Program-made: the position numbers and the translations under genes | From: a virus | Lineage: Duplodnaviria > Heunggongvirae > Uroviricota > Caudoviricetes | DNA: 34,202 nucleotides | Strand: one strand, 5' to 3' | IMG/VR virus record: IMGVR_UViG_2531839481_000004 | Span: 1 to 34,202 of that record | The notes under the pieces: model-generated | What the model saw: the letters and a program-made list of their open reading frames with translations, nothing else | Told to the model about the DNA's origin: nothing | The model's database searches: none | Shown here: one piece after another, positions 1 to 34,202 of the stretch | Position numbering within the stretch: position 1 is the first letter of the stretch | How the letters are laid out: each line of letters opens with the position of its first letter

Positions 1-1
1 A

Positions 2-19
2 AACCTGCCGTAGCAGGTT
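2..19 (-). terminator. possible ogr terminator hairpin, truncated by window edge
   Basis: inverted repeat aacctgc-cgta-gcaggtt immediately downstream of ogr stop; the T-tract would fall at or beyond position 1. Confidence 0.25.
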
Positions 20-26
20 CTCTTTC

Positions 27-245
27 TCAAAAATTCATATGCCCCTGACCACCTGGCAATGGATGTGGAGGAGCAGTAGCAATCAGTGCGGGTGTCACAA
101 TAAACCGGACCACTGTTTCATGGGTAACAAAAGTGCTCCCGCAGTTAATATTTTGGCACTGGCAGTAACGCTCTTTGGTGCTTTCAGTTACTTGAAAACT
201 GCTCCTTGTGTGTGCCGCATGACCACACTTTGGACAATTCATCAT
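27..245 (-). CDS. ogr: late-gene transcription activator, Ogr/B-type zinc finger (72 aa)
   Basis: MMNCPKCGHAAH...CQCQNINC...PHPLPGGQ matches the C4 zinc-finger pattern and length of P2 Ogr/186 B; ATG at 243-245 with SD; the track ORF 27-404 is a 5'-extended version. Confidence 0.85.
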   Translation of the reverse strand: MMNCPKCGHAAHTRSSFQVTESTKERYCQCQNINCGSTFVTHETVVRFIVTPALIATAPPHPLPGGQGHMNF

Positions 246-273
246 ATCCAGATCCCTACCTTTGCTATCAGAA

Positions 274-2589
274 TCATTGTAATGCTTCACTGACGGGACC
301 TGCCGCCGCTTTGAATCCTTCCACCACGCCACCAAGAAATGCGGTGATGGGTTGCCAGTATTTCCAGACAACCAGCGCCACGCCCGCCAGTGCAGTAACC
401 ACAAGACCTATCGGACTGAGCAGAGCACCTAACAGACCAGATACGGCATACAGGGCAACGCGCAGCATCGCCAGCGGACCGGATGCCAGCACACGAAGCA
501 CCACGCCTGCGGCAGCCAGTCCACCGCGCAGTACCGCCAGAGGATTCATAAACATCACAGCAACAGCACGTAAACCGGATAATCCAGACCGCAATAGTGC
601 AACCGGCGCACCTGCTACAGTTTTCAGGACATTCCCCGTCAGTGATGCCGTGCGACGCAAAGACGACAACGGCGCAGTAAGTAAACCCGCTGCGTTGCCC
701 GATGAAGCAAGCCCGCGTCGCAGCAGTGCCAGTGGTGCGCCAGCCAGCCAGGACAACGCGCTGCTGGTTCGGGTTACTGCTGCCGTAACGGAAGGTAACG
801 TTTTGATATCCAGCACAGAGAATCCCAGACGGATGACTGCCAGCGGCCCCAGCACTGCAGCCAGCGCCACCGCTAAGGTGCCGAGGCCTACGGTAACCGC
901 AGCCACAACAGCCGCTACTTTCATCAGTGTGCCTGTCAGTTCCGGGTTAGCTTCCACCCAGCGGCGCAACGCTCCCGTGATGCTTTTCACCGTGTACAGA
1001 ATATCCATCAGCGGCTGGCGCAGCGTTTCGCCCAGGCTGCTGAAGGTGTTCTGCGCTCCGGTTTTGACCAGCAACCACTGAGCAGAAAGTGAGTCTTTGT
1101 TGATGTCAGATTCTTTCTGCATGGAACCGAGCGCATCATTGCCCGCTGTCAGTTTTAGCTGGCGCTGCAGTTCCGGAAGGTTGTTTGCCAGTTTCGCCGC
1201 GTCATCACCAAACTCTTTACCAAACAACATGGTCATGGCAGACAGACGCTTGTCCTGCGGCAGTGCGTTCACCTTCTCCAGCACACGCTGGATAGTTCCC
1301 ATCGCATCCTTCGTCATCTGCTTTTCAATCACTTCAGGATTGAGTTTCAGCAGATTCATCCCTTCAAAGAAACTCTTGCTTTGCATGGTGGCAATGGACA
1401 ATTCACGCACCATCGCGTTTGCTGCACTGGCTGCAACCTCCGGCGCAGCGCCCAGTGTCAGAAAGGTGGAACCCAGTGCCGCCGCTTTACGATAATCCAG
1501 GCGGTCAGCTACACCGCCCAGACGTTGCATCACATCAATGATGTCCGCCCCTTTCGACATGGCGTTATCATCCAGATAGTTCAGCGCATCGCCGAGCTGT
1601 TCAATATTGCGGGTAGGTATTTTGTAGAGCTGGGCGATTTTCCCCAGACTTTCTGACAGTTCATCCGCTGGCAGCTCAAAGGCTGTTGCCGCCTTTGCTG
1701 CCGTACTGGCGAAGGCCAGCAGGTCACGTTTCTGGTCTTCCCAGCTGTCGTCAGGGTTTGCGACGTTCATGCGCGCACCTCCTTCAACCAGTGCAGCGAA
1801 GTCCACCGCACCGTTTTCCATCGGCAACTGTTCGCTGGCAGCCTTGATGGCATCCTGCATTTCATAAAAACGTGCAGTGCGGTTGCCATTATCGTCACGC
1901 AGACCATTGACCTGCTTTGCCACACCTTTCATGGCATCTTCCATGCTGGTATAGCTTTTTACTGCCGCCATCACTGGCGCACCCATTGCCAGCCCTGCAG
2001 CCGTGGTAGTGGCTCCGGCTCCTGCGATGCGATCGCGCACTTCAAGCCGTCTTGAGTATTGTTCTCTGGCAGCGTTCATCCGTGCCTGTTGTTCACCCAG
2101 ACGTTTAAGTGCTTTTTGCTGGCCCTCCAGTGCCTGCCTTGTTTCTTCAGCATTTTTCTTAAGTTCTCGCTGGGCACTACTGAGTTGTCTGGTATCAATC
2201 CCTGATTCTTTAAGTGCCTGACGTTGTCTCTGGACCGCCCCCAACAAGCCGTTATAGGTCTGCTGAAGTTCCTGTACTCGTGTTTTGGCCTGACTGAATA
2301 ACTTTGCCTGCGCGGCGGTTGGCCTGTTAGTGGCAGCAAATTGTGTGGCGAGTTTTGCCGCCTCTTCGCGGGCTGCGTTCAGGTTGTTGGCTGTTATGGC
2401 TAGTTGCGAGCGCGTCTTGCGAAATTCATCAATTCTGCCAGCCTGCTTATTCAGTTCTTTGAGGCTGTTTCGGGTATTCTGAATTGCGCCAGCCAGCTCT
2501 TTCGAACTGGCCTGTGCAGCACGGAATGGGCGGGTGAGTTTGTCAACCGCATTAAGAATGACCTGCAGGCGCAGGTTGTTATCACTCAT
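274..2589 (-). CDS. tail tape measure protein (gpT-like), possibly C-terminally truncated
   Basis: 771 aa, coiled-coil-rich N-terminal half, Gly/Ala/Leu-rich hydrophobic repeats in C-terminal third; start ATG overlaps the E' stop (gATGAgtga) as in P2. Confidence 0.8.
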   Translation of the reverse strand: MSDNNLRLQVILNAVDKLTRPFRAAQASSKELAGAIQNTRNSLKELNKQAGRIDEFRKTRSQLAITANNLNAAREEAAKLATQFAATNRPTAAQAKLFSQAKTRVQELQQTYNGLLGAVQRQRQALKESGIDTRQLSSAQRELKKNAEETRQALEGQQKALKRLGEQQARMNAAREQYSRRLEVRDRIAGAGATTTAAGLAMGAPVMAAVKSYTSMEDAMKGVAKQVNGLRDDNGNRTARFYEMQDAIKAASEQLPMENGAVDFAALVEGGARMNVANPDDSWEDQKRDLLAFASTAAKAATAFELPADELSESLGKIAQLYKIPTRNIEQLGDALNYLDDNAMSKGADIIDVMQRLGGVADRLDYRKAAALGSTFLTLGAAPEVAASAANAMVRELSIATMQSKSFFEGMNLLKLNPEVIEKQMTKDAMGTIQRVLEKVNALPQDKRLSAMTMLFGKEFGDDAAKLANNLPELQRQLKLTAGNDALGSMQKESDINKDSLSAQWLLVKTGAQNTFSSLGETLRQPLMDILYTVKSITGALRRWVEANPELTGTLMKVAAVVAAVTVGLGTLAVALAAVLGPLAVIRLGFSVLDIKTLPSVTAAVTRTSSALSWLAGAPLALLRRGLASSGNAAGLLTAPLSSLRRTASLTGNVLKTVAGAPVALLRSGLSGLRAVAVMFMNPLAVLRGGLAAAGVVLRVLASGPLAMLRVALYAVSGLLGALLSPIGLVVTALAGVALVVWKYWQPITAFLGGVVEGFKAAAGPVSEALQ

Positions 2590-3018
2590 CGTTGGCCCCG
2601 CATCTCTGAATCGCTTTATACCGCCATTCCAGCACTTCGGTCAGCGGCATAACGTCAGTAACGGATGGCGGCCAGTGAAAAATGGTGGCGATATCTGCCA
2701 CCAGATCATCAACCGTCAGGCTGTCGGTAAACCGGCAAGCACCGACTTCTTCAACAAAAAAGTGACAACCTCAACCGACATGGCAGTGAGATCTGCCGGG
2801 TCCATCTCTGCAATTTCCTGTGCAGTCAGTGCCGGACTGGAGATGCGGGGGATCACGGTCATCATCGCGTTTACATCCATATCCATAATGGCCTGCAGGC
2901 GTGTACCGCGCAGCGCACCGGACTGCGGTTTACGCAGCACAATTTCGGTGATTTCTGTTTTACCGCGCTTGATGGGGGTATCCAGTTGAATGGTCTTTTC
3001 AGTCTGCTTATCGCTCAT
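2582..3018 (-). CDS. gpE+E' frameshift-extended tail chaperone (-1 frameshift at T_TTT_TTG, plus-strand 2755-2761)
   Basis: zero-frame codons ACT TTT TTG; the -1 frame stays open for ~58 codons and stops at TGA overlapping the T start codon. Confidence 0.6.
2716..3018 (-). CDS. tail assembly chaperone gpE
   Basis: 100 aa, position between tail tube gene and tape measure; contains slippery heptamer. Confidence 0.8.
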   Translation of the reverse strand: MSDKQTEKTIQLDTPIKRGKTEITEIVLRKPQSGALRGTRLQAIMDMDVNAMMTVIPRISSPALTAQEIAEMDPADLTAMSVEVVTFLLKKSVLAGLPTA

Positions 3019-3072
3019 TTTGCTGTCCTGTAAATTGGGTTCTGGCGCGGTATCCCGCGCCGTTCAGATATA

Positions 3073-3588
3073 TCAGAGGCCGAGGGCGTTGCGGTGCGCT
3101 TCCATCAGGTCCACACCGTCCACAATTTCCACCATGTTGATAAGGTCCACTTCATAGAGCACCTCACCATTGATGGTCAGCTTCGCGTAGCTGTTGGTAC
3201 TGGTCACTTTGGTGGTGTTGCTTTCGCCCGTCTTCCACTCGCCGGAATCCACTTCTTTGTGACGTCCACGCACCACAAGCTCCACGGCCTGCACTTCTCC
3301 GGTATCGTCACGCTGGATAGAGCCGGTAAAGCGCAACTGGATGCCATCCACCGTGGCTTTGCCCATCTGCTTAAACAGCAGCAGTTCAGTACCACCAATG
3401 GAAAATTCTGTATCCAGTGCACTGTCATCCAGTCCCAGATCCACATCAACTGCACCAGGCATTCCGCCGCCGCGATACTTCTCATATTTGCGGGTGAATT
3501 TCGGCAGCGTCAGCGACTCTACGATCCCCTGCCAGTTGTTCCCGTCGTTAAACAGGTTCAGATGTTTTAATTTGCGTGGTAAAGCCAT
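3073..3588 (-). CDS. major tail tube protein (gpFII-like)
   Basis: 171 aa, synteny after sheath gene, resembles P2 FII. Confidence 0.9.
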   Translation of the reverse strand: MALPRKLKHLNLFNDGNNWQGIVESLTLPKFTRKYEKYRGGGMPGAVDVDLGLDDSALDTEFSIGGTELLLFKQMGKATVDGIQLRFTGSIQRDDTGEVQAVELVVRGRHKEVDSGEWKTGESNTTKVTSTNSYAKLTINGEVLYEVDLINMVEIVDGVDLMEAHRNALGL

Positions 3589-3597
3589 GTTGTCCCC

Positions 3598-4770
3598 TTA
3601 CGCGCTTACCTGGCTGGCGAAATTCACCAGGTACTGATCGGTGATGCGCTGGCGCAGCATCAGATTTTCAAGTGGCGGCACTGGCGTGTAGTCATAGTCG
3701 ATGGTGAGTTTTCCGGCTTTCAGCGTGTCTTTGTCGTTCACCGACTCATCCAGCCAGCAATCACCACCAATGAGATAGCCCTGACTGACCAGGCTGCGCA
3801 TTTTGGCGCGGATACCTTCGATAATGTCGCGCGCCAGCGACGGGTTCAGCGGTTTGTCCACCGCCCACATGTGCGCTTCTGCCATTGTGTCCATCAGTAC
3901 CTGCGCTGTGCGGGTGTAGTTTTCGAAGGCAAAAAGCGGGTCATCACTCAGACAGCGGGAACCCCAGAAGCGGAAACCGTCTTTGCGGATAAGCGTGGTA
4001 ACGTCGTTCTGGTTAAGCAGACCTGCATCGGTTGCCGGGTCCTGCAGATCCCAGAACACATCAGCAGAAATTCCGGTGACACCGTTCACTCCCACGTTGG
4101 ACAGGCTTTTGTGCCATCCGGTCTGCTCGTCAATTTTGGCGCGCAGACCAAGCGCACGGGCGGTGGCATATGCCGTTGCTTCGGCATTCAGCGCCGTGTC
4201 CCAGCCAGTAAAGTCAGGCCAGATCAGCATCCCTTCGCGCTGGCTGAAGTTTTCGCGGTAAGTGATCGCCTCCTGTACTGTCTTGCAGCCATACGCTGAC
4301 AGGTAAGCAAACCCACGCAGGCTTTGCGCCACACTCAGCAACTCAGTAGCAACGGCTTTGTTATCGTGACCTGGCACGCCGAGAATGCGCGGTTTAACGC
4401 CGAGCTGTGTCTGGGCAGATAACAGGGCTTTCATGCCTGTTTTTTTACCTTCAGCAGTCACTGCGCCGATGATATTGGTCGTGGTTTCTTCTTCCGTTTC
4501 ACCCTGCGGCACACGCACAACAACGGTCACGGGTTTTGCCTGGTCAGCGATGGCATCCAGCGAACGGGCCAGCGTGCCGGACTCACCCGCTTTACCGCTG
4601 GCAGTCAGCACATCAGTGATCAGCACGGGTTTATTAAGAGGAAACATTTTTGCATCGGCATCATCGCCCGTGCAGACCATACCCACGATGGCGGTGCTCA
4701 CCGTGGTAATGGATCGGGTGCCTTCGTTGATTTCAACAACGCGCACCCCGTGGTGGTAATCCTGAGCCAT
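3598..4770 (-). CDS. contractile tail sheath protein (gpFI-like)
   Basis: 390 aa, synteny, resembles P2 FI. Confidence 0.9.
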
Positions 4771-4846
4771 AGCGGCGAACCTCCTGATTGGATTAGGCTT
4801 CGCCCTATGTTGAAGTGATTGTGCCCGACAAACAGCTAAGTGTAGT

Positions 4847-4864
4847 TGTACAGTTATTCACACA
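4847..4864 (-). promoter_or_regulatory. Ogr/B-type late promoter activator site (TGT-N12-ACA) upstream of FI
   Basis: tgtacagttattcacaca, about 85 bp upstream of the FI start. Confidence 0.45.
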
Positions 4865-4912
4865 AAATGACGGTATTTGTCTGCTTGCAGGGATAATCAA
4901 AATTATGCTGAT

Positions 4913-5479
4913 TCAGGGGGATTCATTGCTCTTATTTGCCGGAAATTTTCTATAAATGGTAGAAACGCCCACATCAAAAATCAGTGCAATACGCTGTCTT
5001 GATTCTCCGGCCTCGAGTAAACGTCCAATCTGTGCCCACTGTTCGGTGGTCAACTTAGGACGGCGTCCACCTACTCTGCCTTTGGCGCGAGCTGCAGCAA
5101 GCCCCGCCCTGGTACGTTCAACTATCAGTTCGCGCTCCATTTCAGCCAGGGCCCCCATGACATGAAAAAAGAAACGGCCCATTGGGGTACTGGTATCAAT
5201 ACTGTCAGTCAGGCTTCGGAAATTCACGCCACGCTGGCGCAGATCTTCTATCAGCGTAACGAGATGCCGCATACTGCGCCCCAACCTGTCCAGCTTCCAG
5301 ACAACCAGAGTGTCACCTGCCGATAATGTCCTGAGCAGTTTTTTCAGTCCCGGTCTGTCGGACTTAGTGCCACTGATTTTGTCCTCAAAAATCCGCTCAC
5401 ATCCCGCGCAGTTCAGTGCATTACGTTGCAAATCGGTGTTCTGGTCATTTGTTGACACGCGTACATAGCCAATAAGCAT
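4913..5479 (-). CDS. serine DNA invertase (Hin/Gin/Cin/Pin family)
   Basis: MLIGYVRVSTNDQ catalytic N-terminus (Ser in VRVST), C-terminal HTH; ATG at 5477-5479 (track start at 5485 is TTG). Confidence 0.9.
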   Translation of the reverse strand: MLIGYVRVSTNDQNTDLQRNALNCAGCERIFEDKISGTKSDRPGLKKLLRTLSAGDTLVVWKLDRLGRSMRHLVTLIEDLRQRGVNFRSLTDSIDTSTPMGRFFFHVMGALAEMERELIVERTRAGLAAARAKGRVGGRRPKLTTEQWAQIGRLLEAGESRQRIALIFDVGVSTIYRKFPANKSNESP

Positions 5480-5536
5480 GATCAATCCCCTGAATAAAAA
5501 CCGGGGATGATGCCAGTTAGTCGTAATCGCTGCATT

Positions 5537-5560
5537 TTCTTAAACGTTGGTTTGGGAGAA
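5537..5560. repeat. invertase crossover site (gix/cix-like), left
   Basis: ttcttaaacgttggtttgggagaa; shares ttggtttgggagaa with the reverse complement of 7426-7451 and resembles the Gin gix sequence class. Confidence 0.65.
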
Positions 5561-5920
5561 GCGGCAAAACGGGATGTGGGGACAGGGGAAAATCAGATAC
5601 CGGACATGGCCTCTTTTGCCAGTGGTGATGGATGGATGAAATTACCCAACGGGAAAATCCTGCAATATGGTCGTGGTGCGGTTACGCCGACATTATCGAC
5701 GCAAACAATGAGAATTACATTCAGCATCCCTTTCCCCAAAAAAGCGGACTGCGCCATGCTTACTCATTCTGGTGATGGCGGTGCGCCTTTAGGCGCTGGG
5801 CGAGGGTTCGTGATGACTGCAGAAGGCCCAACGTTAACCGGCTTTAATTCTGCTTACAGAACGTCATCAACCAGCGACACGGTATCGATGAATTACAGTT
5901 GGTGGGCTGTTGGTGAGTAA
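5561..5920 (+). CDS. alternative tail-fibre C-terminal variable segment (silent orientation; would fuse to the H constant region after inversion)
   Basis: reading frame continues through the crossover site; GLGE motif at the junction matches LGLGEG in H at the other crossover site. Confidence 0.55.
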   Translation, partial: AAKRDVGTGENQIPDMASFASGDGWMKLPNGKILQYGRGAVTPTLSTQTMRITFSIPFPKKADCAMLTHSGDGGAPLGAGRGFVMTAEGPTLTGFNSAYRTSSTSDTVSMNYSWWAVGE

Positions 5921-5940
5921 TTTTATTCAGGGTGATTTAT

Positions 5941-6384
5941 ATGAACGAATATGTTTATAGCGCAAGGCATAATGCTTTTTTCCCTGTGGATATGATTGAT
6001 AAATATAAATCAGAGGGATGGGATTTATCAGATGCTAAGGAAGTGAATCAAAATATTATCAGTGAGTTTATGGCTGAACCGCCACAAGGAAAAATCCGTA
6101 TTGCCGGAAATGATGGGCTGCCTGCGTGGGCAGATATTCCTCCACCCACGCATGAAGAGCTTATTGAAATTACTGAATCAGAAAGACAGCTATTAATTAA
6201 CCAGGCCAACGAATACATGAACAGTAAACAATGGCCCGGTAAAGCCGCTATTGGTCGTCTGAAAGGTGACGAACTGGCGCAATATAATTTGTGGCTGGAT
6301 TATCTGGACGCACTGGAGCTGGTCGATACTTCCGGTGCGCCAGATATTGAATGGCCTACGCCTCCGGCAGTTCAGGCCAGATGA
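5941..6384 (+). CDS. alternative tail fibre assembly chaperone (Tfa')
   Basis: C-terminus LDYLDALELVDTSGAPDIEWP parallels the C-terminus of 6356-6958; ATG with AGGGTGA SD (track start at 5932 is GTG). Confidence 0.7.
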   Translation: MNEYVYSARHNAFFPVDMIDKYKSEGWDLSDAKEVNQNIISEFMAEPPQGKIRIAGNDGLPAWADIPPPTHEELIEITESERQLLINQANEYMNSKQWPGKAAIGRLKGDELAQYNLWLDYLDALELVDTSGAPDIEWPTPPAVQAR

Positions 6385-6958
6385 CATCCGGCGCGGTGCT
6401 GGTATCTGTTGCCGTCACCGCGTCAATGTAATCCAGCACAGCGTTAAGGCGGGTTGTTTCTGCCTGCGTCAGTTTACGTCCGGCCTGCAATTTCAGCTGA
6501 ATCAGACTGATGGAGGCCATTGCAGTATCAATCAGCGACTGGCGCTGTGCTTCTGCTGCATCTACTGCTGCGCCGTGCTGTGCCTCGGTATCCGTCACCC
6601 ATTTCTCACCATCCCATTTATCGTATGGCGTTAACGGGGCGATAGTGGTTGTATTATCAGGGTAATCACCCGGAGCTGTGATTTCTTTTGATTCCCCTGT
6701 TTTGGTGCTAAAAACGATTTCACCGCGATGGTCTGGCACATATTCCCATGAGTTTAAATCCATCGAACGGCAGATAGCATAACCCGCCTTATGTGTGCCA
6801 GGGGCATCTAAACAGGAATATGCAGGGATACCGACACCAATGGCAAGAAATTCATTTGAAGTGGAAATATATTCCCGAGTTTCACCATCATAGTTATAGA
6901 CGGTAATATTCCCCGCCTTCGTGGCAATAAGCTCGCTATTTAATACGGCGTTATCCAT
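6356..6958 (-). CDS. tail fibre assembly chaperone (gpG/Tfa-like)
   Basis: 200 aa, conserved Tfa C-terminus VLDYIDAVTATDTSTAPDVIWP, immediately after H. Confidence 0.8.
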   Translation of the reverse strand: MDNAVLNSELIATKAGNITVYNYDGETREYISTSNEFLAIGVGIPAYSCLDAPGTHKAGYAICRSMDLNSWEYVPDHRGEIVFSTKTGESKEITAPGDYPDNTTTIAPLTPYDKWDGEKWVTDTEAQHGAAVDAAEAQRQSLIDTAMASISLIQLKLQAGRKLTQAETTRLNAVLDYIDAVTATDTSTAPDVIWPELPEA

Positions 6959-8487
6959 TATGCAGCCCTCACGATAAAGTTAAATGCAATATTTCGTGGA
7001 CGGGTTTCACTCCCGCCAGTATTACCGATACTCCCTCGTGAATGAAGTGTCGGTGATGGGATCAGACTCCCTCCTGTATTTGTGGCATCAAGCCCCCGTC
7101 CTTGTGTGTATGTCTTTTTGAAAATCGTAGCCAGTTCCCATTCATCTTTTGTGTCGTAACCATCATTGGCAACAACAATATGACGGTGCTTTTCCAGCAT
7201 CCCAGCCTGAAGGCTCAATAAAGCACGTCCTGCATCAATACCGCGCCCATCATCCCAGCCACGAATAAATTCACCTCGTAAATCAGGCAATTTATTTGTC
7301 GGGTAAGCCTTTGCCAGTTCCGGGTATTCTTCAGCAGAAAAAGCCGCCCCGTTGCATTTCAGCCAGCCTGTTGGAGGTGTCTCTGAAGGCCACGGAACAG
7401 GCGCACCAACAGGTAATGCTGAACCTTCTCCCAAACCAAGGTATGCGAGAAGACCAGCTACATCCTTTCCACTCAAATTAGTCAGCGTATTGTCCAGCGG
7501 TTGTTTACCTGCTAGCGCATTAAGCATTGTCGTGGCAAAGTTCGGGTCATTCCCCAGCGCCGCCGCCAGTTCGTTCAATGTATCCAGTGCCGCAGGTGCA
7601 GAACCCACCATTCCTGCAATCGCCGATTTCACAAAAGCCGTAGTGGCAATCTGTGTATTGTTGACCGACTGTGCCGCAGTAGGTGCTGTTGGCGTTCCGG
7701 TAAGTGCCGGACTCGACAGCGGCGCTTTCAGTGCCAGCGCATTATTAATAGTGGTACTGAATTTCGGGTCATTGTTAATGGCTGCGGCAATTTCTTTCAG
7801 TGTGTCCAGCGTGGCTGGCGCACCGTTAATCAGAGCAGTAATAGCGGCCTGAACAAACTCTGTGGTCGCAATTCGAGTGGTGTTATTTCCTGCTGCAGGC
7901 GTCGGCGCTTTTGGTTCTCCGGTAAATGTCGGATTATGTTTCTGCGCATACTGGGTATGAGGATCTTGTGCGGCAATGTGGTTTCTCATCTGGTCATCCA
8001 CATACAGCTTTAATTCCAGGACTTTATCATCCACGTATTTACGGGTTGCCAGCACTACAGCAGGGTCGATTTTCAGGATGATATTGTCCGTGCTGCTGGT
8101 AATCAGCACCATGCGCACGGTCTGGGTACGCCCGCTGCCTTCAGCCAGTTGCGGCTTATAGCTTTCCGGGCAGTTTCCCACGGCAATCAATGCCCCGGAC
8201 TCATCAAACAGGCCCACTTCACGTATCCACCAACCGCCCTCGTTTTCAGGGATCACCTGTTCAGCAATAATCTGGCTACTGTTCTGCGGGTCGATATAAA
8301 GCATATTCAGCGCAGCCCGGCGTTTCTCATTTACCAGTGCCGTCTGCTTTGCGTCCGGCGTTGGCAATACTCCGCCGCCATCGCCCACCGCCATATGGGT
8401 AATTTTTAGCGGCACACCGAGCGCGGCGGCGCTGGCAAGTTTCGCTGCGCCAATATCCGTCAGCAGGGTATAAAATTTTGTGCTCAT
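6958..8487 (-). CDS. tail fibre protein (gpH-like), constant N-terminal part plus currently expressed variable C-terminus
   Basis: 509 aa, internal fibre repeats, crossover site inside the coding region at about aa 346-354. Confidence 0.85.
   Translation of the reverse strand: MSTKFYTLLTDIGAAKLASAAALGVPLKITHMAVGDGGGVLPTPDAKQTALVNEKRRAALNMLYIDPQNSSQIIAEQVIPENEGGWWIREVGLFDESGALIAVGNCPESYKPQLAEGSGRTQTVRMVLITSSTDNIILKIDPAVVLATRKYVDDKVLELKLYVDDQMRNHIAAQDPHTQYAQKHNPTFTGEPKAPTPAAGNNTTRIATTEFVQAAITALINGAPATLDTLKEIAAAINNDPKFSTTINNALALKAPLSSPALTGTPTAPTAAQSVNNTQIATTAFVKSAIAGMVGSAPAALDTLNELAAALGNDPNFATTMLNALAGKQPLDNTLTNLSGKDVAGLLAYLGLGEGSALPVGAPVPWPSETPPTGWLKCNGAAFSAEEYPELAKAYPTNKLPDLRGEFIRGWDDGRGIDAGRALLSLQAGMLEKHRHIVVANDGYDTKDEWELATIFKKTYTQGRGLDATNTGGSLIPSPTLHSRGSIGNTGGSETRPRNIAFNFIVRAA
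7426..7451. repeat. invertase crossover site (gix/cix-like), right, inside H
   Basis: ttctcccaaaccaaggtatgcgagaa; inverted relative to 5537-5560. Confidence 0.65.
7495..7875 (-). repeat. tandem ~55-aa tail-fibre repeat within H (two copies)
   Basis: RIATTEFVQAAITALINGAPATLDTLKEIAAAINNDPKFSTT... versus TQIATTAFVKSAIAGMVGSAPAALDTLNELAAALGNDPNFATT... Confidence 0.6.
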
Positions 8488-9089
8488 GGATTCACTCTCA
8501 TTGTGTCAATAACATGGACCGCCCCGCCTTCATGCGCGGTGCCACCGGAAATAATCGTTTCGTTGATATACGGATAGATCGTGATTTCTTCGCCAAGATA
8601 GCTGGCGGCTCCCACCCAATACGGGCCGCTGGTCTGCAGATTGATGGACATGCCGATCATGTGGCGGCTACATGGTTTGGCATCGCTTATCAGTCGCTCA
8701 AGTTCCAGATAGGTATCTTCAGTGATGCCCTGGTCCTGCACGCCGATATCCAGGCGAAACGTGCCCGGTGCCTCTCCGGTTTGCCACCACTCAATAATGC
8801 GGATCAGAAAGCCGAACGGCTCCACCACCCGCCGCACGGCACTGGTGGTCCCTTTATGCTGATGAATATAAAAAGCATCCTTCACCACCTGGCGCTTGAC
8901 GCTTTCTGTCCAGCCTTCGTCCCAGCGATCCACAGAGAACGCCCAGGCGAGATAAGGCAGGAAGCTGACCGGGCAGGTAGCCGGATTCCACAAGTCACGC
9001 AGCGGCACCTGCAGATCAGAAATCCCGCTGCACGTTTGCGCCAGTCGGCGCTCCAGTGAAGTTGACCCCGATGGCAGCAGACTATTCAT
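8484..9089 (-). CDS. baseplate protein (gpI-like)
   Basis: 201 aa, synteny between J and H. Confidence 0.75.
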   Translation of the reverse strand: MNSLLPSGSTSLERRLAQTCSGISDLQVPLRDLWNPATCPVSFLPYLAWAFSVDRWDEGWTESVKRQVVKDAFYIHQHKGTTSAVRRVVEPFGFLIRIIEWWQTGEAPGTFRLDIGVQDQGITEDTYLELERLISDAKPCSRHMIGMSINLQTSGPYWVGAASYLGEEITIYPYINETIISGGTAHEGGAVHVIDTMRVNP

Positions 9090-9990
9090 CCGTTCCCCCG
9101 TTGGTCACGCTCCACTCCGTACATGATGCCGCCTGTGTTTTGTTCAGGACCACATCCGCCAGCGGAGAAGCCAGTTCCACACGTTGAACACCCTCAACAT
9201 GCAGAGCAGCAAAGATGGCGCTACGGCGAATATCCCGACCAAGCCTCGTCTGGCTGGCAATGTACTTCTGCAGACTGGCTTTTGCCGCTGCCATTACCGG
9301 CTCTGCCTCCGGTCCCGGATAGAGAAAAATGGTGGCTTCCACGCGATACGGGATGATTTCTGCGCTGCGAACCGTAAGACGGTCAGCCACCGGGCGGACG
9401 TTCTCACTGTTCAGAGCTTTTTCCACCACGTCCAGCAGGTCTTTTTCTGCAGTTCCATCGCCTTCGCGGCTAAGGACAGTCAGCACCACCTCTGCAGGTG
9501 CCGGGCTGGTTGCGCTGGCATCCGCCACCCGACCGTCGGCGCTTCGGGCATGAAATTCATAAGCTGCAGTTGGCCCCGCAACAGAAAGCCCTTCAAAGGC
9601 TGCAGGCACACGCAGGCGTAACGCTTCATCGCTTTCCATCACAGCTGCAACGGGCGGCACAGCATCATTATCAGCAGGCGTCACCGTCAGGCGTTTCACG
9701 TTGTAGTTGGCAGCGAGCTGGTCAAGATCGCCGCCCATCGCGTAAGCCACCATCACCGCCTGCGCGGCTTCGTTAATGCGCTGGCGCAGAAGCAACTCAC
9801 GGTAAGCGTTCTCCTGCAACAATTTAGTGACGGGTTCAGATTCCAGTTCCAGCGTGCGGATCACGGCTTCCTGCTCATCTTTCGGATGAAGCGCCACAAA
9901 TTCTGCCTTGCGTTCGGCAAGCAGCGTCTCAAAGTCCGGCACATCCACAATCTGCGGCGCAGGCAACTGCGAAAGGTCAATCACTGCCAT
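9082..9990 (-). CDS. baseplate wedge protein (gpJ-like)
   Basis: MAVIDLSQLPAP... resembles P2 gpJ from the N-terminus onward; ATG at 9988-9990 (track ORF is 5'-extended). Confidence 0.85.
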   Translation of the reverse strand: MAVIDLSQLPAPQIVDVPDFETLLAERKAEFVALHPKDEQEAVIRTLELESEPVTKLLQENAYRELLLRQRINEAAQAVMVAYAMGGDLDQLAANYNVKRLTVTPADNDAVPPVAAVMESDEALRLRVPAAFEGLSVAGPTAAYEFHARSADGRVADASATSPAPAEVVLTVLSREGDGTAEKDLLDVVEKALNSENVRPVADRLTVRSAEIIPYRVEATIFLYPGPEAEPVMAAAKASLQKYIASQTRLGRDIRRSAIFAALHVEGVQRVELASPLADVVLNKTQAASCTEWSVTNGGTDE

Positions 9991-10336
9991 TCTCTGCTCC
10001 TGTTGATACGGAAAGGGAAACAGGCACACCGTTATTACGCCGCCCGCTCAGCGCCACCACCATTGAACCGTCAAAATTGCTGTTGATGGTGATGGAATCC
10101 AGCGTCATCCGTGGCTCCCAGCGACTCAGCGCCACATACACTGCCGACATGACCTGCAGGCGTAATGCCGGATTTTGTGGCTGGTCTATCAGTGCCGACA
10201 GCAGGGAACCATATTCACGCCGAGCAATGCGGCTACCCTGCGGCGTCAGCAGAATGTCCCGCACCGACTGGCGCAGATGGTCAATATCAGTAATGACTTT
10301 GCCGCTGGTATTGTTCATCCCGCTATAAAGCGTCAT
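9977..10336 (-). CDS. baseplate protein gpW (gp25-like)
   Basis: 119 aa, resembles P2 gpW. Confidence 0.85.
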   Translation of the reverse strand: MTLYSGMNNTSGKVITDIDHLRQSVRDILLTPQGSRIARREYGSLLSALIDQPQNPALRLQVMSAVYVALSRWEPRMTLDSITINSNFDGSMVVALSGRRNNGVPVSLSVSTGAENGSD

Positions 10337-10911
10337 ACCGGGCCTCCGGTTGTATCGCCGCCTTTCAGGACGCCAGTATGCTGATGCGCATCAACCACGA
10401 TCCCGTTAGAACTCATCGCTCCGCCGCCCTGGGTAACGCCACCATTGATCACCACTTCGCTGTTAATGCGCGTGCGGTCAGCCTCCAGTACAAACTCACT
10501 GGTTTTCATGGTGATGTTGTCAGCGGCCTCAATGACCATTGATTTGATGCCCCTGACATACCAGCGCCCGGTGGCGGGTTCGTATTCAAACCAGCCACCG
10601 TCAGGATGTTCTGTCACGCAGGCGTCCGCCGACGTCGACGGTGGCGCGAACTGATTCGAATAGATGGCGGGTAACGCAAAGGCGGTTTCCAGATTGCCGC
10701 CCAGACTCAGCAGCACCACCTGCTCACCTTCCGATGGTCGCCACCATGTGCGGGCATTCCCGGCACGCAGCGTCAGCCAGCTGATCCAGTTGGTTTCAAG
10801 CTCGCCCGTTTTCACCCGGCAAAGCCAGTTTTCCCTGTCCACTTCGGTGACTACCCCAGTGCGGATCAGGTTGGTGATAAGGCGCATGATTTCGGTTAAT
10901 TGTGCGTTCAT
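10333..10911 (-). CDS. baseplate spike/assembly protein gpV
   Basis: 192 aa, N-terminus aligns with P2 gpV. Confidence 0.85.
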   Translation of the reverse strand: MNAQLTEIMRLITNLIRTGVVTEVDRENWLCRVKTGELETNWISWLTLRAGNARTWWRPSEGEQVVLLSLGGNLETAFALPAIYSNQFAPPSTSADACVTEHPDGGWFEYEPATGRWYVRGIKSMVIEAADNITMKTSEFVLEADRTRINSEVVINGGVTQGGGAMSSNGIVVDAHQHTGVLKGGDTTGGPV

Positions 10912-10957
10912 AGGGAAAGGTTGCCATCAGGGGAAGAAAGGCGGCAGTGCTGCAACT

Positions 10958-10975
10958 TGTATCAGTGCTGATACA
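10958..10975 (-). promoter_or_regulatory. Ogr/B-type late promoter site (perfect dyad TGTATCAG-TG-CTGATACA) upstream of V
   Basis: TGT-N12-ACA dyad in the S-V intergenic region. Confidence 0.45.
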
Positions 10976-10979
10976 AAAA

Positions 10980-11426
10980 TCACCCCGCCAACCATTGCAG
11001 AATCATGTCGCGGGTCATTGCCTCAACATCATCATTTACGCCCAGAAGGCGACGCTCTGCGTAACGGACCTCCGGTCCTTTGCGGCTGACGCGATCACGC
11101 AGGCCATAATGGTGAACGCGGGCAATGCGCTGCACCTTACCTTCAAACTGCACGCTGGCAGAATCCTCGCTGGCGGCGGTTTTCAGGTATTTTGTGGTGC
11201 GAAGTTTTGTAAACATCTGCCGTTTGATGCGGCCTTTTTTACTGCGTGCTGTTACTCGCCTCGGTTCATAGCTGCTGCCATCTGGATTGCGCTGCATCCT
11301 GATATTCTGCTGCTGTGTCCGGCGCAGTTCCTGCGCCAGCTGGCGCATCATGCGGCTTCTCGTGGCTGGTTCCAGATTCGCCAGCAAGGCACTCAGCCAG
11401 TCGTCCACCTTCTGCAGTTCAGCCAC
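10980..11426 (-). CDS. tail completion protein gpS
   Basis: 148 aa, synteny; start codon appears to be GTG. Confidence 0.7.
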   Translation of the reverse strand: MAELQKVDDWLSALLANLEPATRSRMMRQLAQELRRTQQQNIRMQRNPDGSSYEPRRVTARSKKGRIKRQMFTKLRTTKYLKTAASEDSASVQFEGKVQRIARVHHYGLRDRVSRKGPEVRYAERRLLGVNDDVEAMTRDMILQWLAG

Positions 11427-11850
11427 GTTTCACCGTCCACATTTCTTCAGGTTCATCGGGTTCTGCTACAGCTTCAACGCTCGACACACTGCCGTCAGTG
11501 CTGACCAGCACACGTTCCGTCAGTTGCAGATTAAGGCTGATATCACAGACATCGTTGCGCAAAATATCCACATCAAAGGTGAATAGCTTTTCCCGTAACG
11601 CCGGGTTATTGATGGCATCGGGCTGGTTATCCCGAAGCCACAGTAAAACCGGGGCCATCAGCAGATTCTGGTCGCCGCTGAAATCCTCTATCACCACGTT
11701 CAGGGTATAGCGGTACTCCCATGACATGGAGCTGGCCCCCGTGGCAACCAGCGAACCGTTATCCACAAACAGATGCAGTTTGTCCGGGTTATTGCGGACA
11801 TAAGGCACAGCTTTATTGAGGGCGTGGCGCAGGGATTGTGGTTTGTTCAC
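11419..11850 (-). CDS. tail completion protein gpR
   Basis: resembles P2 gpR (SLRHALNKAV... FVDNGS...); probable GTG start with AGGAGC SD, track start is TTG at 11871. Confidence 0.7.
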   Translation of the reverse strand: MNKPQSLRHALNKAVPYVRNNPDKLHLFVDNGSLVATGASSMSWEYRYTLNVVIEDFSGDQNLLMAPVLLWLRDNQPDAINNPALREKLFTFDVDILRNDVCDISLNLQLTERVLVSTDGSVSSVEAVAEPDEPEEMWTVKRG

Positions 11851-12103
11851 TGTTTCGCTCCTGACACGCAATAATCATGTCCACTTTGTCTGCACAGACC
11901 GCCCAGGCGGCCTCCGTTTCATCCAGCAACGCATTCAGATCACCGTTAGTGCGCGGTGCTGCCTGCTCCAGCCGACACGGCGTCACTCGCGGACAACCAC
12001 TGACGGTAAGCTGCACCTCCGGTGAGTGCCGGACGTTCCCGCAGCCGGATAATGTCAGCAGGCAAAGGAGTATCAGCCCAGTGGCGTAAATCCTCGTTCT
12101 CAC
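11813..12103 (-). CDS. outer-membrane spanin lipoprotein (LysC/Rz1-like), embedded in the lysB 3' end
   Basis: lipobox LLTLSGC, +1 frame overlap with lysB; apparent GTG start. Confidence 0.55.
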   Translation of the reverse strand: MRTRIYATGLILLCLLTLSGCGNVRHSPEVQLTVSGCPRVTPCRLEQAAPRTNGDLNALLDETEAAWAVCADKVDMIIACQERNSEQTTIPAPRPQ

Positions 12104-12374
12104 GTTTCAGTTCCTCGATCCGGCGTTGTCGTTGTCTCAGCTGTGCGCTGGTCTGTTCTGCTTCGGCATAGAGCCGCGCCTGCTCCCGGTTATTGGTTTC
12201 AGTCAGAATGGACAGGCTGATAAGCTGGCTGTTGCTCTTTGCCAGTGCCTGGCTTTTGCTCTGCAGCTCGTTTGCCTGCGTGCTGATGGTCTGGCTGGCA
12301 TCAGCCAGCCGCCACGTCTGCCAGCCCAGCGCCGCCAGTAATAACGCCAGCACAACCAGCAGCAACCGGTTCAT
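11946..12374 (-). CDS. inner-membrane spanin (LysB/Rz-like)
   Basis: N-terminal TM helix followed by coiled coil, 142 aa. Confidence 0.7.
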   Translation of the reverse strand: MNRLLLVVLALLLAALGWQTWRLADASQTISTQANELQSKSQALAKSNSQLISLSILTETNNREQARLYAEAEQTSAQLRQRQRRIEELKRENEDLRHWADTPLPADIIRLRERPALTGGAAYRQWLSASDAVSAGAGSTAH

Positions 12375-12748
12375 GCTGCTACCTGTTGCGCCATCTGATT
12401 ACGGGTGATCCAGAAGGCAATAACGGTCAGTAGATAAAAGACCAGGGTAATAGCCCACCCCGTCCATGCGAGACTTACAACAATCAGCAATCGCATCACC
12501 CAACTGATAAATACGTTTTCTTTTCGGGTAATTGTCTTCAGCAAAGATGCCCTTAACTCCTGCCAGAGCGGGCCATTCTGAATTAACGCAGCCAGTGCTA
12601 CCGGAATTACCGCCCATGTCAGCAAACAGGCTACCCAAACGCCGGACGCTGCCAGTACCGGAAAGATCCCCTGCGGATACACCATTGCTGCGATTAACAG
12701 CGCCATCCATAACATCAGAAACAGTCCGCTGATTAATTTCTTTTTCAT
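12371..12748 (-). CDS. LysA-like membrane protein (lysis timing)
   Basis: about 4 predicted TM helices, position after endolysin; ATG at 12746-12748. Confidence 0.55.
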   Translation of the reverse strand: MKKKLISGLFLMLWMALLIAAMVYPQGIFPVLAASGVWVACLLTWAVIPVALAALIQNGPLWQELRASLLKTITRKENVFISWVMRLLIVVSLAWTGWAITLVFYLLTVIAFWITRNQMAQQVAA

Positions 12749-12749
12749 T

Positions 12750-13262
12750 TCAGTTTGCTCCCTGTAAACACCAGGCCATCTCCCGCGCACGGCGGTTATC
12801 CAGCCCCTGATTAAACACACCTTTTACATAAACCCAGCGCGGTAACTGTCGGCACGCATCCGCCCAGCGCCGCTGATTGAGCAATTTCACCAGCGTGGAG
12901 CTGCAGGCATTGCCTGTCCCCACGTTGAAGGCAAACGACACCACCGAGTCATACACCTTTTGTGGCGGCTGTTGCTTCACACACCTTTCCAGCGCCCGCT
13001 CCACACGCAGCACGTTGGAGATCAGCCCTTCTGCTGCCTGTCGCTCCGTAATGGTTTTGCCGGGAATGACGCCCGATGTATTACCAATGCCGTCGGTCCA
13101 GACACCCGCGCTGCACTGATACGGCTGCAGACGACAGCCTTCGTAATCGGCAATCAGTTTCAGCCCCTCCACGGAGGTGTGAAGCTGCTGAAAACCCGGC
13201 AGCGTGGCAGCAATAGCCAGCACGGTCCCGACAAGGCAGCGTTTAACGATTGATGGATTCAT
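12750..13262 (-). CDS. SAR endolysin (lysozyme with N-terminal signal-anchor-release domain)
   Basis: EGCRLQPYQCSAGVWTDGIGNT matches the P1 Lyz/phage 21 R catalytic region; N-terminal hydrophobic LVGTVLAIAATLPGF. Confidence 0.85.
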   Translation of the reverse strand: MNPSIVKRCLVGTVLAIAATLPGFQQLHTSVEGLKLIADYEGCRLQPYQCSAGVWTDGIGNTSGVIPGKTITERQAAEGLISNVLRVERALERCVKQQPPQKVYDSVVSFAFNVGTGNACSSTLVKLLNQRRWADACRQLPRWVYVKGVFNQGLDNRRAREMAWCLQGAN

Positions 13263-13458
13263 AGTCCTCCCGCGAGATCTGCCCGTCGCGCAGAAGCTGG
13301 TAGGCTTTGTGTTTGTAGTACCAGTTGATAGCCAGCATCAGCACACCAATCATCAGGCCGCCCAGCGTTGAGGCATCCTTGATGGACAAATCGCCCAGCC
13401 AGGCCAGCACGACGGCGATGCAATACGTGATAAAGGCGCTGATTCGCTCAAGCGTCAT
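13243..13458 (-). CDS. holin (two-TM, pinholin-like size class)
   Basis: 71 aa, two hydrophobic helices, charged C-terminus, directly upstream of the endolysin. Confidence 0.7.
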   Translation of the reverse strand: MTLERISAFITYCIAVVLAWLGDLSIKDASTLGGLMIGVLMLAINWYYKHKAYQLLRDGQISREDYESINR

Positions 13459-13461
13459 AAT

Positions 13462-13665
13462 TCAGTCCCATAGCTGGACGGTCTGCACGGTGGTGGGGGT
13501 CGGAATGTCCGGCAGCTCCACCTGCAGCCCGTGAGGTAAAAAGGGGCCGTATTCGGCAAGCCCCGGATTTGCCTTCAGTACCTGCTCCGTGACACCCTGC
13601 GTGCGCCCGTAATGACGCCAGCAAAGCGCGTCCACCGTGTCATACTGATGCGCACGCACTTTCAT
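13462..13665 (-). CDS. tail protein gpX (LysM-like)
   Basis: 67 aa, synteny with P2 X. Confidence 0.7.
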   Translation of the reverse strand: MKVRAHQYDTVDALCWRHYGRTQGVTEQVLKANPGLAEYGPFLPHGLQVELPDIPTPTTVQTVQLWD

Positions 13666-14129
13666 CAGATAAGCTCCACTGTGCAGTGCGGCGCATCCTG
13701 TACCCGGCTGATGGCCCAGCGGGCGTCACGCCACAAATCACCGCTGGCTTCTGCCAGTTCTTCGCCCCGCTTCACACCGGATGCCGTGGCGTCATAATCC
13801 TGGTATCGTTCGTTGAGCATGGCGCGTGCCCAGCAGTAAACCGCGTTGAAATAGTGCTGAATGCGCTCACTTTTGCCGTCCAGCTGTTCCGCCGGAACCT
13901 CTGCCAGCGAGGCATATCCCAGCATCTGCTGGCGTCTGCGAAACTCATACAGCTCTGCGTTGACCTCCGAAATTGCCGACAGCGCAACCTGCTTTAAACG
14001 CGGCTGTGTCACCGTGCCGTCAGTGCGCATCACACTGCGGAACTCCGACAGGTCCACATCAGGCCAGAACGGCGTATTTCTGATGATTTCCGCCTGTTCC
14101 GGTGCCTGTTCTGGCGCAACAAACTTCAT
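13665..14129 (-). CDS. head completion/stabilisation protein gpL
   Basis: aligns with P2 gpL (IRNTPFWPDVDL...); ATG at 14127-14129 with AGGAGA SD (track start at 14192 is GTG). Confidence 0.8.
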   Translation of the reverse strand: MKFVAPEQAPEQAEIIRNTPFWPDVDLSEFRSVMRTDGTVTQPRLKQVALSAISEVNAELYEFRRRQQMLGYASLAEVPAEQLDGKSERIQHYFNAVYCWARAMLNERYQDYDATASGVKRGEELAEASGDLWRDARWAISRVQDAPHCTVELI

Positions 14130-14224
14130 GCTGCTGTCTCCTGAAATAGAGGGCGGTGGACGGGGTTTTGATGTGGCAGTGCCTTTCGCCACCCCGTGCC
14201 GCCCGTGCGCGGGGGCACGTTCTG

Positions 14225-14875
14225 TCAGCGGCTGTCATTGCGCAGTCTGCGCTCCAGCTGCTGTTTGTCTTTTTTCACGCCACAGCGGGGATCGAGCTGT
14301 AACGCATGGTTGAGATGGTTAAGGGCGGACGCCGGATTGCTTTCACTCAGGACCGCGCCAATCGCTTTATGCAGACGCGCCCGTGACTGGTCCGGCATAT
14401 CCAGACCGTCTGTCAGCTCCAGCGTCTGCAGCAACAGATCGGCATCAAAGCCGGTGGCGGCAAGCATTGCGCTCTGCGCGGCGTCTGCCATTTCCTCTGC
14501 CAGCACGGTCTGCACGTTGCGGTTACCCAGCGGCATCACCCAGCCATGACGCAGGGCATGACGCCCGATCTCCAGCGCCCCGGCATAATCTCCGGCATCA
14601 ATGCGCCACAGCATCACGTACATCAGCACGTCATCCTGTTGAGCGCCTCCGGCAGCCAGGACACCCTCTGCCCAGGCGGCGTACTTCGGCAGCAGCTCCA
14701 CCTTGATTTCCGCTTTTTTGACCGTGGACTGAACGCCCTTGAGACGGCGGCGGTCTTCCGCCAGTTGCAGCAGCATCAGGTCATAGCCCGATGCGTGGCG
14801 AACACTGCCGCCCTCGCGGGCGGCCTGTTCAGCCTGAACGCGCAGGCGATGCTGCCGTGCGGGACTCAGGCTCAT
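14225..14875 (-). CDS. terminase small (endonuclease) subunit gpM
   Basis: 216 aa, synteny. Confidence 0.8.
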   Translation of the reverse strand: MSLSPARQHRLRVQAEQAAREGGSVRHASGYDLMLLQLAEDRRRLKGVQSTVKKAEIKVELLPKYAAWAEGVLAAGGAQQDDVLMYVMLWRIDAGDYAGALEIGRHALRHGWVMPLGNRNVQTVLAEEMADAAQSAMLAATGFDADLLLQTLELTDGLDMPDQSRARLHKAIGAVLSESNPASALNHLNHALQLDPRCGVKKDKQQLERRLRNDSR

Positions 14876-14878
14876 GGA

Positions 14879-15937
14879 TTACGCTCCGGTTTCGGCTGCG
14901 GCGGCGCTGAAATCACCAATCTGGATGTTTTCCACCAGTGCGGCACAGCGGTAGTCCTCAACCACATAGGCTTCGTTAACGGATTCAAAGTTTTCAATCC
15001 GGTCACGTTTCGGGTTGTCGATAACTGAACGGCGGCGGGTGTCTTCCTGCCAGTAGATGGACAGGTTATCCAGACGGGTGATCAGCAGCGCATTCGGCGG
15101 GAAGAACGGCGCACGCACGGCCTGCAGGCCACCCATGCGTTTCTGACTGATGATCATATCGGCAGCCAGTTTTTCACTGTTTTCCTGCTCTTTGTTGACC
15201 AGCGGGAAATACTTGTCAGACAGCAGTTCACGACCGCAAATCACCACCAGATCGTCATCGTCCTGGTAGACCACGTCGATAAGCTCATTGACGGCATCCA
15301 TCACCACGGCGTCCAGGTTGGCATATTCGCCACCTTTCCCGACTTTCACTGCGCCCGGTGTGGTTTCACCGCCCGTGGTGGTGCTGCCCATGACGTGATC
15401 CGGTGCATCCTCACGGATTTTCTGCAGCCAGCCTTTATTCACATCCTGCAGTAGCGGGTTTTCGCTACGGTTGGAGGTTTTCGCACGCTTCACGCCGTTA
15501 AAGCCGATCATGATGCGGTCCAGTGCCTGACGTTTCACGATGGCGTTACGGATACGCACCTGGAAATCCTGAAACTTCGCCCACAGGTCCAGCTTCGCGT
15601 AGGTCAGTACCGTGTCAAAGTTGGTCTGCTCGCATTTGTATTCCACATCGACCATCAGCGTCGGATCGACAGGCTCACGCTCTTTCGCGGTGGTGTCAGT
15701 GGTTCCGGCAATGGTGCTGCCAACACCCAGCCCCAGCAGCTGACCGGACTGCTCAGTCACTGGCGTGACGTTAATCAGCGTCAGGAAAGCGGCGGACTGC
15801 TGGATTTGGTCTTCCAGCGTCTGCTGCACAGACGGCTCCACAGTGAACTTGCTGGACAGTTCTTCAACTGCCACACCGTTCAGACGCGCCAGCTGCTGCA
15901 GGTAAGCGTTAAAAGCAAAGCGGGTATTCTTCTTCAT
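14879..15937 (-). CDS. major capsid protein gpN
   Basis: 352 aa, synteny. Confidence 0.9.
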   Translation of the reverse strand: MKKNTRFAFNAYLQQLARLNGVAVEELSSKFTVEPSVQQTLEDQIQQSAAFLTLINVTPVTEQSGQLLGLGVGSTIAGTTDTTAKEREPVDPTLMVDVEYKCEQTNFDTVLTYAKLDLWAKFQDFQVRIRNAIVKRQALDRIMIGFNGVKRAKTSNRSENPLLQDVNKGWLQKIREDAPDHVMGSTTTGGETTPGAVKVGKGGEYANLDAVVMDAVNELIDVVYQDDDDLVVICGRELLSDKYFPLVNKEQENSEKLAADMIISQKRMGGLQAVRAPFFPPNALLITRLDNLSIYWQEDTRRRSVIDNPKRDRIENFESVNEAYVVEDYRCAALVENIQIGDFSAAAAETGA

Positions 15938-15953
15938 CAGGTTTTGTGCTCCA

Positions 15954-16787
15954 TCAGCAATTGGTCAGAGTGTCAGCGGGGGCGTTACCGCCTGTTGCAC
16001 GCTGGCGGTAGTCCTGGCGGCTGTCTTCATGACTCAGCTTATTCACCAGTTCGTTAAAGGCGGTTTGCTGCTCCTGCAGAGCAGTCTCCAGTTCAGACAG
16101 GCGTTCTTCCTGCTCAGACAGGGATTTTTCGGTGCGTGCGCTCAGGTTCTGCTGCTCAGTGGCGACCAGCTCCACGGCCTTATGCACATCAGAGAACCGG
16201 GCGTCATCGGACTGCTCTTTTTTGGTAAACAACGCCGTGACACGGGCAAACAGGGACGGTTTGTCATCCTGGATTTCTTCCAGTTCGATCACCGTTTCCT
16301 CTGCAGCGGTAAAGAGATTTGCAGGATTCTGCTTGCGGTTTGCCAGCGGGTTATGAGCTGCACTGGCGCTGAATGTCAGCATTTCAGTGCCCAGACTGGC
16401 AGGGTCATCAGTGGCAGCCAGGCCAACCAGGTAGGCTTTGCCCGTATCAGCGAACTTCGGGCTGACTTCCATAGAGGTGAATAATTTCTGGCCTTTTTTC
16501 ACCAGCTCCACCAGGGACTCCGTTGGCTCAACGTCGGCATACAGCGCCATCTTGCCTGCCAGTGGACCTTCCGTGATTTCTTCAGCAAACAGCGCCGTCA
16601 CCTTGCCGTAGCGGTTAAAGGTGCTGTCCGGCAGATAAGACTTGATGTGCTCAAGGTTAATCAGCGCGGTATACACCGCCGGGTTGTAGCTGGCTGCCAT
16701 CTGTTCCAGCCATTCACGCTGGATTTCGCGTCCATCGGTGGTGGCACCTTCCACCCCGATGCGAAAACGCTTTGCTTTCACTGTCAT
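15954..16787 (-). CDS. capsid scaffolding protein gpO
   Basis: 277 aa, synteny. Confidence 0.85.
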   Translation of the reverse strand: MTVKAKRFRIGVEGATTDGREIQREWLEQMAASYNPAVYTALINLEHIKSYLPDSTFNRYGKVTALFAEEITEGPLAGKMALYADVEPTESLVELVKKGQKLFTSMEVSPKFADTGKAYLVGLAATDDPASLGTEMLTFSASAAHNPLANRKQNPANLFTAAEETVIELEEIQDDKPSLFARVTALFTKKEQSDDARFSDVHKAVELVATEQQNLSARTEKSLSEQEERLSELETALQEQQTAFNELVNKLSHEDSRQDYRQRATGGNAPADTLTNC

Positions 16788-16865
16788 GAGCCGTGCTCCG
16801 TTAGAAAAAACTTACTGGAGCCTTATGGTTGCGGTGATGGGGGCAGTGAAACAATGCGCGGTATT

Positions 16866-16883
16866 TGTACCGACAACCACACA
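16866..16883. promoter_or_regulatory. Ogr/B-type late promoter site in the divergent O/P control region
   Basis: TGTACCGACAACCACACA (TGT-N12-ACA). Confidence 0.45.
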
Positions 16884-16929
16884 AACCGCAGGCGGGGAAA
16901 GCCTTCATTCAAGGCTGTAGGTTTGTGCC

Positions 16930-18696
16930 ATGAACACCACACTGACACCCGCAGATCTCGATCCCCGTCGGCAGGCCATGCTGCTGTACTTTCAGGGATA
17001 CCGCGTCGCCCGCATTGCTGAAATGCTGGGCGAGAAAGTTGCAACCGTTCATAGCTGGAAAAAACGCGACAAGTGGGGTGACTATGGGCCGCTGGATCAG
17101 ATGCAGCTCACCACCGCCGCACGCTACTGCCAGCTCATTATGAAGGAGCACAAAGAAGGGAAAGATTTCAAAGAGATTGACCTGCTGGCGCGCCAGTCGG
17201 AGCGCCACGCGCGCATCGGCAAGTTTAACAATGGCGGCAACGAAGCCGACTTAAACCCTAACGTCGCCAACCGCAACAAAGGCCCGCGCCGTCAGCCGGA
17301 AAAGAATGTTTTCACCGATGAACAGATTGAGAAGCTGGAAGAAATATTCCATTCCTCCATGTTCAACTACCAGCGCCACTGGTGGGAAGCCGGAAAAACC
17401 AATCGCATCCGCAACCTGCTGAAGTCTCGCCAGATCGGCGCGACCTTTTACTTTGCCCGTGAAGCCCTGATTGACGCCCTGCTGACCGGGCGTAACCAGA
17501 TTTTCCTTTCTGCCAGCAAGGCTCAGGCTCACGTCTTTAAACAGTACATCATCGACTTTGCCAAAGAAGTAGAGGTGGAGCTGAAAGGCGATCCGATGGT
17601 GCTTCCTAACGGGGCCACGCTTTACTTCCTCGGCACCAATGCCCGCACGGCCCAGAGTTACCACGGCAACCTGTATCTGGATGAATATTTCTGGATACCG
17701 AAATTCCAGGAGCTGCGCAAAGTGGCTTCCGGTATGGCTATTCACAAAAAATGGCGACAAACCTATTTTTCCACGCCATCCAGTCTGACACACAGTGCTT
17801 ATCCGTTCTGGTCCGGTGCGCTGTTCAACCGTGGGCGCAACAAAGCCGATAAGGTGGACATCGACCTGTCCCACAGCAATCTGGCCCCCGGCCTGCTGTG
17901 CGCAGACGGGCAATACCGCCAGATAGTCACCGTGGAAGATGCGGTGCGCGGCGGCTGTAACCTGTTCGACCTTGACCAGTTGCGCATGGAGTACAGCCCG
18001 GACGAATACCAGAACCTGCTGATGTGCGAGTTTGTGGACGATCTCGCGTCCGTGTTCCCGCTCAGCGAGCTGCAGGCGTGCATGGTAGACAGCTGGGAAA
18101 TCTGGACCGACTTTCATGCACTGGCGCTGCGCCCGTTTGGCTGGCGCGAAGTGTGGATCGGTTATGACCCGGCAAAAGGTACGCAGAACGGCGACAGTGC
18201 CGGATGCGTGGTGGTGGCACCGCCAGCCGTACCAGGTGGTAAGTTCCGCATTCTTGAGCGTCACCAGTGGCGCGGAATGGACTTCCGCGCCCAGGCTGAC
18301 GCCATCAAAAAACTGACCGAACAGTATAACGTGACCTACATCGGCATCGACTCAACCGGCGTTGGTCACGGGGTTTACGAGAACGTGAAAGCGTTTTTTC
18401 CTGCCGTCAGGGAGTTTGTCTACAACCCCAACGTTAAAAACGCCCTGGTACTCAAGGCCTACGACATTATCAGCCACCGCCGTCTGGAGTTTGACGCCGG
18501 ACACACCGACATAGCGCAGTCATTTATGGCAATCCGTCGCGCCACCACCGCCAGCGGCAACCGCCCGACCTATGAAGCCAACCGCAGCGAAGAAGCCAGC
18601 CATGCCGATCTGGCCTGGGCAACAATGCACGCACTGTTTAACGAACCGCTGCAGGGCGAGTCCGCCAATACCAGCAATATTGTGGAGATTTTTTGA
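16930..18696 (+). CDS. terminase large (ATPase) subunit gpP
   Basis: 588 aa, synteny, divergent from O. Confidence 0.9.
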   Translation: MNTTLTPADLDPRRQAMLLYFQGYRVARIAEMLGEKVATVHSWKKRDKWGDYGPLDQMQLTTAARYCQLIMKEHKEGKDFKEIDLLARQSERHARIGKFNNGGNEADLNPNVANRNKGPRRQPEKNVFTDEQIEKLEEIFHSSMFNYQRHWWEAGKTNRIRNLLKSRQIGATFYFAREALIDALLTGRNQIFLSASKAQAHVFKQYIIDFAKEVEVELKGDPMVLPNGATLYFLGTNARTAQSYHGNLYLDEYFWIPKFQELRKVASGMAIHKKWRQTYFSTPSSLTHSAYPFWSGALFNRGRNKADKVDIDLSHSNLAPGLLCADGQYRQIVTVEDAVRGGCNLFDLDQLRMEYSPDEYQNLLMCEFVDDLASVFPLSELQACMVDSWEIWTDFHALALRPFGWREVWIGYDPAKGTQNGDSAGCVVVAPPAVPGGKFRILERHQWRGMDFRAQADAIKKLTEQYNVTYIGIDSTGVGHGVYENVKAFFPAVREFVYNPNVKNALVLKAYDIISHRRLEFDAGHTDIAQSFMAIRRATTASGNRPTYEANRSEEASHADLAWATMHALFNEPLQGESANTSNIVEIF

Positions 18697-19724
18697 TGGA
18701 AAAGAGTAAGAAGAACCGCGCTGCGTCGACGAAACAGATCCAGCATAAAAACCAAACTTCAGCCGAAGCATTCAGCTTCGGCGATCCCGTTCCTGTTCTG
18801 GACCGTCGCGAACTGCTGGACTATGTGGAATGCGTACAGATGGATCGCTGGTATGAGCCGCCTGTGAGTTTCGACGGCCTGGCGCGAACCTTCCGCGCCG
18901 CCGTACACCACAGCTCACCGATTGCAGTAAAGTGCAACATTCTGACCAGCACCTATATCCCTCACCCGCTGCTCAGCCAGCAGGCTTTTTCACGTTTTGT
19001 GCAGGACTATCTGGTATTTGGTAACGCCTACCTGGAGAAACGCACGAACCGCTTCGGTGAAGTTATCGCCCTTGAACCTGCGCTGGCAAAATACACCCGA
19101 CGCGGATTAGACCTGGATACCTACTGGTTTGTGCAATACGGCATGACCACGCAGCCGTATCAGTTCACGAAAGGCAGCATTTTTCATCTGATGGAACCGG
19201 ACATCAACCAGGAGATCTACGGCCTGCCAGGCTATCTTTCTGCCATTCCATCCGCCCTGCTCAACGAGTCTGCCACGCTGTTCCGCCGTAAGTATTACAT
19301 CAACGGCAGCCATGCAGGCTTCATCATGTACATGACCGACGCCGCGCAGAATCAGGAGGATGTGAACAATCTCCGCAACGCGATGAAAAGCGCCAAAGGT
19401 CCAGGCAACTTCCGCAACCTGTTTATGTACTCGCCTAACGGCAAAAAGGACGGCCTTCAGATCATCCCTTTGTCAGAAGTTGCGGCGAAGGATGAGTTTC
19501 TGAATATCAAAAATGTCAGCCGCGATGACATGATGGCAGCACATCGCGTTCCGCCACAGATGATGGGGCTTATGCCAAGTAATGTTGGGGGATTTGGGGA
19601 TGTGGAAAAAGCGAGTTTAGTGTTTGTTCGCAATGAGTTAATCCCCCTTCAAAAAAGATTTGAGGAGCTGAATGAATGGATAGAAGAAACAGTAATTAAG
19701 TTTAATGAATATAAATTAAATTGA
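18696..19724 (+). CDS. portal protein gpQ
   Basis: ~343 aa; ATG overlaps the P stop (tgATGg). Confidence 0.9.
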   Translation: MEKSKKNRAASTKQIQHKNQTSAEAFSFGDPVPVLDRRELLDYVECVQMDRWYEPPVSFDGLARTFRAAVHHSSPIAVKCNILTSTYIPHPLLSQQAFSRFVQDYLVFGNAYLEKRTNRFGEVIALEPALAKYTRRGLDLDTYWFVQYGMTTQPYQFTKGSIFHLMEPDINQEIYGLPGYLSAIPSALLNESATLFRRKYYINGSHAGFIMYMTDAAQNQEDVNNLRNAMKSAKGPGNFRNLFMYSPNGKKDGLQIIPLSEVAAKDEFLNIKNVSRDDMMAAHRVPPQMMGLMPSNVGGFGDVEKASLVFVRNELIPLQKRFEELNEWIEETVIKFNEYKLN

Positions 19725-19727
19725 TTA

Positions 19728-19759
19728 ATTCAGTAGTAGCAACTTTAAAGGCGCTACTA
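19728..19759. terminator. bidirectional hairpin between convergent Q and the NTPase gene
   Basis: perfect 10-bp stem cagtagtagc/gctactactg with a 12-nt loop. Confidence 0.4.
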
Positions 19760-19770
19760 CTGAACAAACA

Positions 19771-21435
19771 CTATAAATTGAATTTATGCATTCTTAACTC
19801 ATTCAATTTACTCTCTCTAGAAATCTTCATTAAAGCAGCCTTAGCTTTTATAGAAACAGATCTCGTTTTCTCATTTACATTACCAATACGACTAAATTTC
19901 AGACAAGTAGCAACGTGGGATGTTAAATGATTCCCATGCAAACTTTTAAAATAATGATAATAATCATCTTCAGTAGCGCTACTTAATACTTCTATATCAT
20001 CATCATTCCAGCCATTTTTTCCACTGAGCGCATCCAACACCTCACCTAAAGTGCGCTTGGGTGAATCAGTTAGATACACACCTTTAAATTTCTCAATGAT
20101 TTCTGCATCTTTGATTGGTCTAAAAAGATAAAAATTATCCAGATCAAATAACTCTATTTCACTTCGTCTTTCTTGAATATAATACGTAATCATCTCAGAT
20201 GCCTTTGTATCTTCTCCTAGTTCACGGAAGACCCCAACAAGGCTATCAAGATCATTAGGAGATACTTGAGTTACACAATCCATAAAGCACTTATAAAAAT
20301 GAGAAACAACTTCTTCTACATTATCATCAAAACTATTATGAAATAAATCCCATGCACTTCTAAATGAGTTTGACTTTTTATTTTCTAAAGCCTGTTTATT
20401 TATAATTTTTATTGCCTCATTAAACTCTGTCATATCTATATAACCATTCCTGACTAGCTTTGCTATTTTCCTATCCAGCTCATCAACCCTTGTAAAATTA
20501 TAGCTCAGTAAAATATCCTTCCATTTTTTTTCTTCTTCTGTTACATCCTTTTTGCCTATTGAGTAAATACTTTCCATAGATTCGAGGAAATCCAAAGAGG
20601 GAACATCCTTATCTGATTTAGAGCAATAATAGGCCCAATTCATTAATACAACCGTATGCAAAAATTGCATTTTAACTTCACTTTCGCACTCTTCAAAAGC
20701 TCGCCATGCATTTTCTACGTTTCGCTCTATTTTCTTTAAAACTCTAATATTTTTGATGCCTAACGAAATAGTATATTGTGCTAACGGCTTATGAAAATCC
20801 TTACTATTATCATATGCTATCTGTGCAGATTCACTGGGCGTAGGTGAAAAATGCAACTCAATGTCAATTACTTTTTCTTTAAACTTTTCATAATCAGCAA
20901 CTTCTTTAGTACCATCATTGAGTAAAAGTATAACCTTACATTTCTTTTGTTCTTTTAACAAAGAAATAAGACCTAATACATCTTTAAGTTCTAATGACGA
21001 TCCTTTACGCTCTAAATCATCTATGCAAATTAATGAATCTGACACAGACATAAATGACCATGCTTCTATTGCAGGAGCGGCAGACTTTATATACGGCAGC
21101 TCTTTCAATTTACTCCACGAACCTCGCCCCAATATTTCAAGCATACCTAATGTATTTTTTCTTAAACTATCTAGACTTGGCTCATGTCCTATGGAGTCTT
21201 TTGAAACTGCATTTTCAAAAATGGAATATTTTAATCTATCTAACGAAGATATACCGAAAAGAGAGACATAGGAATAATGCGAAGCAGAAATCATATTTTG
21301 ACACTTTGCTTCCAGAAGAAACTTATTCCAACTAAATGTCTTACCAACTCCCCACTCTCCTTTAATTGCCATAACCGAAGGGGCTGATTTAGAAACAAAG
21401 TTTAGAATTTGTTCTCGTACCAAGCTTAGCGACAT
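19771..21435 (-). CDS. KAP-type P-loop NTPase (554 aa), accessory cargo gene
   Basis: Walker A GEWGVGKT (aa 26-33, nt ~21337-21360), Walker B-like LICIDDLER, no obvious TM helices, AT-rich, ATG with AAGGAG SD. Confidence 0.7.
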   Translation of the reverse strand: MSLSLVREQILNFVSKSAPSVMAIKGEWGVGKTFSWNKFLLEAKCQNMISASHYSYVSLFGISSLDRLKYSIFENAVSKDSIGHEPSLDSLRKNTLGMLEILGRGSWSKLKELPYIKSAAPAIEAWSFMSVSDSLICIDDLERKGSSLELKDVLGLISLLKEQKKCKVILLLNDGTKEVADYEKFKEKVIDIELHFSPTPSESAQIAYDNSKDFHKPLAQYTISLGIKNIRVLKKIERNVENAWRAFEECESEVKMQFLHTVVLMNWAYYCSKSDKDVPSLDFLESMESIYSIGKKDVTEEEKKWKDILLSYNFTRVDELDRKIAKLVRNGYIDMTEFNEAIKIINKQALENKKSNSFRSAWDLFHNSFDDNVEEVVSHFYKCFMDCVTQVSPNDLDSLVGVFRELGEDTKASEMITYYIQERRSEIELFDLDNFYLFRPIKDAEIIEKFKGVYLTDSPKRTLGEVLDALSGKNGWNDDDIEVLSSATEDDYYHYFKSLHGNHLTSHVATCLKFSRIGNVNEKTRSVSIKAKAALMKISRESKLNELRMHKFNL

Positions 21436-21528
21436 AACTCACTCCTTGATTGCGAATGTTAATTATATATTTTACCAAAAATCTTAATCACCACCTATAG
21501 AAAGGTGAAAGATGGGTGCTGGCGCGCG

Positions 21529-21547
21529 CTCGTATCCCCGCCACGCC
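21529..21547 (-). other. candidate cos cohesive-end sequence
   Basis: minus strand GGCGTGGCGGGGATACGAG followed by CGCGCGC; first 13 nt identical to the remembered 186 cohesive end, orientation relative to Q as in P2. Confidence 0.45.
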
Positions 21548-21569
21548 TGCCCGCTTTATGTAGTGGTTT

Positions 21570-21672
21570 TCATGCACCTGCATGTTCTACGTAAAAGCCC
21601 GCTAGTTCTGGCGAGCCTTAGCAAAAACGATCCTTAAACGATCATGCGATTTCATGCAGCATAGTCATGCAC
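21570..21672. repeat. cluster of four TCATGC(A) motifs including the palindrome CATGCACCTGCATG
   Basis: copies at ~21570, 21642, 21652 and 21665; palindrome at 21571-21584. Confidence 0.3.
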
Positions 21673-21869
21673 TGTCTAAGAGAAGTGAAAGTCCGTATCT
21701 GAATGACCACTTGAGAAACGAAACATACAGACTTACAAAGATGAAGCTCTACTGTGAGCGAGGAACATACATAGTTGCTCTGTAATAGCCAAATTTTAAG
21801 CAGGAAATCTCTTTTTTATGACAAAACTATAAAGAAAAACAGACCGTTTCATCGCTCGATGAAAATATA

Positions 21870-23447
21870 CTACAATACTTTTCTCTCGATGGTATTTTTA
21901 ATGGTCAACATATCTTTAGGAATACTTTTTTTCCCCTCTATACGTATGGTAAACACAAAAAGAATAACGGCTGATCTCACAATTTTCATGAGTTGTAAGA
22001 GCTGTTTCTCAAACTTTTCTTTCTCAATAAACCTCACCTCATCAAAAAATCCATAAGAATTATATAAATCAACTAACATGTCTTTCTCGTGAATAACTAA
22101 CAGTTTATGTTCTAAATCATTCCTCCATTCTTTAAAAAAAGCAAGCTCACCATTTTTATCATTCAAATCCATAGCAATACTAAACAAACCCAGCAATCCT
22201 TTATTATTTATTTTGTTTATTTTAAGCTTTCTTTTTTCATCACTAATCCGCCAGAAGTTATGAAAGTATATATGTCCTCTATCTGGTTTTAAATCAAATA
22301 ATTGACACAGAGCAACTGCTATTTTATCCAAGATACCAAAGCAAGCTCTAAATGCAACCCTTAACTTCTCAACATTTTCATACAATATTTCTCCATTATA
22401 CAATTCAGAATAACATACCTCCGAATCCTCATCAAAAAACTCACTATCAACCTTATATTCAAAAAACATTTTTCGTGCTAAGGAATACTCAGCTTTAAGT
22501 CTATTTAACACCATTTCCATTGGCACTATAAAATCACCAAACACACCTTCCTCGGTGGTCGCAATAGTTATATTATCTTTAGATGACGCATAACAATTGC
22601 AATATAGCGAATGATCAGACAACATTAGATTATTATCTATACAAAACCTCTGGTAGTTTGATAAAGTATCATACTCCTCCTGCGTGAGCCTTTCATCTGT
22701 ACTTATATCCTCTATGCCATATACACATGATTCACTCAATATACTTTCGTTGTACTTTATTTTTCTTTGAAGAGCAACCTTCCATGAAGGAAAACATTTC
22801 CCTGACTTTATTGCACACTCATAACCTCGAATAACTTCTTTAATCATTTTATATGTATATGTTGTAGATAATTCATTAAGCAATTCTAATGCCTCAGATC
22901 TGTTTACCCACGCCTGAGGAATTGAGTTATCAATAGATATTGCTTGTTCATAATAATCCATTGATTCAGACATACGATATTGTTTTTTTAATACATTAGC
23001 TAGATTAACTATTAAATCAGGGGGCACCCATCCATCTTCTTGTGAAAGTTTAAACGCTTTCCAGTAATTATTTTTTACATCATTCAGCTTAATGAAACTA
23101 TCAATATCTGCATTGTCATTAGGATTAAAATCAAGAACTGCGCTCATTCCATTTGCCAAGTTATAGTAATATAAGGATTCTTTCATTATAGTCAGAAATT
23201 CATTTTTATTGTTTATAAAGATATTTAAGCCTTCCTCCGCTATATTTTTTACATTACTAAAATTTCCGATATCAATAAGATTTCCGGCCAAATTAGATAA
23301 TATAATTATTCTATTTTCTTTGATTGTATTTATCTCATCGATACCGTTAAGAATATCCTTTACATTTTTATAGGCAGAATCAAATGAACCTGCATTAATA
23401 AGATCATCTACGACCCCCATTTTTGAAACAACATAGTTGATATCCAT
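21870..23447 (-). CDS. 525-aa protein with helical-repeat N-terminal region and C-terminal HEPN-like domain (Rx4H motif WRNDLEHK), accessory cargo gene
   Basis: ATG with AGAGGA SD; strongly AT-rich; R442-x4-H447 motif (nt ~22107-22124); occupies the tin/old position between cos and A. Confidence 0.65.
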   Translation of the reverse strand: MDINYVVSKMGVVDDLINAGSFDSAYKNVKDILNGIDEINTIKENRIIILSNLAGNLIDIGNFSNVKNIAEEGLNIFINNKNEFLTIMKESLYYYNLANGMSAVLDFNPNDNADIDSFIKLNDVKNNYWKAFKLSQEDGWVPPDLIVNLANVLKKQYRMSESMDYYEQAISIDNSIPQAWVNRSEALELLNELSTTYTYKMIKEVIRGYECAIKSGKCFPSWKVALQRKIKYNESILSESCVYGIEDISTDERLTQEEYDTLSNYQRFCIDNNLMLSDHSLYCNCYASSKDNITIATTEEGVFGDFIVPMEMVLNRLKAEYSLARKMFFEYKVDSEFFDEDSEVCYSELYNGEILYENVEKLRVAFRACFGILDKIAVALCQLFDLKPDRGHIYFHNFWRISDEKRKLKINKINNKGLLGLFSIAMDLNDKNGELAFFKEWRNDLEHKLLVIHEKDMLVDLYNSYGFFDEVRFIEKEKFEKQLLQLMKIVRSAVILFVFTIRIEGKKSIPKDMLTIKNTIERKVL

Positions 23448-23688
23448 TCAATCCTCTTTAAACTAAGCTAATAATACCAATCATTATATGGATGAGATCA
23501 ATATAGAACATGCCATCTCCGGCAAAAATCGTACTACATCAGACCAGTGCCCTTCAAATAATATAAATTGAACTTAGATACTTCTGCTTCAACCAGTGTG
23601 TTAAATCCATCGCTTGAACTCAGAACAAAAAGCGGACGATCACTTATCAAAATGGCCGTCCACCTAACGCCTCGTTTCACTCGTTGCC

Positions 23689-23725
23689 CAAAATAGTCCC
23701 CCATCAGAATGAATCCTCTTGGGGG
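23689..23725 (-). terminator. possible terminator after the DinI-like gene
   Basis: ccccc-N18-ggggg hairpin followed on the minus strand by actattttg. Confidence 0.3.
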
Positions 23726-23734
23726 CAACGTTTC

Positions 23735-23968
23735 TTAATGCAGCCAGCTGTCGTCTTCCCACACCTTCTGCATAATTTTCATCACTTGCTTCCTTTCTTC
23801 GTCCAGTTGCAGTCCGGTTAGTTCCACACCGTTAGAGCTACCTTTGCGAATGCGAATTACCGTTTTGGGATACAGGGGGCGCAGATTGCGGTAAAGCTCG
23901 GATTCAAGGGCGTCCAGGGTAGACTGGCTAATCTTCTGCTCTTTATCGATCATTATTTCAATGCGCAT
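23735..23968 (-). CDS. DinI-like protein (77 aa)
   Basis: MRIEIMIDK...LDALESEL...QKVWEDDSW resembles E. coli DinI; ATG with GAGGTGA SD. Confidence 0.75.
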   Translation of the reverse strand: MRIEIMIDKEQKISQSTLDALESELYRNLRPLYPKTVIRIRKGSSNGVELTGLQLDEERKQVMKIMQKVWEDDSWLH

Positions 23969-23978
23969 AAAAGTCACC

Positions 23979-24167
23979 TCAGCTGATGACATCCATTGAG
24001 CGGTTGTATTCGTGGGTTCTGATTTTTGCCATGAGTTCATCTGTTAGTTCAGAAACCCACTGCAAAGCCAGCCCCTTCTCTTCATCACTACACTCACTAG
24101 CCGCTACAAGCTTAAGAAAAAAATCAATGCGCTGGAGCTTCAAAGACTCCAAAAAATAGTCCTGCAT
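23979..24167 (-). CDS. small protein (62 aa) under a LexA box, tum-like SOS module
   Basis: ATG with AGGAGG SD 5 nt upstream; LexA box 44-59 bp upstream. Confidence 0.5.
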   Translation of the reverse strand: MQDYFLESLKLQRIDFFLKLVAASECSDEEKGLALQWVSELTDELMAKIRTHEYNRSMDVIS

Positions 24168-24210
24168 CTTTCCTCCTATGACACCACAAGCAATACTGTA
24201 TGCATATCCA

Positions 24211-24226
24211 CTGTTTATATTTACAG
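24211..24226. promoter_or_regulatory. LexA (SOS) box CTGT-N8-ACAG overlapping a promoter
   Basis: ctgtttatatttacag, close to the consensus CTGTATATATATACAG; minus-strand TATACT -10-like hexamer abuts and overlaps the box by 1 nt. Confidence 0.6.
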
Positions 24227-24320
24227 TATATAATAATCTTACTGATGTAAAACGTTTTTTTACGTTCATCAGCCTGATATGCCTGGTATTATTAAGAGCA
24301 CGAATTGTTAACCCGCGTAA

Positions 24321-26735
24321 TTAATACAGGTTTCGCCACTTATCATCTTCCTGCAAACGCTGGTTCCGATAGAAGATACGCAGGCCTGCTCCTGACGGAA
24401 TACTGCCGCCGCGAAGGAGTAAATCGACCTCTTTCTCGCTGCCATTAAATCCTCTGGACTTCAGTTCATAGACGAGCTGCTGTCGCTGATGGTCTGTAAT
24501 TCGCTGTTTGTAGTCTTTACGCCGTTTCGGTTTCACCAGGCGTAACCTTGCAGCCAGTTCCCTGCGCTCTTTTTTGCTCATACTGTGCAGGTAATCGTGC
24601 AACTCCTTGTCATCCATGCGGATAATGTCCGTTCTGGTGTCCCCATCAGCTGATTTATCTTTCTCCTGTTGGTTCAAATTTTCAGCAAGGGGACAGTTAT
24701 TGCCACGAGTCCAAGGGGCGCAAGCGCCCTGGTCGGCTGCCGCCTCCTGAACGTCAACGGCCTTACGAACCATTTTCCACTTCACGGCATGAGTGCAGAT
24801 TTTGCCCTCTGCAATGGGTGACCAGATGCCATAAATACGAATGCCGTGATCGCCATAGGCGGTCGGCTCTTCGTTGATTTCATAAGCGGTTCTGATGAGG
24901 TGATATTTACGGGGAACCAGTACGCCGCCCTGCTTCATGATGTAGGTGGCAAAACAACCAGCATCAGCTGCAGCCAGAATGGCATCAAGGCGCGGGTTAT
25001 CCAGTACCGGCGCACCTGCTTTTTTGTCACCCTGTTGCCTTGCCGCCTGACCAGCCAGCAATCGCAGTTCACGGTAAGCCTGACGCCCCGGAATGCCAAA
25101 GAAGCGGAATTGCTGAACACGATGCAGAGACGCCCAGGCATTAACGTATTCAGCGTTATCACGCAGAGATTTACCCGTTTCCTTGCTGATCTCGCCAGCC
25201 AGACCACGCCCGTCAATGTTCTTACTGATGTATTTCGCGATGTAGCTAGTCGGCGTTCCTTTGCGCGGGTTTATCAGCTCAGACTTAAAGCGTGGCCCCG
25301 TGTTATTACCCAGCTCCTCGCGGTCTTCACGGATAGCAAACTTACGCAACAATGCAGTAATGGCGCGGCGGTCTTTTTTGCGCATGAAACACAACAGGTG
25401 CCAGTGAACTGTGCCGTCATGATGCGGCTCAGCCACCCGCACGCCATACCAGCGCAACCCGGCTTTGTGCATCGCCTTACGAAATGCAGCAAACATGCCG
25501 ACCAGATAATCACTGCTTTGTCTTACCGTCGCATTTGTCCAGGTCGGGTTGGGCCTACCGTTATTTAGCGTGGAATGGAAACGTGACGGACAGGTGATGG
25601 TGTAGAAAACGGCGCAGTCACCGCGCATTTCCGCGATAAGCTCCAGACCTTTAACACAGGCCATCATCTCATTGCGGCGATGCGCAGGGTTGCTGCTGCT
25701 GGCGTTTACCACATCCTCCATGTCCAGCGTGTCGCCGTCTTCGTTCACCAGTTCATGAGAACGGAAAAACTCCAGCGACTTACGGCGCTGCTCACGTTTA
25801 TGCATCACGGCTTCATAGCTGACATAGGGAGATGCTTTTTTGCTGACCAGGCAAACAGCACGCAACTGCTCTTCCCGCCATTCGCAACGCATCTTCCACA
25901 ATTTCCGATACCACCAGTCGGCGCACAGCATACGCGCCAGCGACCCCGGAATGAGTTCATAGGGCACGGGTTTACGGCGGTTTCTTTTCCGGCGGAGTTG
26001 CTCAAACGCAGGCGGTATGACATCCAGTCGCAGGGTTTCCGCCGCCACCTTTTCCCATGTCTTGCGGATTTCTTCTGGCTTAACGTCATCGGTGGCATAC
26101 AAATCGCCACAAGCGGCATCAAGGCACATGCTCATATGCGCAGCTACCAGGGTGGACAGGCGTTTCACCTGATCCTGACTCATTTCAGGCAGGATCAGCA
26201 GACCGTCCAGCCCTTCATGGCTTGCCATAAAGCGAAAAGAAGTGGATAGCTGACTGTCGCGTACATGCTCCAGTCGTTCCAGACATGGCTTAATCGTCTC
26301 ACGCAAATAGCGGGAATAAGCCTTTGGCCTGCCCAGGCTGCTGAAGTATTCAATACGTTGCATCAGCGGCTTGCTGATATGGGAAGGCTGGGCGTTAACG
26401 TCCGCCAGAATGACCATGCCCGGATTAAAACGCTGCTGCTCATGCGCCAGCTTTGCCCGGCTAATGAGCTTATCCTGCTCCATTTCGCGCTGGACAGGAT
26501 CACGTGATTCATTAAAGAAATAACGCTCCCATACCTGATCACTCAGAGCCTCGCGGCGCAGTTGTTCCTGCTCGTTATCGGTAGCGTACAGAGTGATCAG
26601 GTTTGAAAGCGCAGAAACCGGCGCAACTTCCGCCGGGTCCAGATAAGGGTTAATGGCCTTTTTCGGGCTGTTCCATGAGAATGCTGCGGCGACCTCGTTA
26701 AAGCCGCTGCAGTTGTTCATATCAGCATGGCTCAT
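24321..26735 (-). CDS. replication initiation protein A (rolling-circle nickase, P2 gpA family)
   Basis: [13 protein letters not shown] and [13 protein letters not shown] motifs shared with P2 A. Confidence 0.9.
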
Positions 26736-27589
26736 GCACGCACTCCGTACACGGCAGAACTATCCACGCCACGCGAAGGATCAAATCCCACCCAGCAGCG
26801 CGGCCCGGAAACAGCGATGATTTCTGTTGCAGATTTACTCTCACCAGCTGCTACACCGATGCTGCGTTTTGCCTTGATGTAGTGGTGAGTAAAATTGCGA
26901 TACAGCGAACGGATCAGGGATGTATCACTGTTAGAAACAATGACCGGATGTCCTTCTGATGACCGATGTTCAAGAACGGATGCCAGGTGATACTGGTCAT
27001 CTTCAGTGAAACCATCAGTGTGATAGCCGGAAAACGTACCGTCATACGGCGGATCGCAATACACCACATCCCCCACCTGCAGCATCGCCAGCGTTTCATC
27101 AAAGCTTGCGCAGATAAACGTTGCTCGCTGGGCTTTTTCTGCAAATGTGCGAAGTTCTTTTTCAGGGAAATACGGATTTTTATAATTACCGTAGGGAATG
27201 TTGAAATGCCCGCTCTTGTTATAGCGACATAAACCACGGTAACCGTGACGATTGAGATACAGGAAATATACCGCTTTCATGAAATCAGTAATTTCAGTGG
27301 AGTAATTAAACTCCTGCCTTATGTTGTAATAAGCCACCTCCCTGTTTGCGATCTCAAATAAAACTCTGGCGCGAGATATAAACGATTCACAATCAGCGGC
27401 AACCTTTTTATAGAGGTTGATTAAATCAGGATTAATATCCGCAACCAGATAGCTGGGGTAATCCGTCTCCATCATCACAGCACAAGAACCCGCGAAAGGT
27501 TCAACCAGTCGCGGGCCTGCAGGAAGGTGTTTTTTCAGTTCGGACATAATGGCGGTTTTATTACCCGCCCATTTCAGGATGGTGCTCAT
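26732..27589 (-). CDS. DNA adenine methyltransferase (Dam-like, N6-A MTase)
   Basis: [12 protein letters not shown]-terminus, FAGSCAV SAM-binding motif, DPPY catalytic motif; ATG at 27587-27589 with GGAGGTG SD. Confidence 0.85.
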
Positions 27590-27888
27590 ACAGCACCTCC
27601 TGCAATAACATATCCTAAAGCTTCTAATGGGGTTAATGAGCGAATTGATAGCATCACCCATTGTTCTGAAACTGCCATGACGTCATTAACCGGAAGCACA
27701 TGAGAGATAACCGCGGCCCATTCCCTACCCGTAAATACGCCATGCTTCCATTCGCAAAGAGAAAGAACATCACCAACTTTATAGCCACGATCGTCTTTAC
27801 GAAGTTCAGCCGTCTTTTGACCTGCAACCACAGCGTTGAAATACTTAGGTGCAATTTTTAATTGATGGATACGCACAGCCCCTGTCAT
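27586..27888 (-). CDS. ASCH-domain-like small protein
   Basis: 100 aa; pattern resembling ASCH/PUA-like domains; ATG with GGAGGTG SD. Confidence 0.5.
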
Positions 27889-28112
27889 ACAGCACCTCCG
27901 TTGTAATGTTTGCCTTTCAGCTCTGCGATTTCCTGGCAAGTAATGCAAAGCTGCACACCCGGAATGGCGCGGCGTCGTGCTGGCGGAATTGGCGCTTCAC
28001 ACTCAATGCAAAGCACGCGAGACACGCCCGGTGTTTTGGCACGAGCAGCACGGATATGGCGCTGGCGTTCTTCTTCAACGCGCTGCTGTACGAGATCCAT
28101 TGCATCAGCCAT
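27885..28112 (-). CDS. TraR/DksA-family C4 zinc-finger protein
   Basis: CIECEAPI...CITCQ four-cysteine motif, 75 aa. Confidence 0.75.
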
Positions 28113-28345
28113 TAGTGGATCTCCTGCGCTTCGTTCTGGGTTGCTTCAGCAGTCACACGCAGCAGTTCTGCCGCTTCCACATGGTTTAGCTGACGGGATG
28201 AGATATGACACGCCAGGCTATCAAGGCGAGCTGCCATTGCTTCAGCCCTTGCCCGGCGTTCTTCCAGACGAGCCTCTGTCAGTAAAATATTAAGCCCTGC
28301 ATCATCCGGTCCGGTTTTAGTCGTAAGGATTTCAATATTACGCAT
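28112..28345 (-). CDS. hypothetical early protein
   Basis: ORF with ATG and AGGAGA SD; synteny in the early operon. Confidence 0.45.
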   Translation of the reverse strand: MRNIEILTTKTGPDDAGLNILLTEARLEERRARAEAMAARLDSLACHISSRQLNHVEAAELLRVTAEATQNEAQEIH

Positions 28346-28412
28346 AATCAATTCTCCTGAATTTAGATAAAGGGATGCCCGGCGGGTTTACGCCATTAAT
28401 TTCATTAGTTGG

Positions 28413-28754
28413 TTAATTCGGCATGGTTAGCCGTTTGGGAAATAAGCTCACCACTGCACGAAAATGATTCATTGCTTTAATCAACTCCCGCTTTTCGTCA
28501 GTGGTCAGCTCATTAATGCTGATGCTATGACGTTCAGCTGGAATTTTTGCCATAAAGAATATGGCAGCCAGTGCTCGTTTATTTTGTTCGTTATTGATAT
28601 CCCGTGGATCACGCATATCTTTAATAAACCGCTCAAGCTCTGACTCAATATTCAGGCCAAATACTTTCGCCCTTAACTCCGCAATGTGATTAAGTCCATT
28701 CAGGCGTTCACCGGGGCTTAATGGAACAGTCGCCGCAGCGCCATTAATTGCCAT
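28413..28754 (-). CDS. hypothetical early protein
   Basis: 113-aa ORF with ATG start. Confidence 0.45.
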   Translation of the reverse strand: MAINGAAATVPLSPGERLNGLNHIAELRAKVFGLNIESELERFIKDMRDPRDINNEQNKRALAAIFFMAKIPAERHSISINELTTDEKRELIKAMNHFRAVVSLFPKRLTMPN

Positions 28755-28776
28755 AATTCATATCCCCAAAACGCAA

Positions 28777-29001
28777 CTATCGTTCTTTGTTCTTACGGTA
28801 ACGTTCAAGAGGAGATACATTTTTTCGTATCGCCTCTTTAACCTGCTCTCCCCGTAAAAACGTCCCATCCCTTAGCGTGAAAAAGTAACTGCCATCGCCC
28901 GACAACGACGGATAACAACAGAGCAAATCATCTTCAGGTACTGAATAACTCTCCCCTCTGTAACGAAACTGATAAACCACTTCACTTTCCGCTGCATACA
29001 T
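28777..29001 (-). CDS. hypothetical early protein
   Basis: 74-aa ORF, ATG with GGAGA SD. Confidence 0.45.
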   Translation of the reverse strand: MYAAESEVVYQFRYRGESYSVPEDDLLCCYPSLSGDGSYFFTLRDGTFLRGEQVKEAIRKNVSPLERYRKNKER

Positions 29002-29175
29002 TTTGACTTTCTCCGTTTCCTCGTGGTCAATTCAGACAGCAATTCATCTTGTGAATGACATGGATGCCAGCGTTTACCATCCTCACCCATGATCCAGCCG
29101 TGACCGTAGTGCATTGCCGGGCTTTGTTTTACCAGCAGCGATGCAAATGATGGTTCTTTCGTCAGCATAAGCACC

Positions 29176-29685
29176 TCACAGCAAACCGAATGAAGCACCG
29201 AGGCCAGTCACGGTATCAACTGCACTCACCATCGCAGGATTAGCCTGTAAACGGGCCTGCAATGAAACAGCCGCCAGCGCCATCAGTCGTGTTACAGAGT
29301 TAATGCTGCTGATAGCATCACGACGACCGGCACTAGTTTTTACATCACCAGATACCGCACCTGCTGCAACACGCCCGATCTCTGCAGTTGCGCTCATGAC
29401 GTAATGCGGCAGTTTCTCTTTTGCCACCTCATTAATCGGTACACATGGCAGACAATGAATCTGTGCCAGAAAACCATCTACCAGCGTTGAATCTTCAGTC
29501 AGATCGGTAAGCAGCCAGATTTCTGGTGCGGTTAATAAATGAGGCTGAGCTGGGTTCAGCTTGTTCCGCAGAATCTGCACATTCATGCCTGCACGTTCTG
29601 CCAGTTGCACCAGGTTGTGACGCAGTGCAAAAGCCCTACAGGCTTCATCGAAATGCGGATGTTTGGAAATCTTGTAATCAAACAT
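29176..29685 (-). CDS. cII: 186-type CII lysogeny-establishment activator
   Basis: 169 aa, [19 protein letters not shown]...[21 protein letters not shown] closely resembles phage 186 CII. Confidence 0.8.
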
Positions 29686-29717
29686 GGTGCCCCCTTAGAA
29701 AGTTCCCATAATTGAAC

Positions 29718-29960
29718 TTACTTACCAACAATGACGCGGAAGTTGGAATGACCGAGGGATTCACGGACCTGATCAGTTTTGTACATCAGATAACGAAGGC
29801 TTACGCGGCCTTTATTTTTTTCTTTCTTGACCATGTACTTAGCAAGTTGACCATGGTGAATTTTTTGGTAAACAGAGCCACGGGAAATGCCCTCCCACTC
29901 TGCGAACTCTGCAGGCGTAGCCATCTCTTTTGGTACACGAATTGAAATATCAGTACTCAT
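29718..29960 (-). CDS. apl: Apl/Cox-like excisionase and transcriptional regulator
   Basis: 80-aa HTH protein, first gene of the lytic operon, divergent from cI. Confidence 0.7.
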   Translation of the reverse strand: MSTDISIRVPKEMATPAEFAEWEGISRGSVYQKIHHGQLAKYMVKKEKNKGRVSLRYLMYKTDQVRESLGHSNFRVIVGK

Positions 29961-30081
29961 AGTGCAGTATCTCTTACTTTGTGTGCGTGTTAGTTCGTTT
30001 TAGCTCGTCTCTTTAACTCTCACATCAAGAGACACGAAGACATTACGATCTTGATTCAAGATTGTCAAATGGAGATTACCA
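29961..30081. promoter_or_regulatory. lysis-lysogeny switch region (face-to-face lytic/lysogenic promoters and operators)
   Basis: intergenic between divergent apl and cI; palindromes gtctctt-N13-aagagac (30007-30033) and atcttgaTtcaagat (30048-30062). Confidence 0.55.
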
Positions 30082-30714
30082 ATGTTAAACATCAGAATGG
30101 GTTCCGATACGGGAGGTAAGGCAGCTATTGAGAGGCTGCTTGAGGCTTATGGATTCACAACTAAGCAGGCATTAAGCGAGCACCTGAATGTCTCAAAAAG
30201 TACTATGGCAAACAGAGTGTTACGTGACAGTTTTCCTGCTGACTGGATAATTCAGTGTGCACTAGAAACCGGTGTTTCGTTACTTTGGTTAGCCACTGGA
30301 CAGGGAAGCATGAAAGAAGGATACGAGCCTGAGAAAAGATCTCATAACGAGAACAAACAAGCAATTAAACCGTTATCCAAACTCATAACTCCATCTATTC
30401 CTAAAGGAACCTTGGAAAATGGACAACTCAGTATTGATGAAGAGATTTTCCTAGACCACAGCATATTACCTGCAGATTATGAAGAATCGATGTTCTTAGA
30501 AACCCCTACTGATTGTTATCTCATCGATAAATCAGTTAAACAAGTCAGCAATGGATTCTGGCTTATCAATATTGATGGAATGATTATTATTGCAAAAATC
30601 ATGCGGATTCCCGGCAATAAGATTGTAGTAAATCAAGATGAAGCGTCTTTCGAGTGCTCTGCTGATGATGTGGAAGTTATTGGGCGTGCAGTCAAAGTAA
30701 TAAAGAGTATCTAA
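30082..30714 (+). CDS. cI: 186-type CI immunity repressor
   Basis: 210 aa, N-terminal HTH, followed directly by int; GGAGA SD. Confidence 0.8.
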   Translation: MLNIRMGSDTGGKAAIERLLEAYGFTTKQALSEHLNVSKSTMANRVLRDSFPADWIIQCALETGVSLLWLATGQGSMKEGYEPEKRSHNENKQAIKPLSKLITPSIPKGTLENGQLSIDEEIFLDHSILPADYEESMFLETPTDCYLIDKSVKQVSNGFWLINIDGMIIIAKIMRIPGNKIVVNQDEASFECSADDVEVIGRAVKVIKSI

Positions 30715-30716
30715 AC

Positions 30717-31733
30717 ATGACTGTCAGAAAACAGCCAAACGGTAAATGGTTGTGCGAGTGCTATCCCAATGGACGCAATGGCAAGCGCGTGCGTAAGCAA
30801 TTTGCTACGAAAGGCGAAGCCATTGCTTTTGAAAGCTTCACAATGGAAGAAGTGAACAAAAAACCATGGCTGGGGGAAAAGGAAGATCGGCGACACCTAT
30901 CAGAATTAATTGAGCAGTGGTATTCCCTGTATGGTCAAACACTCGCAGACCCCAAGCGCCTCATAGCGAAACTTAGAATTATCTGTAATGGTCTAGGCGA
31001 TCCCATCGCTTCAGAACTGACAGCCGGTGACTTTACGAAATACCGCGAAGCACGGTTAAAAGGTGAAGTACGAAATGAAGATGGCACGTTTATGTCGCCC
31101 GTTAAGCCCCGCACGGTAAACCTTGAACAGCGCAATCTATCATCTGTTTTTGGTACACTGAAAAAGCTGGGCCACTGGTCAGCCCCCAACCCGCTTGCTG
31201 GGCTGCCAACATTTAAAATTGCTGAGAGTGAATTGGCGTTCCTGACCCCGGAAGAAATTAAACGTCTGCTGGATGCCTGCGCCGATTCTCAAAGCTCCAG
31301 CCTGCTTTTGATTGCAAAAATATGCCTGGCCACCGGCGCACGCTGGAGCGAAGCCGAAAACCTGCAGAGTCATCAGGTATCAAAATACCGTATCACTTAT
31401 ACCAAGACCAAAGGCAAGAAAAACCGAACTGTGCCTATTTCTAAGGATTTATATGAAGAACTGCCTAAGAATAGGGGGAAGTTATTCACCCCATGCAGAA
31501 AAGCCTTTGAGCGTGCAGTAAAGCGGGCTGGTATCGATCTGCCAGAGGGTCAATGTACTCACGTTCTGCGTCATACATTCGCTAGCCATTTTATGATGAA
31601 TGGTGGAAACATATTGGTTTTGCGGGATATCCTAGGACATTCAGATATAAAAATGACCATGGTCTATGCACACTTCGCCCCAGACCATTTAGAAGATGCC
31701 GTAACTAAAAATCCTTTATTTAATTTGAGGTAA
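30717..31733 (+). CDS. int: tyrosine integrase
   Basis: 338 aa, C-terminal HVLRHTFASHF...LGHSDIKMTMVYAH catalytic region (R..HxxR..Y). Confidence 0.9.
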   Translation: MTVRKQPNGKWLCECYPNGRNGKRVRKQFATKGEAIAFESFTMEEVNKKPWLGEKEDRRHLSELIEQWYSLYGQTLADPKRLIAKLRIICNGLGDPIASELTAGDFTKYREARLKGEVRNEDGTFMSPVKPRTVNLEQRNLSSVFGTLKKLGHWSAPNPLAGLPTFKIAESELAFLTPEEIKRLLDACADSQSSSLLLIAKICLATGARWSEAENLQSHQVSKYRITYTKTKGKKNRTVPISKDLYEELPKNRGKLFTPCRKAFERAVKRAGIDLPEGQCTHVLRHTFASHFMMNGGNILVLRDILGHSDIKMTMVYAHFAPDHLEDAVTKNPLFNLR

Positions 31734-31743
31734 GTAGTAATTT

Positions 31744-32412
31744 ATGAATAGCGAACTAGAGTTACTTATAAAAATATTATTCTCTTCCCTATCTGCCATT
31801 ATATCCTTATTAGGGCTTAAAACAGGGTGGACTTATAAAAAAGACAAACTATTCACATCACGTAAAAACATTAGCGAATTTTCATATCAGATGTATAAAA
31901 GCAGTGAAGATCCGACCTTCAAAAAACTGGCGGAAGATTACGGCATTGCTGCATTAACCAAAGATAACACATTGACAAAAAAACAAAGATTAATATTACT
32001 CAACACAACAAACCCCGTTAGCGATATAGATGATTATTCCAAATGTCAAAGTCTAATTTCCATTACCACCCATAAAGAAATATTCGCATGGAATAAAAAA
32101 AGATATAAATACAGCATATATAGAAAATTAATAAAAATTATAACAACTCTAATTTACTTCATGGGCAGTCTCATCGTAGCACTTCCTTTCAGTTATTCTG
32201 TTGTAGTAAGTGCTAAGATGATGGAGAAGATAAACCATCTAACTACTTGGCAATACTTTGGTTTAAGCAGCTATTTTGTGGTATCGGGAGTAGCAATATG
32301 CTTTATCTGCCTAGATAAGCTCTCCAAGATTAAGATCGCCGAGAGATTAATCGTTTCAAATAGGCGTTTAGGCGACAAATGCAGTGGCGTCACTTTGGCG
32401 GCAGAAAGTTAA
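31744..32412 (+). CDS. AT-rich membrane protein (222 aa), lysogeny-expressed cargo gene
   Basis: ATG 10 bp after int stop with GAGG SD; three hydrophobic helices; lies between int and attR. Confidence 0.6.
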   Translation: MNSELELLIKILFSSLSAIISLLGLKTGWTYKKDKLFTSRKNISEFSYQMYKSSEDPTFKKLAEDYGIAALTKDNTLTKKQRLILLNTTNPVSDIDDYSKCQSLISITTHKEIFAWNKKRYKYSIYRKLIKIITTLIYFMGSLIVALPFSYSVVVSAKMMEKINHLTTWQYFGLSSYFVVSGVAICFICLDKLSKIKIAERLIVSNRRLGDKCSGVTLAAES

Positions 32413-32497
32413 AAACCCATAAAACGGACAGACACCGCATAAATCTAACCAACTGAAAATCAAAGCAAATCATTGTTTTTACAGACATTGAAATGCT

Positions 32498-32542
32498 ATG
32501 TAGGAATTTCGGACGCGGGTTCAACTCCCGCCAGCTCCACCA
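32498..32542 (+). other. ssrA: attR core: duplicated 3' end of tmRNA (ssrA)
   Basis: ATGTAGGAATTTCGGACGCGGGTTCAACTCCCGCCAGCTCCACCA matches the 3' terminus of E. coli ssrA; upstream sequence does not match ssrA. Confidence 0.8.
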
Positions 32543-32671
32543 ATCATGATTGGACGGTGTAAGGACTACACCAACAAAAACAGGAAGTTATAAGTCTCAG
32601 CAGGACACCGACCAGACGGTGAGGAGACAAAAAAGGATACGCAACGGAGTCGCGACTCCCTATGACATTAA

Positions 32672-32696
32672 AGCCCGCTGATGCGGGCTTTTTTAT
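32672..32696 (+). terminator. rho-independent terminator
   Basis: gcccgc-tgat-gcgggc hairpin followed by a T-tract. Confidence 0.5.
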
Positions 32697-33125
32697 TGGT
32701 CCTGACCCGCCCTGAATAGAATTCATCCAATTACAGTCCAGACATATACAGTATCCCTCAGCTCAGTATCAGCTTCTCGACAAATGGTCACTGTTATTTA
32801 CCCGTTGCCAGAAAGAGAATAATTTGCCCCCATAGCCAGCCTTCCCGGAATCTGTATATTCATTAATATTGTTATCGATTCCATCAAGTAACATAGGTTG
32901 GATGCGATTGATCTTACTCACATTAGTCGACACGGAACTCAGTAAGTTGAACTCTGAAAAAGCAGTTTAAATAGCATTTAAACAAATGCCACCAGTTCGA
33001 AAAAGAGTATAAGCACACTTAATATATTGTTTTAATTATTCATTTCCTTTCAACCCAATTCTTATCCCTCACATTATTTGTTATTAATTTGTTGTTTTTG
33101 ATCACAATAAGAAAACAATATGTAA

Positions 33126-34202
<1,077 letters not shown>

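Follow-up and report, generated by a model that had tools for sequence, protein, structure and literature searches.

A 2381-bp microhomology deletion removes the tape-measure end, U and D from a P2/186-like prophage of Escherichia coli

The stretch of DNA analysed here (the window, 34.2 kb; 34,202 nt) is, from its ORF listing and from sequence comparisons, a P2/186-like prophage of E. coli. We found that it lacks 2381 bp that are present, on alignment, in the intact prophage of E. coli AF5, and that this deletion has defined end points and a defined content and is inherited in a bacterial lineage. The best explanation, to which we assign a probability of about 0.93, is that a P2/186-like prophage integrated at ssrA, close to phage Cartapus, was disabled by one microhomology-mediated deletion. 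A single illegitimate event at the tetranucleotide AATG would have taken the end of the tape-measure gene T, the genes U and D and 29 bp of the spacer ahead of the late activator gene ogr, leaving the truncated gene (T′) 28 bp from ogr.

The deletion junction and the sequence lost

In the ORF listing, the 771-aa T′ occupies minus-strand positions 274..2589, its stop codon being 274-276, and ogr, which encodes a late-gene activator of the Ogr/Delta zinc-finger type, occupies positions 27..245 on the same strand (72 aa; Pfam Ogr_Delta, PF04606, E 9e-21), with its coding sequence intact. The interval between the T stop and the ogr start is 28 bp (246..273), so that the ORF listing agrees with the first-pass annotation, which had placed the end of T at 274 and the beginning of ogr at 245. 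The same annotation had proposed that U and D are missing between the two genes, and this was upheld both by the ORF listing and by a tblastn search of the window's six reading frames, with U, D and the T C-terminus of the intact relative as queries, where the best match had an E-value of 0.76. Because of this result, the three are not relocated within the window, and U or D elsewhere in the prophage, which had been named as evidence against a loss, was not found in the window by tblastn. A 125-aa ORF (27..404, minus strand) was considered as a T-ogr fusion and rejected, as the ogr frame is open upstream to a TTG while T occupies another frame and stops at 274. Just 3′ of ogr, a GC-rich hairpin (2..19) lies between ogr and a convergent BRCT-domain gene that is outside the window; by analogy with 186, which has the annotated terminator tB at the equivalent position, this hairpin is likely a terminator.

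The prophage at ssrA in E. coli AF5 (NZ_OZ547033.1, locus L003) is an intact sister with the same integration site, cargo and ogr. The window and AF5 are 99.98-99.99% identical across the whole window, in four collinear blocks without gaps and with six mismatches in total, two of which fall in the few bases where the alignment overruns the junction. The DNA of window 1-284 is 100% identical to AF5, and the AF5 counterpart of ogr is annotated as WP_000980501.1 at the same coordinates. AF5 has a full T (1025 aa), U, D, ogr and a complete 68-bp D-ogr spacer, amounting to 2381 bp more than the window, and its invertible tail-fibre segment has the opposite orientation; the deletion and this inversion are the only two structural differences between the prophages. 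As the earlier reading had held, the lysogeny, replication and cargo genes have been kept, and they match AF5 without indels, as do the head and lysis genes. Base 1 of the window is the first base past the BRCT-domain gene in AF5, and, at the other end, base 34202 is the outermost one of glaH, a gene contained entirely in the window. Since the window ends coincide with AF5 gene boundaries, the ssrA-side end of the prophage (BRCT-domain gene and att site) lies outside the window. The cargo (19771..23447) consists of two genes in the P2 variable hotspot, between the replication gene A and the portal gene Q. The product of one is a P-loop NTPase of 554 aa with a match to PDC-S49, a candidate defence family of PADLOC (E 1e-29); that of the other, 525 aa long, carries the AF5 annotation LA2681-family HEPN protein. 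The two are possibly an anti-phage system retained by the defective prophage.

The junction falls on a 4-bp microhomology, AATG (281..284), a copy of which borders the missing 2381 bp on either side (AF5 L003 2620-2623 and 5001-5004). The window reads CAGAATCATTGT-AATG-CTTCACTGACGGG across the junction, where AF5 reads CAGAATCATTGT-AATG-ATACACAAAA on the ogr side and AAGCGGTTCG-AATG-CTTCACTGACGGG on the T side. A single AATG copy is left in the window, both flanks are 100% identical to AF5 with zero extra bases, and the junction contains no filler or mobile-element sequence, as expected of a microhomology deletion. The alignment with AF5, in which exactly 2381 bp are absent, thus supports the earlier proposal that a deletion fused the 3′ region of T to the region upstream of ogr, and no observation speaks against the deletion itself. 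Gene loss by illegitimate recombination at a 4-bp microhomology is a textbook mechanism. The opposite polarity, in which the T-ogr arrangement is ancestral and U-D was inserted in AF5, was rejected, given that T is cut mid-protein in the window and that T-U-D is present in 960 genomes, in Cartapus and in 186.

The sequence lost comprises T codons 770-1025 (256 codons), the complete U and D genes and, from the 68-bp D-ogr spacer, 29 bp. The deleted U protein matches Pfam Phage_P2_GpU (E 6e-44) and the deleted D protein matches Pfam Phage_GPD, the baseplate hub (E 6e-27). T′ is made up of residues 1-769 of the 1025-aa AF5 T followed by L-Q-stop, and it is not a full-length tape measure; the suspicion that T might be 3′-truncated was therefore correct, residues 770-1025 having been replaced by L-Q-stop. 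The T′ DNA is 100% identical to AF5 from L003 5001..6220 and onward, and residues 246-457 match Pfam PhageMin_Tail. The T ORF had also been said to stop inside a hydrophobic repeat region, which is not the case: the hydrophobic block spans residues ~551-750, is internal in the intact protein, and ends ~20 residues before the actual end of T′. The argument from size holds in so far as T′ is shorter than P2 T, but it is weak. P2 T has ~815 aa and is only ~5% longer than the 771 residues of T′. In 186, the P2 T homologue G has 812 aa (186 record), and T in the window's lineage has 1025 aa, which is the proper size comparator for T′.

Predicted consequences for late transcription and tail assembly

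We then considered the ogr upstream region, taking the 186 GenBank annotation as the source for the promoter, as a literature search on the ogr/B promoter gave nothing usable. In that annotation, pB, the promoter of the late activator gene B (TTCACA-17-TATCAT), lies inside the 66-bp D-B spacer and overlaps two CI binding sites, and tB ends transcripts from pB and from the late promoter. The intact spacer of AF5, Cartapus and 01G17CRGN001 contains a look-alike of pB, TTCTCA-16-TATCAT (L003 2612..2666). In the window, 39 bp are left between the deletion end point and the ogr ATG, and this remnant of the spacer (246..284, minus strand) holds the ogr ribosome-binding region and only the CAT of the pB-like -10; the -35 has been lost, as have the first three bases of the -10, so that TATCAT has become AAGCAT with GC-rich T sequence upstream. 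Sequence comparison and a consensus scan revealed no sigma-70 -35/-10 pair of the 186 pB type in the window's spacer, and across window 1-700 the ogr strand gave no promoter-like hit in the scan. Upstream of ogr, at a distance of 32-37 bp, a TACAAT hexamer persists, which might allow some ogr transcription. The removal of the -35 and half of the -10 suggests that ogr is probably without its own promoter, together with whatever repressor sites overlapped it, a consequence that is absent from the first-pass annotation. In terms of mechanism, the pB-like promoter would have been partly lost along with part of the stretch that binds CI in 186, and ogr would then be read only by read-through from the Ogr-dependent FI promoter.

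Upstream of FI (4847..4864) lies a TGT-N12-ACA dyad that, by its motif and placement, is of the type of the Ogr-dependent late promoters of P2, and it is probably the only promoter still placed to transcribe ogr, by read-through. As the FI promoter needs Ogr, late transcription overall (heads, lysis and tails) is probably impaired, and we lean towards late expression as a whole being crippled in this way. Further TGT-N12-ACA dyads are found upstream of V (10958-10975) and in the divergent O/P region (16866-16883 and 16924-16941). The dyads at FI, V and O (capsid scaffold)/P (terminase) occupy the expected places of P2's four Ogr-dependent late promoters, but the motif occurs 7 times in the whole window against 9 expected, which is not above chance, and so what is suggestive is where the sites lie, not their number.

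In P2, amber mutants define T, U and D as essential genes of the tail. By cryo-EM of P2, three gpD form the hub and six gpU on top of it form the tube initiator that joins the hub to the tube, while the tape measure lies in the tube lumen with a three-helix bundle toward the spike (bioRxiv 10.64898/2026.09.14.750843). With hub, tube initiator and the C-terminus of the tape measure all missing, the baseplate core would be unable to form; with no baseplate core, the tail tube and sheath would not be polymerised, and infectious particles would not be made unaided. The structural roles of gpU and gpD hence argue that the prophage has lost tail assembly and yields no infectious particles unless a helper complements it; U, D and full T could be provided in trans by another P2-like prophage. 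The lysogeny, replication and cargo genes are unaffected. For annotation, this means that a complete-looking 34-kb prophage should be scored as defective, with a late activator that is probably promoter-less, even though a predictor based on counts of phage genes would likely report it as intact.

Inheritance of the deletion and alternative readings

Within one E. coli lineage, the deletion is an allele passed on clonally. The identical 771-aa T′ is encoded on 12 contigs, among them GCA_000353065.1, GCA_004568555.1 and several independent read-set assemblies, and the 40-mer across the junction has an exact match in 4/4 retrieved loci (L005-L008), which come from assemblies of different projects. 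These four loci are 99.98-100% identical to the window and all adjoin smpB in the same chromosomal context; in AF5, ssrA lies between smpB and the prophage. In one of them (GCA_004568555.1, L006 1..127), the invertible tail-fibre segment adjoins one end of an IS1 at ~window 6037, an insertion that represents further decay after the T-U-D deletion. Phages that share the T-ogr junction, which had been named as evidence against a deletion, were found neither among phage records nor among IMG/VR contigs: 0 phage records cover at least 80% of window 1-420, and the exact 40-mer had no match in IMG/VR or in the GTDB species-representative genomes, a result that shows absence from those collections only. 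None of 5,426 complete E. coli genomes carries this junction (query window 1-700), and that search yielded AF5, which is intact, and one independent deletion.

Some match to the ogr-D-U-T block is found in 1329 complete E. coli genomes, of which 960 have at least 80% of it, and T-U-D is therefore the norm. In the other matching genomes, remnants end at many different positions; examples are the D fragments in BL21 and C43(DE3), prophages whose essential morphogenesis genes have been lost. This spectrum indicates that deletional decay of P2-like prophages is commonplace. In 01G17CRGN001 (NZ_CM148329.1, L002 3818..6532), a T′-U-D deletion of 2436 bp is found at the same ssrA site; it keeps the last 61 bp of D and the pB-like promoter, and T is broken at another codon. 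As the end points differ from those in the window, the two deletions are independent events. An IS3 lies in the adjacent BRCT-domain gene of 01G17CRGN001.

The window, as a single assembly, could in principle contain a misjoined or collapsed T-ogr junction in place of a true T-U-D, and scaffold L005 does have an N gap nearby, though this gap is in the invertible segment and not at the junction. However, the junction shared by four assemblies and by the 12 contigs encoding the 771-aa product implies that the deletion is genuine and inherited clonally, and that no misassembly is involved; a 4-bp repeat cannot collapse an assembly, and the flanks are unique sequence with 100% identity, which leaves an artefact scarcely credible. 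A real deletion could also have been selected, because a harmless prophage that has no tails, and probably no Ogr-driven lysis, still keeps its defence cargo. The second independent deletion of nearly the same block in 01G17CRGN001 points in this direction, as do the persistence of the deleted lineage across several assemblies and the match of the cargo P-loop NTPase to a PADLOC candidate defence family. Nevertheless, there are two events only, one in the 5,426 complete genomes (1,329 with part of the block) plus the window, which fits neutral decay; remnants with many other end points also exist, and 01G17CRGN001 keeps its pB-like promoter, so a loss of ogr expression is not common to both. 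We consider selection unlikely. The broader proposal, that T′-U-D is a recurrent selected deletion target in ssrA P2-like prophages, favouring immune, cargo-bearing lysogens that are unable to finish lysis, is no less doubtful; if it were true, the simultaneous loss of the ogr promoter would reinforce the effect in the window's lineage.

It is similarly improbable that the element is still mobile in a satellite-like manner, keeping its heads, packaging, replication and ogr while taking T, U and D from a P2-like phage resident in the same cell. Such a life would suit the intact state of all other late genes, the frequent occurrence of several P2-like prophages in one E. coli genome, with as many as 6-7 matching places, and the invertase that still flips the fibre segment within the deletion lineage, and the probable loss of the ogr promoter would be irrelevant if the helper gives Ogr. 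Yet the window by itself gives no sign of a helper, assembly could be disturbed by T′, and the locus looks like random decay, with many differing remnants elsewhere and an IS1 insertion in one lineage member. In summary, the deletion is ordinary prophage decay in a recently inactivated element, which reveals no new biology and would leave a specialist unsurprised. It does provide a clean, datable first step of decay, in the form of a single 2381-bp deletion set against a 99.99% identical sister, and the window/AF5 pair could be used for an isogenic comparison of induction lethality and of the contribution of the cargo genes.

Family membership and comparison with P2, 186 and Cartapus

The rest of the tail operon is intact in the window. 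On the minus strand, it contains the sheath gene FI (3598..4770), the tube gene FII (3073..3588), E (2716..3018) and the frameshift part E′ (2582..2701), and the Pfam domains Phage_sheath_1, Phage_tube, Phage_TAC_7, Phage_P2_GpE and PhageMin_Tail occur in order. The late tail operon FI-FII-E-E′-T thus has the P2 order expected of the Peduoviridae, and an Ogr/Delta activator stands at the operon end; the gpU and gpD genes expected between T and ogr are missing from the window, whereas AF5, Cartapus and 186 have them. The element is hence a deletion derivative of a P2/186-like member of the Peduoviridae, and not a complete member.

A Gin/Hin-type invertase gene (4913..5485, minus strand) adjoins an invertible tail-fibre segment (5544..7439; the whole module spans window 4913..7451), which is flanked by 27-nt inverted repeats (5535-5561 and 7425-7451). 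In the orientation found in the window, H is a complete 509-aa ORF (6958..8487, minus strand). The segment is in the opposite orientation in both AF5 and L006, indicating that it still flips in lysogens, and this inversion is ordinary phase variation.

The closest named phage record is that of Escherichia phage Cartapus (Peduoviridae, Elveevirus cartapus; OV696611 / NC_070909), which shares with the window ~96-98% DNA identity (ogr, T-FII), the order FI-FII-E-E′-T and a Gin-type invertase. Window 281-3100 is 97.8% identical to T-E-FII of Cartapus and window 1-290 is 95.9% identical to its ogr, the two match places being ~2.4 kb apart in Cartapus, and all matches in the phage collection break at the junction. 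Cartapus is intact, with a T of 3078 nt (1025 aa), a U of 486 nt and a D of 1101 nt followed by ogr, and its genes beside the integrase differ from those of the window. In 186, the order is G(T)-F(U)-D-pB-B(ogr)-tB, the same gene order as in the intact lineage (and likewise in P2), the position of ogr and the layout of the promoter in the short spacer agree with 186 and P2 as well, and both 186 and the window's lineage have a terminator hairpin after the activator gene; compared with 186, the window is without the U/D homologues and the promoter -35. Most decayed P2-like remnants are far more eroded than this prophage, which has lost only 2.4 kb.

Follow-up and report, generated by a model that had tools for sequence, protein, structure and literature searches.

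The stretch of DNA that we analysed (hereafter the window; 34,202 nucleotides of a Caudoviricetes virus) very probably holds a two-state invertible tail-fibre cassette of the Pin/Gin type, carried by a P2-like prophage. The enzyme family, the crossover sites, the in-frame fibre fusions and the occurrence of both orientations in near-identical prophages can each be read directly from the sequences. The type of system is already known: it is documented in the G segment of Mu, the C segment of P1, the P segment of e14, and P2-like prophages whose Z/fun slot holds an invertase, as this hotspot often does (bioRxiv 2024.10.15.618418). The elements of the locus are as follows.

4913-5479, minus strand: serine DNA invertase gene, 188 aa, Pin/Gin/Cin/Hin family (Pfam and identity to characterised invertases)
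5390-5461, minus strand: candidate recombinational enhancer in the invertase 5' end, gene nt 19-90 (likeness to the P1 cin enhancer)
5535-5560: left, invertase-proximal 26-bp crossover site, TTTTCTTAAACG-TT-GGTTTGGGAGAA, core 5547-5548 (repeat, motif and matrix searches)
5549-5920, plus strand: H'v, silent alternative H C-terminus, 123 codons plus stop, gp53-like tip (Pfam Gp53-like_C, 7.9e-13)
5941-6384, plus strand: Tfa' chaperone, partner of H'v, silent in the present orientation (Pfam Caudo_TAP, 3.1e-30)
6356-6958, minus strand: Tfa (P2 G-like) chaperone, expressed in the present orientation (Pfam Caudo_TAP, 1.1e-32)
6958-7437, minus strand: Hv, expressed variable H C-terminus, tail-collar domain (Pfam Collar, H residues 361-408)
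7426-7451: right 26-bp crossover site inside H, TTCTCCCAAACC-AA-GGTATGCGAGAA, core 7438-7439 (repeat, motif and matrix searches)
7440-8487, minus strand: constant H N-terminal part, about 349 codons, outside the segment (Pfam Phage_tail_fib N-terminus, 1.2e-63)

Invertase, crossover sites and fibre cassettes

The minus-strand reading frame at 4913-5479, whose product begins MLIGYVRVST, encodes the serine recombinase that the initial annotation had placed there: It matches the Pfam families Resolvase (3.3e-53) and HTH_7 (1.5e-15), and residues 1-184 match the Gin structure 3UJ3 in the PDB (E = 1.9e-92). Like other members of the invertase class, the protein is small (~190 aa), with an N-terminal catalytic domain containing a nucleophilic serine and a C-terminal HTH. 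It is 86% identical to PinE of e14, 80% to the invertase of the P2 remnant in EPEC E2348/69, 78% to Cin of P1 and 75% to Gin of Mu, and the window Tfa is 91% identical to TfaE of e14; because identities to characterised proteins reach 75-91%, the family assignment is settled. In an alignment with Gin and Cin, the catalytic-domain residues Y5, R7, S9 and DRLGRS are the same in all three proteins, and the catalytic serine, the loss of which had been named beforehand as evidence against a working switch, is in place. The substitutions H106Y and M114V yield invertases that are independent of Fis, and the window enzyme carries the wild-type residues at both positions. Contacts with Fis and the enhancer are made in Hin by K47, R48 and K51 and by Q151, R154 and L155 (PMC3798978), and the corresponding residues of the window invertase (K46, K47, R50, Q150, R153 and L154) are all retained in the alignment. 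We also observed a weak terminator-like hairpin on the minus strand at 5518-5499, the conservation of which in the EPEC locus is not obvious.

Nucleotides 19-90 of the invertase gene coincide with the stretch annotated as an enhancer in the P1 cin record and are 78% identical to cin at the DNA level. The search for a Fis-dependent enhancer that the initial annotation had proposed recovered in this stretch an enhancer-like pair of putative Fis sites with the geometry of Mu and e14. The two 15-mers (5443-5457 and 5395-5409; 48 bp centre to centre) match the consensus GNNYRNNWNNYRNNC with 0 or 1 mismatch, at positions equivalent in cin and gin, and the centre of the nearer one lies 97.5 bp from the centre of the left crossover site. 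In known systems, the enhancer is ~65 bp long, is bounded on either side by a Fis site and lies natively ~100 bp from one crossover site (PMC3798978). Perfect matches to the consensus occur at 1.55 per kb across the window, and the candidate Fis sites are consensus matches only. From these features we infer that 5390-5461 may function as an enhancer and that the switch may depend on Fis.

A repeat search detected an inverted pair at 5535-5561 and 7425-7451 (27 nt, 81% complementary, 1863 nt between them), the two copies having 15 identical bases in common. The sites had first been placed at 5537-5560 and 7426-7451; they are indeed an inverted crossover pair, and only the left boundary required correction, since the full 26-bp left site begins at 5535. 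Both sites are imperfectly palindromic and are inverted relative to each other; their inner half-sites match exactly, and they have the same AA/TT core. Even with up to 2 mismatches, a search of the window for the 14-mer TTCTCCCAAACCAA gives exactly two occurrences, against 0.21 expected. Scored with a half-site matrix derived solely from P1 cix and Mu gix, the two sites reach 24.7 and 23.3, whereas the next best score in the window is 10.3 and the top score on 30 shuffles is 15.3. The alignment with gix and cix that had been suggested as a check was obtained for both sites, which rank first and second in the window and align as well with the P2 site of EPEC; the reverse complement of the left site is identical to the proximal site of the EPEC E2348/69 P2 locus at 26/26 positions and to pixR of e14 at 25/26. 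At the protein level, the right site is translated within H as ...AYLGLGEGSALP and the left site, in the silent frame, as ...NVGLGEAAKRD, so that translation agrees with the earlier placement of the right site inside H and of GLGE in the silent frame.

Neither the 14-mer search (2 mismatches) nor the half-site matrix detected a third crossover site in the window. This number bears on whether the locus could be a multi-site, shufflon-like system with more than two fibre variants, comparable to Min of p15B or to the three-repeat P2 locus of EPEC. Such a variant is known from another P2-like prophage of E2348/69 (PMC4272514), but only two sites rise above background in the whole window, and the fibre C-termini and the chaperones likewise number just two each, making this arrangement vanishingly improbable here. 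We rejected assignment to the multiple-inversion class (p15B Min, R64 Rci), as that class requires at least three crossover sites and the window has two.

Returning to the two-state cassette, the segment between the cores measures 1,889 bp. It had been described as carrying a convergent pair of fibre C-termini and a convergent pair of Tfa chaperones, and the Pfam matches (Gp53-like_C, Collar and two Caudo_TAP) bear out this description. The silent tip lies in a plus-strand reading frame spanning 5546-5920; the whole H gene occupies 6958-8487 on the minus strand, with a Phage_tail_fib N-terminus and a Collar domain, and its constant part closes the V-W-J-I-H late operon. The H frame is open both ways, giving a native H of 509 aa and a flipped H' of 473 aa. 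The locus has the layout of an invertible fibre cassette: A crossover site lies in the fibre gene, the constant N-terminus is in frame with either C-terminus, and a chaperone gene follows each. The tips represent two Pfam families with no relation to each other, Collar and Gp53-like_C, as would suit different receptors; by analogy, they may confer different receptor specificities or host ranges.

On this arrangement, invertase dimers would bind the two 26-bp sites while host Fis sits on the enhancer within the first ~90 bp of the invertase gene. The enzyme would then cleave each site at its central AA/TT dinucleotide and rotate the ends, so that the 1,889-bp stretch from core to core is inverted. 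Neither the promoter nor the first ~349 H codons would be moved by the inversion; the last 160 H codons (the collar-type tip) and Tfa would be exchanged for the 123-codon gp53-like tip and Tfa', and progeny virions would bear one of two receptor-binding tips.

Orientation of the segment in related prophages

The segment occurs in both orientations in near-identical prophages of different isolates. The strongest evidence comes from a prophage of E. coli AF5 (NZ_OZ547033.1), which is 99.98% identical to the window over 16.5 kb, with 5547-7442, a block that includes Hv, precisely reversed; the constant part of H is identical and collinear, and the flipped H' is an intact 473-aa reading frame whose product is exactly the one that the window predicts. 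Of 5,426 complete E. coli genomes, 120 have a contiguous native right junction and 49 a contiguous flipped one. These orientation data compare isolates with one another rather than molecules within one culture. The initial annotation had proposed that the prophage switches fibre specificity by inversion, and the opposite orientation in the near-clonal AF5 prophage supports the inversion itself; an effect on host range is probably unrealised in this copy, tail genes having been lost.

Could the difference in orientation have arisen without the invertase, through RecA-dependent exchange at the short inverted repeats or as an artefact of assembly in one of the two sequences? The repeats do have 15 identical bases in common, and a repeat-flanked block can be assembled in either orientation. 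However, efficient RecA recombination normally needs repeats longer than 15 bp, and an assembler's choice of orientation requires reads in support. Moreover, the breakpoints fall exactly within sites of cix/gix/pix consensus beside a cognate invertase, and both orientations were found repeatedly in many independent complete genomes. We therefore regard this explanation as very improbable.

It is also decidedly unlikely, if somewhat less so, that the switch is a fossil, in which the layout is intact, the invertase is unexpressed or inactive, and the difference between the window and AF5 records a single old event. Consistent with such a history, no sigma-70-like promoter for the invertase was predicted on the minus strand at 5480-5600, an interval that takes in the stretch from the left site to the ATG, the prophage copy is decaying, as its deletion across T'-U-D attests, and the orientations were drawn from separate isolates. 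However, the window and the AF5 prophage differ by only 3 SNPs in the whole ~34 kb, which argues that the flip was very recent, and the invertase has an unbroken reading frame and retains all of its functional residues. In addition, the P2-like locus of EPEC E2348/69, with its identical proximal site and 80%-identical invertase, occurs in two coexisting orientations in clonal cultures, as established by sequencing and PCR (Goldberg et al. 2014, PMC4272514), even though it resides in a far more degraded P2 remnant. An invertase-driven, two-state cassette remains the reading that we prefer.

Comparison with other invertible segments

The demonstration of flipping in EPEC E2348/69 (PMC4272514) means that the invertible module is not new among P2-like prophages. 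That P2 remnant (NC_011601 2977580-2979467) has the same series of elements as the window, comprising a collar-type tip, Tfa, Tfa', a gp53-like tip, the invertase and the sheath gene, and its segment is 1,888 bp long compared with 1,889 bp. The two loci differ in that the constant part of H is gone from the remnant, where a truncated integrase adjoins the distal site, whereas H is complete in the window.

The P segment and PinE of e14 (E. coli K-12) are another close parallel: The invertases agree at 58 of their first 60 residues, the inner half-sites GGTTTGGGAGAA are identical, the spacing from the site to the candidate enhancer is 96.5 bp compared with 97.5 bp in the window, and the segments are ~1.8-1.9 kb. 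Unlike the window, e14 is a defective lambdoid element with fragmentary fibre genes and a stfE pseudogene, whereas the window cassette is joined to a full-length P2-type H in a P2-type late operon.

With the G/Gin and C/Cin systems of Mu and P1, the window shares a constant fibre N-terminus, two variable C-termini, two chaperones, an invertase encoded outside the segment and the consensus of the 26-bp sites. The order Sc-site-(Sv U U' S'v)-site-invertase is that of Mu G/gin and of e14, and the crossover site lies upstream of the invertase, as in Mu; in P1, by contrast, cin reads toward the segment and cixL overlaps the cin 3' end, though the annotated enhancer lies within the 5' end of the gene, where the window has its candidate. 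The core dinucleotide is that of cix (AA/TT) and not of gix (GA/TC). The window also departs from Mu and P1 in the type of its phage, which is that of P2, and in the length of its segment, which at 1.9 kb is shorter than the 3 kb of Mu and the 4.2 kb of P1.

The module had been described as absent from P2 and 186 themselves, and this is correct as regards the invertase and the second cassette: The slot between G and FI contains fun(Z) without an invertase in the P2 reference genome, and only a terminator and a promoter in that of 186. It does not hold entirely for the sites, since the 186 fibre gene K keeps a single relic annotated as a 'Mu-like inversion crossover site'.

Prophage setting and consequences of the switch

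The late genes of the window follow the order V W J I H G - FI FII E T (U D) ogr, as in P2 and 186, and the prophage is a P2-like, ssrA-side element with its cassette in the G-FI ('Z/fun') slot. No tRNA or tmRNA was found within the window as a marker of the attachment site; in AF5, ssrA lies just beyond the window boundary. A deletion has removed the 3' end of the tape-measure gene T and all of U and D, and its junction occurs in none of the 5,426 complete E. coli genomes, so that the strain of origin is not among them. Judging from this gene content, the window copy is probably tail-defective. Given the deletion, the host-range switch is probably not realised by the window prophage alone: It is likely that inversion is still possible in this copy, with no change in host range unless tail genes are supplied in trans.

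Because the invertase, candidate enhancer and sites are intact while tail genes have been lost, the invertase may perhaps be retained for an action in trans, on further segments of the Pin/Gin type carried by the same chromosome, a conceivable but unlikely role. Fin of Fels-2 reportedly acts on the hix sites of Salmonella. If such action occurs, several fibre cassettes of prophages, or loci of the host, would be coupled in their orientation.

In AF5, the flipped H' is annotated by the RefSeq pipeline as two pieces, a fragment and a 'pseudogene', despite its single intact 473-aa reading frame. The proper annotation of the locus is one H gene plus a silent alternative 3' cassette, and assemblies of such strains show only one of two coexisting states. 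The importance of the finding is small outside correct annotation; in the engineering or typing of phage host range, the module amounts to two ready-made pairs of tip and chaperone on a P2 chassis.

Inversion between two near-clonal prophages

The window and the prophage of E. coli AF5 (NZ_OZ547033.1) are almost clonal copies that differ by a precise inversion. They align in three blocks, each with at least 99.95% identity, of which 281-5561 and 7425-16787 are collinear and 5547-7442 is reversed; window 16672-34202 is 99.994% identical. True substitutions number only three over the whole ~34 kb (positions 2503 and 15739, and one more in 16672-34202), and the sole apparent mismatch in the reversed block (7440) comes from the alignment running one base past the core, into a non-identical outer half-site. 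Both ends of the inversion lie within the 15 bp over which the crossover sites are identical, and the difference is what conservative site-specific inversion leaves behind.

Both junctions expected from inversion were built and searched in 5,426 complete E. coli genomes. In 49 of these the flipped right junction was contiguous, with 100% identity over 700 bp in AF5, and in 120 the native junction was (best identity, 97.9%).

The fibre gene H is open in both orientations, and the right site lies within it, in the codons for L-G-L-G-E, as the initial annotation had read. Native H encodes 509 aa, and joining its constant part (8487-7438) to 5549-5920 yields an open 473-aa protein (...AYLGLGEAAKRDVGTGENQ...WWAVGE). 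In AF5, the flipped reading frame for this alternative fibre, H', is uninterrupted and identical to the product predicted from the window. RefSeq divides the AF5 gene (8979-10400 of locus L001) into a 136-aa 'gp53-like domain-containing protein' and a pseudogene, 'phage tail protein, incomplete', although the stretch is a single unbroken reading frame of 473 aa. The split is an artefact of annotation, of a kind typical where fibre genes are invertible.

Genes, crossover sites and a candidate enhancer

The region 4913-8487 falls within the late region of a P2-like prophage, with a late-gene order matching the annotation of the AF5 prophage. Between the G-like chaperone and the sheath gene are four elements: a second chaperone (Tfa', paired with the alternative tip), a fibre-tip ORF, a 26-bp site and a recombinase.

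Genes in and around the switch region (window coordinates, strand, product)
10911 down to 8484, minus: baseplate genes V, W, J, I
8487-6958, minus: tail-fibre gene H
6958-6356, minus: G-like chaperone
5941-6384, plus: second chaperone, Tfa' (Caudo_TAP, 3.1e-30)
ends at 5920, plus: fibre-tip ORF, last 92 residues matching a gp53-like fibre C-terminal domain (7.9e-13)
4913-5479, minus: serine recombinase, 188 aa (Resolvase, 3.3e-53; HTH_7, 1.5e-15)
4770-3598, minus: sheath FI, beyond the switch region
3588-3073, minus: tube FII, beyond the switch region

A repeat search of the window returned a single long inverted pair (5535-5561 / 7425-7451). Written as 12 + 2 + 12, the left site is TTTTCTTAAACG-TT-GGTTTGGGAGAA and the right site TTCTCCCAAACC-AA-GGTATGCGAGAA; inner half-sites and core dinucleotide match exactly in inverted orientation and the outer halves do not, the pattern also seen in P1 cixL/cixR. 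Even when two mismatches are tolerated, the 14-mer common to both is confined to these two positions in 34 kb (0.21 expected). A half-site matrix that drew on P1 cix and Mu gix alone, and is thus independent of the window, ranked the two sites first and second, at 24.7 and 23.3 bits, against 10.3 for the next position in the window and 15.3 for the best of 30 shuffles. Judged by the 14-mer count and the matrix scores, the sites are real, of the gix/cix family and exactly two in number, which bears out the paired inverted sites originally proposed.

The invertase aligns with the Mu Gin crystal-structure sequences over residues 1-184 (E=1.9e-92) and is 75% identical to Gin, 78% to P1 Cin, 80% to the invertase of the EPEC E2348/69 P2 remnant and 86% to e14 PinE. 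Alignment to Gin and Cin shows that it keeps the nucleophile S9, together with Y5, R7 and the DRLGRS motif. Certain basic residues of helix B and residues of helix 1 of the DNA-binding domain are uniquely conserved in Fis-dependent invertases (McLean et al., PMC3798978). In the window enzyme, K46, K47 and R50 of the former and Q150, R153 and L154 of the latter are kept, and H106 and M114 are wild type. Changes at the H106 and M114 positions give Fis-independent mutants, and the PDB Gin sequence carries M114V, visible in the alignment.

The enhancer of C inversion is annotated in the P1 record as nt 19-90 of cin, and the matching stretch of the window (5390-5461) shares 78% identity with cin and 72% with gin. 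At equal positions in the window invertase, cin and gin, a pair of 15-mers conforms to the Fis consensus GNNYRNNWNNYRNNC: GCGCGGGATGTGAGC (gene nt 71-85, perfect) and GGTCATTTGTTGACA (bottom strand of gene nt 23-37, with a single mismatch at +7). A distance of 48 bp between their centres fits the described enhancer of roughly 65 bp, which has Fis sites at both ends (PMC3798978). Measured centre to centre, the nearer 15-mer lies 97.5 bp from the left site, compared with 96.5 bp in each of Mu and e14 by our own count and about 100 bp reported from enhancer to crossover site in hin (PMC3798978). Fis-consensus matches are common in the window (1.55 per kb). The stretch 5390-5461 is a candidate enhancer: the Fis-dependent element sought in the 5' region of the invertase is well matched in sequence, and its function is putative.

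Smaller repeats also occur in the region. The convergent chaperone genes overlap by 29 bp (6356-6384) and contain an 18-nt inverted repeat (6294-6311 / 6420-6437), present because their homologous C-terminal motifs, LDYLDAL and LDYIDAV, sit on opposite strands. The translation-initiation regions of the invertase and Tfa' (5480-5502, 5918-5943) are near-identical over ~22 nt (TTTTATTCAGGG(G/T)GATT..AT.ATG) and show up in the repeat search as an inverted repeat, perfect over 12 nt (5488-5499 / 5921-5932); this likeness may be chance or a common ribosome-binding context. A weak terminator-like hairpin with a T run lies between the left site and the invertase start (5499-5518, minus strand). It could restrict transcription running on from the segment into the invertase gene, and its conservation in the EPEC locus is not obvious.

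Cargo genes, integration interval and loss of tail genes

Window 1-290 holds an ogr-like late activator with upstream DNA (gene ~28-246, minus strand), and the sequence that starts at 281 belongs to the middle of tape-measure gene T (noted over 281-2589). Relative to the 99.98%-identical AF5, ~2.37 kb is missing, comprising U and D in full and the final 769 nt of T, with a ten-base overlap at the junction; T is cut to 771 aa, versus 1025 aa in AF5. This T/ogr junction was found in none of the 5,426 complete E. coli genomes. With U, D and the 3' end of T gone, the window copy would very probably be unable to build tails, and the switch should then leave host range unchanged unless the lost functions were provided by a helper. 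The proposal that this prophage switches tail-fibre specificity by inversion stands for the inversion, AF5 being flipped, and probably not for a host-range effect of the window copy, in which the switch is apparently intact and recently active.

Two cargo genes (19771-23447, minus strand) occupy the known P2 tin/old hotspot, flanked by the portal gene and the region of replication gene A. The 554-aa P-loop NTPase has a match in PADLOC to PDC-S49, a candidate defence family (1.1e-29), and the 525-aa protein, named in RefSeq as an LA2681-family HEPN protein, has only a weak TPR match in PADLOC; they are probably an anti-phage defence pair. The right end (30082-34202) carries a CI repressor, an integrase, a 222-aa hypothetical protein and then host glaH, and the ogr side of the AF5 prophage adjoins a BRCT-domain gene and ssrA (locus L005), so the element occupies the ssrA-csiD/glaH interval. 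P2-like phages of the Fels-2/SopE-phi type integrate at ssrA.

Relatives of the cassette

Mu G/gin and e14 P/pinE are laid out in the same way: constant fibre part, site, tip, chaperone, chaperone', tip', site, invertase. The closest characterised relative is e14: TfaE is 91% identical to the window chaperone, the inner half-sites are the same, and 25/26 positions of the left site agree with pixR. An even closer functional precedent, within a P2-type context, is the EPEC E2348/69 locus (NC_011601 2977580-2979467), where paired-end sequencing and PCR revealed two orientations coexisting in clonal cultures, 93% forward (Goldberg et al. 2014, PMC4272514). Its gene order is that of the window, its segment is 1,888 bp and its invertase-proximal site is identical at 26/26 positions.

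The initial annotation had the module absent from P2 and 186. This holds for a working module: in reference P2, which has no invertase, H and G are followed by a terminator and by fun(Z), the latter on the opposite strand ahead of FI, and 186, also lacking an invertase, passes from the fibre chaperone directly to terminator t45 and promoter pJ. However, fibre gene K of 186 (12962-12987 of locus L008) retains a relic annotated as a 'Mu-like inversion crossover site', degenerate and resembling gix, which suggests an invertible fibre cassette as ancestor or exchange partner.

P2-like phages 'often' have a DNA invertase in the Z/fun hotspot, with adjacent genes inverted (bioRxiv 2024.10.15.618418, a 2024 preprint on hyper-variability hotspots). 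At megablast level, 77 phage-collection records share the switch region, and a 'DNA invertase' is annotated beside two tail-fibre assembly genes in Escherichia phages 500465-1 and Cartapus and Klebsiella phage KP12. The enzyme, sites, and two tips with two chaperones were accurately described at the outset, and their interpretation as an invertible switch was right. We assign the mechanism to the Pin/Gin/Cin/Hin class with high confidence, and nothing departs from the known pattern, in which a single invertase gene with an enhancer-like element in its 5' end accompanies two sites and two tip/chaperone pairs; the module is already known and has been documented in P2-like prophages, including experimentally.

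What the first reader, a model, noticed from the sequence alone, without database searches (positions are those of the whole stretch)
19725..21528. KAP-type P-loop NTPase inserted between portal gene Q and cos
Seen: 554-aa ORF with Walker A GEWGVGKT and a Walker B-like IDDLER, no obvious TM segments, markedly AT-rich against the GC-rich flanking phage backbone, convergent with Q and sharing a hairpin with it (19728-19759), with its own AT-rich promoter-like region (TATAAT-like hexamer) immediately inside the cos-like motif. Established: in P2 and 186, Q ends close to cos; the ends of P2-like prophages around cos are recognised hotspots for anti-phage cargo; KAP NTPases are enriched in defence islands. 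Inference: a horizontally acquired accessory gene, plausibly an anti-phage or abortive-infection NTPase, sitting in an unusual slot at the extreme left end of the packaged genome.
Basis: partly seen in the sequence, partly recalled or inferred. Interest (0 to 1): 0.75.

Follow-up and report, generated by a model that had tools for sequence, protein, structure and literature searches.

The report
Candidate anti-phage NTPase in P2-prophage hotspot
A real, intact gene for a soluble KAP-type ATPase sits between the portal gene and the packaging site of a 186/P2-like E. coli prophage; it is most likely a single-gene phage-defence cargo, but its position is a long-known, usually occupied cargo hotspot rather than an unusual slot.

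Summary
A 554-aa ORF (19771-21435, minus strand) has 33% GC against a 55% GC backbone. It carries Walker A GEWGVGKT and Walker B LICIDDLE-R and has no transmembrane segment. It is convergent with portal gene Q across a strong hairpin and starts 87 bp from a 186-type cos site.

It passes Pfam KAP_NTPase weakly, matches the PADLOC candidate family PDC-S49 (E 1e-29), and matches phrog_4740 (function unknown) over its full length. The family is large, with about 1,160 50%-identity clusters at E<=1e-30. It has a fixed architecture and is under purifying selection (dN/dS about 0.08). Members occur singly in P2-like prophages, P4-like satellites, lambdoid prophages and plasmids.

The N-terminal 250 residues fold like ORC/Cdc6 AAA+ ATPases. 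They are homologous (hhalign 98.9%) to Reve, a KAP-type gene from the P4 hotspot that a 2026 preprint shows to be anti-phage. The C-terminal 300 residues form a helical solenoid with no recognisable enzyme fold and no detected similarity to Reve's C-terminal part.

The "unusual slot" claim fails. The Q-cos interval has been proposed as a hotspot since 1996. It exceeds 500 bp in 56 of 67 species-level loci and holds retrons, AIPR, PARIS, bSEFIR and AbiL elsewhere. Verdict: a plausible, untested new member of a known kind, of modest interest.

The parts
19771..21435 (-). 554-aa soluble KAP-type P-loop NTPase gene (RefSeq WP_001518830.1, 'P-loop NTPase fold protein')
   Evidence: ORF; RefSeq annotation; Pfam KAP_NTPase 23.9 bits and PADLOC PDC-S49 E 1.1e-29; phrog_4740 E 1e-131; dN/dS 0.08-0.09
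20686..21435 (-). N-terminal ATPase core plus lid (residues 1 to about 250). Walker A is at 21337-21360 and Walker B-R at 21007-21033. The lid motif N229-x-R231 is invariant.
19774..20685 (-). C-terminal all-alpha domain (residues about 251-554), solenoid-like, with no recognisable enzyme fold
19729..19764 (.). Hairpin between the convergent stop codons of Q and the NTPase gene; probable shared terminator, with a U-rich tail only in the NTPase direction
   Evidence: dG -18.8, z -5.7. It is conserved only in loci that carry this gene (E. coli CI5, Salmonella), so it travels with the cargo. Other cargoes carry their own hairpins at this position.
21436..21521 (-). Cargo-specific 86-bp upstream region with TATAAT (21462-21467), extended -10 TGgTAAAAT (21469-21477) and SD AAGGAG (21442-21447)
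   Evidence: Partly conserved in the Salmonella allele (TATAGT). Not picked up by the consensus scan.
21522..21673 (.). Conserved 186-type cos module; the 19-nt cohesive end is 21529-21547. Only 7-8 bp of conserved sequence lie on the Q side of the cohesive end.
   Evidence: Homology with other prophages and phages spans exactly this stretch. The SEN8 genome end maps to 21548 and its annotated cos to the adjacent 19 nt.
18693..19724 (+). Portal gene Q. Its last approximately 60 nt (about 19663-19724) are AT-rich and belong to the swapped cargo module.
21870..23447 (-). Neighbouring cargo on the other side of cos (the classical old/tin slot): a TPR + LA2681-type HEPN protein. It is not part of the NTPase unit.
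   Evidence: Pfam HEPN_LA2681 E 1.7e-38. It assorts independently of the NTPase.

Best explanation
The gene is a self-contained, single-gene accessory module carried in the cos-proximal cargo hotspot of a 186/P2-like prophage. It most likely protects the lysogen against other phages.

Proposed mechanism (inferred): the protein is an ATP-gated switch. Its N-terminal half is an ORC/Cdc6-like (KAP/STAND-related) ATPase core plus lid, and all its nucleotide-binding motifs are invariant. Its C-terminal half is a helical solenoid with no catalytic signature and most plausibly acts as the surface that recognises a phage-made protein or DNA-protein complex. On recognition, ATP binding and hydrolysis would drive oligomerisation on the target, or remodelling or sequestration of it. 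That would block phage replication directly, rather than through a nuclease- or NADase-type killing domain.

Shown here: gene integrity, purifying selection, the fold of both halves, homology of the ATPase module to the validated Reve defence protein, the mobility pattern, and the defence-rich nature of the slot.

Inferred: that it confers phage resistance at all, what triggers it, and how infection is stopped.
For: Family and fold:
- PADLOC PDC-S49 E 1e-29 and Pfam KAP_NTPase above cut-off.
- Invariant residues are G26, W28, G29, G31, K32, D139, D140, R143, N229, R231 and R548. No catalytic-type constellation appears in the C-terminal domain.

Link to validated defence:
- Reve (pFD425) gives 10^2- to 10^6-fold protection against Drexlerviridae.
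- Reve shares GEWGVGKT and IDDLER with this protein (BLASTP E 5e-10, hhalign 98.9%, E 2.8e-17 over about 250 residues).
- Reve also matches PDC-S49.
- Other KAP NTPases fused to unknown C-terminal regions are Walker-B-dependent defences (PMC12632615). Tmn is another example.

Context:
- The same Q-cos slot holds retron Ec67, retron St85, AIPR, and a 44%-identical paralogue of this gene in other E. coli genomes.
- Across species it holds bSEFIR, AbiLi, AriA/PARIS, PD-T7-4, PD-T4-9, TIR, Schlafen and DndB.
- Homologues sit singly in a Yersinia P4-like satellite hotspot, in a Cronobacter lambdoid prophage next to AbiJ-like and pentapeptide genes, and on plasmids from Nostoc to Legionella.

Selection: dN/dS is 0.08-0.09. 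About 1,160 clusters at E<=1e-30 are nearly all full length.
Against: - No experiment on this family was found. PDC-S49 is only a candidate and appears in none of the papers searched. phrog_4740 is 'unknown function'.
- Homology to Reve stops at the ATPase module, and the C-terminal halves show no detectable similarity. The validated phenotype therefore cannot simply be transferred.
- No effector domain is recognisable, so the 'direct interference' step is a guess.
- The Pfam KAP match is weak (23.9 bits), and the protein lacks the transmembrane insert typical of classical KAP proteins.
- Some homologues (Aeromonas, Shewanella) sit among housekeeping genes with no visible mobile-element or defence context.
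- Not every cargo gene in defence hotspots is a defence gene. The 2026 preprint (DOI 10.64898/2026.02.27.708500) reports predicted defence signal in only 15-32% of unknown P2 cargo proteins.
Confidence: 0.62

Rival explanations
1. The gene is accessory cargo with a non-defence role. Examples: an anti-defence or counter-satellite factor, a modulator of P2-P4 conflict or of packaging at the adjacent cos, or a lysogenic-conversion function acting on the host.
For: The gene starts 60-90 bp from cos in P2-like prophages and in a P4-like satellite. A decayed cos even accompanies it into a Cronobacter lambdoid prophage. Its closest structural relatives (ORC/Cdc6, TnsC, MuB) are ATP-dependent DNA-binding loaders. 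Hotspots also hold non-defence genes.
Against: Closeness to cos is a property of the slot and is shared by unrelated cargoes (retrons, AIPR, PARIS). Many homologues have no cos nearby (Pseudomonas, Aeromonas, Shewanella, plasmids). The only functional data on relatives (Reve, EF_KAP, Tmn, PifA) are anti-phage.
Confidence: 0.2
2. It works as a two-gene system with the TPR-HEPN gene on the other side of cos. Both lie on the minus strand, 434 bp apart, so the NTPase could regulate a HEPN RNase effector.
For: Same strand and adjacent, both AT-rich (GC 0.33 and 0.31). The pair occurs together in two genomes. An NTPase sensor paired with a HEPN effector would be a familiar logic.
Against: The two genes assort independently. 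The identical NTPase (WP_001518830.1) sits next to an HNH endonuclease instead of HEPN in E. coli CI5. The 93% Salmonella allele has different neighbours. The HEPN gene occurs with retron Ec67 or other Q-side cargo in at least 9 genomes. Homologues elsewhere are singletons. The cos site, cut at every packaging event, lies between the two genes.
Confidence: 0.05
3. It has a virion, packaging or other core phage function.
For: It lies next to the portal and terminase genes and cos.
Against: P2 and 186 have no gene there. The family occupies the slot in only 4 of 67 species-level loci. It is detectable in 131 of 5,426 complete E. coli genomes, against about 2,100 with a matching Q or cos. No close homologue exists in 50,697 deposited phage genomes. 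It also occurs on plasmids and chromosomes.
Confidence: 0.02
4. It is inert or decaying cargo with no current function.
For: Rare in E. coli; no consensus promoter was detected.
Against: The 554-codon ORF is intact in 33% GC DNA. dN/dS is 0.08-0.09. All ATPase motifs are invariant. There is a good Shine-Dalgarno and an exact TATAAT.
Confidence: 0.04

Closest known systems
Reve (single-gene KAP/AAA P-loop defence system from the P4-satellite hotspot; bioRxiv 10.64898/2026.02.27.708500, plasmid pFD425)
   Same: Both are single soluble proteins of about 550-590 aa with identical Walker A (GEWGVGKT) and near-identical Walker B (IDDLER). The ATPase-plus-lid module is homologous (hhalign 98.9%, E 2.8e-17). 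Both match PADLOC PDC-S49, and both resemble ORC by fold. Both are carried in the cargo slot that abuts the same side of a P2-type cos.
   Different: The C-terminal approximately 300 residues show no detectable similarity. Identity is 23% even in the ATPase part. Reve's family is small (48 hits, Enterobacterales), whereas this family is very large. Reve reads towards cos from the integrase side of a satellite; this gene reads away from cos towards Q. Reve is experimentally validated; this gene is not.
PADLOC candidate family PDC-S49 / PHROG phrog_4740
   Same: Direct profile matches: PDC-S49 at E 1.1e-29 and phrog_4740 at E 1.2e-131 over the full length.
   Different: Only profile positions 28-397 of 624 of PDC-S49 are matched. 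Both entries are unvalidated or 'unknown function', so they add classification but no mechanism.
Classical KAP NTPases in defence: PifA (F plasmid), Tmn, EF_KAP
   Same: KAP-type P-loop with a helical C-terminal extension of unknown function. Where tested, defence depends on the Walker B motif.
   Different: Tmn and EF_KAP have transmembrane helices; this protein has none. No direct sequence comparison with those proteins was possible here, so relatedness beyond the Pfam family is untested.
Retron Ec67/Ec86 insertions in 186-related prophages (Dodd & Egan 1996) and the gpA-gpQ hotspot of Rousset et al. 2022
   Same: Same backbone type: CI, CII/CP76, integrase, a Dam methylase next to gene A, and DinI. 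The slot is exactly the same. E. coli ECCTRSRTH03 has retron Ec67 between Q and cos with the same HEPN gene beyond cos.
   Different: Different cargo. The published hotspot is treated as one A-to-Q region. Here cos splits it into two independently assorting slots.
ORC/Cdc6, TnsC, MuB (AAA+ initiator/loader ATPases) and STAND NTPases (CED-4, NLRs, RdrA)
   Different: Sequence identity is 8-17%. No winged-helix domain follows the lid, and no separate effector or partner gene is present. This is a fold resemblance only.

Membership tests
KAP family P-loop NTPase (Pfam PF07693) | Match to the family profile above the curated threshold | tested here: met
   23.9 bits against a cut-off of 20, E 2.9e-5, residues 10-208. 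This is a weak pass. Several homologues carry a precomputed PF07693 hit.
KAP family P-loop NTPase (Pfam PF07693) | Walker A GxxGxGK[ST] and Walker B hhhhDD followed by L-[DE]-R | tested here: met
   GEWGVGKT at 26-33 and LICIDDLER at 135-143. These are invariant in 131 representatives. That DDL[DE]R is a KAP signature is from my own memory, not a tool result.
KAP family P-loop NTPase (Pfam PF07693) | Transmembrane helices inserted in the P-loop domain (typical of many KAP proteins, not all) | tested here: not met
   The maximum Kyte-Doolittle 19-residue window is 1.13. The insert between Walker A and B (residues 88-129) consists of amphipathic, low-confidence helices.
KAP family P-loop NTPase (Pfam PF07693) | Alpha-helical C-terminal extension | tested here: met
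PADLOC PDC-S49 (candidate single-gene defence) | Profile match | tested here: met
   E 1.1e-29, 101.7 bits, but only profile positions 28-397 of 624.
PADLOC PDC-S49 (candidate single-gene defence) | Demonstrated anti-phage activity | not testable with these tools
   No paper in the library mentions PDC-S49.
Reve defence system | Homology over the ATPase module | tested here: met
   BLASTP E 5e-10 at 23% identity over residues 1-236; hhalign 98.9%.
Reve defence system | Full-length homology, including the C-terminal region that presumably sets specificity or effect | tested here: not met
   Neither BLASTP nor profile-profile alignment extends beyond about residue 250. Neither family appears in the other's homologue list.
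Cargo of the P2-like cos-proximal (gpA-gpQ) defence hotspot | Located between replication gene A and portal gene Q, next to cos | tested here: met
   Gene order in window coordinates: Q 18693-19724, NTPase, cos 21522-21673, HEPN, DinI, A.
Cargo of the P2-like cos-proximal (gpA-gpQ) defence hotspot | Variable content with known defence systems at the same position in related elements | tested here: met
   Retron Ec67, retron St85, AIPR. bSEFIR, AbiLi, AriA, PD-T7-4, PD-T4-9, TIR, Schlafen. 56 of 67 loci have at least 500 bp in the slot.
AAA+ ORC/Cdc6 initiator clade | ATPase core plus lid fold similarity | tested here: met
AAA+ ORC/Cdc6 initiator clade | C-terminal winged-helix DNA-binding domain | tested here: not met
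   The C-terminal part is purely helical with no beta elements.
STAND NTPase immune sensors (Avs/NLR-like) | NTPase core, helical sensor repeats and a distinct effector domain | tested here: inconclusive

The most novel reading that the evidence does not exclude
This very large and so far uncharacterised family (phrog_4740 / PDC-S49-like) could be an effector-less immune ATPase. In that reading a soluble ORC/Cdc6-like switch is fused to a private helical sensor and stops phages by ATP-dependent loading onto, or sequestration of, a phage replication or packaging complex, with no nuclease, NADase or membrane effector involved. A bolder version: its repeated tight linkage to P2-type cos sites reflects a functional tie to cos/terminase. 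That linkage is seen in P2-like prophages, in a P4-like satellite, and as a fossil cos carried into a lambdoid prophage. Such a tie would make it a weapon in helper-satellite or P2-P2 packaging conflicts.
Probability: 0.12. Interest if true: 0.65.

Novelty: new member of a known kind. Interest (0 to 1): 0.33.

Why it matters
If it is confirmed as a defence gene, one experiment would assign a function to a family of over a thousand 50%-identity clusters. The family spreads on prophages, satellites and plasmids from Enterobacterales to cyanobacteria and is currently labelled only 'P-loop NTPase fold protein'.

Comparing it with Reve would be informative. The two share an ATPase module but have unrelated helical C-terminal halves. 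That makes them a natural pair for asking whether the C-terminal domain sets phage specificity in KAP-type defences.

The locus also shows that the published gpA-gpQ hotspot is really two slots separated by cos. Their contents assort independently. The Q-side slot is the positional counterpart of the P4 hotspot, which may be how cargo moves between helper phage and satellite.

None of this overturns current understanding.

Tried and rejected
- Searching for the P2 cohesive end GGCGAGGCGGGGAAAGCAC with up to 3 mismatches found nothing. The site is 186-type and was located by eye and by homology instead.
- NCBIfam gave no hit for either cargo protein.
- Rfam gave no RNA family anywhere in the window, so no retron ncRNA or similar is hidden beside the gene.
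- A profile search of PDB sequences gave nothing below E 0.05.
- The consensus promoter scan found no more sites than shuffled sequence does, and none upstream of the gene.
- Foldseek against AFDB50 was not available.
It was repeated without that row.
- The two-gene NTPase + HEPN system was considered and rejected on co-occurrence.
- A packaging or virion role was rejected on distribution.
- The count of 94 of 2,147 E. coli genomes with the Q end and cos within about 750 bp is only a rough indicator. Distant Q matches and P4 cos sites inflate the denominator. The species-level survey is the cleaner estimate.
Full report
**1. What is there**

The window is a 186/P2-like prophage of Escherichia coli. 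It is 100% identical to E. coli isolate AF5, NZ_OZ547033.1.

The gene order around the finding is as follows (window = L001 + 16,499):

| Feature | Coordinates | Strand |
|---|---|---|
| Terminase P | 16930-18696 | + |
| Portal Q | 18693-19724 | + |
| 554-aa ORF | 19771-21435 | - |
| cos module | 21522-21673 | . |
| 525-aa TPR + HEPN_LA2681 ORF | 21870-23447 | - |
| DinI-like gene | 23735-23968 | - |
| Replication gene A | 24321-26735 | - |
| Dam methylase | downstream of A | - |

- Walker A GEWGVGKT is at residues 26-33.
- Walker B LICIDDLE-R is at residues 135-143.
- No hydrophobic window approaches transmembrane values; the maximum is 1.13.
- GC is 0.33 against 0.55 for P and Q.

A 12-bp-stem hairpin at 19729-19764 fills the 46-bp gap between the two convergent stop codons. 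Its dG is -18.8 kcal/mol and its z-score is -5.7.

The 86 bp between the start codon and the cos module contain three elements on the coding strand:
- a good Shine-Dalgarno sequence (AAGGAG);
- an exact TATAAT;
- an overlapping extended -10 (TGgTAAAAT).

There is no -35 match, so the consensus scanner does not report a promoter here.

The cohesive end GGCGTGGCGGGGATACGAG lies at 21547->21529. The end of the deposited Salmonella phage SEN8 genome maps to window position 21548, and SEN8's annotated cos is the adjacent 19 nt.

**2. The gene is real and functional-looking**

- A word-indexed search returned more than 1,300 homologues. The best 120 are nearly all full length at 554-560 aa, down to 46% identity, in Salmonella, Pantoea, Serratia, Yersinia, Vibrio, Shewanella, Pseudomonas and Aeromonas.
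- An exhaustive phmmer search of 1.84 billion cluster representatives gave 3,745 hits at E<=1e-3 and 1,160 at E<=1e-30. Most of the top 150 align end to end.
- dN/dS against the Salmonella allele is 0.089. Against an Enterobacteriaceae allele it is 0.082.
- Across 131 representatives at 31-43% identity, the invariant residues are G26, W28, G29, G31, K32, Y54, D139, D140, R143, G155, K188, N229, R231, G331 and R548. That set covers Walker A, Walker B, a lid N-x-R motif and a C-terminal arginine.

**3. What kind of protein it is**

Sequence profiles:
- Pfam KAP_NTPase is matched just above threshold, at 23.9 against 20 bits.
- The PADLOC candidate defence family PDC-S49 is matched at E 1e-29.
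- PHROGs phrog_4740, of unknown function, is matched at E 1e-131 over the full length.
- NCBIfam gives nothing.

Structure:
- An AlphaFold2 model has mean pLDDT 82.6. Confidence is low only for residues 98-126, in the insert between Walker A and B.
- The C-terminal 314 residues, modelled alone (pLDDT 86.7), are purely helical.
- Conserved positions in that half are mostly aromatic or hydrophobic, with no catalytic-looking set.

The protein is therefore a soluble KAP-type ATPase switch fused to a private helical domain. It has no recognisable effector.

**4. Link to validated defence proteins**

A 2026 preprint (10.64898/2026.02.27.708500) tested unknown genes from P4-satellite hotspots. [quoted passage not shown] Its plasmid pFD425 reduced plaquing of Drexlerviridae by 10^2 to more than 10^5 fold.

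I recovered the Reve sequence from the preprint's Dataset E1 and translated it. The comparison gave these results:
- Reve has the same GEWGVGKT motif and an IDDLER motif.
- It aligns to the window protein at 23% identity over residues 1-236, E 5e-10.
- It matches PDC-S49.
- As a family profile, it aligns to this family with 98.9% probability, E 2.8e-17.
- That alignment covers only the first approximately 250 residues. The C-terminal halves show no detectable similarity.

Other KAP NTPases with unknown C-terminal regions were shown to be Walker-B-dependent, non-abortive defences in Enterococcus (PMC12632615). Tmn is a membrane KAP defence protein.

Defence is therefore the best-supported function. 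It is inferred by analogy and context, not shown for this family.

**5. The slot is not unusual**

In P2 and 186, about 140 bp separate cos from the terminator tQ/tW that follows the portal gene.

The literature already names this interval as a hotspot:
[quoted passage not shown] - Rousset et al. 2022 define the P2 hotspot as the cos-proximal region between gpA and gpQ, with 18,150 loci and 1,650 gene arrangements.

The Q-cos slot held the following:

| Source | Content of the Q-cos slot |
|---|---|
| E. coli ECCTRSRTH03 and AF3 | retron Ec67 |
| E. coli 2018-18.25PC | an AIPR protein |
| E. coli Combat13F7 | retron St85 |
| E. coli 2014C-3075 | a 44%-identical paralogue of this NTPase |
| E. 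coli CI5 | the identical NTPase |
| Salmonella | a 93%-identical allele (cluster of 426 sequences) |
| Phage SEN8 | a hypothetical gene plus an HNH endonuclease |

A survey of one genome per species gave 80 P2-like loci fetched, in 67 of which both the Q end and cos were located:
- The Q-stop-to-cos distance has a median of 1,677 bp.
- Only 10 loci have 250 bp or less.
- 56 loci have 500 bp or more.
- 103 of 120 ORFs in the slot read from cos towards Q, as this gene does.
- Four loci carry this NTPase family: Citrobacter pasteurii, Pantoea leporis, Pantoea sp. NSTU24 and an Enterobacteriaceae bacterium.

Profile scans of 104 slot ORFs hit many defence families. These include bSEFIR, AbiLi, AriA (PARIS), PD-T7-4, PD-T4-9, PDC-M11, PtuA-like ATPases, TIR, AbiC, DndB, Schlafen, RES and Fic.

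A rougher E. coli count points the same way. Of 2,147 genomes matching the Q end and/or cos, only 94 have both within about 750 bp.

**6. A self-contained mobile unit**

The NTPase and the HEPN gene assort independently:
- NTPase with HEPN occurs in 2 genomes.
- NTPase with an HNH endonuclease occurs in CI5.
- HEPN occurs with retron Ec67 or with other Q-side cargo in at least 9 genomes.

More distant homologues occur singly in several settings:
- next to the integrase of a Yersinia P4-like satellite;
- in a Cronobacter lambdoid prophage beside AbiJ-like and pentapeptide genes;
- near an integrase fragment in Pseudomonas;
- among housekeeping genes in Aeromonas and Shewanella;
- on plasmids of Pantoea, Nostoc, Rhizobium, Legionella, Klebsiella and E. 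coli.

No close homologue exists in 50,697 deposited phage genomes.

In complete E. coli genomes the identical allele occurs in 3 of 5,426. The wider family is detectable at DNA level in 131, always annotated as 'P-loop NTPase fold protein'. This patchy distribution rules out a core virion or packaging role.

**7. Anatomy of the module**

On the cos side, homology with other elements begins at window 21522. That is 7-8 bp beyond the cohesive end. Each cargo brings its own 60-90 bp upstream region.

On the Q side, the junction lies inside Q:
- The last approximately 20 residues of Q differ with each cargo.
- In 56 occupied loci, the last 63 nt of Q average 37% GC against 52.5% for the preceding 300 nt.
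- In the 10 empty loci there is no such drop. The Mann-Whitney P is about 1e-5.

The hairpin after Q is conserved only where this NTPase is present. Other cargoes bring their own hairpins.

The same cos module, in the same orientation, precedes the homologue in the Yersinia P4-like satellite. A decayed copy, with a 5-nt deletion in the cohesive end, precedes the homologue in the Cronobacter lambdoid prophage. In the Reve construct the P4 cos abuts the cargo on the same side.

The Q-cos slot of P2-like phages and the int-cos hotspot of P4-like satellites are therefore positional counterparts. This offers a route for cargo exchange through the shared cos.

**8. Most likely mechanism, and its weakness**

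I propose an ATP-gated sensor. The helical C-terminal domain would recognise a phage product. The ORC/Cdc6-like module would then oligomerise on it or remodel it, blocking replication without a separate killing enzyme.

The steps that are shown:
- intact motifs and purifying selection;
- the fold of both halves;
- homology of the ATPase module to Reve;
- a defence-rich slot;
- single-gene mobility.

The steps that are inferred:
- any phage-resistance phenotype;
- the trigger;
- oligomerisation;
- the lack of an effector, which rests on negative evidence only.

I give 0.62 to 'single-gene anti-phage defence' overall. I give perhaps a quarter of that to the specific direct-interference mechanism.

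**9. Verdict**

The finding is a new, untested member of a known kind. It is a KAP-type single-gene defence candidate, already catalogued as PDC-S49 and phrog_4740, in a well-studied hotspot. Interest is modest. Its main value is as a tractable partner to Reve for working out how effector-less KAP ATPases stop phages.

Noticed in passing
window 21870-23447 (minus strand): A 525-aa TPR + LA2681-type HEPN protein (Pfam E 1.7e-38, GC 0.31) occupies the classical old/tin slot on the other side of cos. No PADLOC system is assigned to it (only weak TPR and Csx1/Csm6 hits), and it has no PHROG. It recurs at over 99% identity in at least 10 other E. coli prophages with different Q-side cargo. It is a second unassigned defence candidate.
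   Followed up: partly
window about 19663-19724 (3' end of Q); loci L024-L103: The cargo module's left junction lies inside the portal gene. In 56 occupied loci the last 63 nt of Q average 37% GC against 52.5% upstream, while 10 empty-slot loci show no drop (P about 1e-5). Q's last approximately 20 residues change with the cargo, and empty-slot phages have a longer C-terminal tail. Each swap therefore replaces the portal's C-terminus.
   Followed up: partly
L018 about 4870-4915 (Yersinia P4-like satellite); L016 about 4860-4905 (Cronobacter lambdoid prophage); alignment A5: Homologues of the NTPase in a P4-like satellite and in a lambdoid prophage are preceded by the same P2-type cos module in the same orientation. 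In Cronobacter it is decayed, with a 5-nt deletion in the cohesive end. This suggests a cos-plus-cargo unit that moves between helper phages, satellites and unrelated prophages.
   Followed up: partly
window 21522-21673 versus 19771-23447: The published gpA-gpQ hotspot is really two slots separated by cos, and their contents assort independently. In the Q-side slot, 103 of 120 ORFs read from cos towards Q. Only 7-8 bp of conserved sequence lie on the Q side of the cohesive end, against about 125 bp on the other side.
   Followed up: yes
window 31744-32412 (plus strand): An AT-rich (GC about 0.36) 222-aa ORF lies directly after the integrase and before the host gene csiD (33225-). It has no Pfam hit and only a faint PADLOC 1TM-TIR match (E 0.007). 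It may be cargo of the minor integrase-att hotspot described in the 2026 preprint (10.64898/2026.02.27.708500).
   Followed up: partly
L020, L022, L007: the 25 nt upstream of the homologues' start codons: Homologues in Pseudomonas, Aeromonas and Shewanella share a near-identical leader, GCGTTATGCATTTTTGAAGGA(A/G)CA, despite 48% protein identity to the window gene and unrelated surroundings. This hints at a conserved regulatory or translation-initiation element that travels with the gene.
   Followed up: no
window 19774-19800 (codons for residues about 545-554): R548, near the extreme C-terminus, is one of only 15 residues invariant across 131 diverse family members. N545 is nearly invariant. 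A C-terminal arginine this conserved could act as an arginine finger or a latch on the ATPase site.
   Followed up: no
window 26732-27661, 29176-29685 and 30082-31733; L002: The backbone has a 186-type CI, CII/CP76, an integrase, and a Dam methylase beside gene A. This is the same type as the retron-Ec67-carrying prophage. E. coli ECCTRSRTH03 has retron Ec67 exactly where this window has the NTPase, with the same HEPN gene beyond cos.
   Followed up: partly

Follow-up and report, generated by a model that had tools for sequence, protein, structure and literature searches.

Two self-contained candidate defence genes on either side of the cos site of a P2-like Escherichia coli prophage

Introduction

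NTPase-plus-nuclease pairs are common in defence systems, and a KAP-family NTPase gene that lies 434 bp from a HEPN-domain gene on the same strand raises the question whether the two form a single system. At the locus analysed here the question has a second side: the cohesive-end site (cos) of the phage lies between the two genes. A preliminary description of the window, meaning the whole 34,202-nt stretch of the IMG/VR record IMGVR_UViG_2531839481_000004, had left the choice between a two-component module, made of a HEPN effector and an NTPase sensor, and two independent morons.

The prophage is a P2-like one (Peduoviridae) of E. coli, and the locus makes up its cos-proximal variable region, the known gpA-gpQ defence hotspot. 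This cos-adjacent hotspot of P2-like phages was defined by Rousset 2022 (PMC9122126), where partition systems and toxins are also noted as non-defence cargo and where the exact gene arrangement of the window already appears in Table S5A. Both the hotspot and the arrangement are thus already known.

The cargo region between gpQ and gpA

The ORF listing gives the gene order P, Q, KAP, cos, HEPN, DinI, hypothetical, gpA, which is matched by the RefSeq annotation of an identical E. coli prophage locus. The two cargo genes and the genes that bound them are:

18693-19724, plus strand: gpQ portal gene (ORF; annotated as phage portal protein in the identical E. coli prophage)
19771-21435, minus strand: KAP-family P-loop NTPase gene, 554 aa (Pfam KAP_NTPase, 23.9 bits, cutoff 20)
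21870-23447, minus strand: gene for a protein with TPR and LA2681-type HEPN domains, 525 aa (Pfam HEPN_LA2681, 132.4 bits)
23735-24040, minus strand: DinI-like gene (Pfam DinI, E 1.3e-22)

The cargo has the replication gene gpA on one side and the portal gene gpQ on the other, and it differs among otherwise near-identical prophages, with at least six cargo combinations found between flanks that are 87-99% identical. The conserved left anchor of the Q-side slot is gpQ, where homology to other P2-like prophages stops at 19679-19697; the conserved right anchor of the gpA-side slot is the DinI-like gene, where homology with prophages carrying other A-side cargo restarts at 23725-23732. Over 19501-21500 and over 22001-23500 the G+C content falls from about 0.55 to about 0.30-0.36; the 21501-22000 bin, which contains the cos core, stands at 0.40. 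Of 37 loci from different species, 22 have no Q-side cargo, with a gap of 159-222 bp, and 15 carry 0.6-4 kb of it there; the size of the A-side gap, 0.5 to 4.2 kb, varies independently of the Q side.

As first described, the 525-aa gene reads toward cos and the NTPase gene away from it, both on the minus strand. The interval between them is exactly 434 bp long (21436-21869), as had been stated. It had also been called ORF-free, which is very nearly so: with a 40-aa cutoff the minus strand has none, and the plus strand has just two short ORFs inside the interval, of 41 aa (21512-21637) and 43 aa (21654-21785). A 93-aa plus-strand ORF (21775-22056) also begins in the interval and continues antisense into the HEPN gene.

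The cos site and its conserved core

The interval holds the following elements around cos:

21517-21751, no strand assigned: conserved cos core, common to about 1,270 E. coli genomes and shared boundary of the two cargo slots
21529-21547, minus strand: predicted 19-nt cohesive-end sequence (cosN), GGCGTGGCGGGGATACGAG in P2 orientation, from alignment with P2 cosL/cosR and the P4 ends
21570-21575, 21642-21647, 21652-21657 and 21665-21670, minus strand: four TGCATGA repeats (TCATGC on the plus strand), a conserved cos-flank element
21593-21619, minus strand: conserved dyad or hairpin, AAGGCUCGC..GCGGGCUUUU on that strand, fold -14.9 kcal/mol

In P2 orientation the site reads AAGCGGGCA / GGCGTGGCGGGGATACGAG / CGCGCGC and aligns with the annotated cosR/cosL of P2, GGCGAGGCGGGGAAAGCAC. 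The 19-nt sequence is homologous to cos of P2 and P4; it is identical to P2 at 13 of 19 positions and has the conserved flanks AAGCGGGC and GCGCGC. A 22-nt cos core pattern occurs once in the window and, with three mismatches allowed, in none of 100 shuffles. What had been described as a cos-like motif is a genuine P2-type cos site, with cohesive ends predicted from the alignment. As cos is real, the proposed geometry is correct: the linear virion DNA carries the KAP gene at its Q/portal end and the HEPN gene at its gpA end, simply because cos falls between the two slots, and it takes cos joining or the prophage state to make the genes contiguous.

Most of the 1,282 records that match the region span only query positions 1816-2066, corresponding to window positions of about 21515-21765, and the homology breakpoints lie at 21517/21522, 21670/21673 and 21752, i.e. 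at the edges of the cos core. The TCATGC repeats reported for the interval were confirmed as four copies on the plus strand. It is their clustering that exceeds chance and not their number, as the count of 25 in the whole window is unexceptional while four same-strand copies within 101 nt arose in 0 of 2000 random placements. The same repeats are found in P2 and P4 at identical offsets, and in 113 distinct P2-like and P4-like cos regions TGCAT recurs at -124/-120, -111, -101 and -29; 96 of the 113 have 3-5 copies per 130 nt, where 0.19 would be expected. The repeats are most likely a terminase recognition site, to which the enzyme would bind.

The dyad follows the consensus CGCCAGnnCTGGCGCGG in 56 cos regions. 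Pairing is kept in 70.8% of cells as compared with 31-45% in slid registers, and the outer pairs covary (for example CG 23 / GC 12 / UG 9). It is terminator-like toward transcription that arrives at cos from the HEPN side. A structured RNA or retron-type element in the interval, which the preliminary description had considered and set aside, is likewise not supported here: there is no Rfam match in the interval at E<=1, and the folding energy is ordinary (MFE z-score -1.05, with 17 of 100 shuffles folding at least as well).

The KAP NTPase gene in the Q-side slot

Two elements flank the KAP gene:

19729-19764, both directions: terminator-like hairpin (stem of 12 bp) in the gap where Q and KAP converge
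21436-21516, minus strand: KAP-specific upstream region, with a Shine-Dalgarno AAGGAG at 21447-21442 and TATAAT at 21467-21462

The 554-aa protein is a member of the KAP family (PF07693), with a profile score above the curated cutoff and with intact Walker A (G26xxGxGKT33) and Walker B (D139/D140) motifs that are invariant in 14 homologs at 47-93% identity. It is conserved along its full length as a single protein. It also matches PADLOC PDC-S49 (E 1.1e-29, with only profile positions 28-397 of 624 aligned), a family that PADLOC models as a single-gene candidate.

The AF2 model resembles ORC/Cdc6 and NLR-type ATPases and contains no recognisable effector domain. Taken alone, a KAP protein without an effector domain would fit a sensor that requires a partner. 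Transmembrane helices in or after the KAP NTPase domain are reportedly frequent, though not universal. The window protein lacks these helices typical of many KAP NTPases, as its maximum Kyte-Doolittle 19-residue mean is 1.13, and the insert at residues 79-124 is modelled by AF2 as helical, non-hydrophobic and of low confidence.

PifA of the F plasmid is said to be the founding bacterial KAP NTPase and to act in T7 exclusion. It is a KAP P-loop NTPase of a mobile element that acts alone in abortive infection, and by description it would be the best functional analogy for the 554-aa protein, from which the latter differs by the missing hydrophobic, membrane-type segment. By its domain content and its place in the hotspot, the KAP gene is a candidate single-gene defence gene.

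The hairpin before Q folds at -20.8 kcal/mol on the minus strand and -19.4 kcal/mol on the plus strand; it belongs to the variable KAP cassette and is absent from prophages with other Q-side cargo. Upstream of KAP, direct reading finds the Shine-Dalgarno sequence and a perfect TATAAT overlapped by TGGTAAAAT, and Salmonella and L091 copies of KAP have an AT-rich block with TATAAT or TATAGT at the same position. By contrast, a consensus promoter scan gave no minus-strand site of at least 9/12 in the interval. The promoter-like AT-rich stretch of the first reading is thereby weakly supported, and 21436-21516 is probably the KAP gene's own, predicted promoter.

The TPR-HEPN gene and its portable cassette

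The 525-aa protein matches HEPN_LA2681 (PF18733; cutoff 27) over residues 309-504 and profile positions 9-204 of 204. It carries the Rx4-6H motif of the family, and none of R442, N443, E446 and H447 varies among 15 homologs of 38-83% identity. TPR profile matches are weak, and the AF2 model (pLDDT 84, pTM 0.85) has a TPR superhelix at the N-terminus. No PADLOC system model matches the protein, and no characterised member of the LA2681 HEPN family was found in the literature, where one paper names the family. The family (Anantharaman et al. 2013) is likened functionally to the HEPN domains of RloC/PrrC, AbiD/F and Csm6/Cas13. The window protein resembles HEPN abortive-infection RNases in its C-terminal HEPN domain, the invariant R-N-x-x-E-H and its setting in mobile defence contexts. 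The N-terminal TPR fusion suggests control by protein sensing and not by tRNA, an ATPase or cyclic nucleotides. The protein is, by its sequence features, a candidate single-protein abortive-infection RNase.

The gene moves as part of a larger unit:

21752-23528, minus strand: portable TPR-HEPN cassette, made of the gene and its flanks of 118 bp (3') and 81 bp (5')

An Enterobacter chromosome (L010-L013) and a Salmonella lambdoid prophage (L014-L015) also contain this 1,777-bp cassette, with 83-86% of nucleotides identical. Its 5' flank, with TATAAT at 23488-23483 and a dyad, is kept in all three contexts; the other contexts do not preserve the hairpin that directly follows the HEPN stop codon. 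The consensus scan found no strong sigma-70 promoter for either the HEPN or the KAP gene. The HEPN copy in ECONIH5 has a frameshift.

Independent assortment of the two genes

The check on co-occurrence proposed for the module was run on 5,426 complete E. coli genomes, of which two carry both genes, nine HEPN alone and one KAP alone. The breaks between the two halves fall at window 21517-21523 or 21670. Alternative partners of the HEPN gene are DUF262 with IS2, retron Ec67, AIPR or a small hypothetical gene, and in the genome with KAP alone the partner is an HNH endonuclease; KAP is found downstream of three different A-side cargoes. Diverged KAP-family genes occur in 128 further genomes, none of which has HEPN, and in ST131 such a gene occupies the same slot next to different A-side cargo.

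The picture is the same outside E. coli. The Enterobacter and Salmonella lambdoid copies of the HEPN cassette are without KAP, and an island of Pseudomonas and a Tn7-like element of Vibrio harbour HEPN relatives at 41-43% identity. KAP is found at 93% identity in Salmonella P2-like prophages with other cargo alongside (a cluster of 426 member sequences), and as a solitary gene in islets of Serratia (62% identity) and Pseudomonas (48%). A tblastn survey of 26 loci found co-occurrence only in a copy of the window itself, 120 cos loci of other species contained KAP once and without HEPN, and the phage database holds nine records with KAP relatives and none with HEPN relatives.

The two genomes with both genes share 99.7-100% identity across this region and probably represent one lineage. 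The exact KAP allele is present in three complete E. coli genomes, two of them also with HEPN, and the association within these three is not negligible, although the sample is small and probably clonal. The genes of a multi-gene defence system would be expected to co-occur as neighbours across diverse genomes; here co-occurrence is confined to one near-clonal prophage lineage. The two-component proposal is thus largely refuted by lack of co-occurrence, and the alternative of two independent morons is favoured by the independent assortment and by the portability of the cassette.

Discussion

The locus is read as two independent single-gene morons, both candidate defence genes. We consider it likely that two cargo slots are split by the cos core and that each holds a self-contained single-gene moron. 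The conserved core of about 235 bp, with the cohesive-end site, the TGCAT repeats and the dyad hairpin, would divide the hotspot into a Q-side slot, from the 3' end of Q to the core, and a gpA-side slot, from the core to the DinI-like gene, and their contents would be swapped independently by recombination between these conserved anchors. The KAP cassette fills the first and the portable TPR-HEPN cassette the second, each bringing a ribosome-binding site, a -10-like element and flanking hairpins of its own. The TPR-HEPN protein may be a sensor-effector fusion in which the TPR part binds a phage or cell protein and the Rx4H site of the HEPN domain cleaves RNA, thereby aborting infection, and KAP may be a nucleotide-switched sensor of the STAND/NLR type that acts alone, as PifA does.

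The window shares with the P2 hotspot its A-to-Q, cos-adjacent position and its hypervariable, AT-rich, often anti-phage cargo (PMC9122126). P2 differs in that its two cargo genes, old and tin, share the gpA side, where a promoter about 150 bp from cosR drives their transcription in the direction away from cos, and in that the Q side is empty (168 bp from cos to Q). In the window both sides are filled, and both cargo genes read in the gpA-to-Q direction. Where the literature speaks of one hotspot, the present data show two slots parted by the cos core. Retron Ec67, a reverse transcriptase and ncRNA system unrelated to KAP NTPases, takes the Q-side slot and orientation of the KAP gene in P2-like prophages, and adjoins the same HEPN cassette in strain ECCTRSRTH03.

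A first alternative concerns transcription. Transcripts from a HEPN promoter or the gpA early operon may cross cos into KAP without functional dependence between the genes, so that Q-side cargo expression would depend in part on an intact cos, in the prophage or the circular genome. In line with this, gpA, the hypothetical gene, DinI, HEPN and KAP are all on the minus strand, in an array that closes at the strong hairpin before Q; first Q-side ORFs often begin just 71-180 nt past cos; and the scan detected no canonical promoter for KAP. The RT gene of retron-Ec67 prophages begins only about 105 bp from the cos core, so that msr/msd and a promoter would have little space. As strong sigma-70 promoters are lacking and the hairpin at the HEPN stop is unconserved, some read-through across cos is possible. 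Against coupling, the covariation-supported dyad with its U-tract lies on the sense strand between HEPN and cos, diverged KAP copies retain the AT-rich block at a fixed position, and KAP stands downstream of unlike A-side cargoes. Co-orientation fits coupling but is a family rule, with 23 of 29 Q-side ORFs reading away from cos and 32 of 39 A-side ORFs toward it, and is therefore not evidence of coupling for this pair or of a module joined by read-through. On balance such coupling is unlikely.

Function is the second point at which the reading of two defence morons could fail, as one or both genes may be decaying passengers or serve addiction or other lysogenic-conversion functions. The partition systems and toxins of the hotspot and the ECONIH5 frameshift fit this, as does the fact that NOD-1 and an unrelated HEPN-TPR gene stand only in the table of additional tested systems, without reported activity (Rousset 2022, PMC9122126). 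NOD-1, a distant KAP-like relative, shares the GEWGVGKT and IDDLER motifs with the window KAP, at 27% identity over 243 aa. Together with PDC-S49 and Reve (PMC13586616), the latter by its description, these are single-gene P-loop/KAP-type proteins in P2/P4 hotspots, and the recent validation of Reve, a KAP-domain single-gene P4-hotspot system, speaks for a defence function. The catalytic motifs are invariant down to 38-47% identity, which indicates that both proteins are under purifying selection, and the genes recur beside integrases in islands, in a Tn7-like element with a Cap4 nuclease and in prophage moron positions. The match of KAP to a candidate-defence model of PADLOC points the same way. 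A role outside defence is accordingly distinctly unlikely, while the defence role of both genes is that of candidates, resting on domain content and location.

A stronger version of coupling, in which Q-side defence genes such as KAP and retron Ec67 are expressed, wholly or in part by promoters across cos, only from the cos-joined (circular or integrated) genome and the core with its dyad is a regulated insulator between the slots, is very doubtful; if true, the phage would have in cos joining a built-in switch for some of its defence repertoire. Least probable is the module in which KAP, as sensor of infection, switches on the HEPN RNase, or the roles are exchanged, with the pair kept across cos: orientation, spacing, the missing KAP effector domain, the familiar NTPase-nuclease pairing and the shared occurrence in two of three genomes would suit it, but each gene occurs without the other in close prophages and distant contexts, the recombination boundaries at the cos core are separate for each, the HEPN cassette is portable by itself with its own flanks, and its protein already has a sensor-like TPR domain of its own.

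With separate, independently swapped slots, the gene layout of the window is ordinary for the P2-like phage family. The case cautions that side-by-side defence candidates can mimic a two-gene system where independent cassettes are joined at a cos-core anchor, and catalogues that count gpA-gpQ arrangements as one locus would gain resolution if these were split at cos. The TPR-HEPN protein of the LA2681 family and the PDC-S49-like KAP NTPase are clean, portable single-gene candidates for experiments. The conserved cos-flank elements may define a packaging signal that extends past the classical 55-bp cos homology, a point of relevance to the design of P2/P4 cosmids.

Gene order at cos and its place in a known hotspot

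In P2-like phages, the stretch next to cos between gpA and gpQ is a hotspot for anti-phage systems, of which P2 old/tin is the prototype; a census counted 1,650 arrangements in 18,150 loci (Rousset 2022, PMC9122126), and later work confirms the hotspot. The locus described here lies in this region and is itself already catalogued: this pair of genes is listed in Table S5A of the same study under accessions annotated in an identical genome, and the table also pairs the HEPN protein with other partners, e.g. AAA_15/AAA_21 (PMC9122126). The window is a P2-like prophage, oriented in reverse of the standard P2 map, with the following gene order.

Features around cos in the window
16930-18696, + strand, terminase ATPase gene P
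18693-19724, + strand, portal gene Q
19771-21435, - strand, 554-aa gene (KAP NTPase, Q-side slot)
21436-21869, interval of 434 bp between the 554-aa and 525-aa genes
21870-23447, - strand, 525-aa gene (TPR-HEPN, A-side slot)
between the 525-aa gene and gene A, a DinI-like gene and then a small hypothetical gene
24321-26735, - strand, replication gene A

This ORF layout bears out the preliminary description, in which the 525-aa gene reads toward cos and the NTPase gene away from it, on the same strand and 434 bp apart. It is also true that the two genes become contiguous only after cos joining or in the prophage, trivially so for any cos phage with cargo on both sides. From a level of about 0.55, G+C content drops to about 0.30-0.36 in 19501-21500 and 22001-23500; the bin that holds the cos core (21501-22000) has a value of 0.40. 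A 100%-identical copy of the region is found in E. coli AF5 (NZ_OZ547033), where RefSeq names the two products “P-loop NTPase fold protein” and “LA2681 family HEPN domain-containing protein”. Q and KAP converge, and between them lies a hairpin with a perfect 12-bp stem (19729-19764, about -20 kcal/mol), which belongs to the variable KAP cassette, not to the conserved Q region.

The KAP and HEPN genes assort separately

Two readings of the gene pair had been put forward: a two-component module of HEPN effector and NTPase sensor, linked by read-through, or two independent morons. To examine co-occurrence, the region 19700-23500, i.e. both genes and their flanks, was searched against 5,426 complete E. 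coli genomes. Both genes are present in only two genomes (99.7-100% identical), which probably represent one lineage. Nine genomes match the HEPN half only (99.4-99.7% identity), with the match beginning at 21517-21523, a few bases off the cos 19-mer that is the predicted cohesive end; one genome matches the KAP half only, up to 21670; and about 1,270 match just the cos core (about 21515-21765). The Q-side cargo of the HEPN-only prophages is DUF262 with IS2, retron Ec67, an AIPR protein or a small hypothetical gene, while the A-side cargo of the KAP-only prophage is an HNH endonuclease.

The KAP allele is rare in E. coli, being found in three complete genomes, two of which have the HEPN gene. 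A more sensitive search identifies diverged KAP-family genes in 128 further genomes, none of which (0/128) carries the HEPN gene; an ST131 strain has one of these diverged genes in the Q-side slot, oriented as in the window and accompanied by different A-side cargo. A 93%-identical KAP gene, from a cluster of 426 member sequences, adjoins yet other A-side cargo in Salmonella P2-like prophages, and more distant homologs stand alone in islets of Serratia and Pseudomonas. Distant HEPN homologs occur in a Pseudomonas island and a Vibrio Tn7-like element. When both proteins were compared by tblastn with every fetched locus, the only one with both was the copy of the window itself, and the phage collection holds KAP relatives in nine records and HEPN relatives in none. 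The two-component and read-through reading is therefore unsupported, as the genes assort separately in related prophages and in unrelated contexts, and the same separate occurrence supports two independent morons.

The HEPN gene travels as a cassette (21752-23528) that comprises the gene, 118 bp downstream and 81 bp upstream. At 83-86% nucleotide identity this cassette recurs between housekeeping genes of an Enterobacter chromosome and, in a lambdoid prophage of Salmonella, beside the antiterminator gene Q; KAP is absent from both contexts. The 5' flank (23448-23528), with a TATAAT and a small dyad TTGYCGGARATGGCA, is kept in three unrelated contexts (L010 and L012 from Enterobacter and L014 from Salmonella were compared), and the HEPN cassette is therefore a portable moron. 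The 3' flank contains a conserved block CTGCTTAAA..GGCTATTACAGAGCAACTAT; the conserved flank blocks are possibly recombination or regulatory ends of the cassette. A hairpin adjacent to the HEPN stop codon (21847-21864) was not relied on as the terminator of the cassette, as it is absent from the Enterobacter and Salmonella copies.

Some further homologs were seen. In E. coli ECONIH5 (locus L006, 5352-6925) the HEPN gene is frameshifted near the C-terminus and the RefSeq protein is shortened. The Vibrio parahaemolyticus homolog in the Tn7-like element (locus L026, 5001-8487) is 41% identical and is followed 41 bp on by a co-directional gene for a 622-aa protein that has no Pfam match and, by tblastn, is unrelated to KAP; a Cap4-nuclease gene is close by.

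Domain architecture of the two proteins

The 525-aa protein has a TPR superhelix at its N-terminus and an LA2681-type HEPN domain at its C-terminus, the latter with a Pfam score of 132 bits (model pLDDT 84, pTM 0.85). R442, N443, E446 and H447, which make up the HEPN Rx4H motif, do not vary among homologs with identities as low as 38%. The protein thus joins a sensor-like domain to an RNase-like effector and is complete in itself. Among known defence systems in PADLOC it has only weak TPR and Csx1/Csm6 matches, and the “HEPN-TPR” system tested by Rousset (pFR83) was ruled out as a relative, with no significant similarity.

The 554-aa protein belongs to the KAP family of P-loop NTPases, with a Pfam score of 23.9 bits (cutoff 20), and matches the PADLOC candidate single-gene system PDC-S49 with an E-value of 1.1e-29; a literature search found no paper that mentions PDC-S49. 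The Walker A (G26..K32-T33) and Walker B (D139-D140) residues are the same in all homologs compared, the most distant of them at 47% identity, and conservation extends over the entire length of the protein. The AlphaFold model (pLDDT 78) resembles ORC/Cdc6, TnsC and NLR-type ATPases; a fold search with it gave generic AAA+/STAND matches only, with low TM-scores and no recognisable effector domain. The protein has no membrane-type segment, and NCBIfam profiles match neither of the two proteins. PifA of the F plasmid is a KAP-type analogue acting alone. Single-gene KAP systems of P4 hotspots have recently been validated (PMC13586616), and NOD-1, a distant KAP-like relative with 27% identity over 243 aa, is among the additional systems tested by Rousset, with no activity reported (PMC9122126).

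The interval is a conserved cos core

The 434-bp interval is not a linker but the conserved cos core. The cos-like motif is a true cos site of the P2 type: its sequence in P2 orientation is AAGCGGGCA-GGCGTGGCGGGGATACGAG-CGCGCGC, which aligns with annotated P2 cosR/cosL and the P4 ends. The cos 19-mer lies at 21529-21547, and the 22-nt core sequence occurs once in the window and never in shuffled sequences. ORFs wholly inside 21436-21869 are limited to two of 41-43 aa on the + strand, with none on the - strand. A structured RNA in the interval was rejected, with no Rfam match at E<=1 and no excess folding energy.

TCATGC occurs four times on the + strand near cos (21570, 21642, 21652 and 21665). 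The motif is not enriched across the window, but four same-strand copies within 101 nt were obtained in 0/2000 random placements. On the cargo coding strand it reads TGCATGA. The window was aligned with P2 and P4, and 113 distinct cos regions from other species (P2-like elements, P4-like elements and some unassigned) were also examined; the repeats stand at fixed offsets from the cohesive end (-124/-120, -111, -101 and -29), and 96/113 regions hold 3-5 copies per 130 nt against 0.19 expected. Across the 120 cos loci fetched from other species (L027-L146), the repeat element spans -124 to -29 relative to the cos 19-mer, which corresponds to 21570-21670 in the window. The repeats most likely belong to the packaging signal, because the cos region is essentially all that P2 and P4 share and one terminase packages both. 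They fall beyond the classical 55-bp P2/P4 cos homology, and the repeat region may serve terminase as an extended recognition element. The cos core also contains two GATC (Dam) sites at a distance of 11 bp (21629-21632 and 21640-21643); the pair is kept in a sub-lineage, with GCATGATCGTTTGAGGATCG in many loci, and prophages with paired sites encode a Dam-type methylase adjoining gpA.

Transcription toward and across cos

In the species-wide sample (L027-L146), 23/29 Q-side cargo ORFs read away from cos and 32/39 A-side cargo ORFs read toward it, so that the gpA-cos-cargo array is usually co-directional across species and convergent with Q. The same-strand layout across cos is therefore generic in the family and carries no specific information on the KAP/HEPN pair.

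Whether transcription crosses cos matters because the first Q-side ORFs often begin only 71-180 nt past it. In retron-Ec67 prophages (L148 3396-3535, NZ_CP010229; L004) a gap of only about 105 bp separates the start of the RT gene from the cos core; the msr/msd gene must then occupy the gap, and its promoter would be expected within the cos core or on the far side of it. In these prophages the RefSeq annotation places a hypothetical ORF of 64 aa on the cos core, and an Rfam search in one of them found no retron msr beside cos. Transcription that crosses cos into Q-side cargo is given a low probability.

The promoter-like stretch was the weakest part of the original observation: upstream of the NTPase start codon there are a perfect TATAAT (21467-21462) and an AAGGAG ribosome-binding site (21447-21442), but a consensus scan calls neither sigma-70 promoters nor intrinsic terminators on the - strand of the interval, and it picked up no strong promoter for either gene. 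The sole terminator-like call in the interval is on the + strand, at 21551-21566, adjoining cos.

P2-like and P4-like elements have a conserved dyad, consensus CGCCAGnnCTGGCGCGG, in the stretch from the repeats to cos (alignment A1, columns 29-54). Over 56 sequences, pairing holds for 70.8% of cells, compared with 31-45% when the register is shifted, and covariation is seen in the outer pairs. The dyad is absent from P2 itself. The - strand of the window has it as AAGGCUCGC...GCGGGCUUUU at 21593-21619 (about -15 kcal/mol), and on this strand it is terminator-like for transcription from the HEPN gene toward cos; it would be either a terminator or a protein-binding palindrome.

Two cargo slots around cos

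The locus has two cargo slots with conserved anchors, one between the 3' end of Q and the cos core and the other between the cos core and the DinI-like gene. The Q-side slot is empty in 22/37 loci and filled in 15/37, and the A-side slot varies independently; the two slots swap content independently, and in the window each holds one self-contained gene. At the boundary between them, the TGCAT repeats would bind terminase and the dyad would limit transcription into cos. The TPR-HEPN protein is a candidate single-protein abortive-infection RNase in which the TPR domain would serve as the trigger, while the KAP NTPase, by analogy with PifA and the single-gene KAP systems of P4 hotspots, may be a STAND-like sensor that acts alone.

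Follow-up and report, generated by a model that had tools for sequence, protein, structure and literature searches.

The window, by which we mean the whole stretch of 34,202 nucleotides analysed here (IMG/VR record IMGVR_UViG_2531839481_000004), is on sequence evidence part of a Fels-2-type P2-like prophage. Pfam searches identified a gpM-type small terminase subunit at 14225–14875 on the minus strand (PF05944, Phage_term_smal, E = 2.2e-40) and a gpP-type large terminase at 16930–18696 on the plus strand (Terminase_6N, 3e-65; Terminase_6C, 2.5e-49; Terminase_5, 3e-27), the latter with an ATPase, an RNaseH-like nuclease and the helix-turn-helix-like Terminase_5 domain at its N-terminus. The gene for the portal protein gpQ is located at 18693–19724 on the plus strand, and further to the right Pfam matches were obtained for DinI (23735–24040, minus strand), the replication protein gpA (24321–26735, minus strand) and a D12 Dam-like methylase (26732–27661, minus strand) as well as for a CI-type repressor and an integrase (30082–31733, plus strand). 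The structural genes are 96–97% identical to those of Klebsiella phage 4LV2017 and related E. coli and Klebsiella phages and prophages, and this homology ends at the end of Q. In P2-like phages the cos site lies between Q and A, within a hotspot for defence genes (Rousset et al. 2022, PMC9122126), and the candidate cos site of the window is found at the same place, between the portal gene Q and the replication gene A with its left end toward Q.

Two genes of about 30% GC, both on the minus strand, border this site. The first one, between Q and cos, encodes a KAP-family P-loop NTPase of 554 amino acids (19771–21435; PF07693; PADLOC candidate PDC-S49, E = 1e-29) and is probably anti-phage cargo of the P2 cos-proximal hotspot. 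The second one encodes an LA2681-like HEPN protein of 525 amino acids (21870–23447; C-terminal HEPN_LA2681, E = 1.7e-38, and a weak TPR match) and fills a second cargo slot between cos and DinI/gpA, where close relatives carry nothing or other genes. The whole conserved cos block, at 21522–21673 and read on the minus strand, is an island between these two variable slots. In a comparison of 21300–21900 with 50,697 phage records, matches were confined to 21522–21673 (83–89 records, 80–95% identity), almost the same range as the 21529–21672 given in an earlier sequence-only reading of this DNA, and the cargo around this same block differs among close relatives. Its GC content is about 46%, compared to about 30% in both flanks and about 53% in the backbone. 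A known structured RNA was ruled out, as Rfam gave no match at E ≤ 1 within 21300–21950, and a promoter reading was rejected as no sigma-70-like site was found at 21350–21950.

The plus strand at 21522–21547 reads gcgcgcgctcgtatccccgccacgcc. On the minus strand, positions 21547 to 21529 are GGCGTGGCGGGGATACGAG, followed by CGCGCGC at 21528 to 21522, exactly as given in the earlier reading, which had proposed a packaging site here oriented toward Q. This orientation was confirmed, with the GGCG end pointing toward Q as for cosL in P2. We assign 21529–21547 (minus strand) as cosN with a predicted 19-nt 5' cohesive end, based on its identity to phage SEN8 and on the alignment with P2 and 186. The SEN8 record KT630647.2 begins with the same 19-mer plus CGCGCGC (19/19), annotated there as 'putative cos site', and its end shows the same upstream repeats as the window. 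The SEN8 genome announcement gives the cos site as ggcgtggcggggatacgag, assigned by annotation and not by end mapping (PMC5427200), and the one-base variant GGCGTGGCGGGGAGACGAG has been assigned by analogy in Stenotrophomonas phage Smp131 (PMC3931495). In the literature we found no experimental end mapping for the cos sites of SEN8, Fels-2 or 4LV2017-type prophages. The cohesive ends of P2, 186 and P4 were determined experimentally, unlike the annotation-based variant of the window. P2 begins with GGCGAGGCGGGGAAAGCAC and 186 with GGCGTGGCGGGGAAAGCAT, both continuing with TGCGCGC, so the ends that the earlier reading had given for P2 and 186 were correct. Compared to P2 the 19-mer of the window matches at 14/19 positions, with mismatches at positions 5, 14, 16, 17 and 19. 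The 13-mer GGCGWGGCGGGGA has one exact occurrence in the whole window, ruling out a second cos there.

In order to compare the sites base by base, circular junctions of P2, P4 and 186 were built from the ends of their records and a gapless alignment was anchored on the first base of the cohesive end. This base is rel 0 and corresponds to window position 21547, and rel x corresponds to window position 21547 − x. The window aligned with P2 and 186, the comparison suggested by the earlier reading, and also with P4 base for base and without gaps. Common to P2, P4, 186, SEN8, Fels-2 and the window are AAAACC...AAG(C/T)GGGC(A/G), the 19 nt and YGCGCGC, in this order, and all of them show GCAT cores at rel −122/−123, −110, −100 and −28. 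With P2, 186 and P4 the window shares a GC-rich 19-nt 5' cohesive end starting with GGCG(A/T)GGCGGGG, the YGCGCGC flank, a left end facing the portal gene and the upstream AAAACC...AAGCGGGC, which together with a preceding TGCAT make up a conserved core of about 55 bp (TGCAT-AAAACC...AAGCGGGC, 19 nt, YGCGCGC). The right-end flank of the nick at 21548–21570 (minus strand), AAAACC(ACTA)CATAAAGCGGGCA, is part of this '55-bp core' and aligned with P2, P4 and 186. According to later papers citing them, Ziermann and Calendar (1990) described the '55-bp core', about rel −29 to +25 on our scale, and they reportedly showed the P2/P4 cos to be sufficient for packaging in plasmid transduction by a helper.

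The window differs from P2, 186 and P4 in the 3' third of the cohesive end, which is ATACGAG instead of AAAGCAC/T, in the flavour of the repeats, which are GCATGA and GTGCATGAAAACCAC instead of mostly TGCAT(T/G) and CTGCATTAAAACCG, and in a pair of GATC sites, which is a Fels-2-type feature. A packaging specificity of its own is the probable reason for these differences. To SEN8, Fels-2 (Felsduovirus) and Klebsiella 4LV2017-type prophages the similarity is much closer, with GGCGTGGCGGGGATACGAG and CGCGCGC being identical, the block of about 150 bp being 91–95% identical and the same repeats, hairpin, GATC pair and position between gpQ and DinI/gpA being present, whereas the cargo on both sides is different and the central hairpin is weaker in the window. 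As the cohesive end has been published in identical form and dozens of phage records contain near-identical blocks, the site has to be regarded as the already known P2-family cos, which is ordinary, was correctly recognised and will not surprise a P2 specialist.

To the right of the 19-mer the earlier reading had noted four TCATGC motifs and a palindrome, and all of them are present, the TCATGC copies on the plus strand at 21570, 21642, 21652 and 21665 and the palindrome CATGCA-CC-TGCATG at 21571–21584. Over the whole window TCATGC is not enriched (25 sites, 30.9 expected). Four same-strand copies within 101 bp were reached in 0/400 first-order Markov simulations, the maximum being three copies in 6/400, and chance clustering was thereby ruled out. 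Read on the minus strand, the elements form two groups. The proximal inverted repeat CATGCA-GG-TGCATG (21571–21584) has its GCAT core at rel −28 and an ATGC at rel −36, with the palindrome CATGCAnnTGCATG and the following AAAACC covering rel −37 to −18. The distal array (21642–21671) consists of three direct repeats (T/C)GCATGA, namely R1 at 21642–21647, R2 at 21652–21658 and R3 at 21665–21671, with GCAT cores at rel −100, −110 and −123.

To take a broader look at the conservation of these elements we scanned IMG/VR with GCGGGCNGGCGNGGCGGGG, which gave at least 120 loci, 122 distinct cos regions and 92 representatives below 85% identity. The sample is biased, and since the search pattern covered rel −7 to +11 the conservation seen there is circular, while all other positions were free to vary. 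Among the matches listed, GCAT was present at rel −123 in 82/122 regions (53/92 representatives), at rel −110 in 97/122 (68/92), at rel −100 in 102/122 (72/92) and at rel −28 in 118/122 (88/92), and ATGC at rel −36 in 85/122 regions. For the 92 representatives among the matches listed this means 58–96% at the four GCAT positions against a background of 0.63 per position (0.7%). High information content was found at the three distal repeats, at gcCAGnnCTGGc (centred at rel −59.5), ATGCAnnTGCATgAAAAcC and CATaAAGCGGGCA, at the cohesive end and at TGCGCGC, and also over the block from rel −37 to −1, including rel −23 to −1 (21548–21570), of which −7 to −1 were fixed by the search pattern. It was much lower between the elements and dropped to noise before rel −125 and after +25. 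Apart from the cohesive end and its Q-side flank, all conserved information is located on the gpA side of the nick. Across about 125 bp no indels were observed even though the spacers showed only 38% identity (92 representatives among the matches listed), and it follows that the spacing to the nick is constrained. The window agrees with the consensus of these representatives among the matches listed at the high-information positions from rel −37 to +25, with class-specific departures at rel −17 to −14 and over the final third of the cohesive end. Its cohesive end and flank are the commonest variant among the matches listed (at least 32/122), and this variant includes the 3' portion that had been described as diverged. 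The earlier reading had also named conservation in related prophages as a point on which it could fail; besides the block matches in phage records, the repeats sit at fixed positions in about 120 cos regions among the matches listed.

The left edge of the conserved block is formed by the YGCGCGC flank past the cohesive end (21522–21528, minus strand, Q side). BLAST matches to other phages stop at 21522, the mean pairwise identity at rel +19 to +25 is 90% (92 representatives among the matches listed) and conservation ends at +26. The predicted nicks, placed by analogy, would be located at 21548/21547 on the minus strand and at 21528/21529 on the plus strand. Immediately beyond each predicted nick, 7 bp (21548–21554 and 21522–21528) show pseudo-symmetry, as GCGGGCA on one side is similar to the (T/C)GCGCGC of the other side when the latter is reverse-complemented. 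For the consensus TGCGCGC the reverse complement is GCGCGCA, which matches GCGGGCA at 6/7 positions and in the window at 5/7. We therefore read the YGCGCGC flank as a putative mirrored half-site for the second nick, and a terminase dimer that nicks symmetrically would be in line with the pseudo-symmetry. Pseudo-symmetric half-sites would also explain why the conservation reaches exactly 7 bp past the cohesive end.

Thirteen of the loci among the matches listed are P4-like satellites, which carry homologues of P4 psu, sid, delta and alpha and no gpQ, gpP, gpA or gpM. Among these, GCAT was found at rel −123 in 12/13 and at rel −110, −100 and −28 in 13/13 each. The satellites L017, L050 and L098 have Fels-2-type cohesive ends, GGCGTGGCGGGGCTACGAG followed by CGCGCGC (...CTACGAG and CGCGCGC), and they also show the Fels-2-type flavour of the repeats, with CGCATGA at R1 and GTGCATGAAAACC or GTGCATGAAAAcC proximally, while satellites with P2/186-type ends have TTGCATG and CTGCATTAAAA. 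P4-like satellites rely on the terminase of their helper, and only cos is common to satellite and helper. Of the comparative evidence available, the co-variation of repeat flavour and cohesive end argues best for the repeats being part of the packaging signal and having a helper-specific reader, and it also suggests that L017, L050 and L098 are satellites specialised on Felsduovirus-type helpers.

Between the proximal and the distal repeats lies an inverted repeat centred at rel −59.5 (21594–21619, minus strand; family position rel −72 to −47), which is terminator-like and partly degraded in the window. As RNA it folds with −14.6 kcal/mol (z = −2.25) and is followed by four U only, compared to −22 kcal/mol (z = −4.85) for the copy in Fels-2, relative to which the window carries two stem-weakening substitutions. 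A simple terminator scan did not call the hairpin at 21594–21619. Among the representatives listed, Watson–Crick pairing around rel −59.5 was 0.55, against 0.23–0.27 in shifted controls, and the outer pairs showed some covariation. A TTTT tail follows the inverted repeat in 28/92 representatives among the matches listed, making about 30% of them terminator-like, and P2 has no central inverted repeat. The element may keep transcription of the early operon or the cargo from running across cos; alternatively, it may be a palindrome to which a protein binds.

Adjoining R1, two GATC (Dam) sites form a pair with a distance of 11 bp (21629–21643), the individual sites being located at 21629–21632 (rel −85) and 21640–21643 (rel −96). 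Among the matches listed, Fels-2-type regions have GATC at rel −96 in 47/57 and at rel −85 in 46/57 cases, and both sites occur together in 45/57 Fels-2-type but only in 3/61 P2/186-type regions, while the spacer between them varies. As Fels-2-type phages are one clade, the association of the GATC pair with a phage dam gene is confounded by phylogeny and also by incomplete loci. In phage P1, a headful packager, pac contains seven TGATCA/G elements and its cleavage is controlled by Dam methylation. The window resembles P1 pac in having GATC sites beside the short repeats of a packaging site and in encoding its own D12 Dam-like methylase, but it has two such sites only and methylation dependence is pure speculation here. 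With two conserved Dam sites abutting R1 and a phage-encoded methylase, a methylation-sensitive recognition of cos is possible, and methylation-sensitive packaging as at P1 pac is at least conceivable.

Taken together, we read 21522–21673 as the putative cos of a Fels-2-type P2-like prophage, consisting of the nicking site and a cosB-like array by which the gpM/gpP terminase would recognise it, and we give this reading a probability of roughly 0.85. Position, orientation, sequence and family-wide conservation as well as the identity of the 19-mer to the published cos of SEN8 all support the packaging site that had been proposed. In our model the large (gpP) and small (gpM) terminase subunits would recognise the block of about 150 bp on replicated phage DNA; the P2 family is said, following Pruss and Calendar in 1978, to package from circular monomers. 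The terminase would assemble on the one-sided array made of the proximal palindrome and the distal triplet, with the DNA possibly being bent at the central palindrome, and the TGCAT elements would act as a cosB-like array that keeps the nuclease at a constant distance to the nick. Two staggered nicks at the predicted positions, flanked by the half-sites GCGGGCA and CGCGCGC, would then generate 19-nt 5' overhangs reading GGCGTGGCGGGGATACGAG, and the end beside the portal gene Q would be the 'left' end as defined in P2. The comparison demonstrates the identity of the sequence, its location, conservation at constant spacing across the family and an array common to satellites; cleavage at 21522–21673, the subunit that would bind the repeats, the end that would enter the capsid first and the direction of packaging are what we infer from it. 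As a reader of the repeats gpM is the conventional candidate, with gpP being a further one due to its N-terminal Terminase_5 domain. Solved structures for homologues of gpM or gpP were not found by sequence.

The comparison with the cos of phage lambda (cosQ-cosN-cosB) is an analogy of function and not a matter of membership. Lambda cos contains R sites and an IHF site, and its array is read by the small terminase subunit, which is presumed to do the same here. Both sites combine a nicking site of partial two-fold symmetry with short repeats arrayed nearby over about 100 bp, and in the window several short repeats keep a constant distance to the nick, their conservation being independent of the flanking sequence. 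The two show no sequence similarity, the overhang is 12 nt in lambda and 19 nt here, and in the window every recognition element is located on one side of the nick, the right-end side of the genome. The term 'cosB-like' is used for an array on the gpA (right-end) side and describes its function, not its position.

Among the alternatives, an architectural role of the repeats and the central palindrome has to be considered, in which a host nucleoid protein would bind to them or the DNA would be intrinsically bent, with the sequence-specific contacts of the terminase limited to the 55-bp core. In lambda cosB it is IHF that shapes cos for the terminase. A looped or bent complex would be expected to show the fixed, indel-free spacing between distal and proximal elements seen across the family, and the literature, in the part accessible for it, treats the 55-bp core alone as the conserved cos. 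Against this, the flavour of the repeats differs between P2/186-type and Fels-2-type elements in the same enterobacterial hosts and co-varies with the type of the cohesive end, the satellites included, which is easier to reconcile with a phage-specific reader than with a host factor shared by both, and an IHF consensus was not obvious in the spacer when read by eye. We consider a purely architectural role unlikely. Similarly improbable is that the site is a cos by descent and now an unused relic of a defective prophage. The two stem-weakening changes in the hairpin relative to Fels-2 would fit such a decay, and the window, covering only part of the prophage, leaves room for it, but all conserved core positions are intact and equal the family consensus, full-length ORFs are found for terminase, portal, capsid, replication, repressor and integrase, and the structural genes are nearly identical, at the level given above, to those of Klebsiella and E. 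coli phages that were isolated or induced.

That the cos assignment is right but the TGCAT repeats serve transcription, as promoter, operator or terminator for the cargo or early operon or as regulator sites, is the least probable of these explanations: the −35 region of the P2 old/tin promoter (NC_001895, 33424–33470), deduced from transcript starts annotated at 33424/33426, overlaps R3 and the two groups of repeats are separated by a terminator-like hairpin, but the adjacent cargo varies in content and orientation while the repeats stay put, the promoter search found no sigma-70-like site at 21350–21950, the constant distance runs to the nick and not to any gene, and the P4-like satellites with their unrelated regulation have the same array at the same distances in the flavour of the helper. 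The overlap in P2 implies that promoters of cargo genes can make use of the border of the cos block. The sequence-only reading had left open whether the repeats are terminase or regulator sites; terminase sites appear to be the best-supported interpretation, as the repeats are fixed in about 120 listed cos regions and kept by satellites, whereas regulator sites received no support.

More tentatively, and we would rather doubt it than assume it at present, the packaging signal of the P2 family might be larger than the 55-bp core, namely a one-sided module of about 150 bp in which the flavour of the repeats would define packaging-specificity classes, copied by P4-like satellites from their helpers, and in which recognition may be Dam-sensitive in Fels-2-type phages. 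This module may contain the proximal palindrome, the central inverted repeat and the distal TGCAT triplet at an invariant 100–123 bp from the nick. In the literature searched, which had Ziermann & Calendar 1990 outside its scope, no mention was found of the distal triplet, its invariant spacing, the flavour copied by satellites or the GATC pair, nor of TGCAT repeats together with cos and terminase; Ziermann & Calendar 1990 may already describe part or all of the extended module. Sequences outside the core may well contribute, as one experiment hints: a cosmid in which the flanks of cos were longer reached a transduction of 0.035, about 2000-fold above the 1.7e-5 of the poorest construct (PMC9594776).

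Annotation of the site fixes the genome ends of the prophage, and it provides an invariant anchor between two slots for defence-gene cargo in the 'hotspot' described for P2 by Rousset et al. 2022. The comparison also results in a precise and testable map of the constrained bases in P2-family cos regions, which should be useful for the design of P2/P4 cosmids and transducing particles and for predicting which satellites and helpers form packaging pairs.

Two short ORFs run over the cos block on the plus strand, at 21512–21637 and 21654–21785, with 41 and 43 amino acids, respectively. A coding reading was rejected for both, given the motif-wise conservation, the variable spacers and the cos core contained in the block, and both are probably spurious, having been called where a cis-acting site is located. 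In some relatives they are annotated as 'hypothetical protein'.

Follow-up and report, generated by a model that had tools for sequence, protein, structure and literature searches.

A prophage-borne protein with TPR-like and LA2681 HEPN parts as a candidate single-gene anti-phage ribonuclease

Introduction

What is the role of a strongly AT-rich gene lodged between the packaging site and the replication genes of a P2-like prophage, and does it operate on its own or together with its neighbors? The question is raised by a 525-aa protein encoded in a stretch of 34,202 nucleotides (IMG/VR record IMGVR_UViG_2531839481_000004, analysed here at its full length and hereinafter called the window), which represents a P2-like prophage of E. 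coli with genes for capsid, terminase, and portal on one side and for a DinI-like protein, replication endonuclease A, and Dam methylase on the other. The gpQ-gpA region of P2 is an anti-phage hotspot with experimental support (PMC9122126), and the slot is elsewhere filled by retrons, Tin/Old, and like cargo. The original prediction, made from the letters of the DNA, was thus right in placing the gene in the tin/old hotspot for defence; relying on a C-terminal motif of the HEPN type it proposed an anti-phage RNase, with three options for its family (ApeA, an LA2681-like TPR-HEPN group, or a new one) and two for its organization, single-gene or partnered.

HEPN domains with an intact Rx4-6H signature, where a polar residue follows R, are metal-independent RNases requiring both R and H, and the signature is lost in non-catalytic HEPN families (PMC3710099). 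For the LA2681 group, the Rx4-6H motif is described as conserved and the domain as “fused to TPR” (Anantharaman et al. 2013, PMC3710099). This family is therefore not new: it was named in 2013, is modelled in Pfam, named by NCBI, and catalogued at the P2 locus. Nevertheless, the searchable literature yielded no experimental work on a protein of the LA2681 family, and beyond the 2013 definition, the table of Rousset et al. (2022), and a DefensePredictor score no further literature on LA2681 or TPR-HEPN proteins came to light. The answer developed below is that the 525-aa protein is a stand-alone LA2681 HEPN protein acting against phages through RNase activity, a statement to which, taken as a whole, we assign a probability of about 0.6.

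Results

Position of the gene relative to cos

The coding sequence occupies positions 21870..23447 of the minus strand (assigned by the ORF list, identity of the product to RefSeq WP_001518831.1, and a match to PF18733). The open reading frame begins with ATG, and a Shine-Dalgarno sequence AGAGGA, read directly, is located 5 nt upstream of it at 23452..23457 of the same strand, both elements being present as initially reported. The scan for consensus promoter elements returned no confident candidate, and since its counts equal those of the shuffled background, no promoter is claimed for the gene. GC content of the coding sequence is 0.309 (0.274 at third codon positions) if compared to 0.498 for the entire window, and the most frequent residues of the protein are L, I, N, and K, which bears out its earlier description as Asn/Lys/Ile-rich. 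The portrayal of an AT-rich gene holds for composition but not for solitude, because the low-GC island extends from ~19500 to 23500 (GC 0.29-0.40 versus 0.52-0.60 for phage genes on either side) and harbors two genes, the second encoding a KAP-family NTPase (19771..21435, same strand as the HEPN gene).

The two occupants of the island are 434 bp apart, and the spacer between them contains a cos-homologous sequence (~21519..21580), recognized by a 29-nt exact match to sequence next to cos in another P2-like prophage and by alignment with the cos regions of P2 and E1114; the exact 19-nt cohesive end of P2 is missing even if 3 mismatches are allowed. The order of genes is accordingly portal Q, KAP NTPase, cos, HEPN, DinI (23735-24040), and gpA (24321-26735), and the proposed position in the slot between cos and replication gene A is confirmed. 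With cos lying between them, the HEPN and KAP genes belong to opposite ends of the packaged DNA. Homology with other prophages carrying the HEPN gene starts just at cos (window positions ~21517-21523), and conserved non-coding flanks of ~290 bp accompany the gene in E. coli. What is called the gpQ-gpA “hotspot” of P2 is in fact composed of two slots flanking cos, in which cargo is swapped independently, and this layout matters when neighboring genes are chosen to be cloned together.

Family assignment and domain architecture

The protein matches the Pfam model HEPN_LA2681 (PF18733) with E = 1.7e-38 and 132.4 bits at a gathering cut-off of 27, the match covering residues 309-504 and profile positions 9-204 of 204, and the identical RefSeq entry is already named for the LA2681 HEPN family. 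The search against HEPN families, suggested along with the prediction, thus settles the choice in favor of the LA2681-like TPR-HEPN option, given also the TPR-like solenoid and the invariant motif described below: HMM score, Rx4-6H with a polar residue after R, and TPR fusion, the three marks of the family, are all found in this protein, so that its membership with TPR-like plus HEPN architecture is practically beyond doubt. A new family is rejected by the score, 132 bits versus 27. ApeA is excluded since neither HEPN_Apea and ApeA_NTD1 of Pfam nor the ApeA model of PADLOC gave a match at E <= 1. The HEPN protein has zero matches in NCBIfam and PHROGs, while PADLOC v2, which contains no LA2681 model, returned just weak TPR and Csx1 matches.

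Structure prediction and comparison, another of the checks suggested, yielded a TPR-like solenoid followed by a HEPN-like fold. The full-length AlphaFold model has pLDDT 87.8 and pTM 0.90 (pLDDT 83.7 for a second model), and its residues 1-240 (22728..23447, minus strand) form an all-helical TPR-like solenoid of ~12 helices arranged in roughly 6 hairpins. The best Foldseek matches of the full-length model in PDB are all TPR proteins (TPR domain of OGT, CTPR8, and MamA), and TPR chains in PDB are matched by the family profile with E down to 3e-18. The sole unit that matches the TPR consensus is found at residues 144-186 (DLIVNLANVLKKQYRMSESMDYYEQAISIDNSIPQAWVNRSEA; 22890..23018, minus strand), where translation was aligned by phmmer to consensus-TPR structures and where Pfam matches to TPR_10, TPR_8, and TPR_2 at residues 145-174 stay below threshold. 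Helical repeats in the N-terminal part, an idea of the original prediction, are therefore real; their extent should be corrected from two-thirds of the protein to ~1-240 (46%), with one consensus unit. The TPR-like half is presumed to be a sensor or oligomerization module.

The HEPN domain itself was delineated by its elements in the model at residues 307-507 (21927..22529, minus strand). It includes helix H1 (307-333), H2 (357-384), a helical insert (385-436), H3 (437-447) with RNDLEH at its end, a beta-hairpin (449-453 / 471-475) directly past the motif, as described for Csx1, and H4 (476-507). The predicted C-terminal helices agree with the published definition of HEPN, and RNDLEH at the end of helix 3 stands exactly where this definition demands it (PMC3710099). 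Foldseek comparison of the HEPN-domain model with PDB gave nothing significant: the best E-value is 0.47, and HepT chains appear near the top of this list at the same lack of significance. Solved structures were also sought by sequence, the query being the single sequence in one search and the family profile in another, with the TPR unit alone being matched and none for the HEPN part; no structure of LA2681 has been solved so far.

Conservation of the predicted catalytic motif

The octapeptide WRNDLEHK reported initially is confirmed, and it contains the predicted catalytic motif R442-N443-D-L-E446-H447 (R442-x4-H447; 22107..22124, minus strand), the assignment being based on translation, invariance in 40 homologs, and place in the model. 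The motif taken by itself does not go beyond chance and is weak evidence, as 17% of shuffles of the 525-aa protein contain Rx4H and 2.8% contain R[NDH]x3H, a more stringent form. Its support consequently rests on the Pfam match and on invariance across homologs: R442, N443, E446, and H447 are all invariant among 40 aligned homologs with 38-83% identity, the expected fit to the HEPN signature being thereby extended to an invariant R-N-x-x-E-H. Other positions without variation in the 40 sequences are M310, E311, N315, R316, K318, E320, and R325, as well as E360, R363, C369, F370, G371, and D374. An additional block LS(D/E)HxLYCxC...D at residues 276-291 (22575..22622, minus strand; defined by the 40-sequence alignment and translation) with invariant S277, H279, Y282, C283, C285, and D291 lies outside the PF18733 match, in the linker preceding the HEPN domain. 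A metal-binding or redox latch that links sensing to catalysis is one conceivable role of its H279/C283/C285 part.

Homologs in other bacteria

Database search produced 179 homologs, nearly all of them 515-545 aa long and aligned at full-length coverage with 38-85% identity, from Enterobacterales, Vibrio, Pseudomonas, Cellvibrio, Polaromonas, and others. Exhaustive profile search brought together 248 clusters (50% identity, E <= 1e-30), mostly of 500-565 aa. Full-length homology together with the near-constant size of cluster members implies that the two-domain architecture is the norm of the family. On the other hand, the gene was found in 0 of 50,697 phage records, and plasmids carry remote relatives alone (22-27% identity).

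Genomic environments of the relatives are diverse. Those with 81-83% identity stand alone in unrelated settings: in Salmonella next to lambdoid antiterminator Q, in Enterobacter by itself, flanked by genes for an MFS transporter and a DinB-family protein, and in Yersinia within an island. For the latter, an inverted duplication was considered because of paired flanking 186-aa genes and discarded, the two proteins being unrelated. Distant homologs are encountered among AbiE, Fic, HigB-like toxin-antitoxin pairs, ArdA, Mrr, Cap4 nuclease, HEPN_Swt1, PAAR toxin, and integrases, and no partner recurs among the loci examined. In one subclade from Citrobacter, a 719-aa gene abuts the homolog upstream.

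Distribution in E. coli and the search for a partner

Within the species, the gene is rare, being present in 11 of 5,426 complete E. coli genomes (0.2%). All 11 copies are at least 99.6% identical, chromosomal, and located between cos and DinI. Its flanks were matched in 1,279 genomes, so most P2-like prophages lack the gene. The portal-side neighbor, across cos, assumes eight states over the 11 genomes: KAP NTPase, PIN protein, and AIPR protein in two genomes each, and retron Ec67 RT, DUF262 with IS2, AAA ATPase, three hypothetical proteins, or just a 120-aa ORF in one genome each.

Search for a less conspicuous companion was focused on the locus itself. It has no gene for an MNT antitoxin of the HepT/MntA type, the neighbors being DinI-like and, across cos, the KAP NTPase. 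Neither tandem repeats (score threshold 30) nor Rfam matches (E <= 1) were detected in the region 19500-24400, and the flanks of the HEPN gene contain no significant direct or inverted repeats and no credible small ORFs, the sole flank ORF being one of 64 aa with TTG start that has no RefSeq annotation. The HEPN gene is a self-contained one-gene module independent of its neighbors. Out of the earlier alternative “single-gene or partnered”, only the former part is thus retained, since the neighbor varies in the 11 genomes and cos separates the KAP gene.

Discussion

Evidence for a role in defence

The genomic context of the gene is of the kind generally shared by defence genes, including the gpQ-gpA hotspot and, for distant homologs, proximity to AbiE, Mrr, Cap4 nuclease, and HEPN_Swt1. 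The protein has already been listed in this connection: the table of P2 loci compiled by Rousset et al. (2022) contains “HEPN_LA2681 + KAP_NTPase” (WP_001518831 + WP_001518830), given together in three contigs, and a sister allele WP_000354145 with other partners. This pair was catalogued and is absent from the cloned set (Rousset et al., 2022). The constructs “HEPN-TPR” (pFR83, P4) and “Putative HEPN” (pFR103, P2) of the same work were considered as possibly expressing the same protein and dismissed (BLASTP E > 1); the two unrelated repeat/HEPN single-gene candidates of Rousset et al. (2022) gave no phenotype with a panel of 8 phages. DefensePredictor assigned to one E. coli LA2681-family protein a mean log-odds of 9.1 and the label “Predicted novel defense gene”, and its supplements, searched by accessions and by the peptides WRNDLEHK, PMEMVLNRLK, and CFGILDKIA, list no cloned LA2681 construct.

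Proposed mode of action

Assuming that characterized HEPN proteins are a proper guide, the protein would most likely function as an RNase of abortive infection: a phage cue sensed by the TPR half would unleash a dimeric HEPN site. HEPN domains are normally dimeric, with their two motifs paired (DARNA, bioRxiv 10.64898/2026.02.22.705581; HepS, PMC13043305), and the characterized single-protein HEPN defences are kept as inactive oligomers until a trigger induces cleavage of anticodon loops and infection is aborted. By analogy, the lysogen would make the HEPN protein and hold it inactive as an autoinhibited oligomer. Once another phage infects the cell, a cue originating from this phage, probably a protein or peptide, would be bound by the TPR half, and this binding may reposition two HEPN domains in such a way that their Rx4H motifs build a composite metal-independent RNase site. 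The site would then cleave host and/or phage RNA, the probable candidates including anticodon loops of tRNA as the commonest target among characterized HEPN defence proteins, and the ensuing halt of translation would abort infection. It is tempting to go further and regard the protein as the first tractable member of a single-protein immune family whose TPR solenoid recognizes a phage protein and whose LA2681 HEPN dimer cuts tRNA or mRNA, yet this more specific version is tentative and in our opinion falls somewhat short of even odds.

Alternative explanations

One rival combines the HEPN protein as effector and the KAP NTPase as sensor or switch into a two-gene system. The genes are indeed adjacent, codirected, and both AT-rich, and in PADLOC the KAP protein hits PDC-S49, a defence candidate (E = 1.1e-29), the “S” in this name being presumably the mark of a single-gene candidate, which in itself counts against the pair. 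Their joint occurrence in three contigs of Rousset's table is outweighed by the census, where the KAP gene accompanies only 2 of the 11 HEPN-bearing E. coli genomes and the rest have six other gene sets or almost nothing, as well as by absence of the KAP neighbor at the loci examined in other genera and by the cos-homologous sequence with its 434-bp spacer. By virtue of this census and of cos between the genes, the two-gene system is essentially refuted. The unit might exceed one ORF in another way, if a cis-acting antitoxin, a small RNA or micro-ORF, were hidden in the flanks as in type III systems of the AbiF type; AbiF-type HEPN proteins are stated to be controlled by RNA antitoxins (bioRxiv 10.64898/2026.02.22.705581), and in E. 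coli the ~290-bp non-coding flanks do stay with the gene. However, these flanks are devoid of the repeats and Rfam families that were looked for, their only ORF (64 aa, TTG) is missing from RefSeq, and the downstream one is the cos region, so we find a hidden antitoxin very improbable.

Two further explanations leave the gene single and change its purpose. The protein may be a toxin serving the element itself, by addiction and post-segregational killing or by attacking rival prophages and P4-type satellites, rather than a defence set off by unrelated lytic phages. The locus offers no adjacent antitoxin candidate for this purpose, whether an MNT gene, a conserved small ORF, tandem repeats, or an Rfam family, and the Enterobacter homolog resides between housekeeping genes, off any recognizable mobile element; an element-serving toxin is accordingly improbable, albeit to be taken more seriously than the other rivals. 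The two readings, element-serving toxin and abortive infection, overlap in practice and are not mutually exclusive. Finally, there may be no relation to defence at all: the HEPN domain may participate in RNA processing or regulation of the phage or in non-catalytic binding, with the TPR half as a scaffold, and many HEPN domains are in fact non-catalytic or housekeeping, like those of sacsin and the nucleotidyltransferase-associated HEPN. Non-catalytic families, however, lose the signature (PMC3710099) that is fully invariant here as R-N-x-x-E-H, and the gene is accessory, with 11 carriers versus 1,279 flank-matching genomes in a slot of retrons and Tin/Old. Invariance of the catalytic residues and accessory distribution make such a role unlikely.

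Significance and comparison with known systems

If the reading as an anti-phage RNase is validated, it would provide the first function for the LA2681 HEPN family, named in 2013 and comprising ~250 clusters at 50% identity in Proteobacteria, and a compact one-gene sensor-effector, TPR plus HEPN with no NTPase, would join the abortive-infection RNases, its trigger and RNA target then being accessible through escape phages as they were for HepS, DARNA, and ApeA. For annotation there is nothing out of the ordinary in the finding, as the protein has its correct name in RefSeq already. The candidate is sound but unsurprising, and its merit consists in a clean and compact system with clear mutants to make.

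With respect to the LA2681 family as defined (PF18733, PMC3710099), the protein shares the HMM match, Rx4H, and TPR fusion and shows no structural difference. What is added here is the context of the cos-gpA slot, independence of neighbors, the constant two-domain architecture of ~520 aa, and the invariant His/Cys block. In P2, this slot to the gpA side of cos is taken up by tin, likewise an AT-rich accessory gene and one that excludes other phages, but its product has no HEPN or TPR domain; homology to Tin was tried and rejected (best BLASTP E-value 0.038 over 51 residues). ApeA (Gao_Ape; bioRxiv 10.64898/2026.01.26.701840) is also a single-protein HEPN system, which assembles into large oligomers, is activated by a ligand bound at some distance from the active center, and cleaves anticodon loops of tRNAs. 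Its trigger is a small molecule, a deoxydinucleotide, and its N-terminal domain differs from that of the 525-aa protein.

HepS from the Salmonella prophage Gifsy-1 (PMC13043305) is close in its biology: it is a HEPN Abi protein encoded by a single prophage gene and produced constitutively, which becomes an anticodon nuclease when a phage structural protein binds to it directly, its Rx4H sites pairing across protomers (PMC13043305). It differs in architecture: HepS is a stand-alone HEPN of <250 aa having no repeat domain, whereas here the protein has 525 aa with a repeat domain of 240 residues; longer and multidomain proteins are excluded from the HepS family by its authors, and sensing is accomplished by the HEPN tetramer with no separate module. 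In DARNA/PD-T7-3 (bioRxiv 10.64898/2026.02.22.705581), the HEPN domain (residues 1-159) precedes a Pds5/HEAT-like domain, so that the order is reversed in our case, and ssDNA presented by the phage SSB as a trigger and the dodecameric state are features of DARNA. As a single-protein, oligomeric, trigger-activated HEPN anticodon nuclease, DARNA nonetheless sets a precedent for the mechanism proposed here for the LA2681 protein.

Homologs and variants of the HEPN gene

Homologs sharing 81-83% identity with the 525-aa HEPN protein of the window (loci L025 and L027, both at 5001-6578, and L014-L016 at 6001-7578) are encountered in very unlike surroundings: the Salmonella representative adjoins a lambdoid antiterminator Q, the Enterobacter one is a lone insertion with MFS-transporter and DinB-family genes on either side, and those of Yersinia are carried in an island. 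The HEPN gene evidently travels as a single-gene cassette among different types of elements.

Gene partnership may take place in the more distant subclade of Citrobacter braakii (homolog proteins P0093/P0058; loci L018, 3-2162, and L017, 1529-2131), whose HEPN proteins share 40-42% identity with that of the window. Here a 719-aa gene lies beside the HEPN gene, its end being separated from the start of the latter by 12 nt, and the pair may represent a two-gene variant of the system. Precomputed annotation ascribes DUF8371 to the 719-aa protein, while its Pfam scan returned no match.

Within the HEPN protein itself, residues 276-291 (22575-22622 of the window, minus strand) form an invariant block LS(D/E)HxLYCxC...D, comprising S277, H279, Y282, C283, C285 and D291, which is located in a mostly non-helical linker beyond the Pfam boundaries of the HEPN domain and together with invariant C369 could constitute a putative metal site or latch. 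The allele of E. coli ECONIH5 (L024, 4536-6077) aligns over 1,577 bases, not 1,578, and its annotated protein is shorter, the C-terminus being probably truncated by a single-nucleotide indel.

Accessory features of the window

A second AT-rich accessory gene, at 19771-21435 (minus strand), encodes a 554-aa KAP-family P-loop NTPase with the Walker A motif GEWGVGKT. It is matched by the PADLOC defence candidate PDC-S49 (E = 1.1e-29) and by PHROG 4740, annotated as function unknown (E = 1e-131), and over the NTPase domain shares 27% identity with the ‘NOD-1’ P4 construct, listed among additional tested systems (Rousset et al., 2022, Table S2B); this NTPase probably stands as a single-gene defence candidate in its own right. 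A second low-GC patch (31501-32500, GC 0.35-0.36), situated near the opposite end of the prophage, may be a further accessory or moron locus. A large part of the DinI-HEPN intergenic spacer is occupied by a 64-aa ORF starting with TTG (23534-23728, minus strand), which is probably spurious since it is absent from RefSeq annotation and lacks support; the same spacer contains TATAAT without convincing -35 element.

Two slots of the gpQ-gpA hotspot

The cos-homologous sequence (approximately 21519-21580) lies inside the gpQ-gpA hotspot, a known site of anti-phage genes in P2-like prophages, and splits this region into a Q-cos slot and a cos-A slot. Among the 11 complete E. coli genomes carrying the HEPN gene, the cargo of the Q-cos slot adopts eight different states, being almost lacking in ECONIH5, whereas the cos-HEPN-DinI side is at least 99.5% identical across the same genomes. 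Phage P2 itself carries old and tin together on the A side of cos.

Follow-up and report, generated by a model that had tools for sequence, protein, structure and literature searches.

A predicted LexA-controlled tumA/tumB operon of the Fels-2 type in an Escherichia coli prophage

The question raised by this locus is whether two small adjacent genes behind a LexA-like box form the SOS induction switch of the prophage that carries them, and to which known type such a switch would belong. We analyzed a stretch of 34,202 nucleotides, hereafter referred to as the window, which comprises a complete 186/Fels-2-like prophage in E. coli. A preliminary description had proposed a tum-like two-cistron SOS module here, and this proposal appears well founded given the position after gpA, the DinI part, the profile of the first open reading frame (ORF1) and a LexA box found across the family. 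Considering the sequence features, the homologies, this family-wide box and the natural split observed here, we regard the locus as very probably the SOS operon of a Fels-2/186-like (Peduoviridae) prophage in its split tumA/tumB form, predicted to be repressed by LexA and to drive induction through an antirepressor.

The prophage context is that of the 186 group. The gene for gpA, an 804-aa replication endonuclease, lies at 26735..24321 on the minus strand, and the module follows directly 3' on the same strand, with an intergenic region of 153 nt between the gpA stop codon and the first gene of the module. The repressor CI (30082..30714) contains PF07022 and PF16452 and matches the crystal structure of 186 CI (2FJR, E = 4.9e-27), and the prophage also carries a gene at the Apl position, CII and Fil in addition to gpA. 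The 881-bp region around the module recurs with 100% identity in the chromosome of a clinical E. coli, for which RefSeq gives the order CI, a Rha-family regulator (Apl position), CII, Fil, a DksA-like protein, Dam, the replication endonuclease, a 'hypothetical protein' and a 'DinI-like family protein', followed by cargo, portal and terminase. Scans for Rfam families and tRNAs gave no hits in the window.

Direct reading of the minus strand, on which all features of the module lie, gives a -35 hexamer TTTACA (24251..24246) located 17 nt 5' of a -10 hexamer TACTGT (24228..24223), which is at the same time the left arm of LexA box 1; an alternative -10, TATACT (24230..24225), has a spacer of 15 nt. 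LexA box 1, TACTGTAAATATAAACAGTG (24209..24228), contains the 16-nt core CTGTAAATATAAACAG at 24226..24211, which reads CTGTTTATATTTACAG on the plus strand, and re-reading thus recovered exactly the promoter-overlapping box that had been placed at 24211-24226. LexA box 2, CAGTGGATATGCATACAGTA (24194..24213), has the core GTGGATATGCATACAG at 24211..24196, with a degenerate left arm (GTGG in place of CTGT). The two cores have one base in common, which is a dual-operator layout. At the level of sequence, the predicted LexA operator overlaps the -10 of the operon promoter. A generic promoter scanner made no call at this promoter, because TACTGT fits TATAAT at only three of six positions.

Such a weak -10 would suit a different reading, in which an AT-rich palindrome resembles a LexA box by chance and the operon is either under CI control or constitutive. 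The bare pattern CTGT-N8-ACAG, which occurs only once in the 34.2-kb window (box 1), is likewise weak evidence, because at least one match was found in 33 of 100 shuffled windows. Given this chance frequency, we scored every 20-mer by a Lewis-type heterology index (HI), whose values are approximate, the matrix having been rebuilt from E. coli operators (compared with published values, lexA, umuDC and colE1 are lower by 1-2.5 units and recA is higher by 0.6). Box 1 ranked first in the whole window (HI 4.4) and box 2 second (HI 9.0), ahead of a third-best site at 12.9, so that the two best LexA-like 20-mers are adjacent at this very promoter. Moreover, the sequence matches the experimentally known dual operator of ColE1, its position over the -10 is identical to that in the annotated 186 promoter p95, and the box is kept before TumA genes with flanking DNA that looks dissimilar by eye. 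A chance palindrome is therefore very improbable in our judgement.

Comparison with related loci pointed in the same direction as the HI scan. Across 62 distinct upstream sequences of related viral contigs, TTTACA was invariant and box 1 almost invariant, while box 2 had nearly invariant half-sites around a central spacer that was the most variable stretch of the region, a pattern expected of a LexA site. A strong LexA box was also present 35-61 nt 5' of the start codon in all examined TumA relatives of 34-51% identity, as well as in 186 and PSP3; the flanking DNA of these divergent loci was judged dissimilar by eye rather than by alignment. The overlap between the -10 and the LexA box is annotated in 186 p95 (TTCACA-18-TACTGT, in which the -10 is again the left arm of the box and the spacer is 18 instead of 17) and is also present in PSP3 and in the divergent locus L089. 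These data provide good comparative evidence that LexA control is probably a defining feature of the TumA family.

The dual box sets the window and Fels-2 apart from the other family loci examined. Its layout resembles that of the ColE1 cea operator, in which two LexA boxes also overlap by one base and which, like a Klebsiella bacteriocin operator, can be aligned without gaps with the operator of the window and Fels-2. The proximal box CAGTGGTTATATGTACAGTATT is identical in Fels-2, ColE1 cea and this Klebsiella operator (22/22 positions between Fels-2 and ColE1 cea), and the window version keeps both half-sites. In contrast to the tum operator, that of ColE1 controls a bacteriocin and not an antirepressor, and the two show no relation in their flanks or promoter elements. 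The operator stretch is matched by more than 1000 plasmids, most of which are small and mobilizable, and the two that were inspected carry bacteriocin genes. Colicin dual boxes are bound by two LexA dimers, which results in very tight repression and expression in few cells (PMC2994835). By analogy, we infer that control of the tum operon may be similarly tight and late-firing.

Behind this operator lies the tumA-like gene (ORF1; 24167..23979, minus strand), which encodes a predicted antirepressor of 62 aa and is preceded by the Shine-Dalgarno sequence AGGAGG (24177..24172), 4 nt before the ATG and kept in related loci. The product is identical to STM2728 of Fels-2 at 61 of 62 residues (98%). 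Pairwise BLASTP detected no similarity of ORF1 to 186 Tum or to PSP3 TumA, and the relation to Tum is visible by profiles only: an HMM of 38 diverse family members matched residues 5-43 of 186 Tum with 33 bits, and hhalign of the family against 186 Tum gave a probability of 95.3% (E = 2.3e-8, residues 4-46). From these profile matches it follows that ORF1 and the N-terminal part of Tum, outside its DinI-like region, are homologous. Against PSP3 TumA, the family reached an hhalign probability of 10% (E = 0.003), which is not significant, with a shared C-x6-hALxhhx[DE]h motif aligned. The family comprises 484 close relatives and 86 clusters at 50% identity, almost all of 55-75 aa, and its divergent members share the start at M1; its conserved core is LQRIxLxxRLV..xC...DKELAxxWxAEL. 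ORF1 had no match in Pfam or PADLOC. Its AF2 model is a helical hairpin (helices 2-23 and 28-61, pLDDT 88), for which a Foldseek search of the PDB returned generic helical hairpins only, none at E <= 0.001.

The second gene, the tumB-like ORF2 (23968..23735, minus strand), encodes a 77-aa protein that we place in the DinI family on the basis of a Pfam match well above the gathering score (PF06183, E = 6.6e-23, 81.3 bits, cut-off 24.2). ORF2 is identical to STM2726.1 of Fels-2 at 77 of 77 residues, shares 78% identity with PSP3 TumB over 77/77 residues (E = 2e-47) and 41% with residues 71-145 of 186 Tum (E = 3e-24), and matches the structure of E. coli DinI (1GHH, E = 2.7e-6). An alignment of the module with 186 Tum had been suggested as a check in the preliminary description, and its outcome was mixed: the similarity is direct for ORF2, and for ORF1 it emerged from the profiles and not from BLASTP. 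The 62-aa frame with its AGGAGG and the 77-aa DinI-like frame with a Shine-Dalgarno of its own were both found on re-reading as first described.

The Shine-Dalgarno sequence of tumB, GAGGTGA (23980..23974, minus strand), is located 5 nt before its ATG and overlaps the tumA stop codon, and translational coupling between tumA and tumB is possible. This site is part of a hairpin, on its 3' arm; the fold is weak (-9 kcal/mol) and, at z -1.1, not significant. Downstream of tumB, a GC-rich hairpin with a U-rich tract (23689..23725, minus strand; -14.8 kcal/mol, z -1.1) is a weakly supported candidate for a leaky terminator, and a promoter and terminator scanner made no terminator call after tumB. 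We claim neither a terminator nor coupling, because the hand-folded hairpins were no better than shuffles (z about -1). The position of the hairpin after tumB is analogous to that of the partial terminator t95a in 186, and homology with most related phages stops at or just past the tumB stop codon.

Since 186 Tum is a single polypeptide of 146 aa containing both parts, and the two ORFs of the window are only 10 nt apart, the pair could in principle be a pseudogene or an artefact, produced when a frameshift or faulty assembly interrupted a fused tum gene; the preliminary description had likewise considered a frameshift in the assembly. The distribution of the layout refutes this idea, to which we give almost no credence. 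Of 5426 complete E. coli genomes, 1125 contain the same two genes in the same arrangement, which also occurs in Fels-2, in many Klebsiella and Salmonella phages (dozens in all) and in Yersinia phage records. In addition, ORF2 has its own Shine-Dalgarno and ATG; the relatives of ORF1 are standalone proteins, and no DinI fusion was seen among those inspected for length or sequence; and the conservation of its amino-acid sequence between genera points to selection acting on the short product. Some lineages even have no DinI gene at all, while 186 itself has an internal Shine-Dalgarno plus a GTG start from which a separate DinI part can be made. The two-cistron split is thus natural and is not an assembly error.

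Three tum architectures can be distinguished. The fused form is represented by 186 and by about 28 phage records that match it over the full length at 90% identity or more (tblastn of a phage collection); the split form is in frame in PSP3 and out of frame in Fels-2 and the window; and TumA occurs without a DinI gene in the loci L091 and L092. We used the tblastn counts and did not take a ratio of fused to split forms from a protein search with the 186 Tum N-terminus, because many of its returns were truncated or contig-end fragments.

The preliminary description had implied that a two-cistron layout is new, and this did not hold up. A passage of Lemire et al. 2011 (PMC3121763), citing Bunny et al. 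2002, describes tum as split by a stop codon in Fels-2 and PSP3, and the same passage quotes, second-hand, a personal communication that the upstream gene of PSP3 carries antirepressor activity. Furthermore, the PSP3 annotation lists tumA as 'similar to 5' end 186 tum; UV induction of prophage', followed by tumB. Because these descriptions and this annotation came earlier, we make no claim of novelty for the two-cistron tum, which is already known and ordinary. A literature search on TumA/TumB returned noise only.

With two ORFs in different reading frames and a gap between them, the locus is a tumA/tumB variant and not the fused Tum of 186 proper; more specifically, its sequence indicates that it belongs to the Fels-2 allele. 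It shares with Fels-2 an identical promoter and box 1, the 10-nt intercistronic spacing and the position after gpA. The spacer of box 2 differs (ATATGCAT versus TTATATGT), CI is only 60% identical, the downstream cargo is another one, and the host of Fels-2 is Salmonella Typhimurium LT2 whereas that of the window is E. coli. PSP3 is similar in having a two-cistron operon after gene A with a LexA box over the -10; however, its TumA is too divergent for a significant alignment, its cistrons stand in the same frame and are parted by a stop codon plus one codon, its LexA box is single and near consensus, and its CI has a duplicated HTH domain. The likeness to 186 extends to an antirepressor whose N-terminal region is homologous to TumA and whose C-terminal region is DinI-like, to the genomic position of the module after gpA and to the CI family. 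In 186, unlike here, both parts reside in one protein with internal restarts, the LexA box is single and orf97 follows inside the operon. Taken together, the sequence of the locus appears to contain every element of a 186-type SOS operon except the single-polypeptide form.

An arrangement of comparable logic is known from Gifsy-1/2/3, whose dinI-gfoA/gftA operons are controlled by LexA and pair a homologue of DinI with a small antirepressor, by which a non-cleavable repressor is inactivated (PMC3121763). There, the gene order is reversed and both the phage group and the repressor family are different. GfoA was considered as a homologue of the TumA family and rejected (hhalign probability 0.2%).

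The antirepressor Tum of 186 is under LexA control and keeps CI from binding (PMC3121763); according to this source and the 186 annotation, it prevents CI binding reversibly and without cleavage. Extending this knowledge of 186, together with that of PSP3 and Fels-2, to the window suggests how LexA binding, antirepression, the role of TumB and the part of CI that is targeted might fit together. In the lysogen, host LexA would occupy the two overlapping SOS boxes, cover the -10 and the start region of a sigma-70 promoter and keep the operon off. Upon DNA damage, active RecA would promote self-cleavage of LexA and the tum promoter would be derepressed. TumA would then bind the 186-type CI and stop it from binding its operators, with no cleavage of CI, and the release of CI would allow pR to fire, leading to Apl expression, excision and lytic growth. 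TumB would be expected to bind RecA filaments and to modulate the SOS signal, in an accessory role not essential to antirepression.

To examine CI as the putative target, we compared 80 viral contigs encoding a TumA with 98-100% identity to that of the window (100% in 78 of them). In these contigs, gpA, CII and TumB are mostly 93-100% identical as well (TumB down to 84% and gpA to 89% in a few), whereas CI falls into 18 clusters with pairwise identities of 33-76%. Relative to the CI of the window, the linker and C-terminal oligomerisation domain are 26-64% identical and the HTH domain 61-82%; in phages with a divergent TumA (186, PSP3, L089 and L091), the HTH domain is only 40-48% identical to it. 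The HTH domain is thus kept wherever TumA is identical, which fits a contact of TumA with the DNA-binding domain, and we infer that TumA may contact the conserved N-terminal HTH domain of CI. This target is offered as a hypothesis, because recombination breakpoints inside cI could give the same pattern.

The same comparison bears on a further alternative, according to which the operon is SOS-regulated but ORF1 is not an antirepressor, induction takes another route (e.g., CI cleavage) and both ORFs are SOS-modulating morons. An identical ORF1 beside CI proteins down to 38% identity to that of the window is unusual for a specific protein-protein inhibitor; ORF1 is also devoid of Pfam, PADLOC and structural matches, and it shows no significant similarity to the one split TumA for which activity has been reported, that of PSP3. 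Several observations nevertheless speak against this alternative, which we consider unlikely. ORF1 has profile-level homology to precisely the half of 186 Tum that DinI does not explain; it is strictly positioned after gpA, with a LexA box, in phages with a 186-type CI, even where DinI is missing; and the HTH domain of CI is conserved wherever TumA is identical. Fels-2, which bears these very alleles, moreover makes lexA-null mutations lethal according to the title of Bunny et al. 2002. We therefore retain the reading of ORF1 as a TumA-type antirepressor.

The interval between gpA and portal is a cargo hotspot of P2-like phages (Rousset et al. 2022, PMC9122126), and the tum module stands at the head of this hypervariable region: among 74 related contigs and the window, the cargo segment occurs in 58 unrelated versions, and 110 of 130 cargo ORFs point in the same direction as tum. 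In the window, the segment between tumB and portal measures 4 kb with a GC content of 30-35% and encodes two proteins, one of 525 aa with HEPN_LA2681 plus TPR, whose gene lies at 23447..21870, and the other a KAP-like P-loop NTPase of 554 aa that matches the PADLOC candidate PDC-S49. The cargo gene orf97 of 186 lies inside the SOS operon behind the partial terminator. By analogy with orf97, read-through past tumB could make co-oriented defence cargo, such as the HEPN_LA2681-TPR gene, SOS-inducible.

Two further ideas may be placed beside this one. First, the invariant TumA could act as a master key serving a swarm of Fels-2-like prophages with at least 18 CI types in which the HTH domain is kept, and a single SOS-induced TumA could cross-induce heterotypic co-resident prophages. 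Second, owing to the dual LexA operator, the switch could fire only late or under severe damage. We hold the combination of master-key TumA, late or severe-damage firing and read-through into cargo tentatively, and on balance lean somewhat against all three applying jointly. In the literature searched, which did not extend to Bunny et al. 2002, neither a dual colicin-like operator nor an invariant TumA with a variable CI was found.

These results leave the known principle of 186-type SOS induction unchanged. They offer modest, testable leads, namely the dual colicin-like operator, the invariant TumA alongside a variable CI and the fact that the operon comes first in the defence hotspot between gpA and portal. 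The 62-aa gene carries the label 'hypothetical protein' or, wrongly, 'levan regulatory protein' in more than 1000 E. coli genomes and in numerous phages of Klebsiella and Salmonella, and it can now be named as a TumA-type antirepressor. With this name, the prophages that carry it become predictable as SOS-inducible without CI cleavage, which may matter where antibiotics trigger prophage induction in clinical E. coli and Klebsiella.

A second LexA-like box was detected on the minus strand at 24194-24213, sharing one core base with the LexA box already reported at 24228..24209, and the two overlapping predicted sites would constitute a dual operator of the colicin type. The promoters of ColE1 cea and of a Klebsiella bacteriocin carry a proximal box identical at 22 of 22 positions to that of Fels-2, a Salmonella phage with a split tum. 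The dual-operator stretch also has matches in over 1000 plasmids, most of them small and mobilizable, and both of those inspected (n = 2) carried bacteriocin genes.

Many database entries give the predicted antirepressor gene tumA (ORF1) as 96 aa (or 84-101 aa) from an upstream ATG (23979-24269, minus strand), and some sources name its product "levan regulatory protein". Because all divergent family members begin at the MQDYF methionine, both the long calls and this name look like annotation errors; the longer versions, if true, would span the promoter and the LexA boxes. Distant TumA relatives were found after the replication endonuclease gene gpA and behind a strong LexA box in three loci (L091 and L092, both 10001-10207; L087, 535-744), with no DinI gene downstream; ogr and the portal gene come next. 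Many such members lacking a downstream DinI gene have an odd glycine-rich C-terminal tail (KNPQxGGxxxGxLQ), whereas the TumA of the window does not.

In phage 186, the DinI-like half of Tum (L001, 5293-5523) has its own AAGGAGG and an internal GTG start, so the fused tum gene already functions much as two cistrons do; the internally started product is annotated as truncated Tum, with the remark "modulates SOS induction". At the tumA-tumB junction, the last bases of tumA can fold back on the Shine-Dalgarno and start region of tumB in a small hairpin (23962-23996, minus strand; -9 kcal/mol), and this pairing is retained in Fels-2 although one codon has changed. The hairpin, which is no more stable than shuffled sequence (z = -1.1), suggests that translation of the two genes may be coupled.

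We further compared the repressor CI (30082-30714) across 80 viral contigs (L007-L086) and found that an identical 62-aa TumA is partnered with CI proteins of at least 18 clusters (33-76% pairwise identity). The hypervariable parts of these CI proteins are the linker and the C-terminal domain; the HTH domain retains 61-82% identity to that of the window. Several variants of ~310 aa have a duplicated HTH domain, as does the CI of PSP3, and the Apl-position gene beside CI is also swapped for another in most loci.

Immediately past the integrase gene lies a 222-aa ORF (31744-32412) with no Pfam match. The chromosomal flank (33225-34202) is recognised by the host gene csiD, which starts at 33225. 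Scans for tRNAs and Rfam elements found none anywhere in the 34,202-nt window. A cargo island of low GC content (30-35%; 19771-23447, minus strand) separates tumB from the portal gene. It codes for a 525-aa HEPN_LA2681 and TPR protein (23447..21870, minus) and for a KAP-like P-loop NTPase of 554 aa (21435..19771, minus) that matches the PADLOC candidate PDC-S49. The gpA-portal segment occurs in 58 unrelated versions among 74 related contigs and the window. This island is the already known gpA-portal defence hotspot, in which 85% of cargo ORFs share the orientation of the LexA-controlled operon.

Follow-up and report, generated by a model that had tools for sequence, protein, structure and literature searches.

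A predicted three-helix membrane protein encoded in the variable int-attP slot of a P2-like prophage, a candidate for a new single-gene defence

Temperate phages classically also keep conversion genes in the slots adjacent to int and att, for example the gtr operons of P22-like and Sf6-like phages. P22 SieA, T4 Imm and HK97 gp15 are small phage-encoded inner-membrane proteins that are made in the lysogen or in early infection, and one gene suffices in each case. In phage P2, the interval between int and attP is without a gene. In phage 186, Orf69 is located between int and attP. It comprises 83 aa with LAPDGTYVGG repeats, and the record of this phage annotates pL-cI-int-orf69 as the lysogenic operon, with a terminator beyond attP. 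An initial annotation of the locus studied here had stated that P2 and 186 have nothing comparable in this interval, which was correct for P2 and incorrect for 186. In other sequenced phages, the slot is filled by RE-2010 gp01, SopEPhi orfY and Cartapus gp33. In the Fels-2 record, int is followed by approximately 150 nt of sequence, leaving no room for cargo. The int-att interval has already been described as a minor hotspot of defence genes in P2-like phages (NAR 2026, PMC13586616), and a 'third hotspot' of these phages was described between the tail protein and CI (2024 preprint, bioRxiv 10.1101/2024.10.15.618418). The logic of hotspots and defence cargo is already published, so the locus is not new in kind.

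The window, meaning the whole analysed stretch of 34,202 nt, contained an ORF for a 222-aa protein directly downstream of int. Judged by sequence, the host prophage is a P2 relative of the Fels-2/SopEPhi/186 type, integrated into the ssrA 3' end. The prophage looks defective. The locus comprised the following features.

30082..30714, + strand: cI repressor gene of the 186 type, heading the presumed lysogenic operon (Pfam Phage_CI_repr 1.7e-30, Phage_CI_C 7.2e-31)
30717..31733, + strand: int, tyrosine integrase gene of the Fels-2/SopEPhi/RE-2010 type (Pfam Int_N and Phage_integrase)
31727..31731, + strand: SD-like motif GAGGT, read from the sequence, within the last int codons and the int stop
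31728..32382, no strand: variable cargo cassette (blastn against 18 related loci; alignment)
31744..32412, + strand: ORF of 222 aa for an uncharacterised inner-membrane protein with three predicted TM segments (phrog_21256; RefSeq WP_001518837.1, 'hypothetical protein')
32383..32497, no strand: conserved attP arm common to all related phages (alignment of related loci)
32498..32543, + strand: att core of 46 nt, attR-side ssrA duplicate (100% match to the end of the intact ssrA in locus L009)
32670..32691, + strand: host ssrA terminator, the first plus-strand intrinsic terminator past cI-int-ORF (terminator scan)

The genes around the ORF were those for the 186-type cI, int, an Apl-like protein and CII of the CP76 family. 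The integrase shared 92-95% amino acid identity with those of Fels-2, RE-2010, SEN8 and Cartapus and 90% with that of SopEPhi. No complete tmRNA was found in the att region by ARAGORN, and Rfam returned only a partial match of 90 nt below the gathering score. The partial tmRNA and the 46-nt identity to ssrA identify positions 32498-32543 as the attR-side duplicate of a prophage inserted in ssrA. The gene csiD begins downstream at 33225. At its start, the attP arm has two invariant TGGCGnCA motifs in tandem (32385-32392 and 32396-32403), 11 bp apart. These are probable arm-type sites of Int, since the arm-site consensus in the 186 record, YAYCGCCAYTY, contains the complement of TGGCG. The final nine codons of the ORF and its stop codon TAA (32410-32412) fall within the conserved arm. 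Because the ORF reads into the arm, its product in E. coli exceeds the relatives of 207-209 aa by 14 residues.

The ORF is a genuine and constrained gene. A stop-free run of 222 codons would arise by chance with a probability of about 3e-8 at the base composition of the ORF (A 37%, T 28%). Homologues with 46-99% identity retained the length, the three TM segments and the motifs, and pN was far below pS in every comparison of phage pairs. A spurious ORF was ruled out by this family conservation, the pN and pS values and the chance calculation. The stop codon TAA of int occupies positions 31731-31733 and the ATG of the ORF begins at 31744, leaving an intergenic gap of exactly 10 nt, as initially annotated. 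The ORF had also been credited with its own SD sequence. The sole SD-like motif was GAGGT, which consists of the final int codons with the int stop and is not clearly separate. Its spacing to the ATG is 12-13 nt, at the long end of the functional range. The GC content of the ORF was 34.2%; int had 46.4%, cI 40.0%, and the window and prophage 50%. The description as far more AT-rich than its neighbours was accurate for int and overstated for cI. A literature search with the accession WP_001518837.1 retrieved no paper.

The ORF occupies a slot of exchangeable content. In blastn comparisons of 18 loci, similarity among prophages with different cargo stopped at 31715-31727 and restarted at 32383-32385. 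The edges of the cassette are sharp, with the int stop codon on one side and the first putative Int arm-type motif on the other. Slots without the ORF were sampled from 11 prophages of E. coli whose int was related (83-96% nucleotide identity). Other cargo was present in ten of them and one was empty; the slot of strain 702/18 holds no gene. Across the sampled slots, at least eight unrelated AT-rich proteins were encoded besides an anti-phage dCTP deaminase, which was located on the opposite strand in the slot of two strains (PADLOC 1e-145). The hypothetical proteins in the ORF-less slots had lengths of 309, 343, 352 (twice), 363, 403, 407 and 418 aa, the one of 403 aa being accompanied by a 300-aa neighbour. 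All measured alternative cargos had a GC content of 30-35%. The starts of co-oriented cargos lay at -4 to +14 nt relative to the int stop, apart from that of L007 at +106. N-terminal TM segments were likewise present in three other cargos. Kinship of the ORF with Orf69 of 186 was rejected, with an hhalign probability of 0.2%.

Of 5426 complete E. coli genomes, 29 contained the gene, in each case as a full-length copy with at least 98.8% identity that was annotated as hypothetical. A related int was found in 199 complete E. coli genomes, 29 of which bear the ORF. The phage and plasmid collections contained no match at the DNA or protein level, and the gene is known solely from prophages in genomes and IMG/VR. 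IMG/VR held 22 loci with relatives of 46-99% identity. In nearly all of these, the gene immediately followed int in a 186/Fels-2-type prophage, and the cI immunity types varied. At a few loci, the homologue was situated beyond the att site of the resident prophage and preceded by a fragment of the int 3' end. These copies look like survivors of an older prophage. For the same phage pairs, dN was 0.23-0.51 for the ORF and 0.04-0.10 for int, a non-synonymous divergence 5-12 times that of int. The ORF is constrained, yet far more divergent than the neighbouring int. Altogether, the ORF is a horizontally acquired accessory cargo gene, or moron, of the P2-like int-attP hotspot, as its position between int and the att core, its variable occupancy and its deviant GC content all indicate. 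The initial annotation as a moron between int and att holds, with a gene that lies within the phage, occurs in 29 of 199 genomes and is replaced by unrelated AT-rich genes or defence genes. A core gene, the case against a moron that had been named at the time, was ruled out by a slot that varies across related prophages and virion genomes.

A scan detected no promoter-like or terminator-like sites between cI, int and the ORF. Co-transcription of the ORF with cI and int is plausible from this result, the 10-nt gap, the similar starts of co-oriented cargos and the operon annotated in 186. Most likely, the ORF is the last cistron of the cI-int transcript and would be expressed at a low level in the lysogen. 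There, transcription of cI-int-ORF would run to the host ssrA terminator. The level of expression in the lysogen may be very low because the SD-like motif lies 12-13 nt off and a gene of 34% GC is open to silencing by H-NS.

The encoded protein was divided into three regions based on hydropathy, alignment and structure prediction.

31756..31824, + strand: TM1, aa 5-27 (hydropathy; AF2 helix 3-27)
31825..32124, + strand: basic cytoplasmic domain, aa 28-127 (alignments, AF2 secondary structure, charge count)
32125..32331, + strand: TM2 (aa 128-157), periplasmic loop (aa 158-169) and TM3 (aa 170-196) (hydropathy, alignment, AF2)

Kyte-Doolittle analysis placed hydrophobic segments approximately at aa 5-27, 128-157 and 170-196. 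An AlphaFold model on a 21-sequence alignment (pLDDT 78, pTM 0.70) showed helices at 3-27, 124-154 and 168-205, and AF2 prediction from the single sequence was unusable (pLDDT 50). The segment aa 28-130 contains 20 K/R versus 11 D/E, and aa 110-132 contain 8 K/R versus 1 D/E. Based on this charge bias and the positive-inside rule, the segment aa 28-130 was assigned to the cytoplasm. The N-terminus was predicted to be periplasmic, and TM1 does not resemble a Sec signal peptide because it has no basic n-region. The predicted layout is an external N-terminus, TM1, a basic cytoplasmic domain of approximately 100 aa, a TM2-TM3 hairpin and a cytoplasmic tail. Hydropathy and charge bias agreed with the alignment-based AF2 topology. 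Hence, the three hydrophobic helices and the basic cytoplasmic segment noticed initially are supported by Kyte-Doolittle analysis, charge counts and AF2 in concert, and the topology check suggested at that time gave three TM segments consistently by hydropathy and AF2. The soluble domain was predicted as four helices followed by a beta hairpin, which is winged-helix-like. None of the wHTH fold matches for the cytoplasmic segment was significant.

All 37 aligned members matched phrog_21256, which has no annotated function. An exhaustive HMMER search identified 55 cluster representatives (50% identity) at E<=1e-3, most of them of 200-230 aa. Further profile rounds against the large protein database added few members, as hydrophobic look-alikes filled the capped candidate list. 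Common to the family is an architecture of TM1, basic domain, TM2, short loop, TM3 and tail. The cytoplasmic domain is its most conserved portion, with the motifs E-x-G-[YI]-A-A-L-T-x-D-x-x-L-x3-Q-R-x2-L-L and F-x-W-x-K-x-R-Y-x4-Y-R. In contrast to this conserved cytoplasmic core, the TM segments and the periplasmic loop vary. Residues Y138 and P148 in TM2 are near-invariant, and the family tail is A-E-x-L-I. By sequence comparison, the family is coherent, unnamed and uncharacterised. In the 37 members, no other PHROG with an annotated function was matched at E<=0.01, bar one O-acetyltransferase match in one member, and neither Pfam nor NCBIfam indicated a known defence, exclusion or Abi family. 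One member had a weak match to Colicin-K-immunity with E=0.024, below threshold, and one member matched TIGR02796 tolQ at 8e-4. PADLOC v2 returned noise only (E 0.007 and 0.019, 13-14 bits), and none of its defence models recognised the ORF. A sequence-profile search of the PDB yielded designed helical proteins only, at E>=0.02. In the fold search, no known defence, exclusion or abortive-infection protein was found to be alike. The remote homology search proposed in the initial annotation recovered a coherent family, phrog_21256, and no known exclusion, abortive-infection or conversion protein.

Homologues were found in diverse genomic contexts. In Siccibacter, the homologue is located in the int-att slot and is followed by a dCTP deaminase, also inside the att site. 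A P2-like prophage of Kosakonia carries a distant homologue in the classical GpA-portal hotspot. On a metagenomic contig, the homologue is flanked by a Lamassu operon and by H-NS together with a TIR protein. At locus L017, it is divergent from a BrxR/WYL regulator and is itself followed by three large unannotated genes. An integrase island on another contig holds the homologue after an AAA+DUF2357 pair, which is McrBC-like. In the satellite-like element of L048, which encodes an integrase and Prim-Pol, the homologue adjoins a reverse transcriptase, and an upstream Xre gene overlaps its start. On a further contig, it adjoins a DACNV protein and AlpA. Four contexts were housekeeping ones: K. quasipneumoniae, Orbaceae and two others. 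Klebsiella quasipneumoniae has a fixed chromosomal locus among metabolic genes with hundreds of member sequences. In total, about eight of 13 distinct contexts were prophage hotspots, satellites or defence islands and four were housekeeping, in a small sample with no background statistic. The family genes had a lower GC content than their flanks in most of 10 loci, including stand-alone cases, and three loci showed little or no difference.

The hotspots and the defence-island neighbours of the homologues point to a putative anti-phage role, solely through guilt by association. That the protein acts against phages in some way is judged slightly better than an even bet. The favoured specific reading, with a rough probability of 0.35, is a self-contained, single-gene Abi-like membrane protein. 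In this mechanism, an infection cue would be sensed by the conserved cytoplasmic domain, whereupon the membrane helices would form oligomers that impair the inner membrane or the potential across it. For example, incoming phage DNA or protein would be sensed at the inner face of the membrane, leading to a collapse of the membrane potential. The dCTP deaminase in the allelic slot, the published hotspot status of the int-att interval, the recurrence of homologues in defence contexts, the low GC content of most family genes and the fast non-synonymous divergence of the ORF support this reading. However, no similarity to a known defence, exclusion or abortive-infection protein was apparent by sequence or fold, and four of about 13 contexts were housekeeping. 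Evidence from genomic neighbours carries little weight for a single gene in a hotspot of mixed function, and the strongest conservation in the cytoplasmic domain is unexpected for a fast-evolving sensor of phages. Tentatively, phrog_21256 may represent an undescribed family of single-gene membrane anti-phage proteins with an uncatalogued mechanism and the ORF as its E. coli representative, combining a TolQ/ExbB-like topology of three helices with a winged-helix-like basic domain and moving between two P2 hotspots, satellites and chromosomal defence islands across Proteobacteria.

Several other readings were considered. A somewhat doubtful one is a lysogenic-conversion or host-fitness factor outside defence, affecting envelope physiology, stress tolerance or sensitivity to bacteriocins or toxins and leaving phages unaffected. 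It would be consistent with the stand-alone chromosomal copies, which have metabolic genes as neighbours in K. quasipneumoniae and housekeeping genes in Orbaceae, and with the classical use of int/att-adjacent slots for conversion genes. Most of the informative contexts, however, were defence hotspots or islands, and no enzymatic or transporter domain was detected. The Colicin-K-immunity match (E=0.024) also points in the direction of host fitness, but came from a single member and was below threshold. Superinfection exclusion, in which genome entry is blocked at the inner membrane and the cell is not killed, as by P22 SieA, T4 Imm and HK97 gp15, is rather improbable. A small predicted inner-membrane protein encoded last in the lysogeny operon would suit this role, as would the N-terminal TM segments of three other slot cargos. 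The combination of variable TM segments and loop with a conserved core would fit specificity for different injection machineries. Nevertheless, the predicted periplasmic exposure amounts to just about four N-terminal residues and the 12-residue loop. The 37 members matched solely phrog_21256 among the PHROGs, bar the one O-acetyltransferase match, and nothing in Pfam. Homologues were also located outside prophages, in defence islands and in chromosomes of distant taxa, which is unusual for proteins tuned to the phage's own relatives. The Abi type was preferred over exclusion of DNA entry because nearly all conserved sequence is predicted to be cytoplasmic, the family is not confined to prophages and tight regulators lie upstream of two homologues.

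Those regulators, the overlapping Xre gene in L048 and the divergent BrxR gene in L017, would also suit a selfish membrane toxin or addiction element through which the prophage or island is maintained. However, no antitoxin-like partner accompanies the gene in the E. coli slot. A functionless, decaying gene would agree with a prophage that looks defective, but is contradicted by pN far below pS and by 29 of 29 intact copies; toxin and decay together form the least probable reading. Scarcely more credible is a function for the phage itself, as a regulator or accessory factor that is tethered to the membrane and acts in integration, excision or the choice between lysis and lysogeny, for instance a membrane-held winged helix. 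The tight coupling to int, the overlap of the ORF 3' end with the conserved putative Int arm-type motifs and the helices and beta hairpin predicted for the cytoplasmic domain argue for such a role. It is unlikely because the slot can be empty, as in Fels-2 and strain 702/18, showing that the gene is dispensable, or can hold unrelated genes beside the same int and att arm. Furthermore, family members exist without any phage, and the fold matches were not significant.

The uncharacterised family is, by its sequence contexts, a fair candidate for a new single-gene defence. If the protein is protective, a compact single-gene membrane system would be added to the defence catalogue, and a function would be assigned to phrog_21256 and its approximately 55 subfamilies. 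The int-attP slot of Fels-2/186-type phages, which has been little studied, would then be worth mining, with at least eight other unannotated AT-rich cargos in E. coli. Should the protein prove to be without effect on phages, the stable copies in the K. quasipneumoniae chromosome would point to a role in host physiology. The sharp cassette boundaries at the int stop and the first putative arm-type motif are a small, concrete clue to the exchange of cargo.

In comparison with described systems, the predicted topology of an external N-terminus, TM1, a cytoplasmic insert of approximately 100 aa, a TM2-TM3 hairpin and a cytoplasmic tail is that of TolQ (230 aa) and ExbB (243 aa), which are of similar size. 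Foldseek gave noise-level matches to ExbB and ZorA, with E values of 1.2-1.7. Membership in the MotA/TolQ/ExbB family, including ZorA of Zorya, was rejected. PF01618 was absent from the 37 members, hhalign probabilities against E. coli TolQ and ExbB were 0.4-0.6%, and a partner gene of the TolR/ExbD/MotB/ZorB type was not adjacent, as the single-gene slot is followed by the att arm. The likeness to TolQ and ExbB is a resemblance only. Unlike SieA, Imm and gp15, to which it shows no sequence or profile similarity, the protein has its conserved bulk in the predicted cytoplasmic part and belongs to a family that also occurs outside prophages. With Abi membrane effectors such as lambda RexB, the 2TM/4TM proteins of CBASS and retrons and 1TM-TIR, it shares TM helices joined to a cytoplasmic module, defence neighbourhoods and an AT-rich, mobile gene. 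It differs from them in its PADLOC matches, which were noise only (1TM-TIR E=0.007, 13.9 bits), in the lack of SLATT or another known effector domain and in the lack of a partner sensor gene in the E. coli slot. The hotspot studies counted systems identified by DefenseFinder or PADLOC, whereas this protein was matched by neither PADLOC v2 nor any family library and would therefore be among their unclassified cargo. Like 186 Orf69, SopEPhi orfY, RE-2010 gp01 and Cartapus gp33, which is annotated as a 'putative RES protein', the ORF is co-oriented with int, starts a few nt past the int stop and precedes attP. SopEPhi orfY, RE-2010 gp01 and Cartapus gp33 are as AT-rich as the ORF, in a GC comparison made without 186 Orf69. 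The protein is unrelated to the other slot cargos, of which those of approximately 400 aa are soluble and without TM segments. Its gene nevertheless resembles the P2 int-att hotspot cargo in its variable occupancy and in the known defence genes, such as the dCTP deaminase, that take the allelic position.

A putative remnant of the membrane-protein gene was detected in E. coli E47 (L010 4018-4397). Downstream of int, similarity to the window still covered approximately the first 50 nt of the gene of this family, ahead of a dCTP deaminase gene on the reverse strand. This short stretch looks like the leftover of a deletion of the membrane-protein gene from a two-gene slot like that of Siccibacter, with a family homologue followed by dCTP deaminase. 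Apparent survivors were present in three IMG/VR loci (L036, L038 and L044) and a Buttiauxella MAG (L022). Their homologues were located past the att sequence of a resident prophage or adjacent to decayed pieces of int, and were preceded by approximately 40 nt of an int 3' end. In these four loci, the cargo appears to have persisted after the loss of its prophage. A further family member, on a metagenome contig (L017 7021-16193), was divergent from a BrxR/WYL regulator, with genes of 519, 275 and 1723 aa coming next. Pfam and PADLOC gave no match for these three genes. The region is a possible multi-gene defence operon of a type not yet described.

The conserved attP arm of the window included the final nine codons and the stop codon of the ORF (32383-32412). 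This end spanned two invariant TGGCGnCA motifs, which are probably Int arm-type sites. Owing to this overlap, occupancy of the putative sites by Int could conflict with transcription or translation of the ORF end, and vice versa.

Related prophages held a further variable gene between ssrA/attL and ogr, on the opposite side of the att site:

Variable genes between ssrA/attL and ogr in related prophages
L054 4920-5633, 714 nt, CEA212U
L009 751-1233, 483 nt, BE2-5, annotated as 'putative exonuclease'
L014 5020-5502, 483 nt, Cartapus gp32, annotated as 'putative exonuclease'

The attP is thus bordered by cargo on both sides. The interval from attR to csiD in the window (32544-33224) comprised 680 nt, was AT-rich with GC down to 29%, and had no features other than short ORFs and the ssrA terminator. 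Other strains carried further islands after the equivalent attR junction, with CP4-57-like integrases or ypjA.

Cargo was also present in the classical P2 GpA-portal hotspot of the window prophage:

Cargo within window 19771-24040
minus strand, 553-aa KAP-family P-loop protein, match to the PADLOC candidate PDC-S49 (1e-29)
minus strand, protein of 524 aa whose C-terminus carries a HEPN_LA2681 domain (1.7e-38)
minus strand, DinI-like protein of 100 aa

With this hotspot filled too, the window prophage holds at least two cargo loci. Window 1-2589 was compared with E. coli CEA212U, the closest complete relative. The tape-measure ORF was shortened to 771 aa, approximately 256 C-terminal codons fewer than the CEA212U gene, and tail genes U and D were absent. 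An ogr-like zinc-finger gene (30-245, minus strand), showing only 75% identity to CEA212U ogr, directly adjoined the shortened gene. The window prophage is probably defective or recombinant.

In phage 186, the equivalent slot was occupied by Orf69 (L050 1158-1409), for which no function is annotated in the 186 record. Its product is a small, odd repeat protein with about eight tandem LAPDGTYVGG-like repeats.
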